A stretch of 64,000 nucleotides of DNA. Origin: an uncultured Eubacteriales bacterium. Its GTDB lineage: Bacteria; Bacillota; Clostridia; Oscillospirales; UBA644. Below the pieces are notes generated by a model. It searched no databases and was not told the DNA's origin. It worked only from the letters and a program-made list of their open reading frames with translations. The stretch spans positions 64,321 through 128,320 of the forward strand of contig CAKSFN010000007.1 in NCBI GenBank assembly GCA_934454405.1, read 5' to 3'. Each line of letters begins with the position of its first letter. The stretch's first letter is position 1. Shown here in pieces: positions 1 through 64,000 of this stretch. The position numbers were made by a program, and so were the translations under genes.

Positions 1-445
1 GGAGCACAAAGCGATATTCTGCCTTGAAAACAGAAAAGAACTGACCGTTGAAAATGTAAGAGGATTCGGAAGACTTCATCCGCGGTGCGGAACGAGCTTT
101 CTGCTTATAGTGTTCTTTACAAGTATGGTCTTTTCGATTCTGATATCGCTTATCCCCGTTTTCTCAAATATGATAACGGGAAATATCGCAAGCCGAATGC
201 TTTATACCGCCATCAGTATTTTATTTGTGCCGATAATCGCCGGGCTCAGCTATGAATTGCAGCAGTACACGGGAAGGCACGAAAATCTTTTTACGAAGAT
301 AGTCAGCGCGCCCGGTCTTGCTTTTCAGAAAATTACGACGCGAGAGCCTGACGACGGTCAGATTGAGGTCGCGATAGCGGCGTTAAAAGAGTCCCTGACA
401 AACGAAGACGGTGATTTTGACCCATCGCTCGCATATAAAAAATGA
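1..445 (+). CDS. DUF1385-family membrane protein, C-terminal part (5' end lies outside the window)
   Basis: The frame is open from the window edge. It carries an HPRCGTSFLL motif and hydrophobic helices typical of DUF1385/YqhQ proteins that precede prmC in Firmicutes. Its stop overlaps the prmC start (ATGA). Confidence 0.75.
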   Translation, partial: EHKAIFCLENRKELTVENVRGFGRLHPRCGTSFLLIVFFTSMVFSILISLIPVFSNMITGNIASRMLYTAISILFVPIIAGLSYELQQYTGRHENLFTKIVSAPGLAFQKITTREPDDGQIEVAIAALKESLTNEDGDFDPSLAYKK

Positions 446-1308
446 CAGAAAACTACTCGGATTTGCTTGCAAAAATAAAATCCTCCGTTTACGAAAATGC
501 GGAAGGTGAGCTGCTTGAAATGATTTCTTTCTTTTCGAAAAGACCTTTTGAGGAGCTGCGCAGGCTGAGGTTGGAAGCAAAACGGAATCCGAATGTTTGG
601 AGTTCTGTTTTGTCCGCCGATGTTCTTAAAAAAGTTTCAAATGCCATCAAATTGCGCTGTTCGGGAGTTCCCGTTCAGTATTTGACACGGCGCGCGTTTT
701 TTTTCGGACGTGAGTTTTATGTTGACGAGCGGACGCTTATCCCGCGGTTTGACACGGAGGCTCTTGTGGATGCCGCCTTGCCGTTTATTTCCGAAAAATC
801 AAGGGTTCTCGACCTTTGTTGCGGAAGCGGCTGTATCGGGCTGACGCTTTGTCTTGAAAAGAATTGTTACGCCTGCTTTGCGGATGTTTCGGAGGACGCT
901 CTTGCCGTCGCTCGAAAAAACGCAAAAATTCTCGGTGTTGAAAATGCGGATTTTTTACGCCATAACGTATTTTCCGATTCGTTGACCGATTGCTTTGACG
1001 TTATCGTGTGCAATCCGCCCTACATATCGGCGCAGGAGATGGAAAACCTTGACAGAGAAGTTCTGCATGAGCCGCGCATTGCGCTTGAAGCCGGCGACGG
1101 ATATTCGTTTTACGGGATCGTTCCGACAAAGTACAGCGAAAACCTGAGAAACGGCGGCAGTTTGTTTTTTGAGGTCGGAAAAGGTCAGTCCGACCGTGTT
1201 GTCGCGCTGTGCGAAAGCGCAGGGTACGACAGGACGGAAACATTCAAAGATTTGAATAATATCGAACGGGTCGTTCGGGCCCGTAAGCCTTTGGAGACAG
1301 TTATATGA
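442..1308 (+). CDS. prmC: release factor N5-glutamine methyltransferase
   Basis: 288 aa with a SAM-binding motif VLDLCCGSGCIG and the catalytic NPPY motif (VCNPPYIS). Confidence 0.9.
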   Translation: MTENYSDLLAKIKSSVYENAEGELLEMISFFSKRPFEELRRLRLEAKRNPNVWSSVLSADVLKKVSNAIKLRCSGVPVQYLTRRAFFFGREFYVDERTLIPRFDTEALVDAALPFISEKSRVLDLCCGSGCIGLTLCLEKNCYACFADVSEDALAVARKNAKILGVENADFLRHNVFSDSLTDCFDVIVCNPPYISAQEMENLDREVLHEPRIALEAGDGYSFYGIVPTKYSENLRNGGSLFFEVGKGQSDRVVALCESAGYDRTETFKDLNNIERVVRARKPLETVI

Positions 1309-2351
1309 AAGTTTTGATAATTTTTGGCGGAAAGTCGACGGAACACGAGGTTTCCTGCGTGTCCGCGGCTTCCGTATTGAATAATATAAAAGGGCACGAA
1401 ATCACGAAATTCGGCATAACAAAAGAAGGCAAATGGTATCATACCGACGCGGAAAACGCCGCGATTGCCGACGGCAGTTGGGAAAATGACGAATCCAACG
1501 CGGAGGTTTTCGCCGATTTTAATTCGCGCGCTTTCGTTTGGGACGACGGAAGCATAACTCCCGATGTGATATTTCCGGTTCTGCACGGTAAAAACGGCGA
1601 GGACGGAACCATTCAGGGACTGTTTGAGCTGATGAATATACCTTATGTGGGTTGCAGGGTTCTCGGATCTTCCGTATGTATGGATAAAGCGTATACGAAA
1701 ATGGTTTTCGAGCATGCGGGAATCAAGCAGGTTCCGTGGGTGACGGTTGAAGCCTACGATTACCGTTTTGATTCGGAAAACGTAAAGAATACGGTTGAAA
1801 AATACCTTAAATATCCCGTTTTCGTCAAGCCCTCGAATGCGGGCTCATCCGTGGGAATAACAAAATGCAGATCGAGAGATATGCTTTCAAAAGCGTTCGA
1901 CGAAGCGTTTGAGATTGACCGCAGAGTGGTTGTTGAGCAGGGGATAGAGAATCCGCAGGAAATTGAGGTCGCCGTTTTAGGGAACGAGGCTCCCGTCGCG
2001 TCCTGTACGGGGCGTATAATCCCAGCGAATGAGTTTTACGATTATGAGGCGAAGTATTCAAGCAACGATTCAAAGCTTCTTATTCCGTCAGGCGCGGAAA
2101 ACGAAGATTTTATAAAAAAAGAAGCGGTTAAAGCATACAAAGCGTGTGACTGCAAGGGTATGTCGAGAGTGGATTTTCTTGTTGCAGAGGACGGCGGTAT
2201 ATATCTGAATGAGATAAATACCATTCCCGGATTTACGTCGATAAGCATGTATCCCAAGCTTTTCGGCGCAAGCGGACTTGAATATTCCGAACTTATCGAC
2301 AGATTACTTGAGCTTGCGGTGAGCTTTTCGGAGGTAAAATGCGACAGGTAA
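1305..2351 (+). CDS. ddl: D-alanine--D-alanine ligase
   Basis: 348 aa with ATP-grasp Ddl signatures (FPVLHGKNGEDGTIQGLFE, NEINTIPGFT). The start overlaps the prmC stop. Confidence 0.92.
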   Translation: MKVLIIFGGKSTEHEVSCVSAASVLNNIKGHEITKFGITKEGKWYHTDAENAAIADGSWENDESNAEVFADFNSRAFVWDDGSITPDVIFPVLHGKNGEDGTIQGLFELMNIPYVGCRVLGSSVCMDKAYTKMVFEHAGIKQVPWVTVEAYDYRFDSENVKNTVEKYLKYPVFVKPSNAGSSVGITKCRSRDMLSKAFDEAFEIDRRVVVEQGIENPQEIEVAVLGNEAPVASCTGRIIPANEFYDYEAKYSSNDSKLLIPSGAENEDFIKKEAVKAYKACDCKGMSRVDFLVAEDGGIYLNEINTIPGFTSISMYPKLFGASGLEYSELIDRLLELAVSFSEVKCDR

Positions 2352-2758
2352 GCCTGAATATCCGCTCCCTTCGCGACGGAACGGAGACAACAAATATCTA
2401 TACCATCGCTTCGATGAAAAAGAAAAAGGACGCTTATGATTTCGTGTTTGACAGCCCCGATGAAAAGGCGTTTGATGCGAAAAAACTGCGCTTGTCCGTA
2501 AACAGCAGCGGCTTGTCCCTTCGCGCCGACGGCACGTCCCGGCTTGCGGATATTGTTCTTGAAAAGGGCAAAAAGCATTATTGTTATTTTCGCAAAAGCG
2601 ACGATACCGAAGCCTTGACCGTCGGGATAGATACATATCGCGTAACTTCGGATATGTCCGACGACGGCGGAAGCATTGAAGTTGAGTTTTATATGGATCA
2701 TAACTGTTCGGGAACGAGTAAGAATTTGATGAAGGTGACCGTCAGGCCGAAAGCATGA
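2339..2758 (+). CDS. small conserved protein, DUF1934/YwiB-like (assigned from context)
   Basis: 139 aa with a GGAGG RBS at 2330-2334. It sits directly upstream of argS, as ywiB-type genes do in Firmicutes. The family call rests on size and position only. Confidence 0.6.
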   Translation: MRQVSLNIRSLRDGTETTNIYTIASMKKKKDAYDFVFDSPDEKAFDAKKLRLSVNSSGLSLRADGTSRLADIVLEKGKKHYCYFRKSDDTEALTVGIDTYRVTSDMSDDGGSIEVEFYMDHNCSGTSKNLMKVTVRPKA

Positions 2759-2768
2759 GAGGTTGTAA

Positions 2769-4439
2769 ATGGATTTTTTTAAGCAGGTAAAAGAAAAAAT
2801 AACGGCGAATGTAAACGCCGCAATCGAAAAAGCGCAGGCAGACGGCGCGCTGCCGCAGACGGAAAAATATGATTTTACGGTTGAGATCCCGAAAGATGCG
2901 TCTTTCGGTGATTTTGCGACCAATGCCGCTATGCTCGGGGCGAGAGTTTTCAGAAAAGCACCGCAGCAGATAGCGAAAGAAATTGTGGACAGGCTTCCGT
3001 CCGATTCATGGTTTTCCGAGGTGTCTGTCGCAGGCGCTTTTATTAACTTTAAGCTCAGCCCCGAATTTTCAAAATCTGTTGTTGACGGCATACTCCGTAA
3101 GGGTGAAAACTACGGAAAAAGCGATTTCGGACAGGGTAAAAAGGTTCTTGTTGAATTTGTTTCCGCAAATCCGACGGGACCTATGCATATAGGAAATGCG
3201 CGCGGCGGCGCAAACGGCGACTGCCTCGCTTCCATTCTTAACTTTGCGGGATATAAAGCGGACAGAGAGTTTTATGTCAACGATGCGGGAAATCAGATCG
3301 AAAAATTCGGTTTGAGCCTCTCTCTGCGTTACCTTCAATTATATAAAGAAGGCATTGAAATGCCTGAGGATTCTTACCACGGCGAAGACATCGTCGATCA
3401 CGCAAAGGCTTTTGCGGAGATTTACGGCGACAAATATGTTGAAGCGGACGATGCCGAGCGTAAAAAGGCTCTCGTCGATTTCGCGCTCCCGAAAAACGTG
3501 GAAGCGCTTGAACGCGATCTGAAAAAATACCGTATCATATATGACCGCTGGTTCAGAGAAAGCGAGCTTTACAAGAACGGACAGGCTCAAAAAGTTGTTG
3601 AAATGCTTACCGAATCGGGCTATACCTACGAGCAGGAGGGTGCGGTTTGGTTCAAAGCGACCGAATTCGGTTGTGAAAAAGACTTCGTCCTCGTTCGCTC
3701 AAACGGGCTTTACACATACGTTGTTCCCGATATCGCGTACCATTACAACAAACTTGTCACACGCGGATATGACAAAGCGATAGACGTTCTCGGCGCTGAC
3801 CATCACGGCTATGTTCCGAGACTTAAAGGCGCGCTTACCGCGCTCGGAGTTGACGCATCAAAGCTCGATGCCGTTATTATTCAGATGGTTCGTCTTATTA
3901 AGGACGGAGAGGTTACCAAGCAAAGCAAACGTTCGGGCAAAGCGATAACGCTTGTGACTTTGCTTGAAGAAGTTCCGATAGATGCGGCGCGTTTCTTTTT
4001 CAATATGCGCGAGCCGAATTCTCATTTCGATTTTGATCTTGACCTTGCGGTTTCGCAGACGAATCAAAACCCCGTTTACTATGTTCAGTACGCGCACGCG
4101 CGTATATGCAGCATTTTGGCTGGATTGAACGAAGAAAAAGTACCGTGTGACCGCGAATGCACATCGGCGCTCGGCGAACCTCAGGAAAAAGCACTTGTCA
4201 AACAGCTTGCTCTGTTTACAGGAGAGGTTGTCCGGGCAGCGCAGAGCTATGATATTTCGCTTATGACCAAATACGCGGTAGATCTTTCGTCCTCTTTCCA
4301 CAGCTTTTACAACGGATGCCGTGTCAAATGCGAAGAATCCGATAAGATGTACGCGCGAATCGCTCTGATAAAGGCGGTAAAACAAACGCTCGAAAATGTT
4401 CTCGGAATAATCAAAGTCAGCGCGCCGGAGCATATGTGA
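2769..4439 (+). CDS. argS: arginine--tRNA ligase
   Basis: 556 aa with the class I HIGN motif (PMHIGNARGG), typical ArgS length and a C-terminal anticodon-binding region. Confidence 0.95.
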   Translation: MDFFKQVKEKITANVNAAIEKAQADGALPQTEKYDFTVEIPKDASFGDFATNAAMLGARVFRKAPQQIAKEIVDRLPSDSWFSEVSVAGAFINFKLSPEFSKSVVDGILRKGENYGKSDFGQGKKVLVEFVSANPTGPMHIGNARGGANGDCLASILNFAGYKADREFYVNDAGNQIEKFGLSLSLRYLQLYKEGIEMPEDSYHGEDIVDHAKAFAEIYGDKYVEADDAERKKALVDFALPKNVEALERDLKKYRIIYDRWFRESELYKNGQAQKVVEMLTESGYTYEQEGAVWFKATEFGCEKDFVLVRSNGLYTYVVPDIAYHYNKLVTRGYDKAIDVLGADHHGYVPRLKGALTALGVDASKLDAVIIQMVRLIKDGEVTKQSKRSGKAITLVTLLEEVPIDAARFFFNMREPNSHFDFDLDLAVSQTNQNPVYYVQYAHARICSILAGLNEEKVPCDRECTSALGEPQEKALVKQLALFTGEVVRAAQSYDISLMTKYAVDLSSSFHSFYNGCRVKCEESDKMYARIALIKAVKQTLENVLGIIKVSAPEHM

Positions 4440-4924
4440 TGTACGAGCGCAGATTTATGCTTCGCGCCATAAAATGCGCGGAAAAGGCGTGCGCGATTGA
4501 TGATGTTCCCGTCGGCTGTGTTATCGTTCACGACGGCAAGGTCATAGCTTCGGGCTACAACAGGCGCGAAAACGACAAAAATGCTTTGAAACACGCCGAA
4601 ATAACGGCGATAAACCGCGCCTGTAAAAAACTCGGCGGCTGGCGGCTTATCGACTGCGATATGTACGTTACGCTCGAGCCGTGTACAATGTGCGGCGGCG
4701 CGATTATGAATTCGAGAATAAAGAATGTTTATGTCGGGCTTCACGATGAAAAATCGGGAGCTTTCGGCAGCGTTTGCGACTTGTCCAAAATGGGTTTGAA
4801 CCATAAGGTAAACGTCGAATTCGGCTATGAAGAAGAGAAGTGCTACGAACTCCTCCATGAATATTTTCTGAAACTTCGCGAACTGCGGAAGAAAAAGAAA
4901 AAAATTACGAAAAGTCAGTCGTAA
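4436..4924 (+). CDS. tadA: tRNA adenosine(34) deaminase
   Basis: 162 aa with the deaminase zinc motifs HAE (HAEITAI) and PCxxC (PCTMCGGAI). The start is GTG at 4436 or ATG at 4439. Confidence 0.9.
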   Translation: MMYERRFMLRAIKCAEKACAIDDVPVGCVIVHDGKVIASGYNRRENDKNALKHAEITAINRACKKLGGWRLIDCDMYVTLEPCTMCGGAIMNSRIKNVYVGLHDEKSGAFGSVCDLSKMGLNHKVNVEFGYEEEKCYELLHEYFLKLRELRKKKKKITKSQS

Positions 4925-4949
4925 AATCCACATTTTCGTATGTTTACCA

Positions 4950-4978
4950 TTGACTTTTAACTATAAATTTGATATAAT
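4950..4978 (+). promoter_or_regulatory. sigma-A type promoter of the dehydrogenase operon
   Basis: TTGACT at 4950-4955, a 17-nt spacer, then TATAAT at 4973-4978. This lies 33 nt upstream of the ATG at 5011. Confidence 0.7.
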
Positions 4979-5010
4979 TTATATATATAATTATACGGAG
5001 GTATTTTCCA

Positions 5011-6279
5011 ATGTTGAACAAGGCTGTAAGACTTTACGGCAAGAACGACCTCAGACTCGACGAATTCGAACTTCCCGAAATCAAAGACGACGAGATTCTT
5101 GCAAAAGTCGTATCCGACAGTATTTGTATGTCTTCTCATAAAGCGGCGATGCAGGGCGCGGATCACAAACGTGTTCCCAACAATATCGCCGAGGAACCCA
5201 TTATCATCGGTCACGAATTTTGCGGCGAAATTATGAAAGTCGGCGCAAAATGGCAGGACAAGTTCAAGGCGGGCGAGAAATTCTCCATTCAGCCGGCAAT
5301 GAACCTTCCGAACGACCCCTATGCCGCTCCCGGTTATTCTTTCAGATACATCGGCGGCGATTCCCAGTATATCGTTATCCCCGCTTGCGTTATGGAAAGC
5401 AACTGCCTGCTTGATTATGCGGGTGAAGCGTTCTTCTACGGTTCGCTTGCGGAGCCGATGAGCTGTATCGTCGGCGGCTATCACGCAAACTATCACACAA
5501 CGCAGGGCTCTTATGTTCACTCCATGGGTATCGTTGAGGGCGGTTCTCTCGCTCTCCTTGCAAGCGCAGGTCCCATGGGTATGGGCGCAATAGACTACGC
5601 CATGCATTGCGACAGAAGACCGTCTCTTCTTGTTGTTACGGACATTGACACCGCAAGACTTGAAAGAGCCGCGTCCATCTTCACTGTTGAAGACGCAGCA
5701 AAGAACGGCGTAAAGCTTATGTATGTCAACACCGCCGAGCAGGATGATCCCGTTGCGTACCTGAAGAGCCTTACTCCCGACGGTAAAGGCTTCAACGATG
5801 TTTTTGCTTTTGCTCCCGTTAAGGCTGTTGTTGAACAGGCTGACGCTATTCTTGCAAAAGACGGATGTCTGAACTTCTTTGCGGGTCCGACCAAGACGGA
5901 CTTCTCCGCGATGTTCAACTTCTACAACGTGCATTACAGTTCCACCCACGTTGTCGGAACCAGCGGCGGCAATACGGACGATATGAAAGAGTCTCTTAAA
6001 CTTATGGAGACCGGAACCATTAACCCTGCGGCGATGATAACTCATATCGGCGGTCTTAACGCGGTTGTCGAAACGACGATCAATCTTGACAAGATCCCCG
6101 GCGGCAAAAAGCTCATTTACACACATAAAAATATCCCGTTGACCGCTATTGCCGATTTTGAAGATGTCGGAAAGCACGATCCGTTCTTTGCGGAGCTCGC
6201 GAAAATAACGAAGGCTCATAACGGTTTGTGGTGCGCGGAAGCGGAGAAATACCTGCTTGCAAACGCAAAAGAAATATGA
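5011..6279 (+). CDS. zinc-dependent alcohol/polyol dehydrogenase (MDR family), substrate unknown
   Basis: 422 aa with the zinc motif GHEFCGEI and a GGAGG RBS. It is longer than classical ADHs of about 350 aa. Confidence 0.85.
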   Translation: MLNKAVRLYGKNDLRLDEFELPEIKDDEILAKVVSDSICMSSHKAAMQGADHKRVPNNIAEEPIIIGHEFCGEIMKVGAKWQDKFKAGEKFSIQPAMNLPNDPYAAPGYSFRYIGGDSQYIVIPACVMESNCLLDYAGEAFFYGSLAEPMSCIVGGYHANYHTTQGSYVHSMGIVEGGSLALLASAGPMGMGAIDYAMHCDRRPSLLVVTDIDTARLERAASIFTVEDAAKNGVKLMYVNTAEQDDPVAYLKSLTPDGKGFNDVFAFAPVKAVVEQADAILAKDGCLNFFAGPTKTDFSAMFNFYNVHYSSTHVVGTSGGNTDDMKESLKLMETGTINPAAMITHIGGLNAVVETTINLDKIPGGKKLIYTHKNIPLTAIADFEDVGKHDPFFAELAKITKAHNGLWCAEAEKYLLANAKEI

Positions 6280-6284
6280 TTTTA

Positions 6285-6324
6285 ACGGTACAGGGGAGCG
6301 GAAACGGTCCTCTGTACCCGTTTT
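6285..6324 (+). terminator. hairpin plus T-run after the ADH gene (possibly a partial terminator)
   Basis: ACGGTACAGGGGA pairs with TCCTCTGTACCCGT (one bulge, 10-nt loop), followed by TTTT. Confidence 0.5.
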
Positions 6325-6356
6325 CATAAAAAATAATTCATTAAGGAAGTGATTTT

Positions 6357-7706
6357 ATGGCAACACCTGTAATTATGCCGAGACAGGGACAGTCTGTTGA
6401 AAGCTGTATCATTACGAAATGGCATAAACATAAGGGCGATGCCGTAGCGGTCGGCGATATCCTTTTCTCTTATGAGACGGATAAAGCCGCTTTCGACGAG
6501 GAGGCTACGGTCGCCGGCACGCTGCTTGAAACGTTCTTCGAAGAGGGAGACGACGTTGAGTGTCTTCTGAACGTCTGCGTTATCGGTAACGAGGGCGAAG
6601 ATGTTTCTCAGTTCAGACCTCAGGGCGCCGCTCAGGAAGAGCCCTCCGCGCCCGCTGCGGAAGTAAAGAAAGATGAACCCTCCGCGCCCGTTGCGGTTGC
6701 GGAACCCGCCGCAAAGGACGAGGCTGCCGAAGGCTTTGTTAAGATTTCTCCGAGAGCGAAGGCTCTTGCGCAGAAACAGTCCCTCGATTACAGATATGCC
6801 GTTCCGACCGGACCGGACGGAAGAATTATCGAAAGAGACGTCAGAGCTCTTGCCGAAAGCGGTATAGGCGCAACGCCCGCCGCAATGAACGGTTATCTCG
6901 GTCTTGACGCAAAAGTTGACGGCACCGGTATCGGCGGCAGAGTTCGCGTTTCCGATCTTACCGCTCCCTCCGCACCCGCTCAGGCTGCGCAGACCGCAGC
7001 ATCCGACGTTCCCGAGTTTGTTGAAGAAAAACTCCCGAACATCAGAAAAGTTATCGCAAAATCCATGCACAAGTCCCTTTCCGAGATGGCTCAGCTTACA
7101 CTCAACACGTCATTCGACGCAACCGAGATCTCCGCATTCAGAGCCAAAGTCAAGGAAAACAAAGACGCGCTCGGCTTTGCGAACATTACGCTTAACGATA
7201 TCATCCTCTTTGCCGTTGCGAAGACGCTCCCCGCTTTCCGCGAACTGAACGCGCACTTCTACGACGACAAGATGGTATTCTTCAATCATGTCAACCTCGG
7301 TATTGCCGTTGACACACCGAGAGGTCTTATGGTTCCGACCGTATTCAAGGCGGAAACTCTGTCTCTGAACGACCTCTCCAAGGCTGCAAAGGCGGTTATC
7401 ACCGACGCTCAGAACGGTTCTATCAACCCCGATCTTCTCACCGGCGGCTCGTTCACCGTTACCAACCTCGGCGCGATGGGAATTGAATCCTTCACTCCCG
7501 TTATCAACCCGCCGCAGACCGGTATTCTCGGTGTTGACACCATCACGACGAAAGTCAAGGTCGTAAACGGTCAACTCGTTCCTTACAAGGCGATGGGACT
7601 TTCTCTTACGTTCGACCACAGAGCGCTTGACGGCGCACCCGCCGCGAAATTCCTGCAAGCGCTTTGCAAGAACCTTGAGAACTTCTCGCTTCTTCTTGCG
7701 AAATAG
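6357..7706 (+). CDS. dihydrolipoamide acyltransferase, E2 component
   Basis: 449 aa with an N-terminal lipoyl domain (ETDKA lysine), an Ala/Pro-rich linker, a peripheral subunit-binding region and the catalytic DHRALDG motif. Confidence 0.92.
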   Translation: MATPVIMPRQGQSVESCIITKWHKHKGDAVAVGDILFSYETDKAAFDEEATVAGTLLETFFEEGDDVECLLNVCVIGNEGEDVSQFRPQGAAQEEPSAPAAEVKKDEPSAPVAVAEPAAKDEAAEGFVKISPRAKALAQKQSLDYRYAVPTGPDGRIIERDVRALAESGIGATPAAMNGYLGLDAKVDGTGIGGRVRVSDLTAPSAPAQAAQTAASDVPEFVEEKLPNIRKVIAKSMHKSLSEMAQLTLNTSFDATEISAFRAKVKENKDALGFANITLNDIILFAVAKTLPAFRELNAHFYDDKMVFFNHVNLGIAVDTPRGLMVPTVFKAETLSLNDLSKAAKAVITDAQNGSINPDLLTGGSFTVTNLGAMGIESFTPVINPPQTGILGVDTITTKVKVVNGQLVPYKAMGLSLTFDHRALDGAPAAKFLQALCKNLENFSLLLAK

Positions 7707-7718
7707 GAGGATTGACAA

Positions 7719-9095
7719 ATGGTTTATGATCTTATCGTACTCGGCGGCGGTCCCGCAGGTTATCTTGCCGCGGAACGCGCAGGTCACGCAGGACTTGTTA
7801 CCGCCGTTATCGAAAAAAGAGCGCTCGGCGGCGTTTGCCTTAACGAAGGCTGTATTCCGTCCAAATCGCTGCTTTACTGCGCGAAGGCTCTTGAATATGC
7901 AAAACACGGCGAAGCGTACGGCGTAAAAGCATCCGGCGTTTCCTACGACCACAAGTTCGTTGTCGAAAGAAAAGACAAGGTAGTCAAACAGCTTGTTGCG
8001 GGTATCGGTGCGGCTATGAAAGCCAACAAAGTCACCGTTATCGAAGGCGTCGGCAAAATCGCGGGAAGAACTCCCGAGGGATATGCGGTTGAAGTGAACG
8101 GTGAAAAGCTGACGACGAAAAGACTTCTTATCGCAACCGGCTCCGCGCCCGTAGTTCCCCCGATCCCGGGTGTCAAAGAGGGCGTTGCGAGCGGTTTTGT
8201 TCTGACAAACAGAGAAATACTCAGCCTTGATGCCGTTCCCGAAAAACTCGTCATTATCGGCGGCGGTGTTATCGGCCTTGAAATGGCTTCCTATTATAAT
8301 AGTGTCGGAAGCAAAGTTACCGTTGTCGAAATGCTCGACAAGATAGCGGGTCCGACCGACAAAGATATTTCCAACGTTCTTCTTAAAAACTATAAGAAGA
8401 AGGGAATTGAGTTCTGCCTCGGCTGCAGAGTTACGGAAGTAACCGCAGACGCCGTTAAATATGAAAAAGACGGCAAAACGGAAACCGTTCCCGCGGACAA
8501 GGTTCTTCTTTCCATTGGCAGAAGAGCGGTCAGCGCGGACATCGGACTTGAAACCATCGGCGTCGAAGTTGAAAGAGGCGCGATAAAGGTTGACAGATAT
8601 TGCAGAACCAACGTTCCGAACGTATACGCCGCAGGCGACGTAAACGGTAAAATGATGCTTGCTCACGTTGCTTACAGAGAGTCCGAAGTTGCGATAAACA
8701 ACATGCTCGGCAAAAAGGACGTTATGAGATACGAGGCTGTTCCGTCCGTAATCTACACAACTCCCGAAGTCGGCTGTGTGGGCGAGACCGAAGACAGCTG
8801 CAAGCAGAAGGGTATCGACTATGAAGTCGTTAACCTGACGATGAAATATTCGGGCAGATATGTTGCCGAGACCGAAGGCGGTATCAACGACGGCATCTGC
8901 AAGATGATCATGGACAAGAAGTATCACAATATCATCGGCGTTCACATGATAGGCAACTATGCGTCCGAGATAATCTACGGCGCGGTGTTTATGATTGAGA
9001 GCGAGATGAGAGTTGAAGAACTCCGTCAGATGATATTCCCGCATCCCACCGTTTGCGAGATACTTCGCGAAGGTCTTTTCCAATTCAAAGTGTAA
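7719..9095 (+). CDS. lpdA: dihydrolipoyl dehydrogenase, E3 component
   Basis: 458 aa with the FAD motif GGGPAGY, the redox disulfide CLNEGCIPSK and a C-terminal HPT motif. Confidence 0.93.
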   Translation: MVYDLIVLGGGPAGYLAAERAGHAGLVTAVIEKRALGGVCLNEGCIPSKSLLYCAKALEYAKHGEAYGVKASGVSYDHKFVVERKDKVVKQLVAGIGAAMKANKVTVIEGVGKIAGRTPEGYAVEVNGEKLTTKRLLIATGSAPVVPPIPGVKEGVASGFVLTNREILSLDAVPEKLVIIGGGVIGLEMASYYNSVGSKVTVVEMLDKIAGPTDKDISNVLLKNYKKKGIEFCLGCRVTEVTADAVKYEKDGKTETVPADKVLLSIGRRAVSADIGLETIGVEVERGAIKVDRYCRTNVPNVYAAGDVNGKMMLAHVAYRESEVAINNMLGKKDVMRYEAVPSVIYTTPEVGCVGETEDSCKQKGIDYEVVNLTMKYSGRYVAETEGGINDGICKMIMDKKYHNIIGVHMIGNYASEIIYGAVFMIESEMRVEELRQMIFPHPTVCEILREGLFQFKV

Positions 9096-9118
9096 TGTAA
9101 GAAAGGGGACTATAAATT

Positions 9119-11587
9119 ATGCCTAAGTGTCAATTCGTCGATCCCAACGAAGCGAGAAAACCCGGCAAACTCTCTTTTAAGGACATCGACCTTAACCAGT
9201 ACAACAAAACGATAGCCGAAGAAAAGAAGAATTTCTCGACCGAAGATTTTATGCGTATCTATCACGATATGGCGGTTATCCGCGAGTTCGAGACCATGCT
9301 TTACTCGATAAAGACAAAGTCCGAATACAACGGTATCGAGTATTCCAACCCCGGCCCGGCACACCTTTCCATGGGTCAGGAAGCGTCTGCGGTAGGTCAG
9401 GCTTACCTGCTCGGCGTTGACGACTACATTTTCGGTTCTCACAGAAGCCACGGCGAAATCCTTGCAAAAGGTATGTCCGCCATCAACAAACTTTCCGACA
9501 GCGATCTTTACGACTACATGAAGAACTTCATGGGCGGCAGAATTTTGAAGATCGTTGAAAAGGATCAGAAATCCACCAAAGAACTTGCCATCGACTTCCT
9601 TGTTTACGGCGCTCTTGCGGAAATCTTTGCAAGAGAGACCGGCTTCCACAAGGGTCTCGGCGGTTCGATGCACACTTTCTTCCTCCCGTTCGGCATTTAC
9701 CCGAACAACGCCATCGTAGGCGGCTCCGCAACCATTGCGGCAGGCGCGGCGCTCTTCAAGAAAGTCAATAAGAAGAACGGTATCTGCATCTCCAACATCG
9801 GCGACGGCTCCATGGGACGCGGTCCTGTTTGGGAAGCAATGATGTTCTCCTCCATGGACCAGTTCACCAAACTTTGGGACGAAGCATATCAGGGCGGACT
9901 TCCCGTTATCTTCAACTTCTTCAACAACTTCTACGGCATGGGCGGTCAGACCAGCGGCGAAACGATGCCCTGGGGAGGTCTGCTCGTAAGAGCCGGCGCG
10001 GGTATCAACCCCGACCAGATGCACGCAGAGCGTATCGACGGTTACAATCCTCTTGCCGTTATCGACGCAATGAGAAGAAAGATCGCTCTTATCAAAGAGA
10101 ACAAGGGGCCCGTACTTCTCGACACCGTTACTTACAGATACACCGGTCACTCTCCCTCCGACTCCGGTTCTTACAGAACTCCGGAAGAAGTCAAGGCTTG
10201 GGAAGAGCAGGATGTTCTTAAATGTTACAGCGACAAACTCGTTAAAGCGAAAGTCGCAAAGAAAGACGCGTTCTCCGCTATCGACGGCGAAGTTAAAGAC
10301 CTTATCACCAAGATCACAAAGATGGCGGTTGATGAAAAGATCTCTCCGAGAATGGATCTCTTCACTGTTCCCGATCAGATCGAAAAGATCATGCTTTCCA
10401 ACGAGCACGTTGAAAAGTTCGATGACAGAGAACCCGAAGTTCGTATGGCTCTTGCCGATAACCCGCGTGTTCAGGCTATCGCAAGAAAAGAGCGTTTTGC
10501 ATTTGACAAAGACGGCAAACCCGTTTCCAAAAACAAGGTATTCCAGGTTCGTGACGCTCTGTTTGAAGCAATCATAGACAGATTCTACAAAGACCCGACG
10601 CTCATCACTTACGGTGAAGACGTTCGTGACTGGGGCGGCGCTTACGCCGTATACAGAGGCCTTACCGAGGCTCTTCCGTATAACAGACTGTTCAACTCCC
10701 CGATTTCCGAGTCCGCTATCGTTGGTACCGCCGTTGGTTATGCAATGGCAGGCGGCCGTGCGGTTATCGAGCTTATGTACTGCGACTTCGTAGGTTGCGC
10801 AGGCGACGAAATCTTTAACCAGCTCGCTAAATGGCAGTCCATGTCCGCAGGTCTTCTCAGAATGCCCGTTGTTCTCCGTGTTTCCGTCGGCTCCAAGTAC
10901 GGCGCGCAGCACTCTCAGGACTGGACGGCGCTTATCGCGCATATTCCCGGCTTGAAGGCTGTATTCCCCGTAACTCCCTACGATGCAAGAGGCCTTATGG
11001 CTTCCGCGCTTGCGGGAACCGACCCCGTTGTATTCTTCGAGAGCCAGAGAGTTTACGACTTCGGCGAAAGATTCCACGAAGGCGGAGTTCCGACCGAATA
11101 CTACGAAATTCCTCTCGGCGAGCCCGATATCAAGAGAAAGGGTACGGATATCACAATCCTTACCGTCGGCGCAACGCTCTACAAAGCGCTTGAAGCGGCA
11201 AACACACTTCAGGAGAAATACAACATCTCCGCAGAAGTTATCGACGCACGTTCCATCGTTCCGTTCAACTATGACCTCGTTATCGAGTCCGTTAAGAAGA
11301 CCGGCAGAATCCTGCTTGCTTCCGACGCCGTTGAAAGAAACTCCGTTCTCAAAGATATGGCTTGCAACATTCAGTCGCTTGCTTTCGATTACCTTGACGC
11401 TCCCGTTACAGTTGTCGGCTCCAGAAACTGGATCACGCCCGCTCACGAGCTTGAAACGCACTTCTTCCCGCAGGCTGATTGGATCATCGACGCTATCCAT
11501 GAGCGCATTCTTCCGCTTCCCGGCTATACCGCGACCCACAACTTCACGGATAACGAGATGCTCAGAAGATCCAAACTCGGTGTCTGA
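9119..11587 (+). CDS. fused E1 alpha-beta component of a TPP-dependent 2-oxoacid/acetoin dehydrogenase
   Basis: 822 aa in one uninterrupted frame. The N-terminal half has the TPP-binding motif (IGDGSMGRG). The C-terminal half is E1-beta/transketolase-like (ISESAIVGTAVGYAMAG). Confidence 0.9.
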   Translation: MPKCQFVDPNEARKPGKLSFKDIDLNQYNKTIAEEKKNFSTEDFMRIYHDMAVIREFETMLYSIKTKSEYNGIEYSNPGPAHLSMGQEASAVGQAYLLGVDDYIFGSHRSHGEILAKGMSAINKLSDSDLYDYMKNFMGGRILKIVEKDQKSTKELAIDFLVYGALAEIFARETGFHKGLGGSMHTFFLPFGIYPNNAIVGGSATIAAGAALFKKVNKKNGICISNIGDGSMGRGPVWEAMMFSSMDQFTKLWDEAYQGGLPVIFNFFNNFYGMGGQTSGETMPWGGLLVRAGAGINPDQMHAERIDGYNPLAVIDAMRRKIALIKENKGPVLLDTVTYRYTGHSPSDSGSYRTPEEVKAWEEQDVLKCYSDKLVKAKVAKKDAFSAIDGEVKDLITKITKMAVDEKISPRMDLFTVPDQIEKIMLSNEHVEKFDDREPEVRMALADNPRVQAIARKERFAFDKDGKPVSKNKVFQVRDALFEAIIDRFYKDPTLITYGEDVRDWGGAYAVYRGLTEALPYNRLFNSPISESAIVGTAVGYAMAGGRAVIELMYCDFVGCAGDEIFNQLAKWQSMSAGLLRMPVVLRVSVGSKYGAQHSQDWTALIAHIPGLKAVFPVTPYDARGLMASALAGTDPVVFFESQRVYDFGERFHEGGVPTEYYEIPLGEPDIKRKGTDITILTVGATLYKALEAANTLQEKYNISAEVIDARSIVPFNYDLVIESVKKTGRILLASDAVERNSVLKDMACNIQSLAFDYLDAPVTVVGSRNWITPAHELETHFFPQADWIIDAIHERILPLPGYTATHNFTDNEMLRRSKLGV

Positions 11588-11648
11588 TTCTGACAAAGAG
11601 TTGTATATCCGAAAAACCGCATAGGCTGACGGATCTCTATAAGTAAAC

Positions 11649-11688
11649 AATGCCCCGACAGAGCGTTTTGCTTTTGTCGGGGCATTTT
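11649..11688 (+). terminator. rho-independent terminator of the dehydrogenase operon
   Basis: AATGCCCCGACA pairs with TGTCGGGGCATT in a 12-bp stem, followed by TTTT. Confidence 0.8.
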
Positions 11689-11815
11689 GCGAAGCCTTTG
11701 TATTTTCAGCCTGCGGCTTCTGTAATGAATAATCGAATATCTTGACAAAATCAGAATTTTTTGCTATATTATACTTATGTAACATAGTATTTATGTTTTG
11801 GAAAAAGAGGATAAA

Positions 11816-12448
11816 ATGAAAAAAATCAAATGCGACTTTTGCGGAGCGGAAATTGCGGCGGAACAGGGGAACCCCGCGTTCTGCAAAAAGTGTAACTGCG
11901 ATTACAGCGCCGAAGAAGTTGACAAGAAACTCAAAGAAACATCGGAAGACGAATTTATCAATCCTTCATACGTTGATAAGGAAACACAACGGCGCATCAT
12001 GATAAACAATTTGGAAAAACGGAAAAATGCGCTGGAAAGAAACAGAAGAAAACGTTTTGTTGTGATGGGAACAGTCGTAAACTCCTTGTACGTTGTCGGG
12101 TTGATTGTCGTACTGATTATGTTGCTTGGTTTCCATTTTTTATTTTTGATTTTTGGTATCTTGGGCATCGGTTGGGCGTATGGAGGCGCTTTGAAAGAAT
12201 ATAGTAACATGGTTAGGACTATGGAGGAACGCCCCAATTACTCTGCACGTCGTGATTCGGGAAAGTATTTCAGACCATCAAAAAATCTCGAATTCTACAA
12301 TAAACAAATGTTATTGGCAGAGGATTATTCAAATTTTGAAAAAGAAAAATACTATATCCGTTGCTTATATTGCGAAACTAAACTTCCTATCACAAGTGAG
12401 ACCCGCGCGGTCGTATGTCCGCATTGCAAAAAGTTAACGATTTTATAG
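11816..12448 (+). CDS. membrane protein with N- and C-terminal zinc-ribbon-like CxxC pairs
   Basis: 210 aa from ATG 11816, with an AAAGAGG RBS. The longer TTG frame from 11798 is less likely. It has CDFC..CKKC at the N-terminus, two hydrophobic helices, and CLYC..CPHC at the C-terminus. The promoter is TTGACA 11742 - 17 nt - TATATT 11765. Confidence 0.7.
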   Translation: MKKIKCDFCGAEIAAEQGNPAFCKKCNCDYSAEEVDKKLKETSEDEFINPSYVDKETQRRIMINNLEKRKNALERNRRKRFVVMGTVVNSLYVVGLIVVLIMLLGFHFLFLIFGILGIGWAYGGALKEYSNMVRTMEERPNYSARRDSGKYFRPSKNLEFYNKQMLLAEDYSNFEKEKYYIRCLYCETKLPITSETRAVVCPHCKKLTIL

Positions 12449-12463
12449 TTAAAAAGTAAAATA

Positions 12464-12487
12464 CGCGCCCGAGGTATCTCGGGCGCG
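12464..12487. terminator. bidirectional hairpin between convergent genes
   Basis: CGCGCCCGAG, loop GTAT, CTCGGGCGCG: a perfect 10-bp GC-rich stem. Confidence 0.7.
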
Positions 12488-12493
12488 ATTGTG

Positions 12494-13375
12494 TTATATG
12501 TTTTCCAAAATCATTTTTTTCAGTTCCTTGGCGGCGACGCTGAGGGGCTGTTCTTTTCGCTGAATCAGGCAAATCGAGCGGGTCGGAATTTGTTCTTTCA
12601 GGTCGATTATGCAGACGTTGTCCGTGGGGTGAATGAATTCTTCGGGAACGAAGCCTATGCCGAGGTCTGCTTCGACCATGGGCAATATTTGGTCTGCGGT
12701 GTAGGCTTCTATGTCGGGCAGATAGGTGACGCCGTTATCGGCAAAAAACTCGGAGTAAAATTCAAATGATTTGGTGTCTTTTCCGAGCGAGATTATAGGA
12801 TAATTCGGCAGGGAAGAGAGCGAAACTTTTTTGTTTATAAGTGATTTGAAGTATTGGGAACAAATAGCGACTTCGCGTATGGTGCGAACGCCGATTTCAG
12901 TCAATGACGGTGCTTCGACGGTCGGCGTGGTGACAATTGCGATGTCCGCAATGCCGTCTTTGAGCGCGGTTATTGCCTGCGGCGTTGAGTGATTGCTGAT
13001 ACGGATTCTGACGCCTGGATATTTAAGACGGAACTTTTTAAGAACAGGAAGCAGCAGACAACGGAGCGCCACTTCGCTTGCTGCGACAAATACGGTTCCG
13101 TTTTGCAGATTTTTGCTTTCCGTAACTTCGGCTTCGCCCGCCTCGATGTGGTCAAATGCAATTTTGATGTGTTCAAAAAGTTTTTCGCCTTCGGGCGTCA
13201 GTTTCATACCTCTGTTTGTGCGGGAGAAAAGGGGACAGCCGAGTGCGCTTTCGAGGTTTTTGATGGTTCGCGTCAGGTTTGGCTGATTGTTCATCAGTTG
13301 CTTTGAGGCTTGCGAAAGGCTGCCGTACTTCGCGACAAAGTAAAAAACACGGTAATAATCATAGTTTATATACAT
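12494..13375 (-). CDS. LysR-family transcriptional regulator
   Basis: N-terminal HTH (FVAKYGSLSQASKQLMNNQPNLTRTIKNLE) plus a substrate-binding domain. I prefer ATG at 13375; the ORF track extends to a TTG at 13402. Confidence 0.88.
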   Translation of the reverse strand: MYINYDYYRVFYFVAKYGSLSQASKQLMNNQPNLTRTIKNLESALGCPLFSRTNRGMKLTPEGEKLFEHIKIAFDHIEAGEAEVTESKNLQNGTVFVAASEVALRCLLLPVLKKFRLKYPGVRIRISNHSTPQAITALKDGIADIAIVTTPTVEAPSLTEIGVRTIREVAICSQYFKSLINKKVSLSSLPNYPIISLGKDTKSFEFYSEFFADNGVTYLPDIEAYTADQILPMVEADLGIGFVPEEFIHPTDNVCIIDLKEQIPTRSICLIQRKEQPLSVAAKELKKMILENI

Positions 13376-13468
13376 ACAAAACGCCTCTTTTGGGTATATC
13401 AAAAATGAATTTCAGATATATAAATTAAAGATTTTACATATATCGACTTTTGTATTATAATATATCAG

Positions 13469-13786
13469 GTGAAAAAAGTCAAGCGACTTTTTCGAAAACT
13501 TATATTTGAAAGCAAGGTCTTTTTAATGGCAACGGTATTCAATATTATAATGGCGGTCATGGTGGACATTGCAACGGCTGTTCTTGTTCTGAAACTTGCA
13601 ACGGACGCAATCGCAAGAAACGGTTGGACGCGATTTGCATCCGCTACCATGGCGCTCGGTTTTGTTTGCGCCTGTGTCGGAGAATTTTTGGCTGGAATAA
13701 ATGTTGCGCTGCTGATCTTGTCATTTCTCGGCTTTATGCTTTCTTATACTGCGTTTGTATTTTCTTTTCCGAGGCGAAGTGCATGA
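13469..13786 (+). CDS. small hydrophobic membrane protein
   Basis: 105 aa with a GTG start and three predicted helices. The stop overlaps the next start (ATGA at 13783). It lies divergent from the LysR gene. Confidence 0.55.
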   Translation: MKKVKRLFRKLIFESKVFLMATVFNIIMAVMVDIATAVLVLKLATDAIARNGWTRFASATMALGFVCACVGEFLAGINVALLILSFLGFMLSYTAFVFSFPRRSA

Positions 13787-14469
13787 GACAAAAGACCGTA
13801 ACGGGGCAGATGTCCGATTCGTTTCGGGCGGCGGTTTTTATAGTTCTTTCCGGCGGTTTTCAGGACGCATACACATACTGTTGCCGAGATGAAGTTTTTG
13901 CGAACGCGCAGACGGGCAATGTGGTGTTGTTGAGTTCGTCGCTGTTTCTCGGAGAGTGGAGCGAGGTTTGGAAATACTTTGTTCCCGTTGTTTCTTTCCT
14001 TATCGGAACGGCGGTTGCGGAGTTGATTCACGGGCGGCTTAAAAACTGTGAAAAAATTCATTGGCGGCAGATAATTCTTCTTTGCGAGATAATCTTGCTT
14101 TTCATAGTTGGGTTTCTCGACCACAGGCTTGACGCGGTTGCAAATGCTCTTGTTTCGTTTGTCTGTGCGTTGCAGGTTCAGACATTTCATAAGGTGCGCG
14201 GACACGCTTACGCAAGTACGATGTGCATAGGTAATCTGCGGAGCGGAACGGAAGCTCTGTGTGCTTATTTCCGTTCAAGTGATAAAAAAATTCTTGAAAA
14301 GGCGTTTACATACTTCGGAGTCATCTTGATTTTTGCCGTGGGCGCAGGAATAGGAACGTTTTTGACAAGAGAAATAGGTGTGCGTTCCGTGTGGATATGC
14401 TGCGCGTCTCTTTTTATCAGTTTTTTGATGATGTTTGTCAAGGAAGAAAAGACGGAAAGAGCGAATTAA
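13783..14469 (+). CDS. YoaK/DUF1275-family membrane protein
   Basis: 228 aa from ATG 13783. It is multi-TM with the N-terminal GGFQDAYTY motif typical of DUF1275. The 13624 extension overlaps the upstream ORF and looks non-coding. Confidence 0.75.
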   Translation: MRQKTVTGQMSDSFRAAVFIVLSGGFQDAYTYCCRDEVFANAQTGNVVLLSSSLFLGEWSEVWKYFVPVVSFLIGTAVAELIHGRLKNCEKIHWRQIILLCEIILLFIVGFLDHRLDAVANALVSFVCALQVQTFHKVRGHAYASTMCIGNLRSGTEALCAYFRSSDKKILEKAFTYFGVILIFAVGAGIGTFLTREIGVRSVWICCASLFISFLMMFVKEEKTERAN

Positions 14470-14666
14470 AGCTTTTGCGAACAGTAATTATTTGTGTATT
14501 AACGGTCTGTTTTATCGGCTGATGTCAGATTTGAAATAAATCTGTTATTTTTGGGCAAAAGACTTGTTTTTTTACGATTTCTCTGATATAATATGCTAAA
14601 CAGCGTGCGGAATGAGATAGTTCCGAATGAAGAGCGCGCAAAACGCTTTCCGAGGAGGAAGAAAAA

Positions 14667-15878
14667 ATGAAAAAGCAGATAGATATCGGCTCGATGTACG
14701 GAATCCGTGAGGAGTATTTGGCAAAGGGACTTATCAACGAGATTCCCGAGGTTGATTATAAAAACTATATTGCTCACGGACAGAATTTGATGTTTTTGAC
14801 CGTTGTTTGGGGCGATCCCACTTGGGAAAAGATATTCAAAGACGCATTGGCAACGTGCGAAAAGTACAATATCAGAGTTATTATTCACGACAATGTGATG
14901 AATGACAAGGGCGAAAAACTGACGGAAGAGGACGTGAAAAAATACACCTCTTATTATAAAGACAGCCCCGTGTGGGTAGGCAATGGGTTTGACGATGAGC
15001 CGTCCCCGAATGACTATCCGAGAATCCAACACGTTCTTGAAACGTATCTGAAAGTTTATCCGGGCAAAGATACTTATGTAAACCTGCTTCCGATGTATGC
15101 GGCGGCATTTGTTTTCGGCGAACTTGATTTTGAGAAATATCTCGAAGATTTCGCAAAGACGGTTACCGCCGCCGATTACATCTGCACGGACGTTTATCCG
15201 CTTTTGCAGGATAACGGCAAGAAGTTTACATACGACGAATATTTGAGAAGCCTTGACATTCAGGCGCAACTTTGCCGTAAGTACAACAAGGATTTCAGAA
15301 TTTACATTCAGTCGATGGAATTCGGGCCGAACAGATGCCCCGATACGGCGGATTTCCGTTTCCAGAGCTGGGTCGCTCTTTCGTTCGGATGCAATACGAT
15401 ACTGCATTTCTGTTATGACATAACCGGCGGCGCATATACGCAGGAACCCGATAAGAAGAGACAAAAACTTCCGAACTGGTCTGCGGGCAGAACCGTGAAT
15501 ATGGAGATTGCGGCGGTTTCGGACGTTTATATGCAGTATAAAAATATCGGCGCGTTTACATATAAGACCCGCCGTTCGCCCGACTATGCCGATTTTGATA
15601 ATGAGTATGAGGATTTTTCGACAATCGTTGATATAAAATCCAATCAGACCGTGCTTATCGGCTGCTTCGACAAGAATGAGGGCGAAGGTCACGCGTTCAC
15701 GCTTGTCAATATGGCGGAACTCGGCGACGGCAAAATTGCGGATGTTGAGTTTGAACTTGACGGCGCGAATAAGGTTACCGCTTATATCAAGGGGCTTCCC
15801 GTTGAGTTGAAGCCTGTTGACGGAAAATACTTCACGGCGCTTGATTGCGGCGAAGGTATTTTTGTGACCGTTGAATAA
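14667..15878 (+). CDS. hypothetical cytoplasmic protein, possible glycoside-hydrolase-like TIM barrel
   Basis: 403 aa with a GAGGAGG RBS and ordinary amino-acid composition. The antisense 397-aa frame is low complexity. The function is not recognised. Confidence 0.75.
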   Translation: MKKQIDIGSMYGIREEYLAKGLINEIPEVDYKNYIAHGQNLMFLTVVWGDPTWEKIFKDALATCEKYNIRVIIHDNVMNDKGEKLTEEDVKKYTSYYKDSPVWVGNGFDDEPSPNDYPRIQHVLETYLKVYPGKDTYVNLLPMYAAAFVFGELDFEKYLEDFAKTVTAADYICTDVYPLLQDNGKKFTYDEYLRSLDIQAQLCRKYNKDFRIYIQSMEFGPNRCPDTADFRFQSWVALSFGCNTILHFCYDITGGAYTQEPDKKRQKLPNWSAGRTVNMEIAAVSDVYMQYKNIGAFTYKTRRSPDYADFDNEYEDFSTIVDIKSNQTVLIGCFDKNEGEGHAFTLVNMAELGDGKIADVEFELDGANKVTAYIKGLPVELKPVDGKYFTALDCGEGIFVTVE

Positions 15879-15887
15879 AAATAATTG

Positions 15888-15917
15888 TTTCAGATTGCGG
15901 TTTGCCGCAATCTGAAA
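15888..15917 (+). terminator. stem-loop downstream of the 403-aa gene
   Basis: TTTCAGATTGCGG, loop TTTG, CCGCAATCTGAAA: a perfect 13-bp stem. No clear T-run follows on the plus strand. Confidence 0.5.
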
Positions 15918-15935
15918 TGCCGTAAGAGGTTAATA

Positions 15936-16700
15936 ATGCTTTTTGATTCTCATGCACATCTGAACGACGCGAGATTTGACATTGACCGCAGATACGTTTT
16001 GGGCGCGCTCGAAAAAAACGGCGTGGGCGCGGTTATCTGCGCCGGTTACGATACGGAGAGTTCGGAGTTTGCTTTGAAGATAGCAAACGAATATAAAAAC
16101 GTATATGCCGTTTGCGGGCTTCACCCCGATGCTGCCGACAGCTTTTGCGAGGCGGATATTGTCAGGCTTTGCGTTATGCTCGAAAACGAAAAATGCGTTG
16201 GGCTCGGGGAGATCGGGCTTGATTATTATTACGAAACGCCGTCCCGCGAGAAGCAGCTGATTCTTTTTGAAAAGCAGCTGAGAATTGCAAAAGAATTGAA
16301 CCGAAAAGTGATAATTCATAACAGAGATGCGCATGATGACTGTTTGAGGCTTGTAAAAAAGTTCGGGGTTACGGGAGTTTTTCACTGTTTCAGCGGCTCG
16401 GCGGAAATGGCAAAAGAGGTTGTAAAGCTCGGCTTTTATGTTTCGTTCTCGGGTGTGTTGACTTTCAAAAATGCGCGTAAGGCGGTTGAGGCGGCACAGG
16501 TCGTTCCTCTTGACAGGATTTTGGTAGAAACGGACTGTCCGTATTTGGCGCCCGTGCCGTTCAGAGGCAGACGAAACGAGCCTCGTTTTGTGGTTAAAGT
16601 TGCCGAGAAAATTGCAGAGATTAAAGGCATATCGGAAACTGAGGCGGAAAAAATAACGTTTGAAAACGCTTGCAGATTATACGGTTTAGAGGGGATATAA
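15936..16700 (+). CDS. tatD: TatD-family metal-dependent hydrolase
   Basis: 254 aa from ATG 15936. It has the FDSHAHL metal motif at the N-terminus and typical TatD length. Confidence 0.88.
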   Translation: MLFDSHAHLNDARFDIDRRYVLGALEKNGVGAVICAGYDTESSEFALKIANEYKNVYAVCGLHPDAADSFCEADIVRLCVMLENEKCVGLGEIGLDYYYETPSREKQLILFEKQLRIAKELNRKVIIHNRDAHDDCLRLVKKFGVTGVFHCFSGSAEMAKEVVKLGFYVSFSGVLTFKNARKAVEAAQVVPLDRILVETDCPYLAPVPFRGRRNEPRFVVKVAEKIAEIKGISETEAEKITFENACRLYGLEGI

Positions 16701-16701
16701 A

Positions 16702-17028
16702 ATGCCTGATATTCTTAATAAAATAGTTGAGTGCGACAATCTTGCAAAAGAGATTGAGGTTGCGGCAAAGCAACAGCAGCAGCACGACCTTGATGAAATG
16801 CAAAGCGGGATACGCGAGATGAGAAAAACGGAGCTTGCGAAAGCATACGGGGAGATTGCGACATCTACCGATATCACAAAAAAGGCTTTCAAGGTCGCAT
16901 CCTCCGACATTGACGGAAGGTTCGAAAAAAAAGCCGAAACTCTTGATAAAACGTATCGTGAGAACAAGGACAGATGGCTGAACGAGATGTTTGACCGGGT
17001 TGTCGGGCTTGCGGAAGACGGAAATTGA
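16702..17028 (+). CDS. V/A-type ATPase peripheral-stalk subunit (G/H-like)
   Basis: 108-aa charged coiled-coil protein that opens the ATPase operon. The call rests on position and size. Confidence 0.6.
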   Translation: MPDILNKIVECDNLAKEIEVAAKQQQQHDLDEMQSGIREMRKTELAKAYGEIATSTDITKKAFKVASSDIDGRFEKKAETLDKTYRENKDRWLNEMFDRVVGLAEDGN

Positions 17029-17029
17029 T

Positions 17030-18097
17030 ATGTCGATTGGAACGCTGATTAAATACGGAGCGGTTACTGCAAAAGCGCGCGCGATGTTCGGCAACAGGCT
17101 GAAAGAGGAAGATTACAGAGCGCTTTCCGCCGCAAAAACGCTTGCAGAGGTCAATTCGTACATCAAATACAAAACCGTTTACGGTTCGCTTCTCGAAAAC
17201 GAGGACGAAAAGGAACTGCACCGCGAAAGACTTGAAAAATTGCTTCGAACGCAACTTGACGAAGATTATAAAAGACTTTCAAGTTTTATTTCCGGAGAAA
17301 AGAAAAAGTCTCTCGACACATACAGAATGCAGAGAGAGGTCAATTTTATTCTGACGGTTTTGAGAGGACTTCGTAACGGAACTGCGGAGCGTCGAACCGA
17401 ATTTATCGGCACTGTTCTTTCGGACGGCGGAGAAAAACTCAAAAAAGAGATCGTAGAATTGCTTTCCGCAAATACGACGGACGAGTTTTTTGTATTGCTT
17501 GAAAAGACTTCCTATGCGGGAGCCGTAGATGCGGAGGATATCGAAAAACTTGATTATGCAACGATCGAAACGCTCCTGACAGGCAAGTTTTATTCCTCGA
17601 TGTTTTCGGTTATGGCGAAAGAGCTGTCCGCAACGGATCTGCGCGTTATAAAAAGTCAGTTGGGAACGCAGATGGATATTAAGAATATCTGCAGAATAGT
17701 CAGACTTCGGAAGTCTTTCCCGACAGACAGCATCGAAAAGTATATGCTTCCGTACGGAAAAAGACTGAACGCGGACAAACTGAAACGGTTGTATTCCGCG
17801 CAGGATTTCGGAAAAACGCTTTCCGAGATATGTCCGTATTATACAAGATATGTCGGAACGGACGAAACAAAGATTCCGAACGAATATGAAATATCGTATT
17901 CGCTGAACAGAGTTATTCTTATGTCGGGTCAGCCGTCGGTCGCCGTGCCGATAGCATATCTGACTTTGAAAGATATTGAGATACGAAATCTTATCCATAT
18001 AGCCGAGGGCGTGCGGTACGGGCTTTCACAGGAGCGAATAACGGCAAGCCTGTGCGGTCTTCGGAACAACCGGTCGGAACAGCGACCGAGTGATTAA
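17030..18097 (+). CDS. ntpC: V/A-type ATPase subunit C (V0 d-type)
   Basis: 355-aa helical protein lying between the stalk gene and subunit I. ATG 17030 directly follows the upstream stop. Confidence 0.75.
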   Translation: MSIGTLIKYGAVTAKARAMFGNRLKEEDYRALSAAKTLAEVNSYIKYKTVYGSLLENEDEKELHRERLEKLLRTQLDEDYKRLSSFISGEKKKSLDTYRMQREVNFILTVLRGLRNGTAERRTEFIGTVLSDGGEKLKKEIVELLSANTTDEFFVLLEKTSYAGAVDAEDIEKLDYATIETLLTGKFYSSMFSVMAKELSATDLRVIKSQLGTQMDIKNICRIVRLRKSFPTDSIEKYMLPYGKRLNADKLKRLYSAQDFGKTLSEICPYYTRYVGTDETKIPNEYEISYSLNRVILMSGQPSVAVPIAYLTLKDIEIRNLIHIAEGVRYGLSQERITASLCGLRNNRSEQRPSD

Positions 18098-18114
18098 AAG
18101 GACGGTGTGAATTT

Positions 18115-20070
18115 TTGGCTGTATCAAAAATGCAGTTGGTGAATATTGTCGGACCTTTGAGCGCGTATTCGGAAACGGCGCAGGCGGTTATCAAGACCGA
18201 GAGTTTTCACCCGGAAAATATACGAAACGTTCTTCGCGGCTTTTCGCATCTTTTACCGTATGAAGATGAAAACCCGTACAGACCGCTGCTTAAAAAGGCA
18301 AAAGAGCTTGCCGCTCTTGCCGGCAGGGGAGACGAAAAATCAAACATTGACACGGGAACCGACGTTGCGGAAATGTCTGAACGGATTGACAGGCTTCATC
18401 AGTCATCCGCGGAATTGGATGAAAAGATACAGAATATCAAAAATACGATTTTCGAAGAGGAACAGGTCGCTTCGCAGCTTGACGTCCTGTCGGAAACGGA
18501 TTGTGATATTTCTGACCTGTTCAAGCTTGAGTTTATCAAATTCAGATTCGGAAAACTTGCGAAAACCGTTTACAGCAAACTATCGTTTGTTGAGGATGAA
18601 AAGCTTTTTATTTTCATTCCGACTTCGATAAATACGGACTGTGTGTGGGGTATGTACTTCGCCGCAGCCGAGAATATCGAATATGTTGACAGTATTTTCG
18701 CTTCGCTGCAATTCGAACGCAAGTTTTTGAGTTCAAAAATACACGGAAATCCGAGCGAGGCGCGCAGACTTTTGACGGAAGAGATCGAAGAATCGCAAAA
18801 TGCTCTTCAAGATGCGGAAAAACGAAAAAAAGAGCTTCTTTCGGAGGCAAAAAGTTATTCCGGCGCGGTTTTGAGAACCGTTGACCTGTTAAACGAAACG
18901 GAAGAATTGAAAAAATTCTGCGGAAAGACCGGAAAAAACTTCTATATGGCGGGCTGGGTTCCGAGCGAGAGCGTCAAAGATTTTGAAAAGGCTCTTGAAG
19001 GTATAGGAGGTTTGAAGATAACAAAAGAAAAAGCTTCCAACCAGGGCTCTTCCGCGCCGACCAAGCTGAAAAATCCGCTGATTTTCAGACCTTTTGAAAT
19101 GTTTGTCAGAATGTACGGGGTGCCCTGTTACGGTGAGTTCGACCCGACGGCAATAGTTGCCCTGACATATTCGTTGTTTTTCGGAATTATGTTCGGGGAT
19201 CTCGGGCAGGGGATATGCGTCAGCCTCATCGGTCTTTTGGCGTGGAAACTGAAAAAGCTTGAACTCGGAAAAATAATGATTCCGATAGGCGCTTTTTCCG
19301 CGTGTTTCGGCGTGGTTTACGATTCCGTTTTCGGTTATGAGGGCGTATTGAGCCGTCTTATATTCGGAGAAGAAAGAGAGCTCGTTTTCACGCCGTCAAA
19401 CCACATGATGCCGGCACTCGGAATTACCATCGCAATCGGCGTTGTTTTTATTGCGGTTGCGATGATTATGAATATAATCAACTCTTTCAGACGCAAAGAT
19501 ATCGAAAATGCTTTGTTCGGACCGAACGGTATTGCGGGACTTGTCTTCTATTGCGCATTGATAGGAGGACTTGTCGGACCTGTTCTCGGAATGTTCTCCG
19601 ATATTTCATTCAACCTGCTTTCAACACCTTACGTTGTCGGGTTGCTTGTCGTCCCCGCTGTGATAATCTTCTTCCGCAAGCCTCTTGCAGATCTTTTTTC
19701 GGGAAGAAAAGAATGGTTTCCGAAGAAGTTCGGCGAATATCTGATGAGCAATATATTCGAGCTGTTCGAAACATTCCTCAGTTATTGCACAAACTCTCTT
19801 TCTTTTGTCCGTGTCGGCGCTTTCGCGCTGTCGCACGCAAGTATGATGGGTGTTGTGTTCTCTCTTGCAGGCACGGTTCCCTCGGCAGCGTTCGGAAGCG
19901 GCAATCTTGTTGTAATAATCATCGGCAACCTGTTTGTTATGGCTCTTGAAGGACTTATCGTCGGGATTCAGGTGCTTCGTCTTGAATTTTATGAGCTGTT
20001 CAGTCGGTTTTACGGCGGTAACGGCGTTTCGTATTCGCCTCTTAAACTTCGCAGTAATATGAATAGATAA
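18115..20070 (+). CDS. ntpI: V/A-type ATPase subunit I (a-type)
   Basis: 651 aa with a soluble coiled-coil N-terminal half and a multi-TM C-terminal half. The C-terminal half carries the conserved Arg helix (SLSFVRVGAFALSH). The start is TTG. Confidence 0.85.
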   Translation: MAVSKMQLVNIVGPLSAYSETAQAVIKTESFHPENIRNVLRGFSHLLPYEDENPYRPLLKKAKELAALAGRGDEKSNIDTGTDVAEMSERIDRLHQSSAELDEKIQNIKNTIFEEEQVASQLDVLSETDCDISDLFKLEFIKFRFGKLAKTVYSKLSFVEDEKLFIFIPTSINTDCVWGMYFAAAENIEYVDSIFASLQFERKFLSSKIHGNPSEARRLLTEEIEESQNALQDAEKRKKELLSEAKSYSGAVLRTVDLLNETEELKKFCGKTGKNFYMAGWVPSESVKDFEKALEGIGGLKITKEKASNQGSSAPTKLKNPLIFRPFEMFVRMYGVPCYGEFDPTAIVALTYSLFFGIMFGDLGQGICVSLIGLLAWKLKKLELGKIMIPIGAFSACFGVVYDSVFGYEGVLSRLIFGEERELVFTPSNHMMPALGITIAIGVVFIAVAMIMNIINSFRRKDIENALFGPNGIAGLVFYCALIGGLVGPVLGMFSDISFNLLSTPYVVGLLVVPAVIIFFRKPLADLFSGRKEWFPKKFGEYLMSNIFELFETFLSYCTNSLSFVRVGAFALSHASMMGVVFSLAGTVPSAAFGSGNLVVIIIGNLFVMALEGLIVGIQVLRLEFYELFSRFYGGNGVSYSPLKLRSNMNR

Positions 20071-20086
20071 AGGATGGTATATTAAA

Positions 20087-20524
20087 ATGGAAAAAATCAT
20101 AGTTCTCGCGCTTCTTCTGATGACAATGGTTCCGCTTGTAATCGCTGCCAAGCGTTCCAAAAACGGCAAATCCGGCAAAGCGGCTCTTATAACCAATATC
20201 TGTATGTTCTTCGCTCTCGGCATCGGCATAGTTATTGCGCTGCCTCTGACAGCCTCCGCCGCAGGCGAAACCACCGAAGCCGTTGCCGCAGCAGCAGGAA
20301 ATCTTTCCGTCGGCACGGGTATGGCTTACATCGCCGCGGCTCTTTCGACGGGGCTTGCGTGTCTCGGAGCAGGCGTTGCCGTTGCTTCAGCCGCGAGTGC
20401 CGCAATAGGAGCGTCTTCCGAAAATCCGTCTATGTTCGCAAAGTCGATTATCTTTGTTGCACTTGCCGAAGGTATCGCAATTTACGGTATGCTTATCTCG
20501 TTCCAGATAGTGGGAAAGCTGTAA
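20087..20524 (+). CDS. ntpK: V/A-type ATPase proteolipid subunit K
   Basis: 145 aa. The C-terminal hairpin has a Gly/Ala-rich helix (GLACLGAGVAVA) and the carboxylate helix (ALAEGIAIYG). Confidence 0.85.
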   Translation: MEKIIVLALLLMTMVPLVIAAKRSKNGKSGKAALITNICMFFALGIGIVIALPLTASAAGETTEAVAAAAGNLSVGTGMAYIAAALSTGLACLGAGVAVASAASAAIGASSENPSMFAKSIIFVALAEGIAIYGMLISFQIVGKL

Positions 20525-20527
20525 GCC

Positions 20528-20836
20528 ATGAAACTGTTTGTTATCAGCGACAATACCGACACCAAGATGGGGCTTCGTCTTTGCGGAATAGAAGGCGTTG
20601 TTGTTAACGACGAACCGTCGTTAAGGGCTGAGGTTGAAAAGTGTCTGAATGATTCCGAAATCGGAATTTTGCTTGTGACCGAAAAACTTTTCAGACTTGC
20701 GCCGGATTATATAAACGGACTGAAAACATACCGTTCGCTTCCGCTTATTGTCGAGATTCCCGACAGACACGGCGCGGGCAGAACGAAAGACTCCGTAAAT
20801 TCGTATATAAGCGAAGCCATTGGCGTCAAACTGTAA
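20528..20836 (+). CDS. ntpF: V/A-type ATPase subunit F
   Basis: 102 aa with the typical position, size and N-terminus (MKLFVISD...GLRLCGIEG). Confidence 0.8.
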   Translation: MKLFVISDNTDTKMGLRLCGIEGVVVNDEPSLRAEVEKCLNDSEIGILLVTEKLFRLAPDYINGLKTYRSLPLIVEIPDRHGAGRTKDSVNSYISEAIGVKL

Positions 20837-20851
20837 GTCAAAGGATACTGT

Positions 20852-21424
20852 ATGGATAACAGAGAAAAACTCGAATTGCTGAGAGAAACTGTGCTCGCCG
20901 CGGCGCAGCGTTCCGCAGAGGAGACCGAAGCGGAAACAAAAAGGATTATTGAGGAGACCGTTTCCTCTGAAAAAAAGCGTCTTTCCGACGAAATTGCGGA
21001 AATTAAATCCATGAGTTATGATGAACTCAGAAACCGAGACGAAAAAGAACTTGTCACCAAAGACGCAAAATTAAGAAAAAATATTCTCGTTAAGAGAGAG
21101 GCATATATGCGGGAACTCTTCTCCGAATTGGAGAACAGACTTGCGGCATTCCGCAAGTCCGACGGTTACGGAGAGTATCTGAAAAAAGCATACGAGGCAG
21201 CCGTAAAAGAGTTCGGAATACCCGATGTCGCTTATTGCGCAAAAGGTGAAAAAGAACTCTGCAAAAACATTCTTCCCGAACTTTCGTTTGAGGAAGATTC
21301 ATCTGTAAGGCTCGGCGGCGTTATATTTGGAAAGGGAAATCTTTTGCTTGACCTTTCTTTTGACAACCGTGTTGAAAAGGAAAGAACGGATTTCATTAAC
21401 GGCGGCAAATTGCGCCTTGAATGA
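20852..21424 (+). CDS. ntpE: V/A-type ATPase subunit E
   Basis: 190 aa with a long N-terminal charged helix and a globular C-terminus. The stop overlaps the subunit A start. Confidence 0.72.
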   Translation: MDNREKLELLRETVLAAAQRSAEETEAETKRIIEETVSSEKKRLSDEIAEIKSMSYDELRNRDEKELVTKDAKLRKNILVKREAYMRELFSELENRLAAFRKSDGYGEYLKKAYEAAVKEFGIPDVAYCAKGEKELCKNILPELSFEEDSSVRLGGVIFGKGNLLLDLSFDNRVEKERTDFINGGKLRLE

Positions 21425-23217
21425 CGGAAAGTGACAATATGAACGAAAACATAACTATCTATTCGATCAACGGTCCTGTTGTCAAGGTCAAAAATGCGGA
21501 CGACCTGAAAATGCAGGAGACCGTATATGTCGGAAATAAAAAACTGATAGGTGAGGTTATTTCCAATGTGGACGGGGAAGTTACCGTCCAGGTATATGAA
21601 TCCACGACGGGTTTGAAAACCGGTGAACCTATCGAACGAACCGGAAAGCCGATGAGCGTTACGCTCGCCCCGGGTATCATCGGCAATATTTTTGACGGTA
21701 TCGAACGTCCTCTTAAAGCACTTGAAGCAGTCTCGTCGCCGTATATCGAGACCGGCTGCGACGTTGAAAAAGCAGATACAAAGCGAAAATATGAGGTTTC
21801 CGTAACCGTTTCCGAAGGTGAAAAAATCAGACGCGGACAGATTTATGCGACCTGCCGTGAAACATCAAGAATTGAATATCGAGCGCCGAGTACTTGTTCG
21901 GGAACCGTTATTTTTACGGCGAAAAACGGCGAATATACAATAACAGAAACTCTTATTAAGGTTCAGACGGAGCAGGGGACTGTCGAAGAACTCAGTCTGA
22001 CGCAGGAATGGCCGATCCGCGTTCCCCGTCCCGTAGCCGAAAGATTACCTCTTTCGAAACCTCTGATAACGGGACAAAGAAACGTTGACACGATGTTCCC
22101 GATTGCGAAAGGCGGTTCTGCGGCTATACCCGGAGGTTTCGGAACGGGCAAAACCATGCATCAGCACCAGCTTGCAAAATGGTCCGACGCTGACATAATC
22201 ATTTATATCGGCTGCGGCGAACGCGGAAACGAAATGACGCAGGTACTTGAAGAGTTTTCCGGGCTTATCGACCCGAAAACGGGAACTCCTCTCACGGACA
22301 GAACCGTTCTTATCGCAAACACGTCAAATATGCCCGTCGCCGCGCGCGAGGCGTCAATCTATACGGGTATAACCATCGCCGAGTATTATCGCGATATGGG
22401 TTACGATGTTGCAATTATGGCGGATTCGACCTCCCGATGGGCGGAAGCTCTCCGCGAGATCAGCGGCAGACTTGAAGAAATGCCCGCGGAAGAGGGATAT
22501 CCCGCGTATCTTCCGTCGCGTCTTGCCGAGTTTTACGAGCGCGGCGGTTATGTTCGAACCCTCGGCGGTGAGGAAGCGTCGATCACTCTTATCGGTGCAG
22601 TGAGCCCGCAGGGAAGTGATTTTTCGGAGCCCGTAACACAGAATACAAAGCGTTTTGTGTCCTGTTTTTGGGCGCTTGATAAGAGCCTTGCTTATTCAAG
22701 GCATTATCCCGCAATCAACTGGATGACAAGTTATTCGGAGTATATGGACTCTCTTGCGCCGTGGTACAATGAGAACGTAAATGCTAATTTTACAAAAAAC
22801 CGCGGGCGTATTCTGCGTTTGCTGAATGAAGAAGATCAGCTGATGGAGATCGTTAAGCTGATAGGAGCGGACGTTTTACCTGACGCGCAAAGACTTGTCA
22901 TCGAGACTGCTAGGGTTATCCGTGTCGGATTTCTTCAGCAAAACGCGATGCACCCCGTAGACACATATATGTCTATTGACAGACAGTTTAAGATGATGGA
23001 TATTATCCTTTATCTTTATGATGAGGCGCAAAAAATCGTTTCGCGAGCCGTTCCGATATCACAACTTGTAAAAACCGGAATTTTCGATTCCGTTATCCGT
23101 CTGAAATTCGAAATCAAAGAAAACGACGATTCGATTTTTGAAGTGAAAAGAAATCAGATAGATTCGGCGTTTACAACAGTTTCGGAAGAGAATTTCGGTT
23201 CAAATGAGGTGAAATAA
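21421..23217 (+). CDS. ntpA: V/A-type ATPase catalytic subunit A
   Basis: 598 aa with Walker A (GGFGTGKT) and the non-homologous insert typical of A subunits. Confidence 0.95.
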   Translation: MTESDNMNENITIYSINGPVVKVKNADDLKMQETVYVGNKKLIGEVISNVDGEVTVQVYESTTGLKTGEPIERTGKPMSVTLAPGIIGNIFDGIERPLKALEAVSSPYIETGCDVEKADTKRKYEVSVTVSEGEKIRRGQIYATCRETSRIEYRAPSTCSGTVIFTAKNGEYTITETLIKVQTEQGTVEELSLTQEWPIRVPRPVAERLPLSKPLITGQRNVDTMFPIAKGGSAAIPGGFGTGKTMHQHQLAKWSDADIIIYIGCGERGNEMTQVLEEFSGLIDPKTGTPLTDRTVLIANTSNMPVAAREASIYTGITIAEYYRDMGYDVAIMADSTSRWAEALREISGRLEEMPAEEGYPAYLPSRLAEFYERGGYVRTLGGEEASITLIGAVSPQGSDFSEPVTQNTKRFVSCFWALDKSLAYSRHYPAINWMTSYSEYMDSLAPWYNENVNANFTKNRGRILRLLNEEDQLMEIVKLIGADVLPDAQRLVIETARVIRVGFLQQNAMHPVDTYMSIDRQFKMMDIILYLYDEAQKIVSRAVPISQLVKTGIFDSVIRLKFEIKENDDSIFEVKRNQIDSAFTTVSEENFGSNEVK

Positions 23218-24585
23218 TTGCAATTTGATTATAAAGGGCTTTCCGGTATTAACGGACCTCTCGTAATTATTGACGGCGTGCGCGGTGTCGGATATGAAGA
23301 AGTCTGTGAAATCAAACTTAATGACGGCACAAAAAAACTCGGCAGAGTTATAGAAATAACGGGAGAGAAGGCAATTATTCAGGTTTTTGAGGGGACGATC
23401 GGTCTTTCGATGAACAACACCCGTACAAGATTCGCGGGAAAACCGATGGAACTCGGCGTTTCAAAAGAACTCATCGGACGTGTTTTTAACGGCTCCGGCG
23501 AACCCATCGACGGTCTCGGTCCTGTTTTCGCAGAGAAGTTCATTGATGTTAACGGCTTACCCATAAATCCTGTTTGCAGACGCTATCCGAGAAACTACAT
23601 CCATACCGGAATATCGAGTATTGACGCGCTGATGACACTTATCAGGGGACAGAAACTTCCCGTTTTTTCCGGTTCCGGTATGTCTCACAATAAACTTGCC
23701 GCGCAGATTGTGCGTCAGGCAAGGCTCGGCTCGGAAGGTGAATTCGGCATAGTTTTTGGTTCAATGGGCATAAAGCACGATGTTTCTCAGTATTTTTTGC
23801 AACAGTTTCGGGAAGCGGGAGTTTTGTCAAAGGTCGTTATGTTCCAAAATCTTTCAAATGACCCGATAGCCGAAAGAATAATGATCCCTCGGCTGGCTCT
23901 TACCGCCGCGGAATATCTTGCATTTGAATGCGGAATGCACATACTTGTCATTCTCACGGATATGACTTCGTACGCTGAGGCCTTGCGTGAACTCTCGTCT
24001 TCAAAGAACGAAATTCCCGGAAGAAAAGGCTATCCCGGTTATCTGTACTCCGACCTTGCGTCCATCTATGAAAGAGCCGGTATGGTGGAAGGAAAAAGCG
24101 GCTCGATAACCCAAATTCCCATACTGACAATGCCGAATGACGATATTACGCACCCGATCCCCGACTTGACGGGTTATATTACCGAGGGACAGATAGTGCT
24201 TGACAGAAGCCTTGAACAAAAAGGCGTTTACCCGTCGGTTTCCGTTTTGTCATCTCTTTCGCGTCTGATGAAAGACGGAATAGGCGAGGGGTACACAAGG
24301 GAAGACCACTCTGTCGTTTCAAATCAGTTGTTTGCGTCGTATTCCAAGGTTCAGCAGGCGAGAAGTCTTGCCTCCGTTGTCGGAGAAGAGGAACTTTCGG
24401 ATGTGGACAAACTGTATATGAGATTCGGCGAAGAGTTTGAAAAGCGTTTTTTGACGCAAGATTTTTCAGAGTCGAGAACAATAAACGAAACGCTTGACCT
24501 CGGCTGGGAGTTGCTTCGGATTCTTCCTGCGGGCGAACTTGACAGGGTAGATCCGAAATATATAGAAAAGTATTATAACAGATAA
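23218..24585 (+). CDS. ntpB: V/A-type ATPase subunit B
   Basis: 455 aa of the alpha/beta ATPase fold without a canonical P-loop. The start is TTG, directly after the ntpA stop. Confidence 0.95.
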
Positions 24586-24596
24586 GGAATGAACCT

Positions 24597-25223
24597 ATGG
24601 CGGCAACGGTATTTGCTACGAAAGGAAACCTTATAAGTACACAACGCTCGCTTGCGCTTGCAAAGACGGGCTATGAACTTATGGATAAAAAACGTAATAT
24701 CCTTATTCGGGAAATGATGTTGCTTGTCGACAAGGCAAATTCAATTCAATCCGAGATAGACAGTATTTTTTCCGAAGCGTACGCATCCTTGCTGGAAGCA
24801 AATCTTTCGTCAGGGGTAATCCAAAGCATTGCGGAAGCCGTTCCCGTTGAAAAAGGTGTCAGAATAAGAGCAAAAAGCGTTATGGGCGTTGAAGTCCCTC
24901 TTGTTACGCTCGAAGAAAAAAGGGGAGAGACCGTGCCGTACGGTCTTATGGAAACGGACGCCGCTCTTGATAACGCTTATTTGAAGTTCAAGCGTGTTAA
25001 AGAGCTTTGCGTAACATTGTCGGAAATCGAAAACTCCGTTTACAGGCTTGCCGTTGCAATAAAGAAAACTCAACGCAGAGCAAATTCGTTGAAAAATATC
25101 GTGATCCCGAAGCAGGAAGAAACCGTCAAGTTTATTATGAACACGCTTGAAGAAAAAGAGCGTGAAGAGTTTTCGAGAATGAAAATTATCAAAAACAGAA
25201 AAGATCACGAGGAGAAATATTGA
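24597..25223 (+). CDS. ntpD: V/A-type ATPase central-stalk subunit D
   Basis: 208-aa coiled-coil protein and the last gene of the operon. Confidence 0.85.
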   Translation: MAATVFATKGNLISTQRSLALAKTGYELMDKKRNILIREMMLLVDKANSIQSEIDSIFSEAYASLLEANLSSGVIQSIAEAVPVEKGVRIRAKSVMGVEVPLVTLEEKRGETVPYGLMETDAALDNAYLKFKRVKELCVTLSEIENSVYRLAVAIKKTQRRANSLKNIVIPKQEETVKFIMNTLEEKEREEFSRMKIIKNRKDHEEKY

Positions 25224-25314
25224 GTTTTCTGTTTTTCCGTTCGTTTGCTTTTTCTGAAATAACCAATTTGACCTAAAACCGGAATGCGGAGATTGAAAAT
25301 CCTTAAAAAGGGGA

Positions 25315-25343
25315 TTGACAATCTCCACTTTTTATGCTATAAT
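25315..25343 (+). promoter_or_regulatory. perfect consensus sigma-A promoter inside the 590-nt spacer
   Basis: TTGACA at 25315-25320, a 17-nt spacer, then TATAAT at 25338-25343. Confidence 0.7.
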
Positions 25344-25352
25344 TTAAATATA

Positions 25353-25388
25353 CCGAATTGCGCAAAATGAATATTTTGCGCAATTCGG
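25353..25388. promoter_or_regulatory. perfect 16-bp-arm palindrome at the predicted transcript start (operator or 5' stem-loop)
   Basis: CCGAATTGCGCAAAAT, spacer GAAT, ATTTTGCGCAATTCGG. It begins about 10 nt after the -10 element. Confidence 0.6.
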
Positions 25389-25813
25389 GGCAGGAGAAAT
25401 GAAATCTGTGAAAAATCGGGATCCCCGACAGCCGTATTTGATATCAAAGGCGTTTTCGCTGCTTTTCACTATCCGGTTGGTGCTTATCGTTGATGTTCGG
25501 CTGTTTTTTGCGGTTGCTGACTTATTCTGAAATAAATTAATTTGTTTAACTGACATTGATATATTTTTGAGCTCCGTGACTCTTGGTTTTCGCATTTAAA
25601 ATTTTGCCGTCATTGCCTCAAATTTTTTCGATGATTATTCCGTTGCGTTTCGCTGTCCGTCATTTCTGTCACCGTGTGATATTCGACCGTTCGAATACAG
25701 ACAACAGCGTGAATTCGACCGAACATCTCTTCAATCGCAACAACGCTGTTTGATGTGTTTTTTGTTATCTTTTTCAGATTCATTCTTTATCTTCAGTTTT
25801 TCGGAGGTTTTTT

Positions 25814-26794
25814 ATGGTTTACGAATCCGTTCCGGGCTTCTGCCGTGAGTTTTTGTTTTATAAACGCAATGTTCAGAATCTGTCGCAAAAAACGGTTGAC
25901 CAGTATTATCTTGATATGAAACTGTTCTTTCAATGGCTTGCTGATGAGAACGACATAAAATCGCCGTCTGTTGAAATTCCGTCCGACGGTCGGTTTGTCC
26001 CCATAGAGATTGTTAAAAAATTAACATTCGGAGATTTGCTCAGCTACCTTAACTACACCACAAACGAACTTGAAAATCACGCGCGCGCCCGAGCGAGAAA
26101 GATATCTTCAATGCGCGGTTTTTTTAAGTATTTGCAGAAAAACAACATCATTGACGAAAACCCGGCGCTCAATCTTGAGGTTCCGAAAATGCCGAAAGCT
26201 CTCCCCGTTCATTTGAATCTTTTTGAGGCGAAAAAACTTTTGGAGTCAATCGATGGTAAGAATTTTTCTCGGAATTATTGTATAATTACTCTGTTTTTGA
26301 ATTGCGGTATGCGTCTTTCGGAACTTGCGGGAATAGATATCGGAGACATTGATTTTGACCGTGAATCGGTTGTTGTCAGAGGTAAAGGCAATAAAGAACG
26401 CAGGCTTCATCTGAACACAATGTGCATGGAGGCGGTTCAGAAATATCTTAAAGACCGTTATTCGGAAACGCATGTTAAGGGCGGCGCGGAAAAAGCCCTG
26501 TTTTTGAGCAGAAACGGTAATCGCCTGTCAAACAGAATGATACAGACCATGATAAAGACTTTTATTGAAAAAAGCGGGCTTGACCCTGAAAAAATTTCTA
26601 CGCATAAACTGCGTCACACCGCGGCAACGCTGATGTATCAAAACGGCGTTGACGTGCGTGTTCTGCAAGTCGTTCTCGGGCACGCTAATCTCGGAACGAC
26701 GCAGATTTATACCCATGTCGGTGACGATCAGGTTGATAAGGCAATCGAAAACAATCCTCTCGACGATCTTGAAATCCACAAAAAAAACGGTTAA
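25814..26794 (+). CDS. Xer-like tyrosine site-specific recombinase
   Basis: 326 aa with an N-terminal SAM-like domain. Catalytic residues are in RLSEL, HKLRHTAAT and LGHANLGTTQIYTH. The RBS is GGAGG. Confidence 0.9.
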   Translation: MVYESVPGFCREFLFYKRNVQNLSQKTVDQYYLDMKLFFQWLADENDIKSPSVEIPSDGRFVPIEIVKKLTFGDLLSYLNYTTNELENHARARARKISSMRGFFKYLQKNNIIDENPALNLEVPKMPKALPVHLNLFEAKKLLESIDGKNFSRNYCIITLFLNCGMRLSELAGIDIGDIDFDRESVVVRGKGNKERRLHLNTMCMEAVQKYLKDRYSETHVKGGAEKALFLSRNGNRLSNRMIQTMIKTFIEKSGLDPEKISTHKLRHTAATLMYQNGVDVRVLQVVLGHANLGTTQIYTHVGDDQVDKAIENNPLDDLEIHKKNG

Positions 26795-26817
26795 ACCGCG
26801 GTTTATCAGATAAAAAT

Positions 26818-26853
26818 ATGAAGCGTTATCGAATTTCGGCGACGCTTCATTTT
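26818..26853 (+). terminator. rho-independent terminator after the recombinase gene
   Basis: ATGAAGCGT pairs with ACGCTTCAT in a 9-bp stem, followed by TTTCCTTTTT. Confidence 0.65.
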
Positions 26854-26911
26854 CCTTTTTCGTCTCGATGTCATATCATATAATGATGTGATAAAAGAAA
26901 GGAAAACCGAG

Positions 26912-27130
26912 ATGAAAAAGTGTATTTTAATCAATTCTCCGACGCATGTTCAACGCGCGAAAAAAATATTGTTCGAGAAAAATATTAAATGTTATACGGA
27001 AAAATTTCGCCGCGGCTCGGATTTGGGCTGTTCGTGGTGCGTGGTTACGGACGAAAACTCCCTTTCCCTTGCGATAACTCTTCTCCGACAGCGGAGGATT
27101 CCGATATACGGAATAAAAAACCATGATTAA
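26912..27130 (+). CDS. small DUF3343-like putative S/Se carrier protein
   Basis: 72 aa from ATG 26912, with an AAAGGAAAA RBS. Its size and its position overlapping a cysteine desulfurase-type gene fit DUF3343. The assignment is tentative. Confidence 0.55.
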   Translation: MKKCILINSPTHVQRAKKILFEKNIKCYTEKFRRGSDLGCSWCVVTDENSLSLAITLLRQRRIPIYGIKNHD

Positions 27131-28250
27131 CTTCCCTGTTTATTTTGACAACGCGGCCTCGACTTTTCCGAAGCCTGAAAATGTTATTCGTGCCGTGAAC
27201 AGAAACTTGCGGACGAACACATCAAACCCCGGACGAAGCGGACATCGCCTTTCCTTCGATGCGGCGGAAAGCGTATTTGAAACCCGTGAGGATGCTGCTG
27301 AATATTTCGGCTGCGAGCCGGAAAACGTCATATTCACAAAGAATGCAACGGAGGCAATAAATCTCTTGCTTTTCGGGCTTCTTGAACCCGAAGATCATGT
27401 AATAATATCCGACTTAGAGCATAATTCCGTAACTCGTCCGCTCCTTGCGCTGTCCGAGCGCGGTGTGAGTTTCGACGCTGCGGATTCTGACAATATCGAA
27501 GAATCCGTTGTTTCGCTGATAAGACGCAATACAAAACTGATTTTCGTTACCGCTGTTTCGAATGTGACCGGTAAGGCACTTCCCTTGCGTTCGCTTGCCG
27601 CAATCGCGCGTAAAAAAGGCATTCTGTTCGGAACGGACGCCTCGCAGGCAGCGGGGCATATTCCGATTAATATTAAAAAAGACGGAATTGATTATTTATG
27701 CACTTCCGGACACAAGGGGCTGTTCGGAATACAAGGCTCGGGTCTGCTGCTTATAAACAACGCTCCCCCAGCGCCGCTGCTTTTCGGAGGAACGGGAACG
27801 GAATCTCTCAGTCTTATTCAGCCGAAAATCGTTCCCGAAACGCTTGAAAGCGGAACGGTCGCAACGCCTGCGGTTATTTCCCTTCGCGAAGGCATTCGTT
27901 TTCTGAAGCAAAACCCGAAAACGCAGCATCTTGAAAAGGTGCTTGTCGGGCATACTGTTGAAGAACTGAATAAGATCGAAAATATTCGGGTTTTTTCATC
28001 TGCTGATTCAGTCGGAATCGTCGCCTTCAACATTTCGGACGCTCATTCGGAGGATGTTACCGCCTATCTGAATTCGAAAGGAATATGCGCGCGTGGAGGC
28101 TTTCATTGTTCGGCGTCGGCTCACCGAAAACTGAAAACGACCTCGACGGGTGTTGTTCGGATCAGTTTTTCTCCCTTTAACACGCTTGAAGAGGCGGATT
28201 ATTTGATAAAGTGCTTAAAAATTTATAAAAAATTGCCGTTGGGGTCTTGA
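27123..28250 (+). CDS. class V aminotransferase-fold cysteine desulfurase-like enzyme
   Basis: 375 aa with the PLP-lysine motif SGHKGL and a C-terminal RGGFHCSA motif carrying the candidate catalytic Cys. Confidence 0.85.
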   Translation: MINFPVYFDNAASTFPKPENVIRAVNRNLRTNTSNPGRSGHRLSFDAAESVFETREDAAEYFGCEPENVIFTKNATEAINLLLFGLLEPEDHVIISDLEHNSVTRPLLALSERGVSFDAADSDNIEESVVSLIRRNTKLIFVTAVSNVTGKALPLRSLAAIARKKGILFGTDASQAAGHIPINIKKDGIDYLCTSGHKGLFGIQGSGLLLINNAPPAPLLFGGTGTESLSLIQPKIVPETLESGTVATPAVISLREGIRFLKQNPKTQHLEKVLVGHTVEELNKIENIRVFSSADSVGIVAFNISDAHSEDVTAYLNSKGICARGGFHCSASAHRKLKTTSTGVVRISFSPFNTLEEADYLIKCLKIYKKLPLGS

Positions 28251-28326
28251 TTTTATTTATAAATACTGTTAAAATATAATAAGAGCGGCTGTGATGTCGA
28301 AAAAACGGTATTTAAGGGTGAAAAGT

Positions 28327-29193
28327 ATGGCTGAATTTTTGAGCAATATCGGATCGTTTTTCAGTAATCTGATATCGTCTCCGTGGCTGTTGTTGCTTGA
28401 TATTCTCGATATAGCAATTCTTGCGCTGATGATATACTATGTTCTGAAATTCATCAAGGACACAAGAGCGGCGCAGCTGTTGAAAGGTATCGTCCTTTTG
28501 ATCGCGCTGTTGTATATATCTCAGCTTCTGAAACTGACGGGCACGCATTTTATACTCAATAAAACCATTGAATACGGTATGCTCGCGATGCTTATAGTTT
28601 TTCAGCCCGAACTTCGAAGCGTGCTTGAAAACATAGGACGAAAGGGCTTGAACATTTCAAAAATCAAAAAAGACCGTATGCTGAATTTTGACGAAAGCGA
28701 CCACGCGGTCGATCAGCTGTGCGATGCGGTTGACAGGCTTTCTAAAACAAAAACGGGCGCGCTGATAGTTATTGAAAGAGAGACGAAGCTCGGCGAAATA
28801 ATCAAAACGGGAATTTCTCTTGACTGTTCCGTCGTTCCCGAGCTTTTGTGCAATATATTCTACAACAAAGCTCCCCTTCATGACGGTGCCGTTATAATAA
28901 GGGATTTCAAAATTCACGCGGCGGGTTGTTTCTTGCCGCTTACGACAAGAAGCATCGGAAACGATCTCGGAACCAGACACAGAGCCGCAATAGGCATCAG
29001 CGAAGTTTCCGACGCGATTGTCGTTGTCGTTTCCGAGGAAACGGGGATTATATCCGTGGCTTGCGAGGGCGATCTTAAACGCGATTTTACGGCGGATACG
29101 CTTCGAGCCAAGCTGAAAAAAGAGCTGCTTTCCTCGCATGAAGAGTTAAACGAAAAAGAAAAAATCGAAAAGAAGAGGAGAAAAAGCAAATGA
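28327..29193 (+). CDS. cdaA: diadenylate cyclase CdaA
   Basis: N-terminal TM helices plus a DAC domain (LHDGAVIIRD, GTRHRAAIG). I prefer ATG 28327, which has an AAGGGTG RBS; the ORF track starts at GTG 28291. Confidence 0.9.
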   Translation: MAEFLSNIGSFFSNLISSPWLLLLDILDIAILALMIYYVLKFIKDTRAAQLLKGIVLLIALLYISQLLKLTGTHFILNKTIEYGMLAMLIVFQPELRSVLENIGRKGLNISKIKKDRMLNFDESDHAVDQLCDAVDRLSKTKTGALIVIERETKLGEIIKTGISLDCSVVPELLCNIFYNKAPLHDGAVIIRDFKIHAAGCFLPLTTRSIGNDLGTRHRAAIGISEVSDAIVVVVSEETGIISVACEGDLKRDFTADTLRAKLKKELLSSHEELNEKEKIEKKRRKSK

Positions 29194-30455
29194 AAAAATT
29201 TCTGACCTCTTTGTCCGCTAAATTCTCTTCTCTTATCAGACGCAACGGCTTCCTGAAGATTATCTCCGTTATTCTTGCCGTATTCGCTTGGTTTGCGATA
29301 ATTTACTACGCAAATCCGACCAACTCCGCAGAGTTCAAAAATGTTCCGATAAAGATTCATTATGAAGGTTCCGTTCCCGGAAACAACGGACTGATGATGC
29401 TTTTGACAGACACAAATTTTACCTGCGAGGTAAAAGTCGAAGGCGGCAGAACCGCCCTTCTTGTTTTGAATGCAAACGATATTTCCGCAACGCTGAACTT
29501 TGACTCCATCGCATCCGCGGGTATATATGAAGTTCCCGTCAATGTTTCCGTTTTGAATTCGGACGTGACCTGCACATCGGTCAGTCCTTCGTCCATAAAA
29601 ATCGAATTTGTTAAGACTGCGACAAAAACGCTGGATGTCGGCGTCAGGTATGAGAATTCCCTTGCGGACGGTTATGAAATCGTTGAAGAAAACATAACCC
29701 CGAAAAAAGTCACCGTTACAGGTCCTGCGGAAATTGTAAGAACGATTTCAAGTGCTTCCACGACCGTCGATCTGGCGCTCAGCAATACAGATATTAACAC
29801 ACAGACCGGCGTTTCTCTTTTTGACAAGGACGGAAACCCCGTTGAGATGAAGTATCTGACACTTGACGTAAGCGATATTCAGACAAAACTGAAGGTCGTA
29901 TACCGGCGCACGCTTCCGCTGACAGTTGATATCGTGAACATATACGGCGGAGATGAAAGCTCTTATTCCAACATAATCTGCGATCCCGCAACGGTAACGG
30001 TTCAGGGCGACGAGGCTAAGCTTGACGCGCTCGGTGACAGAATCAGCCTCGGTCAGTTTGATGTCTCCGAAATGGGGACAGGCTCCAAAACCGTTGAGAT
30101 GATTTATCCGTCGATTGACGGCGTGACTTTTGTCTCTCCCGAAAATTCCGTTTCCGTTACCGTTCAGCTGAACGGCGCGCACACCAAAACATTGACGCTT
30201 TCTCAAAGCGAGATGAATGATCTGTTCACATACACGCAGAAGCCGAACGGAACCGTTCCGAGAATCACGTCTCAAAGGCTGAACATCAAAGTCCGCTCCA
30301 ATAAAATCAACGATATAACCATCAATTCTCTGCACTACTCGATTAATTTCAACGAGAAGAATGAACGCGGACAGTACAGGGTCGTTATAACAAACAAGTC
30401 CGGTGTTCCCGTCGGAATTGTCGGCAAATACTATGTAAACGTGGATCTCGAATGA
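29190..30455 (+). CDS. cdaR: CdaA regulatory protein CdaR (YbbR-domain repeats)
   Basis: 421 aa with an N-terminal anchor and repeated beta-rich modules. It is translationally coupled to cdaA. Confidence 0.8.
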   Translation: MKKFLTSLSAKFSSLIRRNGFLKIISVILAVFAWFAIIYYANPTNSAEFKNVPIKIHYEGSVPGNNGLMMLLTDTNFTCEVKVEGGRTALLVLNANDISATLNFDSIASAGIYEVPVNVSVLNSDVTCTSVSPSSIKIEFVKTATKTLDVGVRYENSLADGYEIVEENITPKKVTVTGPAEIVRTISSASTTVDLALSNTDINTQTGVSLFDKDGNPVEMKYLTLDVSDIQTKLKVVYRRTLPLTVDIVNIYGGDESSYSNIICDPATVTVQGDEAKLDALGDRISLGQFDVSEMGTGSKTVEMIYPSIDGVTFVSPENSVSVTVQLNGAHTKTLTLSQSEMNDLFTYTQKPNGTVPRITSQRLNIKVRSNKINDITINSLHYSINFNEKNERGQYRVVITNKSGVPVGIVGKYYVNVDLE

Positions 30456-31975
30456 AAATAATACAGGGCATATCCGCCTCCGTTCGCGAGGCGGAGGCTT
30501 CTGTTATCGAACGGGTACGGAAAAACCTTGAACTTGATGTTTCCGTACCCGTTTCCGTATACAGAAGATCGATTGATGCAAGAAAGCGGTCGGACATCAA
30601 ATATGTTTATTCTCTTGCCGTTGAAACGGATAAGAAAATACCGAATGCGGTGGTGACCTGCAAATACTCCTTCTCCCGCGACAAGAAATACGTCGGTGAA
30701 CGCCCTCTGATTGTCGGAATGGGACCGGCGGGGCTTTTTTGCGCGTATTTACTTGCTCTTAACGGCGCGAAGCCCATTATTATAGACAGAGGCAAGGACG
30801 TTGACCGCCGAGCGAGGGATGTTCAAAAGTTCTGGAACGGCGGCGCGATCTGTCCTGATTCAAACGTTCAGTTCGGCGAAGGCGGAGCAGGTTCTTTTTC
30901 CGACGGCAAGCTTGTAACAAGGATAACAGATCCGAGGTGCCGCTTTGTGCTGGAAACATTTGTGAGGTTCGGCGCAGACCCCGATATTCTCAAAAATGCA
31001 AAACCGCACGTCGGAACAGACGCCCTTCGGAATGTTGTTCGCAATATGCGAAACGAGATTGTCCGTCTCGGAGGAACCGTTCGTTTTCAGACAAAGCTTA
31101 CGGGGCTTGATATTTCCGAAAACGGCGTAAAGGGAGTTTTTCTCAACGACGAAAGATATGACTGCGGAATTTGTGTTCTCGCCGTGGGAAACGGCGCGCG
31201 TGACACATACCGTATGCTGCTTGAACAGCCCCTGCAAATTGCCCCCAAACCGTTCTCTGTCGGTTTCCGAATGGAACATCTGCAGGAAGATATCAATCGC
31301 GCCATGTACGGCGATTTTGCCGATATACTGCCTGCTGCCGACTATTCTTTTTCAAAAGTTTTTGATAAAACAAAGGGGCTTGCCGCTTATACATTTTGTA
31401 TGTGTCCCGGCGGCTATGTCATTAACGCTTCATCGGATCCCGACGGAACAGTAACAAACGGAATGAGTTATCACGCAAGAGACGGCAGAAACGCAAACTC
31501 CGCAATGCTTGCGTCCGTTTCGTTCGACAGTCCGCAAAAAGGTCTTGATTTTCAGCGTAAGCTGGAACAAACTGCTTTTTGTCTCGGAAACGGCAAAGCC
31601 CCCGCTTCCCTGCTTCAAGATTTTTTGAACGGCGAAAAAACAAAACGCTGCGGTCGCGTACAGCCGACGTTCTTGCCCGGAACCGAGTTCTGCGACCTCA
31701 ACGCGTTATTTCCTTCTCCTGTTTCGGATATGCTCAAAACAGGGCTTGCAGCGTTCGGGAAACGGATCTTCAGCGACGGAGAGGCTGTTTTGACAGGAGT
31801 TGAAACAAGAACTTCCGCTCCCCTGCGTATCCTGCGGAATCCGCAAACGCTTGAATCCGTCGGATGTCCAGGGCTTTACCCCTGCGGTGAAGGTGCAGGA
31901 TATTCGGGCGGCATAACGAGTTCCGCCGTAGACGGAATTAAAGTTGCGGAGGCAATATCGGAGAGAAATATATGA
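30452..31975 (+). CDS. FAD-dependent dehydrogenase (COG2509-like)
   Basis: 507 aa with the dinucleotide fold motif IVGMGPAGLFCA and a C-terminal GEGAGYSGGI motif. Confidence 0.8.
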   Translation: MKIIQGISASVREAEASVIERVRKNLELDVSVPVSVYRRSIDARKRSDIKYVYSLAVETDKKIPNAVVTCKYSFSRDKKYVGERPLIVGMGPAGLFCAYLLALNGAKPIIIDRGKDVDRRARDVQKFWNGGAICPDSNVQFGEGGAGSFSDGKLVTRITDPRCRFVLETFVRFGADPDILKNAKPHVGTDALRNVVRNMRNEIVRLGGTVRFQTKLTGLDISENGVKGVFLNDERYDCGICVLAVGNGARDTYRMLLEQPLQIAPKPFSVGFRMEHLQEDINRAMYGDFADILPAADYSFSKVFDKTKGLAAYTFCMCPGGYVINASSDPDGTVTNGMSYHARDGRNANSAMLASVSFDSPQKGLDFQRKLEQTAFCLGNGKAPASLLQDFLNGEKTKRCGRVQPTFLPGTEFCDLNALFPSPVSDMLKTGLAAFGKRIFSDGEAVLTGVETRTSAPLRILRNPQTLESVGCPGLYPCGEGAGYSGGITSSAVDGIKVAEAISERNI

Positions 31976-32379
31976 CTGTTGTCGGAATTGTTGAGAAAAC
32001 CAAGGGAAAAACGGTTGTTGTTAAAACAAAACGCCCCGCGTCGTGCGAGCATTGCCCGACGGCGTCCGTCTGCAATAAAAAAGAAATAAGAATGAATGTT
32101 CCGAACACTGTTGGCGCAAAAATCGGCGACACCGTTCGCGTTTATATCGAAAATGACGGTTCAGCGCTCGGCGTGCTGGCGTATATGTTTCTTACGCCGC
32201 TCTTAATACTTGCAGCAGGATATGCTCTGTTTATTCTTCACCGTTGGCTTGTTATTTTTGCGATCGCCCTGCTTATCCCCTATTATATCGGGCTTCGCTT
32301 TTTCAATAAATCCTTCGGAACAAAGGCGTATATTTCGGAGATTTTACCCGACGGATACAACGATGAGCTTTGTAATTGA
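31972..32379 (+). CDS. RseC/MucC-family (SoxR-reducing system) protein
   Basis: 135 aa with an N-terminal beta domain carrying Cys residues (CEHCPTASVC) and two C-terminal TM helices. Confidence 0.7.
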   Translation: MTVVGIVEKTKGKTVVVKTKRPASCEHCPTASVCNKKEIRMNVPNTVGAKIGDTVRVYIENDGSALGVLAYMFLTPLLILAAGYALFILHRWLVIFAIALLIPYYIGLRFFNKSFGTKAYISEILPDGYNDELCN

Positions 32380-32420
32380 GTTTTTCGGTCGGCAAAAATT
32401 TCGGTTTTTAAAGTAAATCA

Positions 32421-32454
32421 GAGGCTGTAAAAACCTTGCGGTTTTTACAGCCTC
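32421..32454. terminator. bidirectional terminator between convergent operons
   Basis: GAGGCTGTAAAAACC, loop TTGC, GGTTTTTACAGCCTC: a perfect 15-bp stem. Confidence 0.8.
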
Positions 32455-32484
32455 CTTCCCTTTTCGGGATAATATATGCGGTTC

Positions 32485-33585
32485 TTATTTAATCGTTTCG
32501 CTGTTGTTGATGACCGATGCGGAGTAAAGGAAAAGCGCGTCGTCGATCTGCGAAAAATCAATGAGTTTTGCGAGTGCCGACGGGGAGATATAGCGAATAT
32601 CGACAAGTATTATTTCGGAATACCCCTGCGCAAGAAGCGGAGCAATACTGCTTCCGAACGAATCGCGGAAAACAACTATCTTACGCTCTCTTTCGGCAGA
32701 CGGGTTTTTGATGGTGATTATCGAACGGGCGCCGCCGAGAAACATCTCATACGGGTCGCGTCCCGCAGCCGCTTTAAGGTCGTAAACAGGAATTTCCGAC
32801 GCGGTTTCGGCATTATACACCTTCAATCCGCGAATCACGGCATTGTCGATATATTTAAGCCGTTCCGACGCGTGCGGCAGCGCTGCCTGCCCGTAGGAAA
32901 CCCCGTAAAAATTGATTCCCGCATCGTGCGTTTCATATTCACCGATAGGTTTTGACCCCATTTTTCTTGCAATTTCGGCGGCGACATCCAATATTTTTTC
33001 CTGTCGCCAATGCAAGTCCGTAAAATAGAAATCGTCGGCTGAAAGAAGCCCGAAAATATCAATATAACCGGCTTCGGGAAAGCTCTTGCGCAAACGGGAC
33101 ACAATCTCGTTGAAATCTTTATCAGGATAGCCGTTTTTTGAGGCGAGAAAAGTGTTCTTGTCGGGAATTACGCTCAGATATGTTTTAATTCCGGGCTTTT
33201 TAAGGTAGTTTTCATAAACATACCGAAAACGCCGCGCGGCATGATCGACTGACGATGGTTTTGTCGGAAAATCAAGCTTTGCAAGATGATCGCCGACGGA
33301 ATACAGTCCGTTATTGTCTTTCTGCGCAAACACTTTTGTGGCGGCGACGGCTTTCAGCGTTCGAAAATCGTCTCGCAGAGGAAACTGGTCAAGCATGTAT
33401 TTTTCAAAGCCGTTCATAAAGCTTCCGTCGGCAACGGATGAAAAAGACAGCGTCGGACGTTTTGCGAGAAGCCGCCTTTCGGTTCGCGATTCATCAACAT
33501 CGGGCGAAAGCAGAAACCAAACGGCAAAAACGGCGATAAAACCGAGAGGTAACGTCAAAGTCAGTATTTGTTGGATTTTTTTCAT
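32485..33585 (-). CDS. DHHW/AlgX-AlgJ-like extracytoplasmic acyltransferase partner
   Basis: 366 aa with an N-terminal anchor, a DxHW-type motif (FTDLHWR) and an RDSFG motif. It lies immediately downstream of the MBOAT gene. Confidence 0.75.
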   Translation of the reverse strand: MKKIQQILTLTLPLGFIAVFAVWFLLSPDVDESRTERRLLAKRPTLSFSSVADGSFMNGFEKYMLDQFPLRDDFRTLKAVAATKVFAQKDNNGLYSVGDHLAKLDFPTKPSSVDHAARRFRYVYENYLKKPGIKTYLSVIPDKNTFLASKNGYPDKDFNEIVSRLRKSFPEAGYIDIFGLLSADDFYFTDLHWRQEKILDVAAEIARKMGSKPIGEYETHDAGINFYGVSYGQAALPHASERLKYIDNAVIRGLKVYNAETASEIPVYDLKAAAGRDPYEMFLGGARSIITIKNPSAERERKIVVFRDSFGSSIAPLLAQGYSEIILVDIRYISPSALAKLIDFSQIDDALFLYSASVINNSETIK

Positions 33586-33620
33586 AGTGTACCCTTTATA
33601 AATATGTGCGGAAAAATAAG

Positions 33621-35018
33621 TTAAAATCTGAAATAAACAAACGGGTTAAACGATCCGTCGATAAGATACGCCGTGCATAATGCTATGGAGGCGAGCGCTG
33701 CCAAAGGCGTGACAACCGCAAGGATTTTGCCGCCGTATTTTCTTAAACCGATTTTTTCGTAAAGAAATTTCGGTAAAGGCGTCGCGCCGATTACGGCGAC
33801 AACGAGCAGCACGATGTTGCTTTTCAGATAATATAGCGAGACGGTATTAGCGGCGGGGATTCCGCCGAAGCCGAACAGCGCCTTGAAGCTTGTGAGTGCG
33901 TCCGAGACGCTTGCCGAGTCAAACAGGATAAATCCGAGCATGACAAACAGCAGCGTATAAATATGCATCGGCACCGCAAACCGTATCTTCGGATGTAAAA
34001 CATACTTTTCAAACAGTAAAAGCGCCGCGTAGAGAAGCCCCCACAACACAAAATTCCACGACGCTCCGTGCCAGAAACCCGTAGCCGCCCAAACGACAAG
34101 AATGTTAATAACGTGTCTGAAAGGCTTTACGCGGTTTCCGCCGAGCGGAATATAAAGATAGTCGCGGAACCAACCGCCGAGAGAAATGTGCCAGCGGCGC
34201 CAAAACTCCGTGATACTTGCGGAAATATACGGATAATTGAAGTTTTCGGAAAAGCGGAAGCCGAAGATTCGCCCCAAGCCTATCGCCATATCGGAATATC
34301 CCGAAAAATCAAAATATATGTGCAGCATATACGCCAAAGCATACAGCCAATAGAACAGCACGGTTTTTTCATTGTATGCCTTAAATTCGGATACGAGCAG
34401 CGCCGCAGAATTTGCAAGAAGGATTTTTTTTGCGAGTCCGATTGAAAAACGCCTGATTCCCTCTGATGCGTCGGCAAGCGTAGTCTTTCGGTTTTTCAGG
34501 CTTCCCGCGATGTCGGAATAGCGAACGATCGGACCTGCGATCAGCTGCGGAAACATCGCAACATACATTGCGAGATCGATAAAATTACGCTGCGCGGGAA
34601 CATCGCCGCGATAAACATCAACAACATAGCTCAAAATCTGAAAAGTATAAAAACTGATGCCGACGGGCAGCGCAACATTCAGGAGCGGCACGGAAAGCCC
34701 CGTTACAGCATTGAAATTTTCGATAAAAAAGTCTGCATACTTGCAGTACGCCAGCAGACCGAGACTTGCGACAGCCGAAAGAGCAAGCGCAAGCTTCGCG
34801 ATTTTTTTTCCGCGAAAACGCTCTACCAAAAGAGCGGCGATATATGACTGCGTCACCGATAAGAGCATAAAAACAAGATATTTCGGTTCTCCCCAACCGT
34901 AGAAAATCAGACTCGCCGCAAGAAGAATAAAGTTTTTCAGACGGTCGGGAACGACGAAATATACAAGCAGAACGCACGGTAAAAAGCAGTACAAAAACGT
35001 TATACTTGAAAACAACAT
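33621..35018 (-). CDS. MBOAT-family membrane O-acyltransferase (AlgI/DltB-like)
   Basis: 465 aa, multi-TM, with the conserved His motif GFWHGASWNF. Confidence 0.9.
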   Translation of the reverse strand: MLFSSITFLYCFLPCVLLVYFVVPDRLKNFILLAASLIFYGWGEPKYLVFMLLSVTQSYIAALLVERFRGKKIAKLALALSAVASLGLLAYCKYADFFIENFNAVTGLSVPLLNVALPVGISFYTFQILSYVVDVYRGDVPAQRNFIDLAMYVAMFPQLIAGPIVRYSDIAGSLKNRKTTLADASEGIRRFSIGLAKKILLANSAALLVSEFKAYNEKTVLFYWLYALAYMLHIYFDFSGYSDMAIGLGRIFGFRFSENFNYPYISASITEFWRRWHISLGGWFRDYLYIPLGGNRVKPFRHVINILVVWAATGFWHGASWNFVLWGLLYAALLLFEKYVLHPKIRFAVPMHIYTLLFVMLGFILFDSASVSDALTSFKALFGFGGIPAANTVSLYYLKSNIVLLVVAVIGATPLPKFLYEKIGLRKYGGKILAVVTPLAALASIALCTAYLIDGSFNPFVYFRF

Positions 35019-35027
35019 AGTTCTTTT

Positions 35028-35618
35028 TTACGCGATGGGAACATCGAAAAGCTGTCTTACGGAGCCGTATGAAGCAGTGAGTTTTGCGGTAAAGGTGCTT
35101 ATAAGCTCAGCGGCACCGAAAACCGAAACGATATAATCGCCGACGGTCATTATAACGAGTTTTTCGGGAAAACCGCACATCCAATTGCGCGCAAGAACAT
35201 TGTCTTTAATTTTGGCGGCAAGAGCTTCGACGTCAGCGGAATTTTTGACATGATATACGCCGCAGGTAAAAGTGTTTTGATTCAGCATATGAAGAAGCGA
35301 GGCGGCATCGTCCAGTTTGCCGACTTCCGCTTTCGGGAAACCCAGCTCGAAATCAAGGGCTTCCGCGTCTCCGAGATCGAATTTACCGGGAGCGTCTTCC
35401 TTCATATTCTTCTCGGAGCCTCCCATCGCCGCAAATTTGTCGTCCGCCGAATACTTTTTCCAGACGGTTTCAAGTATTTCCAATGCGCTTTTGGGACCTT
35501 TGTTCTGAACGTCCGCCGCGGAAGTTCCCGTTGTAACATCTTCTTTGTCTTTTTTTGTGCAGGAGACAAGCGAAAATACCAAAACGGCAGCAATAGCAAG
35601 TGTAAGAATTTTTTTCAT
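35028..35618 (-). CDS. lipoprotein of unknown function (first gene of the MBOAT operon)
   Basis: 196 aa with a signal peptide and lipobox (LVFSLVSC). Confidence 0.75.
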   Translation of the reverse strand: MKKILTLAIAAVLVFSLVSCTKKDKEDVTTGTSAADVQNKGPKSALEILETVWKKYSADDKFAAMGGSEKNMKEDAPGKFDLGDAEALDFELGFPKAEVGKLDDAASLLHMLNQNTFTCGVYHVKNSADVEALAAKIKDNVLARNWMCGFPEKLVIMTVGDYIVSVFGAAELISTFTAKLTASYGSVRQLFDVPIA

Positions 35619-35713
35619 AAAAGGTGTTCCTTTCGCTGTGAATTTTTATTATCCATAGTGATATTATTTCCGTAAAAAGTCGTCGGTAAACTCCGACCGT
35701 AAAGTTTTCCCGT

Positions 35714-36910
35714 TTATTTAACGGGCAGAATGATCTCAAACACGGCTCCGTTGTCGTTCATCGCGCGTACCGTGCCCTTGTGAATAGTCACAATTTCCTT
35801 TACAAGGGCAAGACCTATCCCCGTTCCGCCCTTACGGGCGCTGAAAAAACGGTCGAAAATACGGGGAAGAAGTTCAGGCTCGATGCCTTCGCCGTCGTCG
35901 CGTATGCGGATAACGGCTTTGCCTTTTTCTTCCGCGCATTCTATCCGTATCTCGCTTTTTGCGTAGCGCAGCGCGTTTGAGATTATGTTTGTGAAAGCGC
36001 GGCGAAGCTGAATTTCATCACAGTTTACCAAAACGGGCTTGTCCGCAAAGCACGGTGTAATACGCAGGTTTTTTTGTTCCGCAATATGCTCCGCGCCGCG
36101 CAGACAGTCATACAGAAGTTCTCGCGCATCAACTGAATGAAACTCCGACTTAAACTGCCCCGCCTCCAAACGGGAGAGTGCAAGAAGCTCCTCAATCAGG
36201 TAGGACATCTGCTCGTTTTCTTCAAGAATAACTCTTGACGCTTCCTTCGGCTCCAAAACGCCGGTATGGATTCCCTCCGCGCAGCCCTGAACCGCCATCA
36301 TCGGCGTTTTGAGTTCGTGCGACACGTTCTGAAAAAACCATTTCTGCGATTCGTGCGCTTTTTCCACATACCCTCCGAGCTTCCACCCGAAGAGACATAC
36401 AAGAACGGTCAAAACGACAAGTATCGCAAAAAACGCGGCATTCAGATAATCCGCATATTGCATAACCGCTCCGATATCGACGTAAAGTATGTATGAAAAC
36501 GCGTCGTTTCGTCCGCCGTCCTCACCTCTTGTTATGCGGTACACAAAGCGGCTGCCGCCGGCTTTCAGCGTATGAAATTCGTCGGAGGAAGGCTTCTCCC
36601 TGCGGCAGTATTCCCTCAGCTGATATTCGGCTTTTGAGAGATGCTCGGGTTCAAAAAGTTCCCCTTCGATTTCAAGATATCGGACGCTCGGAGTAAGAAA
36701 ATGCTCCTCCTCGTCCTCATCATCCTCTTCGTCTTTCGCTTTGTCAAAAGGAACGGGCGACTTGCGTTCATCTTCCAAAAGTATGGCTTTTCGCGCTTCC
36801 GCCGTCAGGTATTCGGGAATTAAAACGTTTACCGTGGTCAGCAGAGTTAAAAAGACGAGAAACATCGTGCCGAGAACGGCAAGCGTTATTTTTCTTCTGA
36901 TGTGCTTCAT
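35714..36910 (-). CDS. sensor histidine kinase
   Basis: 398 aa from ATG 36910, which overlaps the regulator stop. It has two TM helices flanking an acidic loop, an H-box SHELKTPM, and a G2 box GTGIGLALV. Confidence 0.9.
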   Translation of the reverse strand: MKHIRRKITLAVLGTMFLVFLTLLTTVNVLIPEYLTAEARKAILLEDERKSPVPFDKAKDEEDDEDEEEHFLTPSVRYLEIEGELFEPEHLSKAEYQLREYCRREKPSSDEFHTLKAGGSRFVYRITRGEDGGRNDAFSYILYVDIGAVMQYADYLNAAFFAILVVLTVLVCLFGWKLGGYVEKAHESQKWFFQNVSHELKTPMMAVQGCAEGIHTGVLEPKEASRVILEENEQMSYLIEELLALSRLEAGQFKSEFHSVDARELLYDCLRGAEHIAEQKNLRITPCFADKPVLVNCDEIQLRRAFTNIISNALRYAKSEIRIECAEEKGKAVIRIRDDGEGIEPELLPRIFDRFFSARKGGTGIGLALVKEIVTIHKGTVRAMNDNGAVFEIILPVK

Positions 36911-37608
36911 GCCCCGTCCCCTTTCGATCGCAGTCGGTAACCGTAGCCCCAAACAGTTTCTATCAATACATCGCTGTCTGCCGCGGAAAGCTTGCTTCGT
37001 ATGCGGCGCAGGGTTTCATCGGTTACTCTCGTTTCCACTTCATCGTTATAGCCCCAGATTTGATTGAGCAGTTCGTCGCGCGACAACGCTTTACCCTCAT
37101 TATGCATCAAAAACAGGAGCATTTTCATTTCGTTCGGAGAAAGAGAAACTATCTTTCCTTTACAGAAAAGCTGCTTTTCCGCTCCCGAAAAGCGAAGATC
37201 TCCAACGGTAACATCTCTGTCCATCGGATTGCCGCCGCGCTCCATTTCAACGCGGCGCAGGAGCGCTTTTACCCTCATCAGAAGCACGGTCGGACGAAAA
37301 GGCTTTGTCAGATAGTCGTCCCCGCCCTGAAGGATGCCGTTGACATAGTCATATTCGGTATCCTTTGCCGTCAGCAGAACTATGGGAACCTTATCCTTTT
37401 CCCGAATAATACGGCAGCAGGTCAGCCCGTCTGTGCCGGGCATCATTATATCCAAAATTACAAGGTCGGCTCGTCTTTTGGAAAACGCGCTTAAAAGCGC
37501 GTCGCCTGTTTCAAACGCGCAAACCTCGTATCCGTCGTTTTCGAGAAAACTCCGAAGCGTTTCTCTTATGTTCTTTTCGTCTTCCGCGATATAGATGAGC
37601 TGTTTCAT
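36907..37608 (-). CDS. OmpR-family response regulator
   Basis: 233 aa with a receiver domain (DLVILDIMMPGTDG) and a winged-helix output domain (TVWGYGYRL). Confidence 0.92.
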   Translation of the reverse strand: MKQLIYIAEDEKNIRETLRSFLENDGYEVCAFETGDALLSAFSKRRADLVILDIMMPGTDGLTCCRIIREKDKVPIVLLTAKDTEYDYVNGILQGGDDYLTKPFRPTVLLMRVKALLRRVEMERGGNPMDRDVTVGDLRFSGAEKQLFCKGKIVSLSPNEMKMLLFLMHNEGKALSRDELLNQIWGYNDEVETRVTDETLRRIRSKLSAADSDVLIETVWGYGYRLRSKGDGA

Positions 37609-37665
37609 AAAGCCTCCGTCAATAAGCCAGAGTCGTGCCGTGCGACACGACTCTGCGCGTATCTC

Positions 37666-38472
37666 TTATCTTCTTTTTTCGCAGACAGAATAATCCTCTT
37701 CGTTCAGATCAAAGGGTATATCCTTTTCATTTGCCGCAATTTTTTCGTCGTATTCGGCATCGACACGATCCCAAAGCTCTGCGTTTCTTTCGAGAATTTC
37801 CGCAATTTTGTCCTCAAGAGCGTCGATTTCATCATAAAGACGGTCTGCGTTTTCGTCGTTTATGCTTGCATAAAGAGTGTCAACTCTTTTTTCAAGAGCT
37901 TCGATTTCCGCGAGGTCGGCAAGGAGAGCCGCTTTTTCCTGCGCGGTCAGAGAAGTCATACCTTTTATGGATTCCTCATAGGTTTCCTCTTTCTCCGTGC
38001 AATGACCGTTAAAGTCTTCTTCGTCGGGGTCAAGGGTCATATCCGGTTCTTTCGCGGCAATTTTTTCGTCGTACTCATCGTTGACGCGCTCCCAAAGTTT
38101 TGCGTTTCTTTCGAGTACCGCAGCGAGTTTGCTGTCAACGGCGTTGATCTCATCATAGAGACGGTCCGCGTTTTCGTCAGTCATGCGGGCATAGATCTCG
38201 TCGATCTTCTTCTCAAGCGTCTCGATTTGTTCAAGGTCGGCGATAAGAGTCGCTTTTTCCTGCTCGTTTAAAGAGGAAAGACCTTTTACAAAGCTTTCGA
38301 AAGACTGCATTCCGCAGCTGTCGGAAGTTTCGCCTGCGGCAACACAGATTTTTTTCTGCGGCTCGGACGCTTTGTTGTCATTTGCGGAAATCACCGCCGC
38401 CGAAGCGATAATGAAGCTCATCGCAAGGACAAGCGCGAGAATGGTAGCAAGAATGGTTTTTTTGTTTTTCAT
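37666..38472 (-). CDS. secreted or anchored protein with two ~107-aa helical tandem repeats
   Basis: 268 aa from ATG 38472, with the N-terminal hydrophobic segment MKNKKTILATILALVLAMSF. The internal duplication is also visible at DNA level (offset 321 nt). Confidence 0.75.
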   Translation of the reverse strand: MKNKKTILATILALVLAMSFIIASAAVISANDNKASEPQKKICVAAGETSDSCGMQSFESFVKGLSSLNEQEKATLIADLEQIETLEKKIDEIYARMTDENADRLYDEINAVDSKLAAVLERNAKLWERVNDEYDEKIAAKEPDMTLDPDEEDFNGHCTEKEETYEESIKGMTSLTAQEKAALLADLAEIEALEKRVDTLYASINDENADRLYDEIDALEDKIAEILERNAELWDRVDAEYDEKIAANEKDIPFDLNEEDYSVCEKRR

Positions 38473-38691
38473 GGCAAGTGCTCCTTTGAATTTATTTGCG
38501 GATTTCCTTTCCGCAATATAATCATAGCACAAAAGGACGCTGTATTCACCGAAAAAACGATTGAAAGTTGTCACAAAACCGTAAGAGTCCGAAAATCGTC
38601 AACGCTTTTCAGATAAATCCGATGAGTTTTCTCTGAAACGGCGGCAACCGGAGAATTATTTTTCAATAAGCCGTTTAACATAGGTTGACTT

Positions 38692-39294
38692 TTATTTTGC
38701 CTCAATCAGCGACTTTATCATACTTTCAAGCGCCGCCTCGCTCATTGCGCCGAGGTGCGTTTTTTTGACGTTTCCGTTTTTATCGATTGCGACCGTAAAA
38801 GGTATCGACAAAGCGTTGTATGCTTTTGCCGCGCTGCCTTCAGTGTCGTAATATACGGGAAAAGTGTAGCCGTTTTCGGAAAGGAATCTTTTTACCGAGT
38901 CAGGCGTTTCTCTGTAACCGTCGCTGAGATCTATCATCATAAATGTGACCTCCGCCTGATACTTCCTATACAGTTTTTCAAAGGCGGGCAGTTCGCTTCG
39001 GCAAGGAGGACACCAAGTCGCCCAAAAATTAAGAATAATGGGTCTGCCGAAGCCTTCCGACAGCGTAACATTCCTGCCTTTTCCGTCGGTCACGGTGAAA
39101 TCGGGCGCGGTCTTCTCTTTACCCGACGCATCGGGTTTTACGGTCTCATCTGCGGATGACGGCGAGGTCGCGCTTGTCGGAGGGTCGGAAGGCGCAGGCG
39201 TCACGGACGACAAATGTCTGTATGCCGCAACGGCGACCGCAACCAGCGCCACGGCCGAGACCGCGAAAAGAATATACTTTAATCCGGACTTCAT
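38692..39294 (-). CDS. TlpA/ResA-like membrane-anchored thiol-disulfide oxidoreductase
   Basis: 200 aa with an N-terminal anchor and the thioredoxin motif WATWCPPCRSE. Confidence 0.9.
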   Translation of the reverse strand: MKSGLKYILFAVSAVALVAVAVAAYRHLSSVTPAPSDPPTSATSPSSADETVKPDASGKEKTAPDFTVTDGKGRNVTLSEGFGRPIILNFWATWCPPCRSELPAFEKLYRKYQAEVTFMMIDLSDGYRETPDSVKRFLSENGYTFPVYYDTEGSAAKAYNALSIPFTVAIDKNGNVKKTHLGAMSEAALESMIKSLIEAK

Positions 39295-39437
39295 ACCTCG
39301 CCGCCTCCTTCGTAAAAGTTATGGCGCAATACTCTCCAGAGACCGCTCCCGACGATCGGTTTTGCAAAACGCTTCTTAAAATCTGAGTCTTCTTTTTTTA
39401 TTCTTAATGAGATTCTCATAAAAACAATCCTTTCCCG

Positions 39438-40091
39438 TTATGAAAAAACAGCCGTTATTGCGTCCATAAGTCCGCACGCCATAAGAATGCCGACAAGAAT
39501 CAGAAAACAGCCGCAAACGATGTTGATAACGCGGTAGTGCTTTTTAATAAAGGTAAACGCCGTGTTCAATTTCTCAATCAACAGCGCGGACAGTAAAAAC
39601 GGCGCTCCGAGACCGAGAGAATAGGTCACAAGCAAAAGAACACCTTTAACCGCCGTTCCGGATGCTCCGGCAAGAGCCAGCGCCGAACCGAGAAACGCGC
39701 CTATGCAGGGCGTCAGGCTGACCGAGTAAATTATGCCGAACAGAAACGCCGACACAACGGTATTCGCCGTCCGTCCGCTTTGCATTCCTTTGAAAAACGG
39801 CAGCTTGATAACTTCAAGATAAGACAGCCCGAAAACAACAATCAGCAGTCCGCCCACGATGTTGACAACCGTTTTGTATTCTTTCAGAAAAGCGCCGAGC
39901 GTGCCCGCGAAAAGTCCGAGAAGACTGAACACAACGGTAAAACCGAGTATAAAGCTGAAGGCTCTCAAAAACACCTTGTGTTTTTTGTCCGCCCCTCCGG
40001 CGAAATATGAGATATACAGCGGCAGCATGGGCAGCATACAGGGCGATATAAATGAGATAAAGCCCTCCAAAAACGTAATAACAAATTCCAT
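39438..40091 (-). CDS. ccdA: CcdA/DsbD-family thiol-disulfide electron transporter
   Basis: 217 aa, six-TM type, with conserved Cys residues in FISPCMLPMLP and LTPCIGAF. Confidence 0.9.
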   Translation of the reverse strand: MEFVITFLEGFISFISPCMLPMLPLYISYFAGGADKKHKVFLRAFSFILGFTVVFSLLGLFAGTLGAFLKEYKTVVNIVGGLLIVVFGLSYLEVIKLPFFKGMQSGRTANTVVSAFLFGIIYSVSLTPCIGAFLGSALALAGASGTAVKGVLLLVTYSLGLGAPFLLSALLIEKLNTAFTFIKKHYRVINIVCGCFLILVGILMACGLMDAITAVFS

Positions 40092-40109
40092 AAACAGCTC
40101 CCGAGTTTT

Positions 40110-41189
40110 TTAATTGAAAACGGACAGCAGATATCCGTAACCTTCGCTCTCCATTTTTTCATACGGAACAAAACGCAGCGCGGCGCTGTTTATGCAGTAA
40201 CGCACGCCGTTCGGAGAATCGGGGTCTCCCGTGAACACGTGCCCCAGATGTGAATCGCCTGCGCGACTGCGCACCTCCGTGCGGTTCATTCCGTAGCTGT
40301 TATCCTGCCTCTCCACAACGGCAGGCGCTTCAATAGGCTTGGAAAATGCCGGCCAGCCGCAGCCGCTTTCAAACTTATCCGAGGAGGAAAAGAGAGGCTC
40401 GCCCGTCACGACATCAACATAAATCCCTTTTTCAAACTTGTTCCAGAACTCATTGTTAAAAGCTCGTTCCGTTCCGTTTTCCTGTGTGATGCGGTACTGC
40501 TCCGCCGTCAGCTTTTCGCGTATAGCTTCTGTCGCGGGCTTTTTATAATCGCCCGGGTCGATCTTCATTTTTGAAAACAATTCGATTTCCTCGCGTGGTA
40601 TATGACAGTAGCCGTTCGGATTTTTTTCCAGATAATTCTGATGATATTCCTCTGCCGGATAGAAGTTCAAAAGAGGGCCGAACTCCACAAAAAACTCATT
40701 GCGGCGGCTTTTTTCAAGGTCGTAAATCCGCTGTGCGGCTTCCCGTGCCTTATCGTTTGTATAATATATACCCGTCTGATACTGACTTCCGACATCATTT
40801 CCCTGTCGATTTTGTTTTGTCGGGTCTATAACATAAAAATAAGCAAGCAGCAATGCGTCAAGACTTACTTTTTCGGGGTCATATTCCACTCTCACGGTCT
40901 CTCGAAATCCAGTTTCACCGGAACATACCGTCTTATACTCGGCGTCCGCCTTGCATGTTCCGTTTGCATAGCCGCTTTCGGCGTCGATAACTCCTGGGAT
41001 TGACTGCATCAGATGCTCAATTCCCCAAAAACAGCCGCCGGCGAGATAAATCACATTTTCACGTTCATTCGAAAAATCCATACGCTCAATCTCCGCATTT
41101 TTTTTATTGTCAGTTGAATTCATACCGCAACCCGATAAAAAAAGAGAAGCGGAAAGCAACAGTATACAAAATTTTGATAAGTGTTTCAT
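40110..41189 (-). CDS. msrAB: lipoprotein-type bifunctional methionine sulfoxide reductase MsrA-MsrB
   Basis: 359 aa with a lipobox (LFLSGC), the MsrA motif GGCFWG, and the MsrB motifs GCGWPAF and RYCINS. Confidence 0.92.
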
Positions 41190-41225
41190 GCCGTTTCCTC
41201 CGAAAGATGCGTATTCCCGTTATTT

Positions 41226-41480
41226 TCAGGGGGTATTCCCGTCGGAATCCCCGTTCTGTTTGTCATCGGTTGAGAAGGCTTTTGAAGGGAGGATAAGTAT
41301 TCCGACAAGAAGTCCGAAAACAGCGCCGATAACGGTGCTGAAATACGGGTTTCCCGTTATGGAACAGCTTCCCGACCCGCATCCGACAAAGCGGTAAAGC
41401 AAAAATCCTCCGACGGCGCCGAGAACGGCGAACGCAATATAAAGGAGAAAAAATATAATTTTCCCGTTACGCTTTTTCAT
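41226..41480 (-). CDS. small membrane protein with GCGSGSC motif (DUF6132-like, tentative)
   Basis: 84 aa with two helices flanking VGCGSGSCSI. It overlaps the Rrf2 gene end by 14 nt. Confidence 0.6.
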   Translation of the reverse strand: MKKRNGKIIFFLLYIAFAVLGAVGGFLLYRFVGCGSGSCSITGNPYFSTVIGAVFGLLVGILILPSKAFSTDDKQNGDSDGNTP

Positions 41481-41910
41481 CTATCGACGGCTCCTTTCCG
41501 TGTTTCAGTATTTTTCTGTCAATATCGGCCACGGTGATACCGCGCAGACTTTTTCTGCAATGCTCGTCAAGCCGGGCGCAGATGTTTTCCATCACCGAGC
41601 CCATTCCCGACGAAATAAGACACTCCTTATCCATATCCCCGCTGCGCCACGGAGAACCGACAAAATGCGCGTCGATCGCCTCGGCTATCGTTTCCAAAGT
41701 AAGTGTTTCGGCGTCTGCAGCAAAGGCATAGCCACCGGATTTCCCGCCCTTTGCGGTCACAATGCCCGCCTTTTTCAGCTTGGACATAACCTTTCTCACA
41801 AGAACGGGATTGGTGCATACGTTCTGCGCAAGCTCTTCGCTGCTGAGAACTCTTTCCATGTGATTGAGATAAACCAGTGCGTGAACCGCAATACTGAATG
41901 AACTGTTCAT
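41467..41910 (-). CDS. Rrf2-family transcriptional regulator
   Basis: 147 aa with an N-terminal winged HTH (FSIAVHALVYL...SEELA). Confidence 0.85.
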   Translation of the reverse strand: MNSSFSIAVHALVYLNHMERVLSSEELAQNVCTNPVLVRKVMSKLKKAGIVTAKGGKSGGYAFAADAETLTLETIAEAIDAHFVGSPWRSGDMDKECLISSGMGSVMENICARLDEHCRKSLRGITVADIDRKILKHGKEPSIDEKA

Positions 41911-41925
41911 AAGTATTTCTTCTCC

Positions 41926-42372
41926 TCAATCCTTAACCTTTTCATACGGCCAGTCGATTATTCCGCCGAAATCATAAACATTTTCATAACCCAACGCCAA
42001 AAGTTTATTTGCAGCGTCATGGCTTCTCCGTCCGCTTCGACAGTAAACAAGCAAGACGGCTTGTTTGTCCGGCAGTTCCGACGGAGCATCATTGACTATT
42101 GTTTCATTCGGGACAAGAACGGCGCCTTTGATATGTCCCTCGTCGTATTCAGCCTTCGTGCGCACGTCCACAACGGTAACGCCGCCGGCGGACATCATAT
42201 CATAAGCTTCCTTTGCCGATATCTTTTTATACATACCCTTTTCCTTTTCGGTCGCCCCAACGGACGCCTCCGTGTTTTTCGCGCTCTCCGTTTTCTCCTG
42301 ACGGGACGGTATCACGCACGAAGACAGAAGAAAAACAGGCAGAACAACAAAAAATATAAACAACCTTTTCAT
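41926..42372 (-). CDS. rhodanese-domain lipoprotein
   Basis: 148 aa from ATG 42372, with a GGGAGG RBS. It has a lipobox (LLSSC) and the active-site loop CRSGRRS. Confidence 0.85.
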   Translation of the reverse strand: MKRLFIFFVVLPVFLLSSCVIPSRQEKTESAKNTEASVGATEKEKGMYKKISAKEAYDMMSAGGVTVVDVRTKAEYDEGHIKGAVLVPNETIVNDAPSELPDKQAVLLVYCRSGRRSHDAANKLLALGYENVYDFGGIIDWPYEKVKD

Positions 42373-42392
42373 TCGATATCCTCCCTTTTTAA

Positions 42393-42440
42393 CTGTAATT
42401 AAAATTATTACAGCTTCTGTTGTAATTATAATTGTTACAG
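42393..42440. promoter_or_regulatory. two TGTAA(T)-type inverted repeats (candidate Rrf2 operators)
   Basis: CTGTAATTAAAATTATTACAG lies at 42393-42413 and CTGTTGTAATTATAATTGTTACAG at 42417-42440. The second overlaps the -10 element. Confidence 0.55.
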
Positions 42441-42453
42441 CCGCTCTTGTCAA
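42425..42453 (-). promoter_or_regulatory. perfect consensus promoter of the rhodanese-Rrf2-msrAB operon
   Basis: On the minus strand, TTGACA (42453-42448), a 17-nt spacer, then TATAAT (42430-42425). Confidence 0.7.
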
Positions 42454-42525
42454 TAGCCTTTAACGAGAATTAACATTCTTTCCGCAAACAGACTCGCGCC
42501 GAACACAAAAAACATCATCAGCCTC

Positions 42526-42554
42526 AAAAAAAAGGAGCAGGCGAAAACCTGCTC
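42526..42554 (-). terminator. rho-independent terminator (second of a tandem pair)
   Basis: On the minus strand, GAGCAGG, loop TTTTCG, CCTGCTC, followed by a T8 run. Confidence 0.65.
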
Positions 42555-42576
42555 TCAACATAAAACCATATTAAGA

Positions 42577-42623
42577 TAAAAAATCGAGTATTCATAAAGT
42601 CAAACCCCTTATGAATACTCGAT
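42577..42623 (-). terminator. rho-independent terminator of the P-loop protein gene
   Basis: A perfect 15-bp stem: ATCGAGTATTCATAA pairs with TTATGAATACTCGAT. On the minus strand it is followed by a T-run. Confidence 0.75.
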
Positions 42624-42649
42624 ATGATAACAGCTGATAATAATGATAC

Positions 42650-42712
42650 GGTTTCAAATGGTTTCATTTGGTTTCACTCGAAAATGAAACCATAGCGGTG
42701 GAAGTGAAACCA
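42650..42712. repeat. array of five (T)GGTTTCA / TGAAACCA octamers
   Basis: Three direct copies start at 42650, 42660 and 42670 (10-bp phasing). Two inverted copies lie at 42685-42692 and 42705-42712. Confidence 0.8.
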
Positions 42713-42738
42713 TGTTTATCCGTTCGTCATACCGGAAT

Positions 42739-43290
42739 TTATAGATTGAAGGTTTCCTTGATCAATCTTGCAACCTTATCAGGTTCCATATCAGAATTAT
42801 CAATCCTGAGGTAGTTATCAAAAGTAATCTCGCCATCATAACTAACACATCTATGATTTTTGTCAGCATTGATTAAACGCTGATTGGAAGCCTCTATATC
42901 TCTTTTGGAAGCTTTGTGTTTTAGTCTGTTCTCAGAAATGTTCCTTTTCAGTCTGATCTCTTGCGGGGCAATCAGTTCAACATAATAAAAATCCGTCTCG
43001 AATGGTTCAAAGATACTTTTAACATGCTCCAGAGACTCCCATTCTGACGGTAGATCAAAATCCATCATCATTGTAAAAATCATCCCATAGTTATCGGAAG
43101 CTGCAAAGTTCTTGAAAATCGTGTCACGCATTTCCGAGATTGTCTTTCCGTCGTATCTACCGAAAATCTCTATCACCGGTTCGATGGTCATGTGATTGTG
43201 AAAGAGTCTTAAATCCGTTATTTTCATTAGTTCCTGACCAACTGTCATTTTCCCAACAGCAGTATCGCCAATTATAAATAATAGTTTCAT
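42739..43290 (-). CDS. P-loop NTPase/kinase-like protein in a low-GC islet
   Basis: 183 aa from ATG 43290, with a GGAGGTG RBS. It has a Walker A-like GDTAVGKMT motif. The gene looks about 38% GC by eye, against about 50% in the flanks. Confidence 0.75.
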   Translation of the reverse strand: MKLLFIIGDTAVGKMTVGQELMKITDLRLFHNHMTIEPVIEIFGRYDGKTISEMRDTIFKNFAASDNYGMIFTMMMDFDLPSEWESLEHVKSIFEPFETDFYYVELIAPQEIRLKRNISENRLKHKASKRDIEASNQRLINADKNHRCVSYDGEITFDNYLRIDNSDMEPDKVARLIKETFNL

Positions 43291-43354
43291 AAAACACCTC
43301 CACAAATTCCGACCTATCGAATTAACTATATCAGATGATTATGCTGATTGCAAT

Positions 43355-43394
43355 AAAAAGTCCGATGGTTTTGATGCGAAACCATCGGACTTTT
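43355..43394. terminator. bidirectional terminator abutting the tRNA 3' end
   Basis: AGTCCGATGGTT pairs with AACCATCGGACT in a 12-bp stem, flanked by an A-run and a T-run. Confidence 0.75.
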
Positions 43395-43470
43395 TGGTCG
43401 GAGTGACGGGATTCGAACCCACGACCTCTTGGTCCCGAACCAAGCACGCTACCATCTGCGCTACACCCCG
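43395..43470 (-). tRNA. tRNA-Pro (anticodon CGG), CCA encoded
   Basis: The reverse complement folds as a cloverleaf. The acceptor stem is CGGGGTG/CACTCCG. The anticodon stem CTTGG/CCAAG closes the loop TTCGGGA. The T-loop is TTCGAAT and the 3' CCA is encoded. Confidence 0.93.
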
Positions 43471-43482
43471 AAGTGCTCAATC

Positions 43483-43511
43483 ATTATATCATTTTTGACG
43501 GTGTTTGTCAA
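43483..43511 (-). promoter_or_regulatory. perfect consensus promoter of tRNA-Pro
   Basis: On the minus strand, TTGACA (43511-43506), a 17-nt spacer, then TATAAT (43488-43483), about 12 nt upstream of the tRNA 5' end. Confidence 0.75.
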
Positions 43512-43616
43512 GGGCTAAATATGATAAATTGTTGAAGTTTGAAAGAAATCAGATCCGACAACGCGGCGCGTAAGTTTTTGACCGTTATATACGGCTATAT
43601 TCCTTTTAATAAAGAA

Positions 43617-43645
43617 ATCCCCCGACGGTTTTTCCGTCGGGGATC
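43617..43645 (-). terminator. terminator after fucU
   Basis: On the minus strand, ATCCCCGACGG, loop AAAAA, CCGTCGGGGGAT, followed by a T-rich tract. Confidence 0.7.
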
Positions 43646-43659
43646 TCTGTTCTGTCCGA

Positions 43660-44094
43660 TTATTTCGGGATTATAACGCCTTTTTTGAGTATCAGATTAG
43701 CATAAAGCGCGGTTTCGCCCGTTGCGATAACGGCGTATGCCTTTTCTGCGCGGTCATAGAAGGCAAACCTCTCGATATGCCCCATTTTGACCTTGTCGCC
43801 CTCGGAAGCCGTCAGTATTCGGGAGTATTCGTCCCATATAGGAGTCTCGACTTTGTCTCCGGGAACAACTTCCATCAGCATTGCATTCGGGTCGGAATAC
43901 GTATCAAGCGGAAAAACGGACATTATCGCATTCAGAACGTCAGTACCCGTATGAGCGTCGAGCCTGACAACTCTTTTTCCGATAGAATCCGACGGAAAGT
44001 TTCCGTCCGCAAGCACGATTTCATCTCCGTGTCCCATTTCGCTGAGGATTTTCAGTAATTCAGGCGTCAAAAGCGGTGATAAGCCTTTCAGCAT
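43660..44094 (-). CDS. fucU: L-fucose mutarotase (RbsD/FucU family)
   Basis: 144 aa with the N-terminus MLKGLSPLLTPELLKILSEMGHGDEIVLADGNFP, characteristic of FucU. Confidence 0.88.
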   Translation of the reverse strand: MLKGLSPLLTPELLKILSEMGHGDEIVLADGNFPSDSIGKRVVRLDAHTGTDVLNAIMSVFPLDTYSDPNAMLMEVVPGDKVETPIWDEYSRILTASEGDKVKMGHIERFAFYDRAEKAYAVIATGETALYANLILKKGVIIPK

Positions 44095-44111
44095 CAGTCA
44101 GTCCTCCCCTG

Positions 44112-45896
44112 TTATCTGTACAAAGGACCGTACTGTTTGCACGCCGCGTAGTCCGCAGCCTGTCTGTCATCAGTTCCGAATGCCGCCCAAGAATGCGGAC
44201 GGTATATCTGCTCTTCGGGAACGTTATGCATATTGACGGGAATGCGAAGCATGGATGCAAGCGTGATAAGATCCGCTCCGACGTGACCGTAAACCGTTAC
44301 GCCGTGGTTAGCGCCCCAGTTTGCCATTACGCTGTAAACGTCGGTGAATGCGCCCTTGCCTGTAAGTCTCGGACAGAACCATGTCGTCGGCCAAGTCGGG
44401 TCTGTTCTCTTGTCGATGACGTTGTGTATTTCATCGGGAAGGCCGGAGGTGTAACCTTCCGCAATCTGCAATACGGGACCGATACCTTCGATGATGTTGA
44501 ATCGAAGCATCGTTACGGGCATTTCCGCCTTGCAACGGAAATGGCTGGAGAATCCGCCGCCGCGGAAATATTCATAGTCGGCTCTGCACCAATCTGTTGC
44601 TTCAAGACAAGCGGAAACGTCTTTGTCCGTCATTTCCCAGAAAGGTTTCATGCAGTTTTTGCCGTTCGCGTCTTTCGAAGCGCCGCTTCCGTCAAGCGCG
44701 GTTGCTCCGGAGTTAATAAGGTGGATAAATCCGTTAGCTGCAACGCCGTCGGGTCTGTGTCCCGTTACGCGTTCGCAAGCCTCGGGGCTCCAATAAGTGC
44801 GCACGTCGTGGAAGCACGGAGCAGAGTGGCTGACAAGCGTGCCGAGCATCATCGCAATACCGTTGCAGGTATCGTTTTCGGTTGCGAACGGCGTCGGAGC
44901 CTTTCTTCCGTTCCAGTCGAACGTCGATGCCATTATAGCCTCGGTGAAGTCTGCGTTCGGAAGCCAGTCCGTCCACTGTCTCTGACCCTGGAAGCCGCCT
45001 GCCACAGCATTTCTGCCGAGCGCTTCTTCGTGCCAGCCGAGATCGTCAAGCTTTGTGTTTCCGTAAAGAATATCGCGCATGATTATCGTCATCTTAACGA
45101 TAAATTCCCAGTCCTTATCGGCAGGAACGATTTTTGACTTCGTGATGACTTCGGGAAAGTTTTTGGAAGCATTCTTGTCAAAGCCTTCCCTGCAATTCGC
45201 TTTTACCCACGCGAGAGCCTTCTCGTATTCCTCATTATCGTAAATGCCGACGCTGATTCTGCGAAGGATCTCTACCTCGTCAACCCATTCCGCTCTGATA
45301 CCGAAGTACTTTTGAAGAACGGATGCGTCGCAGAAGCTGCCCGCGATACCCATCGCGATCGCTCCGACGTTGACATACGCTTTGTTTTTCATCCAGCCGA
45401 CAACAACGGCGCATCTTGCAAAGCGAAGGATTTTTTCGGCAACATCTGCGGGAACGGAGGTGTCGTCTTTATCCTGTACATCGTGACCGTAAATTGAAAA
45501 CGCGGGAAGACCGCGCTGCGCGTGAGCCGCGAGAACCGCCGCAAGATAAACCGCGCCGGGTCTTTCGGTTCCGTTAAAACCCCAAACAGCCTTAATCGTA
45601 TTCGGGTCCATATCGAATGTTTCCGTTCCGTAGCACCAGCAGGGCGTAACCGTAAGCGTTGCAACGACGTTTTCCGTCGCAAACTGATCCGCAACGCGAG
45701 CCGCTTCGGCGCCTCCGCCTATCGTCGTGCAACCGACAACGCACTGAACGGGAGTTCCGTCCGGATAACGAAGGGTGTCCGAGATAAGCTTTGCCGCGCT
45801 GTGCGCCATAGCCATGGTTTGGTTTTCAAGATTTTCGCGAACGCCGCCCCAGCGACCGTCGATCGCGGGTCTTATTCCTATCTTTGGATATAACAT
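44112..45896 (-). CDS. fucI: L-fucose isomerase
   Basis: 594 aa from ATG 45896, with an AGGTGA RBS. The N-terminus YPKIGIRPAIDGRWGGVRENLENQTM parallels E. coli FucI. Confidence 0.92.
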   Translation of the reverse strand: MLYPKIGIRPAIDGRWGGVRENLENQTMAMAHSAAKLISDTLRYPDGTPVQCVVGCTTIGGGAEAARVADQFATENVVATLTVTPCWCYGTETFDMDPNTIKAVWGFNGTERPGAVYLAAVLAAHAQRGLPAFSIYGHDVQDKDDTSVPADVAEKILRFARCAVVVGWMKNKAYVNVGAIAMGIAGSFCDASVLQKYFGIRAEWVDEVEILRRISVGIYDNEEYEKALAWVKANCREGFDKNASKNFPEVITKSKIVPADKDWEFIVKMTIIMRDILYGNTKLDDLGWHEEALGRNAVAGGFQGQRQWTDWLPNADFTEAIMASTFDWNGRKAPTPFATENDTCNGIAMMLGTLVSHSAPCFHDVRTYWSPEACERVTGHRPDGVAANGFIHLINSGATALDGSGASKDANGKNCMKPFWEMTDKDVSACLEATDWCRADYEYFRGGGFSSHFRCKAEMPVTMLRFNIIEGIGPVLQIAEGYTSGLPDEIHNVIDKRTDPTWPTTWFCPRLTGKGAFTDVYSVMANWGANHGVTVYGHVGADLITLASMLRIPVNMHNVPEEQIYRPHSWAAFGTDDRQAADYAACKQYGPLYR

Positions 45897-45960
45897 AATA
45901 ATCACCTTTCATACTTCAAGTTCTAAGGACATTTGAACAAATCTGTTCTGAAAAAGCGCA

Positions 45961-46001
45961 GAACCTGCCACACCACACGAAAGTGTGCGTGTGGCAGGTT
46001 C
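45961..46001 (-). other. long intra-operon hairpin between the binding-protein gene and fucI
   Basis: GAACCTGCCACACCACAC pairs with GTGTGCGTGTGGCAGGTTC in an ~18-bp stem with one bulge. This is typical of a stabiliser or attenuator after ABC binding-protein genes. Confidence 0.6.
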
Positions 46002-46037
46002 GACCTATATGCCAACTATTGTTGTTTTGCGAGGATA

Positions 46038-47111
46038 TCAGCCTTCGTAAACGAGGTTGTTCTTGATCATCTCGTCAACATTGGTAGCATCCCACCAAGC
46101 GCCTGCAATATCAACTTTTGCGGTAACGGTTTTGCCTTCTGCCGCAAAGATCGCCTGTTCAACAGCCTGGTAACCGATCTGATAGGAGTCCTGAGCAACC
46201 GAGCCGATAAGCTTCGGACCGGTGGTCTTCTTCATCCATTCGATCTGCTTGGATCCTGCGTCAAATCCGCAGAATACTATGTTGTCGTACTTGGAGCCTG
46301 CTGCGCCGATTGCGTCGTAAACCTGTTTAACAACGCCTTCGTTGCTCATGAAGATAGCCTTAACGCCCTTTTCGAAAAGAGCCTCGAGAGCTGCCTTGTA
46401 AGCCTGATCAGCATCGCCGGGTTTAACTTCTTTTTCGATGGTGTATTTGCCTGCGGTTGTGGAATCAGCGTCAGCGAGAGCCTTGAATTTCTCTTCGAAT
46501 CCGCCCGCGCGGTCAATACCGGTCTGGGTTTCGTCGTGCTGAATGATACCTACAACATAAGTGCCGGTGGAAGCAGCGATGTCAGCTTTGATCGCTTCGA
46601 AGAATTTCTCTGCCGCAAGACCCGCAGCAAGTCTGTTGCTCGTTGCAACGGAGGAAACTATCGGGTTCTGTTTTGCGGAATCAAGAGACTCAATGTCTTT
46701 TGCCCAGATGCCGCTGTCAAACTGAACAACGGGGATTTTCTGAGTGAATGCGTGTTTGAGGCTGTCAACGAATCCTTCGCCTATCGTTCCGAGAACGAGA
46801 CCTGCGGGATTGTTGTTAAGAGCGGTACTTACCATTTCCATCTGAGACGGAAGGTCTTTCGCGGACTCACTTGCGGGGCCCTGGAAAGTAACTTCGTAAC
46901 CGTACTTTTTGCCTGCGTCTACGGCGCCGGCTTTAACCGACTGCCAGAATGCGTGGGATTCGCCTTTTGCAACAACGGCAATGGTCTTGTTAACAGGTTT
47001 GCCGCCGTCTCCGGTCGGTTTGTCGGTGTTACCGCCGCAACCTGCGAGAAGGGCAACGGTCAACGCCAATACGCAAAGAAGCGGTAAAAACGTCTTTCTG
47101 AACTTTTTCAT
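46038..47111 (-). CDS. sugar ABC transporter substrate-binding lipoprotein
   Basis: 357 aa with a lipobox (LLAGCGG) and the periplasmic-binding type I fold of the ribose/galactose class. Confidence 0.88.
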   Translation of the reverse strand: MKKFRKTFLPLLCVLALTVALLAGCGGNTDKPTGDGGKPVNKTIAVVAKGESHAFWQSVKAGAVDAGKKYGYEVTFQGPASESAKDLPSQMEMVSTALNNNPAGLVLGTIGEGFVDSLKHAFTQKIPVVQFDSGIWAKDIESLDSAKQNPIVSSVATSNRLAAGLAAEKFFEAIKADIAASTGTYVVGIIQHDETQTGIDRAGGFEEKFKALADADSTTAGKYTIEKEVKPGDADQAYKAALEALFEKGVKAIFMSNEGVVKQVYDAIGAAGSKYDNIVFCGFDAGSKQIEWMKKTTGPKLIGSVAQDSYQIGYQAVEQAIFAAEGKTVTAKVDIAGAWWDATNVDEMIKNNLVYEG

Positions 47112-47160
47112 GAGAATGTCCTCCTTGAATTTTGACCCTTTCGGGTATTGTTAATTTATT

Positions 47161-48399
47161 TTAGGCTTTTTGCTGCTTAATTTTATCAAGCTCGAGTCTG
47201 TACTCGATCTTTGAGGTTTCGATCTTTTTGCGAAGATCTTCTGCTTTCTCGGCTCTTTCTTCGGCGAGAAGAGATTTATCGGAAAGAACAATATCAAGCT
47301 TATATTCAAGAAGCTCTTTGTTTTCCGCATACTGCTTTTTGAGCTGCTGTGCCGGGGAAAGAATCTTAACCTTTGCCGCTCTCTTATTCTTTATGATATC
47401 CATAAGAACAGCGATAACAACGATTACGCCCGTCAAAACATAGGTTACGTAGGTTGCGTTTACATTGAGGTGGAATTTTGCGAGAACGAAGTTCAAGCCG
47501 CTTCTGATTACGACAAGCATCATACTTCCGATTACCGAACCCGGAACGGATGCGATACCGCCCGCCGCGCTTGTTCCGCCGATATATACGCCTGCGATGG
47601 CGTCAAGCTCATAGCCGTTACCGGTCGCCGCCGCAACGGTTGTGAACGATGCGGACCAGAAGATTGCCGCGACACCTGCGCCGATACCGCTGATGATATA
47701 GGCGATCATCTTGTACTTATCGGTGTTGATACCGGAAAGTCTCGTCGCCTCCTCGTTACTGCCTATCGAAAGGATGTATCTGCCGACCTTGTTTTTGTAC
47801 ATAAAGTACATACAGAGAAGCATAAAGCCGACTACCCAGATAAGACCTACGGGGAAAGAGTTATAGTTGGAGAAAACTTCATTAAACCAGCTGCCGGTGG
47901 GATAGAATATGTTGGGAACGACAACTATGATGGCACTTAAGCCTCTTGAAAACATCATCGTGCCGAGCGTGGCTATGAATGCCGGCATTTTCAGCTTTGC
48001 AACAAGAAAACCGTTGATGAAACCGAACAGAGCGCCGATGAATATCATAACGGGTATCGTTGCCCAGAGCGGAATGATATTCTTTGTGAAGAGGTGACCC
48101 GCAACAACCGAGGACGCGATACATACGGTACCTATCGAGAGGTCAATGCCTCCGGTTGCTATTACGAACGTTACGCCGAGGGCGAGGATCGCATAAGGAG
48201 CCAAGCTCTGCGCCATACTTACAATGTTGTATCTGTTAAGGAAATTCGGGTTAAGAAGCCAGAATACAAAAATCAGAACAAGAAGCGCAAACAGGATTAT
48301 CATATTCTGCAAGCCTTTTGTCTTAAAGGTCTTCCCGAAGTTTTTCACCGATCTGCGCATTCTGCGCGAAGCGGAAATTTTTATGTTTTCGTTATCCAT
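47161..48399 (-). CDS. sugar ABC transporter permease with C-terminal coiled-coil extension
   Basis: 412 aa with an RbsC/MglC-type multi-TM core followed by a charged helical tail of about 75 aa. Confidence 0.88.
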   Translation of the reverse strand: MDNENIKISASRRMRRSVKNFGKTFKTKGLQNMIILFALLVLIFVFWLLNPNFLNRYNIVSMAQSLAPYAILALGVTFVIATGGIDLSIGTVCIASSVVAGHLFTKNIIPLWATIPVMIFIGALFGFINGFLVAKLKMPAFIATLGTMMFSRGLSAIIVVVPNIFYPTGSWFNEVFSNYNSFPVGLIWVVGFMLLCMYFMYKNKVGRYILSIGSNEEATRLSGINTDKYKMIAYIISGIGAGVAAIFWSASFTTVAAATGNGYELDAIAGVYIGGTSAAGGIASVPGSVIGSMMLVVIRSGLNFVLAKFHLNVNATYVTYVLTGVIVVIAVLMDIIKNKRAAKVKILSPAQQLKKQYAENKELLEYKLDIVLSDKSLLAEERAEKAEDLRKKIETSKIEYRLELDKIKQQKA

Positions 48400-48450
48400 T
48401 TATATAACCTCCCGAAATCAATCTTGGTGGTTTGTTTTCTTTTTCTTTGT

Positions 48451-49950
48451 TTAATTTCGCAGCGTCGCGTATTTCATAATCTCTTCCTGAGTAAGTCCGT
48501 CGTCAATCTTCAGGTCAGCGGTAAGTCTGCCCTCGCACATAACGACCACTCTGTCCGAAAGTCTTTGTATCTCGGATAACTCGGAGGAAATCATTATAAT
48601 TGATTTTCCCTGCGCCGCAAGTTCTTCCATCAACTCGTACATTTCGCTCTTTGCTCCGACGTCGATACCTCTTGTCGGTTCGTCAAAAATGAATATATCC
48701 GAGTTTTTCAAAAGCCAACGCGCCACGATTACCTTCTGCTGGTTTCCTCCGGAGAGGTTCTTCAGAAGCTGATCCATCGACGGGGTTTTTGTTCTCAGCT
48801 TGTTGTTGACCGCCTCGGCTTCTCTTTTCGCTTTTTTATCGTTTATCCATCCGAACTTGATAAAATCATTAAGAGATGCGAGGACGGAGTTTTCCGCAAC
48901 GGATTTAATAAGAAGCAATCCGTACTGCTTTCTGTCTTCCGAAAGATAGCAGATACCGTGCTTTACGGCAGCTTCGGGAGTTCTTATCTTAACTTTTTTG
49001 CCGTTTATAAAAACTTCACCTGAATCAAAGTTGTCGGCGCCGTAAATTGCTCTTGCAAGTTCCGTTCTGCCTGCGCCCATAAGACCCGCAAATCCGAGTA
49101 TCTCGCCTTTGCGAAGTTTAAAGCTGACGTCTTTGACCATATTGCCGCTTCGCATATTCCGAACTTCAAGCACCGTCGGAGCGTCGTCCGGAACGTTGCT
49201 TTTCGTTTTAGGCTCGGTATAAACAACTCTGCCGACCATCATTTTGACGATCTCGTCCTTTGTTGTGTCCTTCGTTATAAGGGTTCCGACGTATTCGCCG
49301 TCTCTCATAACCGTTACCCTGTCGGAAATCCTGTTTATTTCGTCCATTCTGTGAGAGATATAAATCATTCCGATGCCCTTGTCACGAAGATCGTTCATTA
49401 TTCTGAACAGCTCCTCAACTTCGGGCTGCGTCAAAGCCGCGGTGGGTTCGTCAAGAACCAAAAGCTTTGAGTCGTGCGAAATCGCTTTTGCGATTTCGAC
49501 CATCTGCTGTTTTCCTACGGTCAGAGTTCCGAGCTTAACGGAAGGGTCGATTTTAATTCCGATTCTTGCAAACAACGCCCGCGCGTCGCTTTCCATCTTT
49601 CGGTCATCAATATAGACCCCTGCTTTTTTCGGTTCGCGTCCGATATATATATTCTGCGCGACCGTGAGATGGTTCATCATATTGAGTTCCTGGTGAATGA
49701 TACTGATTCCCGCCGCCTGAGACTCCGCAATGTTCGAGAAATTAACAGGCTTGCCGAAATACTCTATCTCACCGGCGTCTCTGGAATGGATACCGCACAG
49801 AACCTTCATCAATGTCGATTTTCCCGCGCCGTTCTCTCCCATAAGAGCGTGAACTTCTCCGGAACGCAGTTCAAAGTCAACGTTGTTCAATGCGTGAACG
49901 CCCGAGAACCTTTTGTCTATTCCGGTCATCTTTAAGATAATGTCACCCAT
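48451..49950 (-). CDS. sugar ABC transporter ATP-binding protein (duplicated ABC domains)
   Basis: 499 aa with the Walker A motifs GENGAGKST and GLMGAGRTE and the signature LSGGNQQK. Confidence 0.93.
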   Translation of the reverse strand: MGDIILKMTGIDKRFSGVHALNNVDFELRSGEVHALMGENGAGKSTLMKVLCGIHSRDAGEIEYFGKPVNFSNIAESQAAGISIIHQELNMMNHLTVAQNIYIGREPKKAGVYIDDRKMESDARALFARIGIKIDPSVKLGTLTVGKQQMVEIAKAISHDSKLLVLDEPTAALTQPEVEELFRIMNDLRDKGIGMIYISHRMDEINRISDRVTVMRDGEYVGTLITKDTTKDEIVKMMVGRVVYTEPKTKSNVPDDAPTVLEVRNMRSGNMVKDVSFKLRKGEILGFAGLMGAGRTELARAIYGADNFDSGEVFINGKKVKIRTPEAAVKHGICYLSEDRKQYGLLLIKSVAENSVLASLNDFIKFGWINDKKAKREAEAVNNKLRTKTPSMDQLLKNLSGGNQQKVIVARWLLKNSDIFIFDEPTRGIDVGAKSEMYELMEELAAQGKSIIMISSELSEIQRLSDRVVVMCEGRLTADLKIDDGLTQEEIMKYATLRN

Positions 49951-50084
49951 ATTATGTCACTCTCTTTCCGGTATCATTATCAACAGTTTTGTTCCTCTGT
50001 TCGATTACATTCTATCAGTTTTGCACAAATTGCGCAATACATTTAATTGGCATTTTTGTGTCGCAAGAAAATCCTATTTGCCGG

Positions 50085-50113
50085 TTGACAATTAAATAAA
50101 ACTATGTTATAAT
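50085..50113 (+). promoter_or_regulatory. consensus extended -10 promoter of the AraC-family gene
   Basis: TTGACA at 50085-50090, a 17-nt spacer ending in TGT, then TATAAT at 50108-50113. Confidence 0.65.
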
Positions 50114-50208
50114 CTTTATATAATATTAAATATGCTGATTTTATCATTATTATACATACAGAATTGTTACAAAATTTTTCTGTCAAATGTCAAGGAGGGT
50201 GACATTTT

Positions 50209-51093
50209 ATGGAAGTTATGCACAGATACAACAGCGAGGAACGACAGCATTATTTGTTGGAAAAGCACTATTCCTTCAAATTAAAGCCTCGCCTTTTGTA
50301 CGTCGGACTCCTCGACAAGCACGGCGGCTGGCGCGAGGTGCCGCATGACCATAAGTTTCTGGAGATCATATTTGTATCGGACGGCTGCGGAACCGTTGCG
50401 ATCAAAGACGAGGTTTTCAATGTAAAGCGCGGCGATCTGCTTGTATACAATGCCGAAGTTATGCATTTTGAAAAAAGCAGCGAAACGGACCCGATGGAGA
50501 TACTTTTTGTCGCATACGACAAACTGGAGATAACCGACCTTCCCCCGAACTGGCTGCTGCCGCCTTCCTACGGCTATGTTTTCCCGAGCGGAGATATGTA
50601 TGACATTTTCTACCGTTATTTTTCGATGCTCGTCAAGGAATTCGACCAGAAAGAACGTTTTTATATGGAAATCACGCAGAATGTGTCAAGAACGCTGCTT
50701 ATGTATATATTCCGCCTGATAAACAAAACGGAAAACGCCGCCGGCTTGCTTGATTCGGGCAAAACCATGGAAACCGCACTGAAATATATTGATGAGAATT
50801 TCCGGAACGAGATAACGCTCGACTCTCTTGCGGAGGCTTGTTATACAAATAAATACTATCTTTCACATCAGTTCACGAGAGCGCAGGGCGTCAGCGTCGG
50901 GAAATATATACTCGGCAAACGTATAAAGGAAGCAAAACGCCAGCTCGAAAACAAGGATATACCGGATAAAGACTTTTCCGTTGCGAAAATCGCCGTCGAT
51001 GTAGGTTTCAACGACCCGAGCTATTTTTGCAGAGTTTTCAAAAAGGAAACGGGAATCACTCCCCTTGCGTACAGAAAAAGAGCGATAGGTTAG
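50209..51093 (+). CDS. AraC-family transcriptional regulator (cupin sensor plus HTH)
   Basis: 294 aa with an AAGGAGGG RBS. The C-terminal dual HTH includes FNDPSYFCRVFKKETGITP. Confidence 0.9.
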   Translation: MEVMHRYNSEERQHYLLEKHYSFKLKPRLLYVGLLDKHGGWREVPHDHKFLEIIFVSDGCGTVAIKDEVFNVKRGDLLVYNAEVMHFEKSSETDPMEILFVAYDKLEITDLPPNWLLPPSYGYVFPSGDMYDIFYRYFSMLVKEFDQKERFYMEITQNVSRTLLMYIFRLINKTENAAGLLDSGKTMETALKYIDENFRNEITLDSLAEACYTNKYYLSHQFTRAQGVSVGKYILGKRIKEAKRQLENKDIPDKDFSVAKIAVDVGFNDPSYFCRVFKKETGITPLAYRKRAIG

Positions 51094-51138
51094 CTTTTAC
51101 GCGGCGCGGTTAAATGTGCAGCACCATACTGAAAAATA

Positions 51139-51167
51139 CAGGACGGCTCGTTTTGCGAGCCGTCCTG
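51139..51167. terminator. bidirectional terminator between araC-like gene and recN
   Basis: CAGGACGGCTCG, loop TTTTG, CGAGCCGTCCTG: a perfect 12-bp stem. Confidence 0.8.
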
Positions 51168-51175
51168 CTTTATAT

Positions 51176-52840
51176 TTAATTAAAATTATCGGCAGCTTTT
51201 AGCATATCTTTCGCGGTCTCCTTCGCCGAAGAAGCAATATCGCCTCCGAGCAGCCTCGCCAGCTCATCCACGCGCCCCGCGCCGTCAAGCGCGTCAACCG
51301 TTGTGTAAGTTCTGCTGCCATCGTCCTTTTTCTCGATTTTCAGATGTTCGTCCGCGTACGCCGCAATCTGAGCAAGGTGCGTAACGGTTATAACCTGCGT
51401 TATTTTCGACATCTGCTTCATTTTTTGCGCGATACGCACGGAAGCTCTGCCGCTGACGCCCGTATCTATCTCGTCAAATATAAGCGTTTCGTTTTTCTCG
51501 GGCGAAGACAGAATTTTTCTCAACGCAAGCATTATGCGGCTCAATTCGCCGCCCGAAGCAACCGACGAAAGAGGCTTGACGGTCTCCCCTACGTTCGTGC
51601 TTATAAGAAACTCAACGTCATCGGCGCCGTCAAAAGAATACTTCTTTTTATCAATTCGCACTTCGACCCGAACTTTCGGCATTTCAAGCTCGGAAAGCTC
51701 CCTCATGACCTCTTTTCGGATCTTTTCAGCGGCATCTTTTCTTGTCTGCGTCAATTTTTGAGCCTTTGACACAAGCTCGTCATGTGCTTTTATCAGCTCC
51801 GCGTCAAGCTTGAGAACGGCGGCGTCGGAATATTCTATCTGCGCAAGCTGTTCTTTTGCAGCGGCAAGATAAGAGTTGATTTCCGCTATCGTTTTTCCGT
51901 ATTTTCTTTTAAGAGAATTTATAACGCCGAGCCTGTCTTCAATTTCGTCAAGTTCACGAGGATTGAAGTCAAAACCGTCGGCAAGCTTTCGAACATCGTC
52001 TGCCAGCGCGTCGAGATCTGTTAAAATGTTTTCGGAACGCGACGAAAATTCTTCAAGCTCCGGGGAAAACTCCGAAACGACTTCAAGACCGCAGACCGCG
52101 CGCGAAAACATATCGGAAATGTTATACTCTCCGTCGGAAAGAATGTTTCTGACCAAGGACAGGTTTTCGATTATTTTTTCGGCGCCCGAAAGTATTTTTT
52201 TTCTGTTTGCAAGATCCGTGTCTTCACCCTCGACGGGAGATGCCGCTTCGATTTCGTTTATCTGGTATGTAAGAGTGTCTACCTTTCTCGCTTTTTCGTC
52301 ATCGTCAAGCGTCAGCCTGTCAATTTCTTTCTTTATCGCCCGAAACTCTCTGTACGCAGTTCTGTAATCCGTGATTTCCCCGATATTTCCCGCATACGCG
52401 TCAAGAAAAGAAAGGTGCGTCGCCGTGTCAAGCAACGTTCCGTTATCCTGCTGTCCGTGAATGGTGATGAGTTTTTTGCCGAATTCACGCAGAACCGAGG
52501 CGGGAACCTGCCTTGAATTTACCCTTGCAACGCTTTTGCCTTCGGACGAAAGCTCGCGCGAAAGGAAAAGGCTTCCGTCGCTTTCTTCGGGAATCCCGTA
52601 TTCCGAAAACAGCTTTTCAAGCCCTTTAACTCCGAAAAATTCCGCGCTTACAAAAGCTTTTGCGCACCCGGTTCTTATCAAGTCCTTCGACGCCCTGTTG
52701 CCGAGCAAAATATTTATACTGTCGATTAAGATGGATTTTCCCGCGCCCGTTTCGCCCGTCAGCGCGACAAAACCCTTGCTGAACTCTATGTCGGCATTTT
52801 CAATGACGGCAATATTTTCAATATGTAACCGTGAAATCAT
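51176..52840 (-). CDS. recN: DNA repair protein RecN
   Basis: 554 aa with Walker A (GETGAGKS), a long coiled-coil centre and an SMC-like C-terminus. Confidence 0.93.
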   Translation of the reverse strand: MISRLHIENIAVIENADIEFSKGFVALTGETGAGKSILIDSINILLGNRASKDLIRTGCAKAFVSAEFFGVKGLEKLFSEYGIPEESDGSLFLSRELSSEGKSVARVNSRQVPASVLREFGKKLITIHGQQDNGTLLDTATHLSFLDAYAGNIGEITDYRTAYREFRAIKKEIDRLTLDDDEKARKVDTLTYQINEIEAASPVEGEDTDLANRKKILSGAEKIIENLSLVRNILSDGEYNISDMFSRAVCGLEVVSEFSPELEEFSSRSENILTDLDALADDVRKLADGFDFNPRELDEIEDRLGVINSLKRKYGKTIAEINSYLAAAKEQLAQIEYSDAAVLKLDAELIKAHDELVSKAQKLTQTRKDAAEKIRKEVMRELSELEMPKVRVEVRIDKKKYSFDGADDVEFLISTNVGETVKPLSSVASGGELSRIMLALRKILSSPEKNETLIFDEIDTGVSGRASVRIAQKMKQMSKITQVITVTHLAQIAAYADEHLKIEKKDDGSRTYTTVDALDGAGRVDELARLLGGDIASSAKETAKDMLKAADNFN

Positions 52841-52843
52841 GAA

Positions 52844-53314
52844 TTATAAGCCCGCGGTTATCGCGTTTATTTCGGAAACGATGTCAAGCGCCTTGTCGTT
52901 ATCCGTCGCGACAAGAAAAATCGTATCGTCGCCGGCAAGCGAACCGACGATGTTTGTTCTGTCCAGCGCATCGATTGAAGCGCATACCGCCTGCGCCATA
53001 CCGGTGTAGCACTTAACAACAACAATATTCTGCGCAACGCGAACGTTCATAATGCCCTCACGCATAACAGCCTGAGATTTTGCGCTGAGAACGTTGCCGC
53101 CCGAAACGGCTTTGTCTCTCTGTTCATATCTGTACACGTTGTCCTTCGTCAATATCTTGACCAAATGCATCTCTTTGATGTCTCTGGAAACGGTCGCCTG
53201 CGTCGCCTTAAATCCGGCGGCGTTCAAAAACAGAGTAAGCTCGTCCTGCGTTTCAATGTTGTTGTCGTTGATGATTTCAAGTATTTTAGCATGTCTTCTG
53301 CTTTTCAGTTTCAT
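52844..53314 (-). CDS. argR: arginine repressor
   Basis: 156 aa with an N-terminal winged helix and a C-terminal oligomerisation domain (GTLAGDDTIF-type motif SLAGDDTIFL). Confidence 0.9.
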   Translation of the reverse strand: MKLKSRRHAKILEIINDNNIETQDELTLFLNAAGFKATQATVSRDIKEMHLVKILTKDNVYRYEQRDKAVSGGNVLSAKSQAVMREGIMNVRVAQNIVVVKCYTGMAQAVCASIDALDRTNIVGSLAGDDTIFLVATDNDKALDIVSEINAITAGL

Positions 53315-53318
53315 TTGC

Positions 53319-54158
53319 TTACCTCAACTTCATATTTAAAATCTCGTAGAATGACAAATCTTTCAATCTGATTATTTTTGTTGTTTTCTCCGACCGCTCG
53401 ACCTCAACGGTGTCGTTGTCCTCAAGTCGGAAGTTTTCATACCCGTCCGCCGTCAAATACGGTTCGCCGTTAAAAACGGAAACCTCCGCATACAGCTTTG
53501 TCGCCGCGTCAAAAAGAATGGGTCTGCTGTGCAGAGAATGCGCGCATATCGGGGTAAGAACGATAGCCTGCATTTTCGGATCGACGGCGGGACCTCCCGC
53601 GGAAATCGAGTATCCGGTTGAACCCGTCGGCGTTGAAAAAACAATGCCGTCTGCGGAATATTCGCTTATAAAACCGGCATCGGAATCGACTTTGATTCCG
53701 ACGGTTCTGCTGACCGCGCCGTGGCTTATGACAACGTCATTCAGTGCGGAACAGGAAAAACAAATCTCACCGTTTCTGACAACTCTGCAATCAAGCATCA
53801 TTCTTTCGTCCACGGTATACCTGCCCTCAACAAGATCGTTAAGCAGAGTGACCTCAACGGGTTCGACCTCCGCAAGGAAGCCGACTTTGCCCATATTAAT
53901 GCCGAGTATCGGCTTTCCGAAGACCGAGGCCTTCCGCGCCGCGCGCAAAATCGTGCCGTCGCCTCCGACGCTCAAAACAATATCGCAGAACTCAATTCCT
54001 TCGCCCGTTTCACGAAATTCAACCCCGGAAAAGGTATCGGAAACGGACGGAACGTCCGAACTTATACTAACGCCGAGATCGAGAAGCTCGCGAACGATGG
54101 CTTCCGTAACGGAGAGGTCGTTGTCCTTTTGCGTATTCGTAACGATATGAACTTTCAA
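53319..54158 (-). CDS. nadK: NAD kinase
   Basis: 279 aa with the GGDGT motif (SVGGDGTIL). Confidence 0.92.
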   Translation of the reverse strand: MKVHIVTNTQKDNDLSVTEAIVRELLDLGVSISSDVPSVSDTFSGVEFRETGEGIEFCDIVLSVGGDGTILRAARKASVFGKPILGINMGKVGFLAEVEPVEVTLLNDLVEGRYTVDERMMLDCRVVRNGEICFSCSALNDVVISHGAVSRTVGIKVDSDAGFISEYSADGIVFSTPTGSTGYSISAGGPAVDPKMQAIVLTPICAHSLHSRPILFDAATKLYAEVSVFNGEPYLTADGYENFRLEDNDTVEVERSEKTTKIIRLKDLSFYEILNMKLR

Positions 54159-54162
54159 GAGA

Positions 54163-54948
54163 TCACCTCCCCTTCAGCGTCTCGTGCGCCCGCCTTACCG
54201 TCGCTTTTATGTCAACGGCTTTTTCGCATTCAGACCTTTTTCCGAAGCTTACGAGAAATTCAATATTTCCCTCGCCGCCTTTGATCGGCGAAAAATCCAG
54301 CCCGTAAACCGTCAGCCCGAACGACTGCGCAAAGCCGATTACGTCCGCGACTGTTTCAATATGATCTTTTTCGCCTGAAACAACCCCGTTTTTAATCTTT
54401 TTTTTACCTATTTCAAACTGCGGCTTTATCAGGCAGACGATTTGCCCATCGTCATCAATGAAATCCGCAAGATGCGAAATAATTTTTTTCACGGAAACAA
54501 AGGAAACGTCGGAAACAACGATGTCTGTTTTGCCGATCTCTGCCGGCTTTATATCAAGAATGTTGCAGCCCTCGAGATTTACCACCCTTTTATCCCGCAA
54601 AAGTTTTTTATCGAGCTGCCCGTGTCCGACATCGACGGAAAAGACCTTTTTTGCGCCGTATTGCAGCGCGCAATCCGTAAAGCCGCCGGTGGAAGCGCCC
54701 ACATCAAGTACGATTTTATCAAAAAAGTTCAGATTGAAGGATTTGATTGCTTTTTTAAGTTTAAGCCCGCCCTTACCGACAAAACCGATGCTGTCGCTGA
54801 CGCCGACGCGGTCGCTTTCTTTCACGTCGTATGCGGGCTTTTTCACAACCTCGCCGTTTACCGTCACATCACCGTTTTTAATATAAAAGCGCGCTTTTTC
54901 GCGGGAACAGAACTTCATTTCCGCGGAAACATACAGGTCAAGTCTCAT
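54163..54948 (-). CDS. tlyA: TlyA-family rRNA 2'-O-methyltransferase
   Basis: 261 aa with an S4-like N-terminus and the FtsJ-type SAM motif VLDVGASTGGFTD. Confidence 0.9.
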   Translation of the reverse strand: MRLDLYVSAEMKFCSREKARFYIKNGDVTVNGEVVKKPAYDVKESDRVGVSDSIGFVGKGGLKLKKAIKSFNLNFFDKIVLDVGASTGGFTDCALQYGAKKVFSVDVGHGQLDKKLLRDKRVVNLEGCNILDIKPAEIGKTDIVVSDVSFVSVKKIISHLADFIDDDGQIVCLIKPQFEIGKKKIKNGVVSGEKDHIETVADVIGFAQSFGLTVYGLDFSPIKGGEGNIEFLVSFGKRSECEKAVDIKATVRRAHETLKGR

Positions 54949-55607
54949 TTTGTCTTCTTCTTTTTGGTTTTACCTTCCCCGAATACGCTGAGAAGCTTTG
55001 CAAAAAAGAAAATTATACTGTTCGCCTTTTTTATCGCGAAGTTTTTACCGAAAGCCTTTCCCGAAACGGTGATTGCAGATATCAAAGCCGTTACGACAAC
55101 CGCCGTTATAAGCTTGTTCAGCCCGAAAATTTCCGCAAAACCGACGGAAATGATGCTTCCGACAGAACCGCTCAAAACGCTTGATATATCACCCATTACG
55201 TCGTTGCAGAAATTTGCTACCGTGTCGGCGCTCTGCGCCCATTTCAGCGCTTTTTTCGCGCCTCTTACCTGCCGGGTGCACATTGAATTCAGACTTTTCG
55301 GATCTGCCGACATAACCGCCGTGCCTATTATATCGAAAAGAATGCCGATAAAAATGAAAACGAACAATATGGCGAACGCTATCCAAACATTCAGTTCTTC
55401 GGAAACGGATTCCGAAAAAAAAGAAAGTCCGATTGAAATAGAGAAAGTAATAAGAAATATGCGCGCCGTCCATTTCCAATTGAACATACTGTCCTTTTTC
55501 TGTTTTTTTTGTCCCGACGGCTGGGTTTCCCTGCTTTTTTTAGCTTCGATATCCGTGCTGTCTTCGCTGCAACTTCGGTCAATCTCTGCGGCGGATTCTT
55601 CTTTCAT
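54945..55607 (-). CDS. oapA: 4-TM membrane protein, OapA-like (OLE-associated protein candidate)
   Basis: 220 aa with a charged N-terminus, four hydrophobic helices and a Lys-rich tail. The stop overlaps the tlyA start. It lies directly downstream of the ~620-nt structured ORF-free region. Confidence 0.6.
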   Translation of the reverse strand: MKEESAAEIDRSCSEDSTDIEAKKSRETQPSGQKKQKKDSMFNWKWTARIFLITFSISIGLSFFSESVSEELNVWIAFAILFVFIFIGILFDIIGTAVMSADPKSLNSMCTRQVRGAKKALKWAQSADTVANFCNDVMGDISSVLSGSVGSIISVGFAEIFGLNKLITAVVVTALISAITVSGKAFGKNFAIKKANSIIFFFAKLLSVFGEGKTKKKKTK

Positions 55608-55634
55608 TTTAATTCTCCCGTAAAAAATATACGA

Positions 55635-56261
55635 TGATAACGCTCAAAGTTAATCTTATGTCTTAGGTCAAGTAGGTTTCCCCGCGGTCTACCCGCTGTC
55701 GCCAAACGGGCGGTTTCCCTTTGAAGCCCACGAAAACCGCATCACTGCGATTTTAACTTGATCGCCACTCAGTACATACTGCAATCCTTTGAGCGTATAC
55801 GGTCTAGGAGATTTCCTCAACGGTTTAAGTCAACGCTTAGTCTCTTTTGCAGGAACGGTTTCAATCCGCAATAAGACGAAATTGCTGCCGCAAATCGCCT
55901 CTGATCGAACATTCGCCGCCCCCACTCAAGACAGGCTACGGCTGCACACAGCGTAATCCCCATTTCAAAAAATGTTTTTGCAAAGTTCCATCGGAACAGG
56001 AGTTACACCGCCTTGCAGGTTTTATCCCGAGTCGTACCACGCAATAAGGCACAAGTTCGGGTCTCCACGGCAAACGGAACAGGATCGTATGCCATTACGG
56101 TTGCCCGTAAGCCATAGGACGCTCTCGCGTCCCCCATCCAGCACCCACCCCAGACTGGGCGTAAGAAGCAAGCACCAGAAGTTTCACAGATATGCCCTTC
56201 GGTGGATTTTTAGCCCCACCCTGGTCGTTGCAAAAACCGACTAGAATACCGCATCATCGCA
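55635..56261 (-). ncRNA. ole: OLE-class (ornate, large, extremophilic) RNA candidate
   Basis: About 620 nt with no credible ORF. It has its own promoter at 56296-56268. GNRA-capped helices lie at 56132-56117 (GGACGC-GAGA-GCGTCC) and 56110-56095 (TTACGG-GCAA-CCGTAA). A 10-bp long-range pairing links 55787-55796 with 55640-55649. The gene order ole-oapA-tlyA-nadK-argR-recN fits. Ends are approximate. Confidence 0.65.
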
Positions 56262-56267
56262 GAATGT

Positions 56268-56296
56268 ATTATAACACATTTTAAGACCGTTTTCAA
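56268..56296 (-). promoter_or_regulatory. extended -10 promoter driving the OLE-like RNA
   Basis: On the minus strand, TTGAAA (56296-56291), a 17-nt spacer ending in TGT, then TATAAT (56273-56268). Confidence 0.7.
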
Positions 56297-56346
56297 TACC
56301 TTTTCGGAATATTTTTTGCATAAACGCATTTTTTGCACATAAAACG

Positions 56347-56375
56347 TTGACAAATCGTGTCAATAGATGTATAAT
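56347..56375 (+). promoter_or_regulatory. perfect consensus promoter of the lipoprotein gene
   Basis: TTGACA at 56347-56352, a 17-nt spacer, then TATAAT at 56370-56375. This excludes the 56367 start given in the ORF track. Confidence 0.7.
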
Positions 56376-56423
56376 TTTGTAGATAAAGTTCGGTCTCATT
56401 ACCGTTTGAGGAAAAAGAGGAAA

Positions 56424-57098
56424 ATGAAAATGCAAAAAGCCGTTTCGTTATTGATTGTTATTTTTGTCGTTGCGTCGCTGTTTTGTTCGTGCGAAGCGTA
56501 CAGCTTCGGGAACATCACAAAGCTCGAATTCTCGGACGATCTTTCGGAGATAGAATTAAATGAGGGCGAAGTAAGCGACACGCTGCATCTTATCGTTTCT
56601 TCAAATGGCGATTTCAACCCTGAAATTATTCTCACGCACTCCGATAAATTCGAGGTTGCGGCAGTCTCCGAAAGTAAATATGTTGTTTCAAATGTTATGG
56701 CTTTTAAGATCAGCGCATTCAAAAAGGGCACGACATATATTTGGTTTGAAACTGTTGATAACAGAATAAAAACAAAAGGAATAAAGGTTACGGTTAAGGC
56801 AAAGGCAGCGAGAGAAGAACATCCTGAAGACAAGCCTATTGAAGACGAACCGGAGGAAATGGCAGAGAAACAACCCGTCAAAAGCGTAGATGAGACGGAA
56901 AACACCGTTCAGACTCCGACGGCGAAAAGTGTTGAGAGCGATGAAAAGAATCCGCAGAAGCCCTCAACGGTATATGTGACGCCGAAAGGAAAGAAATATC
57001 ATTTTTCAAAGAGCTGCGCAGGGAAAAACGCAAAACAGACGGATTTTGATACAGCCGTGAAAAAATACAGTCCCTGTAAAAAATGCGCGGGCGGCTGA
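56424..57098 (+). CDS. lipoprotein with Ig-like N-domain, acidic linker and C-terminal Cys motif
   Basis: 224 aa from ATG 56424, with an AAAGAGG RBS. It has a lipobox-like SLFCSC. The C-terminus is KYHFSKSCAG...SPCKKCAG. Confidence 0.75.
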   Translation: MKMQKAVSLLIVIFVVASLFCSCEAYSFGNITKLEFSDDLSEIELNEGEVSDTLHLIVSSNGDFNPEIILTHSDKFEVAAVSESKYVVSNVMAFKISAFKKGTTYIWFETVDNRIKTKGIKVTVKAKAAREEHPEDKPIEDEPEEMAEKQPVKSVDETENTVQTPTAKSVESDEKNPQKPSTVYVTPKGKKYHFSKSCAGKNAKQTDFDTAVKKYSPCKKCAGG

Positions 57099-57276
57099 TT
57101 TTCCTTTTTAATTTGTCATATATAAAAATTTGTTGACAATATTCCGAAACACTTGCTTTTTTATCTAAATAATGTTAATATAACTGAGGCGCTGCGGCAC
57201 GTCGTGTTGCGGATGCCTCGGTTATTTTCAGGCAAAGTTAAAGAGAAAACAAAGGCACCTTTAAGGAGGATATAAA

Positions 57277-59796
57277 ATGTCTATTCTTACCCTGCCGGAT
57301 ACGACGGAAGTCATCGCGGAGTATCCGTATTTTCCCACAAGACAGCAGCTTTTCATTTGGCGCAACTGGGGAATGGTTAAAACCGAAATCATTGCCGACG
57401 TTCTCGGAACGGATGTTGAAACGGTCAACGGTCTTGCCTCCGATATGGGGCTTGACGTTCCGATGAAATATAACGCAGAGTATGCGAAGCGCGGCTTTAT
57501 AACCATCATCAGAAACAACTGGCAGGTCGTTCCGTATGACCAGCTTATCAAATGCGCGGGAATGACGCGCGACGAGCTTGCTTTCACGCTTAAAGAGGAC
57601 GATTTTCTCGGCGTTAAGCTGCAGGAAAAGCCGAATGTTCCCGAAATCAAATATACCCCGCTTACCAACGCGCAAAAAGAGCAGACAAAAAAACTCAAAG
57701 CGTGGACGGAAAAGCATTTTGCCGCATACAGAGACAAAATAACCGTAAATGATTTTGACTTTATTAAAGATTACGGCAAACCGGAAAGAAAGATGAAGAA
57801 CAACACAAACAGAGCGGTTGTTCTCGACTCTTCATGGGGCGTTAAAAACGAAAGCGGAAACCCCGCCGCCGACATTTTTGCTCAGAATTTCATTGAGAAT
57901 ACAAAAAAAGAATGGGACGTTGAACTTACCGGCGACAAAAAGTTCATTACGCTCAGAATCGTTCCCGACGAAACGAAAAAACAGGAAAGCCATGCGGTGT
58001 CTTTCTCGAAAGACGGCATAATCATTACCGCCGTTGACGAAGAAGGCGTAAACAAGGGACTTCAATACATCTCGTTTATCGCCGACAGAAACGAAGGACT
58101 TACTTTCGACGAAGGAAACATCGTCAGAGACACGCGCTTTGACGTCAGATATACCTACTCCTACAACGCTCTTTACGGCGACGCTCTTCTTGAAGGCGGC
58201 GTTTCGTCGTATCCCGACGAGCTTCTTAAAGAGTATTCGAGAATAGGCATAAACGGAATATGGATTCACGCGGTTCTTTACAAGCTTGTTGAATTTCCGT
58301 GGGAGCCTTCCCTTTCCGATAAATGGCAGCAGCGCATAAAAGGACTTCAAAGTCTTGTCGCAAGAGCCGCAAAATTCGGAATCAAGGTTTATCTATATAT
58401 GAACGAACCCCGCGCAATGCCGATGAGTTTCTTTGACAAATATCCCGAGCTTCTCGGATATTCCAACGGACCCGAGGGCACGCTCTGCACATCCACGCCC
58501 GAGGTTCAGAAATATCTTTCGGATTCAATCACGCAGCTTTGCGAAGCGGCGCCGCAGCTCGGTGGATTTTTCACCATCACGGCATCGGAAAACCTGACAA
58601 ACTGCTACGCACACGTTGTTGAAACTCCCTGCCCGAGATGCAGCAAAAGAAAAGCTTACGAGGTTCTTGCGGAGGTCAACCTCATTATCGCAAGAGCGGC
58701 AAGAAAAGTCAACAAGGACATTAAAGTTCTTGCGTGGAACTGGGGCTGGACGGGCAGGTTCGAATCGTGGGACGATATGGCGAAGGCTATCGGCGACGAA
58801 GGCGTTCGCGTTATGTGCACAAGTGAAGAAGGCGTTAAAAAGACGATCGGCGGCGTTGAAACGTCCGTTATCGACTATTCTATTTCCCTTGTCGGTCCCG
58901 GCGACAATGCAAAAAATGTCTGGAAGACCTGCAAAAAATACGGTGTAAAAACGCTTGCGAAGGTTCAGTTCAATAACACGTGGGAATGTTCGACCGTTCC
59001 GTATCTGCCTGTTGTTGACCTTGTCGAGCAGCATATTCAGGGCATTGTTGACAACAATGTTGACGGACTGATGATTGGCTGGACTCTCGGCGGTTATCCG
59101 TCAATGAACCTTGAGGTTGCAAGTCAGTATTATTGGACAAACGGCGATCCCGAAGATGCGATCGTTTCGATTTTCGGAGACAAGGCGCCCGTTATAAACA
59201 AGGCGACCGCGACCTTCTCCAAGGCTTTTCAAAACTTCCCGTTCCATATCGGAACCCTCTACAAAGGACCTCAGCACATGGGGCCGTCCAACCCGCTGTT
59301 TGAACATCAGACAAAGCTTTATGCAACAATGACGGGGCTTCCCTACGACGATATTGAACAATGGCGTTCCATTTATCCGCTTGACATTTTTGAAAATCAG
59401 CTTCGTCTTGTGGCGGAAGGCTTCAAGGAAGGCATTGACGAGTTAAAATCGTCCGTGACGGAGAAAGACCTTGCGGAGAATAAGCGTCTGGCTGAATTTG
59501 CGGACGTGGCGACGGGAACTTATTGCCTGTTCAAGAGTTCGTATCAGCAAACAGCGTATAACGTTACGAGAAATAAGTTTGACGCGGAGACCGATCCCGA
59601 CAGGAAGGAAGAATACAGAAAACGCATCGTGCAGCTTCTCAACGCGGAAATGGATACCGCGATGGAGATGTACGGCGTTATGATTCACAACTCCACCATC
59701 GGTTACGAAGCGGCGAACCACTATTTCTTCAACAAATACAGCATGATGGAAAAAATCCTCTGCTGCGAATACTTACTCGAAAGATTCGGCAAGTAA
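57277..59796 (+). CDS. large cytoplasmic protein, clan GH-A-like glycoside hydrolase candidate
   Basis: 839 aa with an AAGGAGG RBS. It has a duplicated ~45-aa N-terminal module and a central TIM-barrel-like region carrying an NEP motif (YLYMNEPRAM). The function is not recognised. Confidence 0.8.
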   Translation: MSILTLPDTTEVIAEYPYFPTRQQLFIWRNWGMVKTEIIADVLGTDVETVNGLASDMGLDVPMKYNAEYAKRGFITIIRNNWQVVPYDQLIKCAGMTRDELAFTLKEDDFLGVKLQEKPNVPEIKYTPLTNAQKEQTKKLKAWTEKHFAAYRDKITVNDFDFIKDYGKPERKMKNNTNRAVVLDSSWGVKNESGNPAADIFAQNFIENTKKEWDVELTGDKKFITLRIVPDETKKQESHAVSFSKDGIIITAVDEEGVNKGLQYISFIADRNEGLTFDEGNIVRDTRFDVRYTYSYNALYGDALLEGGVSSYPDELLKEYSRIGINGIWIHAVLYKLVEFPWEPSLSDKWQQRIKGLQSLVARAAKFGIKVYLYMNEPRAMPMSFFDKYPELLGYSNGPEGTLCTSTPEVQKYLSDSITQLCEAAPQLGGFFTITASENLTNCYAHVVETPCPRCSKRKAYEVLAEVNLIIARAARKVNKDIKVLAWNWGWTGRFESWDDMAKAIGDEGVRVMCTSEEGVKKTIGGVETSVIDYSISLVGPGDNAKNVWKTCKKYGVKTLAKVQFNNTWECSTVPYLPVVDLVEQHIQGIVDNNVDGLMIGWTLGGYPSMNLEVASQYYWTNGDPEDAIVSIFGDKAPVINKATATFSKAFQNFPFHIGTLYKGPQHMGPSNPLFEHQTKLYATMTGLPYDDIEQWRSIYPLDIFENQLRLVAEGFKEGIDELKSSVTEKDLAENKRLAEFADVATGTYCLFKSSYQQTAYNVTRNKFDAETDPDRKEEYRKRIVQLLNAEMDTAMEMYGVMIHNSTIGYEAANHYFFNKYSMMEKILCCEYLLERFGK

Positions 59797-59806
59797 TGTC
59801 TTTTTT

Positions 59807-59846
59807 CGGGGAAACGGCTGTTGTTTTGTCGTTTCCCCGTTTTTTT
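59807..59846 (+). terminator. rho-independent terminator
   Basis: CGGGGAAACG pairs with CGTTTCCCCG in a 10-bp stem, followed by a T7 run. Confidence 0.85.
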
Positions 59847-59906
59847 GTAATATTTTAACTCTCCTTTGAATAATTTTAAGTGATAAACAAAGGAGGTTAA
59901 ACACCA

Positions 59907-60836
59907 ATGAACAGTATCAATTACAGACCCGAAGGCACCTGCGCCGTCGATGAAAAACCGTCGCTTCTCCAGCTTGAAAGAGCAAAGGCGACGGACAGGA
60001 TTCTTGAAGCGCGCGCCGTTATGTGCGACAACGAGCATAATCTTATTGTGGATCTCGGAGATATCAAGGGCGTTATTCCGAGGGAAGAAGCCGCGATAGG
60101 CATACGTGACGGCAGCGTTAAGGATATTGCGGTTTTGAGCCGCGTCAATAAACAAATATGTTTCAAGGTCAATGACATTCTGACGGGACACGGACAAACG
60201 GTCGCGCGCCTGAGCCGTGTTTCCGCGCAGCAGGACGCGCTCAACTACATGCTCTCCACATACAAAAAGGGCGATATAATTCCCGCAAGAATAACGCATC
60301 TTGAGCCCTTCGGGGCGTTTGCCGATATCGGCTGCGGAATCGTCGGGCTTATAAGCATTGAAAACATATCCGTATCAAGAATATCTCATCCGCGCGACAG
60401 GTTTTTTGTCGGGCAGAACATTCGTGTTGTTATTAAAGATATTGACTATGAAAACGGGCGTTTTACGCTTTCCCATAAGGAACTGCTCGGGACATGGGCG
60501 GAAAACGCCGCGATGTTCGACGTGGGACAGACGGTCTGCGGTGTGGTTCGCTCAATCGAAGATTACGGGATATTTATTGAATTAACACCCAATCTCGCGG
60601 GACTTGCGGAATATAAATCGGGAATAGTTTCGGGACAGCAGGCAACGGTCTACATAAAGAATATCATTCCCGAAAAAATGAAAATAAAGCTCAGCATAAT
60701 CGACTGCTTTTGCGGCGACGCAAAGCTTGAAGATTACAGATATTTCTGCCACGGAACGCATATTGACGAGTTTGTGTATTCACCTCCGGAAGCAAACAAA
60801 ATAATAAGAACTTCTTTTGATGAAGTTCCCGTTTGA
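59907..60836 (+). CDS. S1 RNA-binding domain protein (multiple S1 repeats)
   Basis: 309 aa with S1 signatures (GDIIPARITHLEPFGAFADIG, GQTVCGVVRSIEDYGIFIEL) and an AAAGGAGG RBS. Confidence 0.85.
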   Translation: MNSINYRPEGTCAVDEKPSLLQLERAKATDRILEARAVMCDNEHNLIVDLGDIKGVIPREEAAIGIRDGSVKDIAVLSRVNKQICFKVNDILTGHGQTVARLSRVSAQQDALNYMLSTYKKGDIIPARITHLEPFGAFADIGCGIVGLISIENISVSRISHPRDRFFVGQNIRVVIKDIDYENGRFTLSHKELLGTWAENAAMFDVGQTVCGVVRSIEDYGIFIELTPNLAGLAEYKSGIVSGQQATVYIKNIIPEKMKIKLSIIDCFCGDAKLEDYRYFCHGTHIDEFVYSPPEANKIIRTSFDEVPV

Positions 60837-60844
60837 ATGATTTT

Positions 60845-60877
60845 TCGGGACGCGAAAAAAGCGTCCCGATTATTTTT
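60845..60877 (+). terminator. rho-independent terminator
   Basis: TCGGGACGC, loop GAAAAAA, GCGTCCCGA, followed by TTATTTTT. Confidence 0.8.
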
Positions 60878-60890
60878 CGAAAAAAAACGG

Positions 60891-60919
60891 TTGACAAAGT
60901 CGTTGCGTTATTCTATAAT
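60891..60919 (+). promoter_or_regulatory. perfect consensus promoter
   Basis: TTGACA at 60891-60896, a 17-nt spacer, then TATAAT at 60914-60919. Confidence 0.7.
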
Positions 60920-60947
60920 AAACTAAACATCATAACGGAGCGTGCAG

Positions 60948-61805
60948 ATGAAAAAGGATAAAAAGAACACGGAAGAATTGCTCGGGCAAATCAAATATGA
61001 CAGCGGCGCGACCTCGGTTATCGGCGCAGATATCGCAGTTCTCGTCGCCGTTTCAGCGATCGAGTTTATCGCGGGAATTTTCATGAACGGATATTCTGTG
61101 GCGGCGGACGCTCTTCACAATATTATTTCCGCTGTTTTTTGCGTAAAACTCGGCAAAAAAATCAAAAAAATCTTCGCCGCCGCAATGATTCCTTTTTCGC
61201 TCGCAGGCGTATATTTCGGGTTCGTTCTCACAACGCTCAAGGTATCTTATCTTGACCGCGCACCGAAAATCTGGCTGTTTATGATCATCATCCCCGTTTT
61301 GCTGTTGAAAACGGGCTTCGCTATAAATACGGCGGATAAAATCAAACTCAACGGCGTTCGGTGGTTAAAACCCGTTTCCGCTCAAATGAACGTCTGTGTG
61401 CTGACTGCCGTCGCCTCTTTCGTCGGTTTGTTTTCCTCATTTTTCATCAGCTTCTACATTGAGGCTGCGATAGCAACTGCGGTAAGCCTTCTTTCTCTGA
61501 TTGAATGCTTCCGCGTTTTCGGGCAGTTCAGGGCGGAATATCTTGAAAAAGTTATCGAAAACGATACCGTCAAGATTGAGGTTGAGCGGGAACCCGACGA
61601 ATTTGCCCCGATCTCCGTCGGTGAAATACATCTTCTTTCAAAGTCAATGGGCGTTGACGATACGGATGAAGAAACTGCCAAGACGGAAACGGAGAAAACC
61701 TCTGGCGCTGTGACGGTCGGTGAGAAAAACAACGAAAAAGAAAAAAAGAAGACGGAAAAAATTTTCCGCGACGAAAACAGGAACGACGAAGACGACGACT
61801 GGTAA
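60948..61805 (+). CDS. membrane protein with degenerate CDF-like motif and charged C-terminal tail
   Basis: 285 aa from ATG 60948, with an ACGGAG RBS. It has five or six hydrophobic helices and an AADALHNIIS motif resembling cation-diffusion-facilitator TM2. The tail is rich in Glu, Lys and Asp. Confidence 0.7.
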   Translation: MKKDKKNTEELLGQIKYDSGATSVIGADIAVLVAVSAIEFIAGIFMNGYSVAADALHNIISAVFCVKLGKKIKKIFAAAMIPFSLAGVYFGFVLTTLKVSYLDRAPKIWLFMIIIPVLLLKTGFAINTADKIKLNGVRWLKPVSAQMNVCVLTAVASFVGLFSSFFISFYIEAAIATAVSLLSLIECFRVFGQFRAEYLEKVIENDTVKIEVEREPDEFAPISVGEIHLLSKSMGVDDTDEETAKTETEKTSGAVTVGEKNNEKEKKKTEKIFRDENRNDEDDDW

Positions 61806-61843
61806 AGAAACGGCGGTTGCAAAAAAGCAATCGCCGTTTCTTT
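61804..61843. terminator. bidirectional terminator between convergent genes
   Basis: AAAGAAACGGCGGTTGC, loop AAAAAA, GCAATCGCCGTTTCTTT: a 17-bp stem with one mismatch. Confidence 0.8.
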
Positions 61844-61988
61844 ACATATAAGCGCGTTTAAGTCTTAAAAACACCGTTTCCGCTTCCTCTTTCGAAAGAA
61901 GGATTCCGTATTTTTCGGCTGTCAGACGCAATTCTTCCGCCGAACGCGCGTTTTTGAGCATTTTAATTCTCTTAAGATATTCTTCCAT
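61842..61988 (-). CDS. 48-aa hypothetical protein immediately downstream of glnA
   Basis: The ATG at 61988 lies 3 nt after the glnA stop. The product is MEEYLKRIKMLKNARSAEELRLTAEKYGILLSKEEAETVFLRLKRAYM. It ends inside the terminator stem and falls below the ORF-track size cut-off. Confidence 0.4.
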   Translation of the reverse strand: MEEYLKRIKMLKNARSAEELRLTAEKYGILLSKEEAETVFLRLKRAYM

Positions 61989-61991
61989 ACG

Positions 61992-63296
61992 TCAAACCGT
62001 CTCAAAATACTTTTCAATTTCAAAAGATATTTTGTCGTCCGCCTGCAAATAAGACATACACTCGTTTCGTTTTTCGGCAATATATGTTTTGACCGCATAT
62101 TCCGGCAAAACGGAACGTACAAATGCGGAGGACGCGCCGAGCTCAACCGCCTCGTAAAGACTGTTCGGAAGAGAAACGAGACCGTCCGTAACACCGCAGG
62201 GCGCTTTATACAGGGTTTGTTCGATAGGTTTTCTGACGGGGAGCTTGTGTTCAATTCCGTATATGCCCGCGTTGAGAAGCAGCGTCAGCGCCGCATACGG
62301 GGAACACGCGGGGTCTGCGGAGCGAATCTCCACCCTCTTGTTCGCGTCGGGCGCGGCGGGAATCCTGACCAGCTGGGAACGGTTCGTGTTTGACCATGCA
62401 ACATACTTCGGCGCCTCAAACGAACCGAAACGCGCGTATGAATTTGTCAGAGGGTTCATAAACATCGTTATTTCGTCAATATATGTCAAAACGCCCTCAA
62501 TAAAGCTTTCGGCAACTTCCCTTTCGGACAGAAAAACATTTTTTCCGTTCTTATAAAGAGAAACGTGAAAATGCAGTCCGCTTCCGCTTTTATCGGGAAA
62601 CGGCTTCGGCATAAACGAGGCGAAAAGATTGTGCTGCGACGCAAGCGTTTTTACAACGGAACGGTATGTGATATAATTGTCAACGGCCGTGACCGCCGAA
62701 GAATATCTGAAATCTATCTCGTTCTGACCGGGACCCCTCTTATGCTGGGAGCTCTGCGGTCTTATGCCCATTTCTTCGAGCGTCAGGCATATTTCACGTC
62801 TTATGTCGCCGCCCTTGTCTCTCGGCGAAATATCCATATAACCGGCGCTGTCAAGAGGTGTTCGCGTCGGATTTCCGTCAGAATCGCATTTGAAAAGGTA
62901 AAACTCACTTTCAATTCCGACCTTACATTCGTATCCGAGCCCGAGCAGCCGTGAAACCGCCTTTTTCAGCGCGTAACGCAAGTCGCTTTCAAACGGAGAC
63001 CCGTCCGTGTGCCGGATATCGCAGAACAGGTGCAGTTCCTTCTCTCCCGAAGTCGACCAGGGAAGCAGCGTCATTGTTTCCGGTTCGGGAAAAAGCAGAC
63101 AGCTGACGCTTTCTTTGTCGGTAAAGCCGGGAATATCCGAGGCGTCGAACGAGATTCCGTTTTCAAAAATTCTCGGCAGCTCCTCAGGCATTACGCATAT
63201 ATTTTTTTGATTTCCGTAAATGTCGCAAAAAGCAAGGCTGACGAATTTTACTCCGTTATCCTCCGCGTAGCGCATTATCTGTTCGTAATCCTTCAT
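61992..63296 (-). CDS. glnA: glutamine synthetase (type I-like)
   Basis: 434 aa from ATG 63296, with an AGGAA RBS 8 nt upstream. It has a GS beta-grasp N-domain and a catalytic domain (SGLHFHVSL, NPLTNSYARF). The ORF track extends to TTG 63314. Confidence 0.9.
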   Translation of the reverse strand: MKDYEQIMRYAEDNGVKFVSLAFCDIYGNQKNICVMPEELPRIFENGISFDASDIPGFTDKESVSCLLFPEPETMTLLPWSTSGEKELHLFCDIRHTDGSPFESDLRYALKKAVSRLLGLGYECKVGIESEFYLFKCDSDGNPTRTPLDSAGYMDISPRDKGGDIRREICLTLEEMGIRPQSSQHKRGPGQNEIDFRYSSAVTAVDNYITYRSVVKTLASQHNLFASFMPKPFPDKSGSGLHFHVSLYKNGKNVFLSEREVAESFIEGVLTYIDEITMFMNPLTNSYARFGSFEAPKYVAWSNTNRSQLVRIPAAPDANKRVEIRSADPACSPYAALTLLLNAGIYGIEHKLPVRKPIEQTLYKAPCGVTDGLVSLPNSLYEAVELGASSAFVRSVLPEYAVKTYIAEKRNECMSYLQADDKISFEIEKYFETV

Positions 63297-63326
63297 CGCA
63301 AGCATTCCTATCAATTTATTATATCA

Positions 63327-63355
63327 ATTATAATACAAATAGTGCGCGTTGTCAA
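63327..63355 (-). promoter_or_regulatory. perfect consensus promoter of glnA
   Basis: On the minus strand, TTGACA (63355-63350), a 17-nt spacer, then TATAAT (63332-63327). Confidence 0.7.
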
Positions 63356-63405
63356 TATTCATATATAAAAAGCCCTGAATTCAATGAAAGTTTGCTCGTA
63401 TAAGG

Positions 63406-63434
63406 TTGACAACCCAAACAAAAAATGATATAAT
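63406..63434 (+). promoter_or_regulatory. consensus extended -10 promoter of asnA
   Basis: TTGACA at 63406-63411, a 17-nt spacer ending in TGA, then TATAAT at 63429-63434. Confidence 0.7.
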
Positions 63435-63481
63435 TCAGTTTAATTATAAATCATTTTTAACGGAGAAACAGGTGTAAAAGA

Positions 63482-64000
63482 ATGAGTAAAACTTTTGTTC
63501 CGACGGGTTATTTCCCGAAGCTGAACCTTTATGAAACGCAGACCGCCATCGGCTTCACAAACAGAACCTTTGAAGGGTATCTGAGCGAAGCACTCAATTT
63601 AAAAAGGGTTTCCGCTCCCCTGTTCGTAGACCCCGAATCGGGGCTTAACGACGACCTGAACGGCGTTGAGCGTCCCGTACAGTTTGAGCTGGCTGACTCC
63701 GGAAAACAGGCGCAGATAGTTCACTCTCTCGCAAAATGGAAAAGAATGGCTCTTTATAAATACGGCTTCCGCATCGGAAACGGGCTTTATACAATTATGA
63801 ATGCGATACGCCGCGACGAAGAGACGGACAATCTCCATTCGGTTTATGTCGATCAGTGGGACTGGGAAAAAGTCATCGACGAAAAGACACGCAATATCGA
63901 TTATCTGAAAGCGACCGTAAAATCCATCGTCGGAGCGATCTGCGACACGCTTGACGATCTGAAGGTAAAGTTTCCGCAATTAGACACAACGCTGAAAAGA
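63482..64000 (+). CDS. asnA: aspartate--ammonia ligase, N-terminal part (3' end lies outside the window)
   Basis: The frame is open to the window edge. The N-terminus MSKTFVPTGY...LYETQTAI...RVSAPLFV...GLNDDLNGVERPV matches AsnA signatures. Confidence 0.88.
   Translation, partial: MSKTFVPTGYFPKLNLYETQTAIGFTNRTFEGYLSEALNLKRVSAPLFVDPESGLNDDLNGVERPVQFELADSGKQAQIVHSLAKWKRMALYKYGFRIGNGLYTIMNAIRRDEETDNLHSVYVDQWDWEKVIDEKTRNIDYLKATVKSIVGAICDTLDDLKVKFPQLDTTLKR

Follow-up and report, generated by a model that had tools for sequence, protein, structure and literature searches.

The window, which here denotes the entire 64,000-nt stretch of DNA that was analysed, carries on its minus strand a match to the OLE (ornate, large, extremophilic) RNA family (RF01071, 55618..56273), followed by oapA (54945..55607), a gene for a 220-aa protein with four transmembrane (TM) segments. 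Downstream on the same strand lie tlyA (rRNA cytidine-2′-O-methyltransferase, 54163..54948; TIGR00478, 215.9 bits), nadK (NAD kinase, 53319..54158), the arginine repressor gene argR (52844..53314) and recN (51176..52840; TIGR00634, 515.7 bits). An earlier note on this DNA had named these four genes, and Pfam and NCBIfam agree with it. The note had also described an RNA running straight into the 220-aa gene, whose stop overlaps tlyA; indeed, the oapA ATG lies 11 nt past the end of the Rfam match, and the oapA stop and the tlyA start share 4 nt. On the plus strand, the former place of ispA is taken by a divergent unit (56347..57098), in which a perfect TTGACA-17-TATAAT promoter (56347-56375) precedes a lipoprotein-like gene (56430-57098, with the start as called in public assemblies) that belongs to no Pfam family.

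The region between 55608 and 56260 contains no credible ORF, as originally stated. The plus strand offers frames of 55, 66 and 90 aa only, and the single minus-strand frame, of 64 aa, spans the ole promoter. The statement that the region is not AT-rich is also borne out: its G+C content is 0.48-0.53 along the OLE RNA (0.50 across the Rfam match), compared to 0.38 in the adjoining intergenic and promoter sequence and 0.31 in the spacer at position 50000.

The earlier note proposed that this is an OLE/OapA locus, and the Rfam search it suggested supports the proposal. In particular, positions 56273..55618 (minus strand) match RF01071 with 372.1 bits (E = 9.7e-106), far above the gathering score of 50, and the match covers model positions 1-616, which is the entire model, with no truncation. 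Relatives score 285-443 bits, and four full-length relatives among them score 371-443 bits. The structured core, from P1 to P1′ (56258..55633), is 626 nt long. OLE RNAs are divided into full-length and variant 1 or 2 types by the presence of unshortened P7, P8 and P9 arms (PMC11332333); all three arms align in the window RNA (model positions 198-241, 249-277 and 286-383) and are unshortened, making it a full-length type.

The predicted structure is further supported by covariation in homologous loci. When the Rfam fold is projected onto 51 homologues, it is 85.8% paired, compared to 41-47% in slid controls, and 116 of its 149 pairs are changed on both sides; the observed values were reached in none of 500 shuffles. 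For this test, the structure was projected from the window's row of a MAFFT alignment and was not fitted to the model. The window RNA itself has canonical pairs at 136 of the 149 model pairs. Moreover, its minimum-free-energy fold (z = -3.45) recovers P1, P3 and P3.1, long-range helices that are absent from the Rfam model and that are 78% paired, compared to 32-51% in slid controls. P1 and P3/P3.1 (about 12 bp) are the long-range helices that join the two OLE domains (PMC12265935), and the helix names were assigned here from the text of that paper. In the window, P1, P3 and P3.1 have 6, 6 and 5 bp, respectively. The 5′ strand of P1 (helix 1), GAUGAU at 56253..56258 on the minus strand, closes the entire RNA by pairing with AUCAUC at 55638-55633; across the alignment, P1 is 87% paired and five of its six pairs are changed on both sides. 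A perfect 10-bp pairing between 55787-55796 and 55640-55649, noticed at the outset, corresponds to a conserved long-range helix of the Rfam model (helix 12), which is 93.9% paired, has both-side changes in 10 of 11 pairs, and encloses a domain at 55640..55796 (minus strand).

The P13 hairpin (55733..55754, minus strand), located from the Rfam alignment, is the published primary OapB-binding site (PMC7936274). In the window it reads AAAAU-C-GCA-GUGA-UGC-G-GUUUU from 55754 to 55733, with its GUGA tetraloop at 55745-55742, and is a predicted OapB site by sequence, the site being defined as a GNRA tetraloop on P13 whose bulged stem adjoins P12.2. The RNA also keeps the second tetraloop, a GCGA on the pseudosymmetric arm. 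Overall, the 650-nt region is identified as a complete, standard and already known OLE RNA.

The window RNA also carries inserted elements. The hairpin GGACGC-GAGA-GCGUCC (56117..56132, minus strand), which the earlier note had listed, is present as a 17-nt insert in the joining region that follows the GCCCA-loop arm, and it has a fully compensatory counterpart, GAAUGU-GCAA-ACAUUC, in the related locus L088. At the same site, 28-nt hairpins are found in L007 and L016, and none is found in L089; altogether, inserts occur there in 17 other loci (18 sequences including the window) out of 72 that could be anchored. The GAGA hairpin is a recurrent optional insert that is backed by compensatory changes. 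It sits in the published OapC k-turn region, on the side without the bulge; in the published description, the joining regions on either side of the GCCCA-loop arm form this k-turn. The bulged strand of the k-turn, AUC-UGU-GAA, is intact, the opposite strand is split by the 17-nt hairpin, and the Rfam alignment places a U at the k-turn's conserved unpaired A. Further, the hairpin at model positions 249-277 carries a 50-nt extension (55955..56004, minus strand). This part of the RNA, J6/7-P8, is variable, and relatives have 51, 49, 43, 24 and 19 nt there; single-sequence folding predicts that the extension forms a small three-way junction. A second GNRA-capped helix that had been listed, UUACGG-GCAA-CCGUAA at 56110-56095, does occur in the sequence but is probably not the native helix: it competes with a conserved arm whose loop is AAUGGCAU, and the loop in L088 is GCAG.

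The promoter proposed for ole, TTGAAA-17-nt-TGt-TATAAT (56268..56296, minus strand), is an extended -10 promoter with a score of 11/12, which would place the start site at about 56261, 1-5 nt ahead of P1. The region as a whole shows no overall enrichment in promoter-like sites (3 found, 2.5 expected). The ole promoter is nevertheless credible, because the same extended -10 motif occurs at an equal distance from P1 in most of 51 OLE loci, including those preceded by ispA; it is also conserved with L087. An extended -10 promoter that ends a few nucleotides before P1 is a family-wide OLE trait. The earlier note treated the RNA's own promoter as a departure from the classical arrangement; the promoter is there, but it is not new, being common to most OLE loci and described for B. 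halodurans, where ole also has a dedicated promoter (PMC9723947).

The 220-aa ORF is assigned as OapA (OLE-associated protein A), in line with the original suggestion, on the basis of sequence, predicted fold and a position directly 3′ of ole. It matches PF01595 (CNNM) with 31.1 bits (cut-off 28.4). AlphaFold2 predicts helices at residues 44-69, 74-100, 127-161 and 165-193, and the hydropathy profile agrees with four TM segments. The DVMGD sequence (D136-D140) supplies the DxxxD motif, both aspartates of which are invariant in 26 homologues, as is the FDIIG motif; the OapA homologue alignment contains no invariant proline. Similarity to the experimentally studied B. halodurans OapA was judged by published hallmarks, namely a small protein (about 20 kDa) with four TM segments, DxxxD, a PF01595 match weaker than that of MpfA, and the lack of the conserved CNNM proline (PMC11332333). 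A sequence search with the OapA profile against all PDB chains returned nothing at E <= 0.01, and the fold comparison was therefore run with the predicted model. Its best five PDB matches are transmembrane domains of CNNM, CorB and CorC proteins (7M1T in two chains, 7M1U, 7CFF and 7CFG), with weak E-values (6e-3 to 0.3) and a probability of 1.00. The same CNNM-like fold result was obtained for H. halodurans OapA (PMC11332333). The protein is 81% identical to that of one relative, and both share a hydrophilic N-terminal extension of about 45 aa, which is charged and predicted to be disordered (pLDDT below 50); the C-terminus is a lysine-rich tail. Among the matches listed, 80 genomes encode an OapA homologue, and in 78 of them OLE lies upstream in the same orientation; oapA is directly adjacent to OLE in 71 of 78 surveyed OLE loci.

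OLE RNAs are typical of anaerobic or extremophilic Bacillota. Here, at least 22 metagenome contigs carry the identical locus, one of them a 174.9-kb contig from the human gut (Hadza). Among the matches listed, the closest loci are labelled as Oscillospiraceae or Clostridia MAGs and no locus in GTDB genomes exceeds 48% OapA identity; the closer relatives were taken from metagenome contigs. The context frequencies were computed here on 80 loci, and a literature search for published statistics on the ole neighbourhood gave metabolic-engineering papers only. The earlier note was correct in observing that dxs is missing, but as a novelty this is overstated: oapA abuts tlyA without dxs in all of the closer relatives (L086, L088 and L089) and in L007 and L016, which together make up the sub-clade, and in the other lineages L072 and L074. 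Likewise, xseAB, ispA and DUF212 are all absent from the 64-kb window, as the note had observed of xseAB and ispA upstream of ole, and yet the absence of upstream ispA is hardly a distinguishing feature when 41 of 61 surveyed OLE loci share it. Upstream ispA is still present in the sister lineage L089. The loss of the upstream ispA linkage is the only recent one: a relative at 53% OapA identity still has the gene there. The event specific to this species is a break immediately ahead of the ole promoter, where the divergent lipoprotein-like gene has replaced ispA. Overall, the neighbourhood rearrangement is real but modest, a minor lineage variation.

These observations are best explained by a full-length OLE RNA that would be transcribed from its own sigma-70 promoter and co-transcribed with oapA, and probably with tlyA-nadK-argR-recN, a reading to which a probability of about 0.95 is given. 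Recent models propose a membrane-spanning arrangement. The accessory proteins of the OLE ribonucleoprotein are OapB, a KOW-domain protein, and OapC/YbxF, an L7Ae-family protein. By analogy with Halalkalibacterium halodurans and two Clostridium species, the approximately 630-nt RNA would dimerise, be anchored to the membrane through a dimer of OapA, the CNNM-like protein with four TM segments, and recruit OapB (through P12.2 and the GNRA loop of P13) and OapC (through a k-turn). The particle may then aid tolerance of stresses such as cold, short-chain alcohols, poor carbon sources and excess Mg2+, according to the published OLE mechanism (PMC9723947, PMC7936274, PMC11332333, PMC12265935, PMC10898510). 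The host is an uncultured bacterium of the Clostridia from the human gut; its lineage had already lost dxs from the cluster, and the species itself then lost the ispA linkage in a rearrangement that broke the DNA immediately ahead of the ole promoter.

The RNA could instead be a cis-acting leader that governs oapA-tlyA at the level of translation or transcription, similar to a riboswitch or an attenuator, rather than a stable trans-acting RNA. Such a leader would share its transcript with oapA, as is the case here; no terminator-like site was found between the OLE RNA and oapA, and the Rfam match contains, in its 3′ tail, the oapA ribosome binding site (GGGAG, 55619-55615). However, P1 ends at 55633 and does not include this binding site, which the predicted fold leaves unsequestered; no alternative pairing resembling an expression platform was seen, and RNAs of this family, about 630 nt long, are known to build up to high levels and to act in a ribonucleoprotein (PMC9723947), so that a leader function is very improbable. 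Another reading takes the locus for a remnant, decaying or horizontally acquired, in which ole and oapA ceased to function after the rearrangement. It would account for the broken xseAB/ispA linkage and the missing dxs, and is less credible still, to the point of being negligible. The window RNA scores 372 bits, within the range of its four full-length relatives, and most of its model pairs are canonical; moreover, oapA is intact and matches its 81% identical relative through the N-terminal extension, the promoter is conserved with L087, and at least 22 contigs carry the identical locus.

The inserted hairpin bears on a further alternative: a reduced or partner-poor OLE RNA that would work with OapA alone, as in the TANB77 and RF39 variants, the hairpin disrupting the OapC k-turn. 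The hairpin does interrupt one strand of the published k-turn, a U is aligned to its conserved A, and OapB and OapC are often missing from gut-symbiont clades whose OLE RNAs are variants (PMC11332333). A tblastn search with B. subtilis YbxF as query gave no match in the 64 kb of the genome covered, which carries little weight. Against this alternative, the window RNA has every arm that variants 1 and 2 lack or carry in shortened form, with one of them extended, and it keeps an intact GUGA loop on P13 at the OapB site. At least 17 other full-length OLE RNAs have hairpins at the position of the insert, so a conserved RNA can accommodate it, and a three-way, k-junction-like arrangement is possible. 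Overall, a partner-poor OLE is unlikely, and the full-length particle is preferred. A more speculative and similarly doubtful proposal is that, in this sub-clade of gut Clostridia, the hairpin turns the k-turn into a three-way k-junction, with its GNRA loop docking elsewhere in domain 1, or else abolishes OapC binding, giving a full-length particle with different proteins. Both isoprenoid genes, ispA and dxs, have also been uncoupled from the cluster; were the particle functional nonetheless, OLE function would be independent of co-expression with isoprenoid synthesis.

The window copy brings no new principle; it is a routine Rfam match, its small value is comparative, and the interest of the locus rests only on the unsolved function of the OLE class. 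In 2024, a survey had already counted 2,822 Bacillota genomes with OLE, uncultured gut clades among them (PMC11332333). Within that scope, the locus documents a human-gut lineage with a full-length OLE in whose cluster dxs and, more recently, ispA were lost but tlyA-nadK-argR-recN kept; it provides clean compensatory support for an optional hairpin at the k-turn region, and it shows the promoter ending shortly before P1 to be common to the family.

Compared to full-length OLE RNAs, such as those of Halalkalibacterium halodurans, Clostridium acetobutylicum and C. botulinum, the window RNA likewise matches the whole model, with arms P4a-P15 present, and it shares P1/P3/P3.1, the P13 GUGA and the GCGA loops, its own promoter, and oapA directly 3′. 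The conserved single-stranded blocks are present, namely CUAAAAAU, GCCCAG, AAUGGCAU, GUAGCCUG, GGAUUGCAGU, AAGUGG, AAAGGGAAACC and ACCUAAG. It differs from these RNAs by the 17-nt GNRA hairpin after the GCCCA-loop arm, the 50-nt extension on one hairpin, an arm loop at model positions 198-241 that is shorter by 8 nt, and a missing small hairpin at model positions 425-436; all four differences sit in regions that vary among relatives.

The OapA family likewise has four TM segments, DxxxD, a weak PF01595 match, a gene directly 3′ of ole, no CBS or CorC_HlyC domains, and CorB and CorC as the best folds; at 220 aa, the window protein is longer than most OapA homologues (about 170-200 aa). MpfA, CorB and CorC, the CNNM-family Mg2+ transporters, have the same transmembrane-domain fold. 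However, OapA has four TM segments rather than three, lacks the cytosolic CBS/CorC domains, and carries DxxxD in the absence of the conserved CNNM proline; because of these differences in TM count, domains and motifs, the window protein is not classed as a transporter. Finally, the classical gene order is (asp23-nusB)-xseA-xseB-ispA-(DUF212)-ole-oapA-dxs-tlyA-nadK-argR-recN. In contrast, the window has a divergent lipoprotein-like gene upstream of ole and no dxs between oapA and tlyA, but ole-oapA is still followed by tlyA, nadK, argR and recN, with order and strand unchanged.

The earlier note's call of an OLE RNA with its OapA partner is correct: on the minus strand, a full-length match to RF01071 adjoins an open reading frame with the hallmarks of OapA. 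In particular, when the whole window was scanned against Rfam 15, two matches exceeded the gathering score: a tRNA gene (43398-43470, minus strand; RF00005, 63.7 bits) and RF01071 (56273 to 55618, minus strand; 372.1 bits against a threshold of 50, E = 9.7e-106), the latter spanning model positions 1-616 without truncation. As noted previously, 55608-56260 contains no credible open reading frame and is not AT-rich; rechecking gives only frames of 55, 66 and 90 aa on the plus strand, and a G+C of 0.48-0.53 across the RNA, versus 0.38 in the adjoining promoter region.

The structure is conserved by compensatory change. The RF01071 consensus structure, copied onto the window from the Rfam alignment, forms 136 canonical pairs out of 149. 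It was then projected onto the window aligned by MAFFT, without model fitting, with 50 OLE sequences of other genomes: 85.8% of cells pair, and sliding the partners by 1-3 columns lowers this to 41-47%. Both sides have changed in 116 of the 149 pairs, and none of 500 shuffles attains the observed values. The perfect 10-bp pairing seen earlier (55796-55787 with 55649-55640) is present and is helix 12 of this covariation analysis, which is 93.9% paired and has changed on both sides in 10 of its 11 pairs. Further, the OLE literature describes three long-range helices that the Rfam model does not contain: P1, plus P3/P3.1, a proposed membrane-spanning element (PMC12265935). All three are found in the window (minus strand: P1, 56258-56253 with 55638-55633; P3, CGGUUU with AAACCG; P3.1, CAACG with CGUUG), are jointly 78% paired across the alignment, versus 32-51% in slid controls, and appear in the unconstrained minimum-free-energy fold (z = -3.45). 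The published variant 1 and variant 2 OLE RNAs lack certain arms or carry them in shortened form (PMC11332333); because every one of these arms is present here, the window RNA is a full-length OLE. The Rfam alignment also shows that it keeps the P13 GUGA tetraloop (55745-55742, minus strand), the primary OapB site (PMC7936274), and a second GCGA loop.

The adjoining 220-aa reading frame begins at 55607 after a GGGAG ribosome-binding site, and, as reported before, its stop overlaps the next gene's start; the overlap is 4 nt. The protein scores 31.1 bits against Pfam CNNM (PF01595), slightly over the threshold of 28.4, and OapA likewise matches this family only near threshold; its published hallmarks are DxxxD and the lack of the CNNM proline (PMC11332333). 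A database search returned 87 homologues, almost none of them named; 26 of these were aligned, and neither FDIIG nor D136-x-x-x-D140 varies, while no proline is constant. AlphaFold2 predicts four long membrane helices (mean pLDDT 74.6), with which hydropathy concurs, and the best five PDB matches of the model are all transmembrane domains of the CNNM/CorB/CorC type (7M1T, two chains; 7M1U; 7CFF; 7CFG), 7M1U being the top published match of H. halodurans OapA (PMC11332333). A pattern scan of GTDB genomes found at least 80 loci encoding OapA homologues; in 78 of the 80 listed, nhmmer with the window RNA as query detected a same-strand OLE upstream, directly adjoining in 71. At the two loci with no OLE upstream by this search (L005 and L082), either the RNA is too diverged or the oapA genes are orphans.

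The window RNA differs from the RF01071 model at four sites in the Rfam alignment: a 17-nt insert, a 50-nt hairpin extension (56004-55955, minus strand), a loop shortened by 8 nt, and the absence of the small hairpin of model positions 425-436. These sites also vary among five relatives, whose extensions are 51, 49, 43, 24 or 19 nt long. The insert is the previously described hairpin GGACGC-GAGA-GCGUCC (56132-56117, minus strand), confirmed in the sequence. The relative with 81% OapA identity shares this hairpin; the 68% relative has GAAUGU-GCAA-ACAUUC, in which all stem positions have changed while pairing and a GNRA loop are kept; 28-nt hairpins occupy the site in two more distant relatives, and the 53% relative has none. 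The spacing between two invariant loops, measured in 72 anchorable sequences, reveals inserts of 16-29 nt in 18, namely that of the window and those of 17 further loci, each hairpin differing in sequence, and the insert is thus a recurrent optional stem rather than a peculiarity of this locus. It interrupts the joining region that corresponds to the non-bulged strand of the OapC-bound k-turn (PMC9723947); despite the insert, a k-turn or a three-way counterpart may still form there. A second proposed GNRA helix (56110-56095) is present in the sequence but probably non-native, because it competes with the conserved arm bearing the invariant AAUGGCAU loop.

The earlier note treated the RNA's own promoter as a departure from the classical arrangement. 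The promoter itself is confirmed (TTGAAA-17-TGtTATAAT, 56296-56268, minus strand), but it is a family-wide feature. Across the 45 nt upstream of P1 in 51 aligned OLE loci, most have a sigma-70 promoter with an extended -10 (TGnTAtAaT) just upstream of P1, including distant clades, usually with 6-14 nt from the -10 end to P1; at least 9 of 12 promoter positions are matched under strict spacing in 29 of the 51, ispA-preceded loci among them. For B. halodurans ole, too, a promoter of its own within a larger operon is reported (PMC9723947). With the -10 box of the window ending at 56268 and P1 beginning at 56258, the primary transcript would start essentially at the mature 5′ end. The recurrence of this arrangement across clades implies that the mature 5′ end of OLE would be a transcription start rather than a processing site. 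In the window, the RNA and oapA are not separated by any terminator-like site, and their co-transcription is therefore expected from sequence.

Downstream, tlyA, nadK, argR and recN follow oapA as described. The absence of dxs between oapA and tlyA is also real, but it is a clade trait and not specific to the window: oapA-tlyA-nadK-argR without dxs occurs in all three closer metagenome relatives (81%, 68% and 53% OapA identity) and, among the GTDB matches listed, in the two nearest, L007 and L016. Among 68 listed loci with at least 3 kb of downstream sequence, 28 have oapA-dxs-tlyA, 4 have tlyA directly after oapA, 2 have the pair parted by something other than dxs, and 34, mostly reduced "Bacilli" MAGs, have neither dxs nor tlyA. 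Even in the trimmed cluster, argR (52844-53314, minus strand) remains linked to ole; binding of ArgR to OLE RNA is mentioned, on unpublished evidence, in two Breaker-laboratory papers of 2025 (PMC12054373, PMC12265935).

Upstream, ispA is missing within about 5 kb in 41 of 61 listed loci, and xseA, ispA, DUF212 and dxs were found nowhere in the 64-kb window. L016 retains asp23-nusB-tsaD-xseA-xseB-ispA-DUF212, and in the 53% relative (L089) ole is immediately preceded by a polyprenyl synthetase gene; the upstream linkage was thus lost recently in the window species. The breakpoint is between the ole promoter and a back-to-back, perfect-consensus promoter (TTGACA-17-TATAAT, 56347-56375) of a divergent unit (56347-57098, plus strand). 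Its 222-aa product matches no Pfam or NCBIfam family; it combines a lipoprotein-like signal peptide (…VVASLFCSC) with a central acidic stretch and a C-terminus rich in Cys (KKYHFSKSCAGKN…SPCKKCAGG). Between ispA and ole there is often a DUF212 (divergent PAP2) gene (loci L007, L016, L013, L028, L030, L034, L038, L069 and L075); to our knowledge, the usual description of the OLE neighbourhood does not mention it, and it may be a further membrane- or isoprenoid-linked neighbour.

At least 22 public contigs carry the identical locus; the longest of them, at 174.9 kb, comes from a Hadza gut metagenome. The remainder of the window carries housekeeping genes. On its plus strand are a 2-oxoacid dehydrogenase set (6357-11587: E2, 6357-7706; E3, 7719-9095; E1, 9119-11587), whose E1 is an 822-aa single chain fusing E1_dh, Transket_pyr and Transketolase_C domains and has the window's sole, weak dxs-like similarity; a complete V-type ATPase operon (AC39, I, F, A, B, D; about 16700-25223), followed by a tyrosine recombinase/integrase gene (25814-26794); and a gene (57277-59796) for an 839-aa protein whose sole family match is a sub-threshold, non-significant Glyco_hydro_20b. 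The last is common in gut metagenomes, its 90% identity cluster holding 578 sequences.

By homology, the window RNA would assemble with OapA into a membrane-associated OLE ribonucleoprotein, which OapB and OapC would probably also join; the OLE ribonucleoprotein helps cells to withstand stress from alcohol, cold, Mg2+ and the carbon source (PMC10898510, PMC9723947, PMC12265935). Overall, the window RNA is a standard member of the OLE family, findable by any Rfam-based annotation, and its differences in context from the classical arrangement are minor lineage variation.
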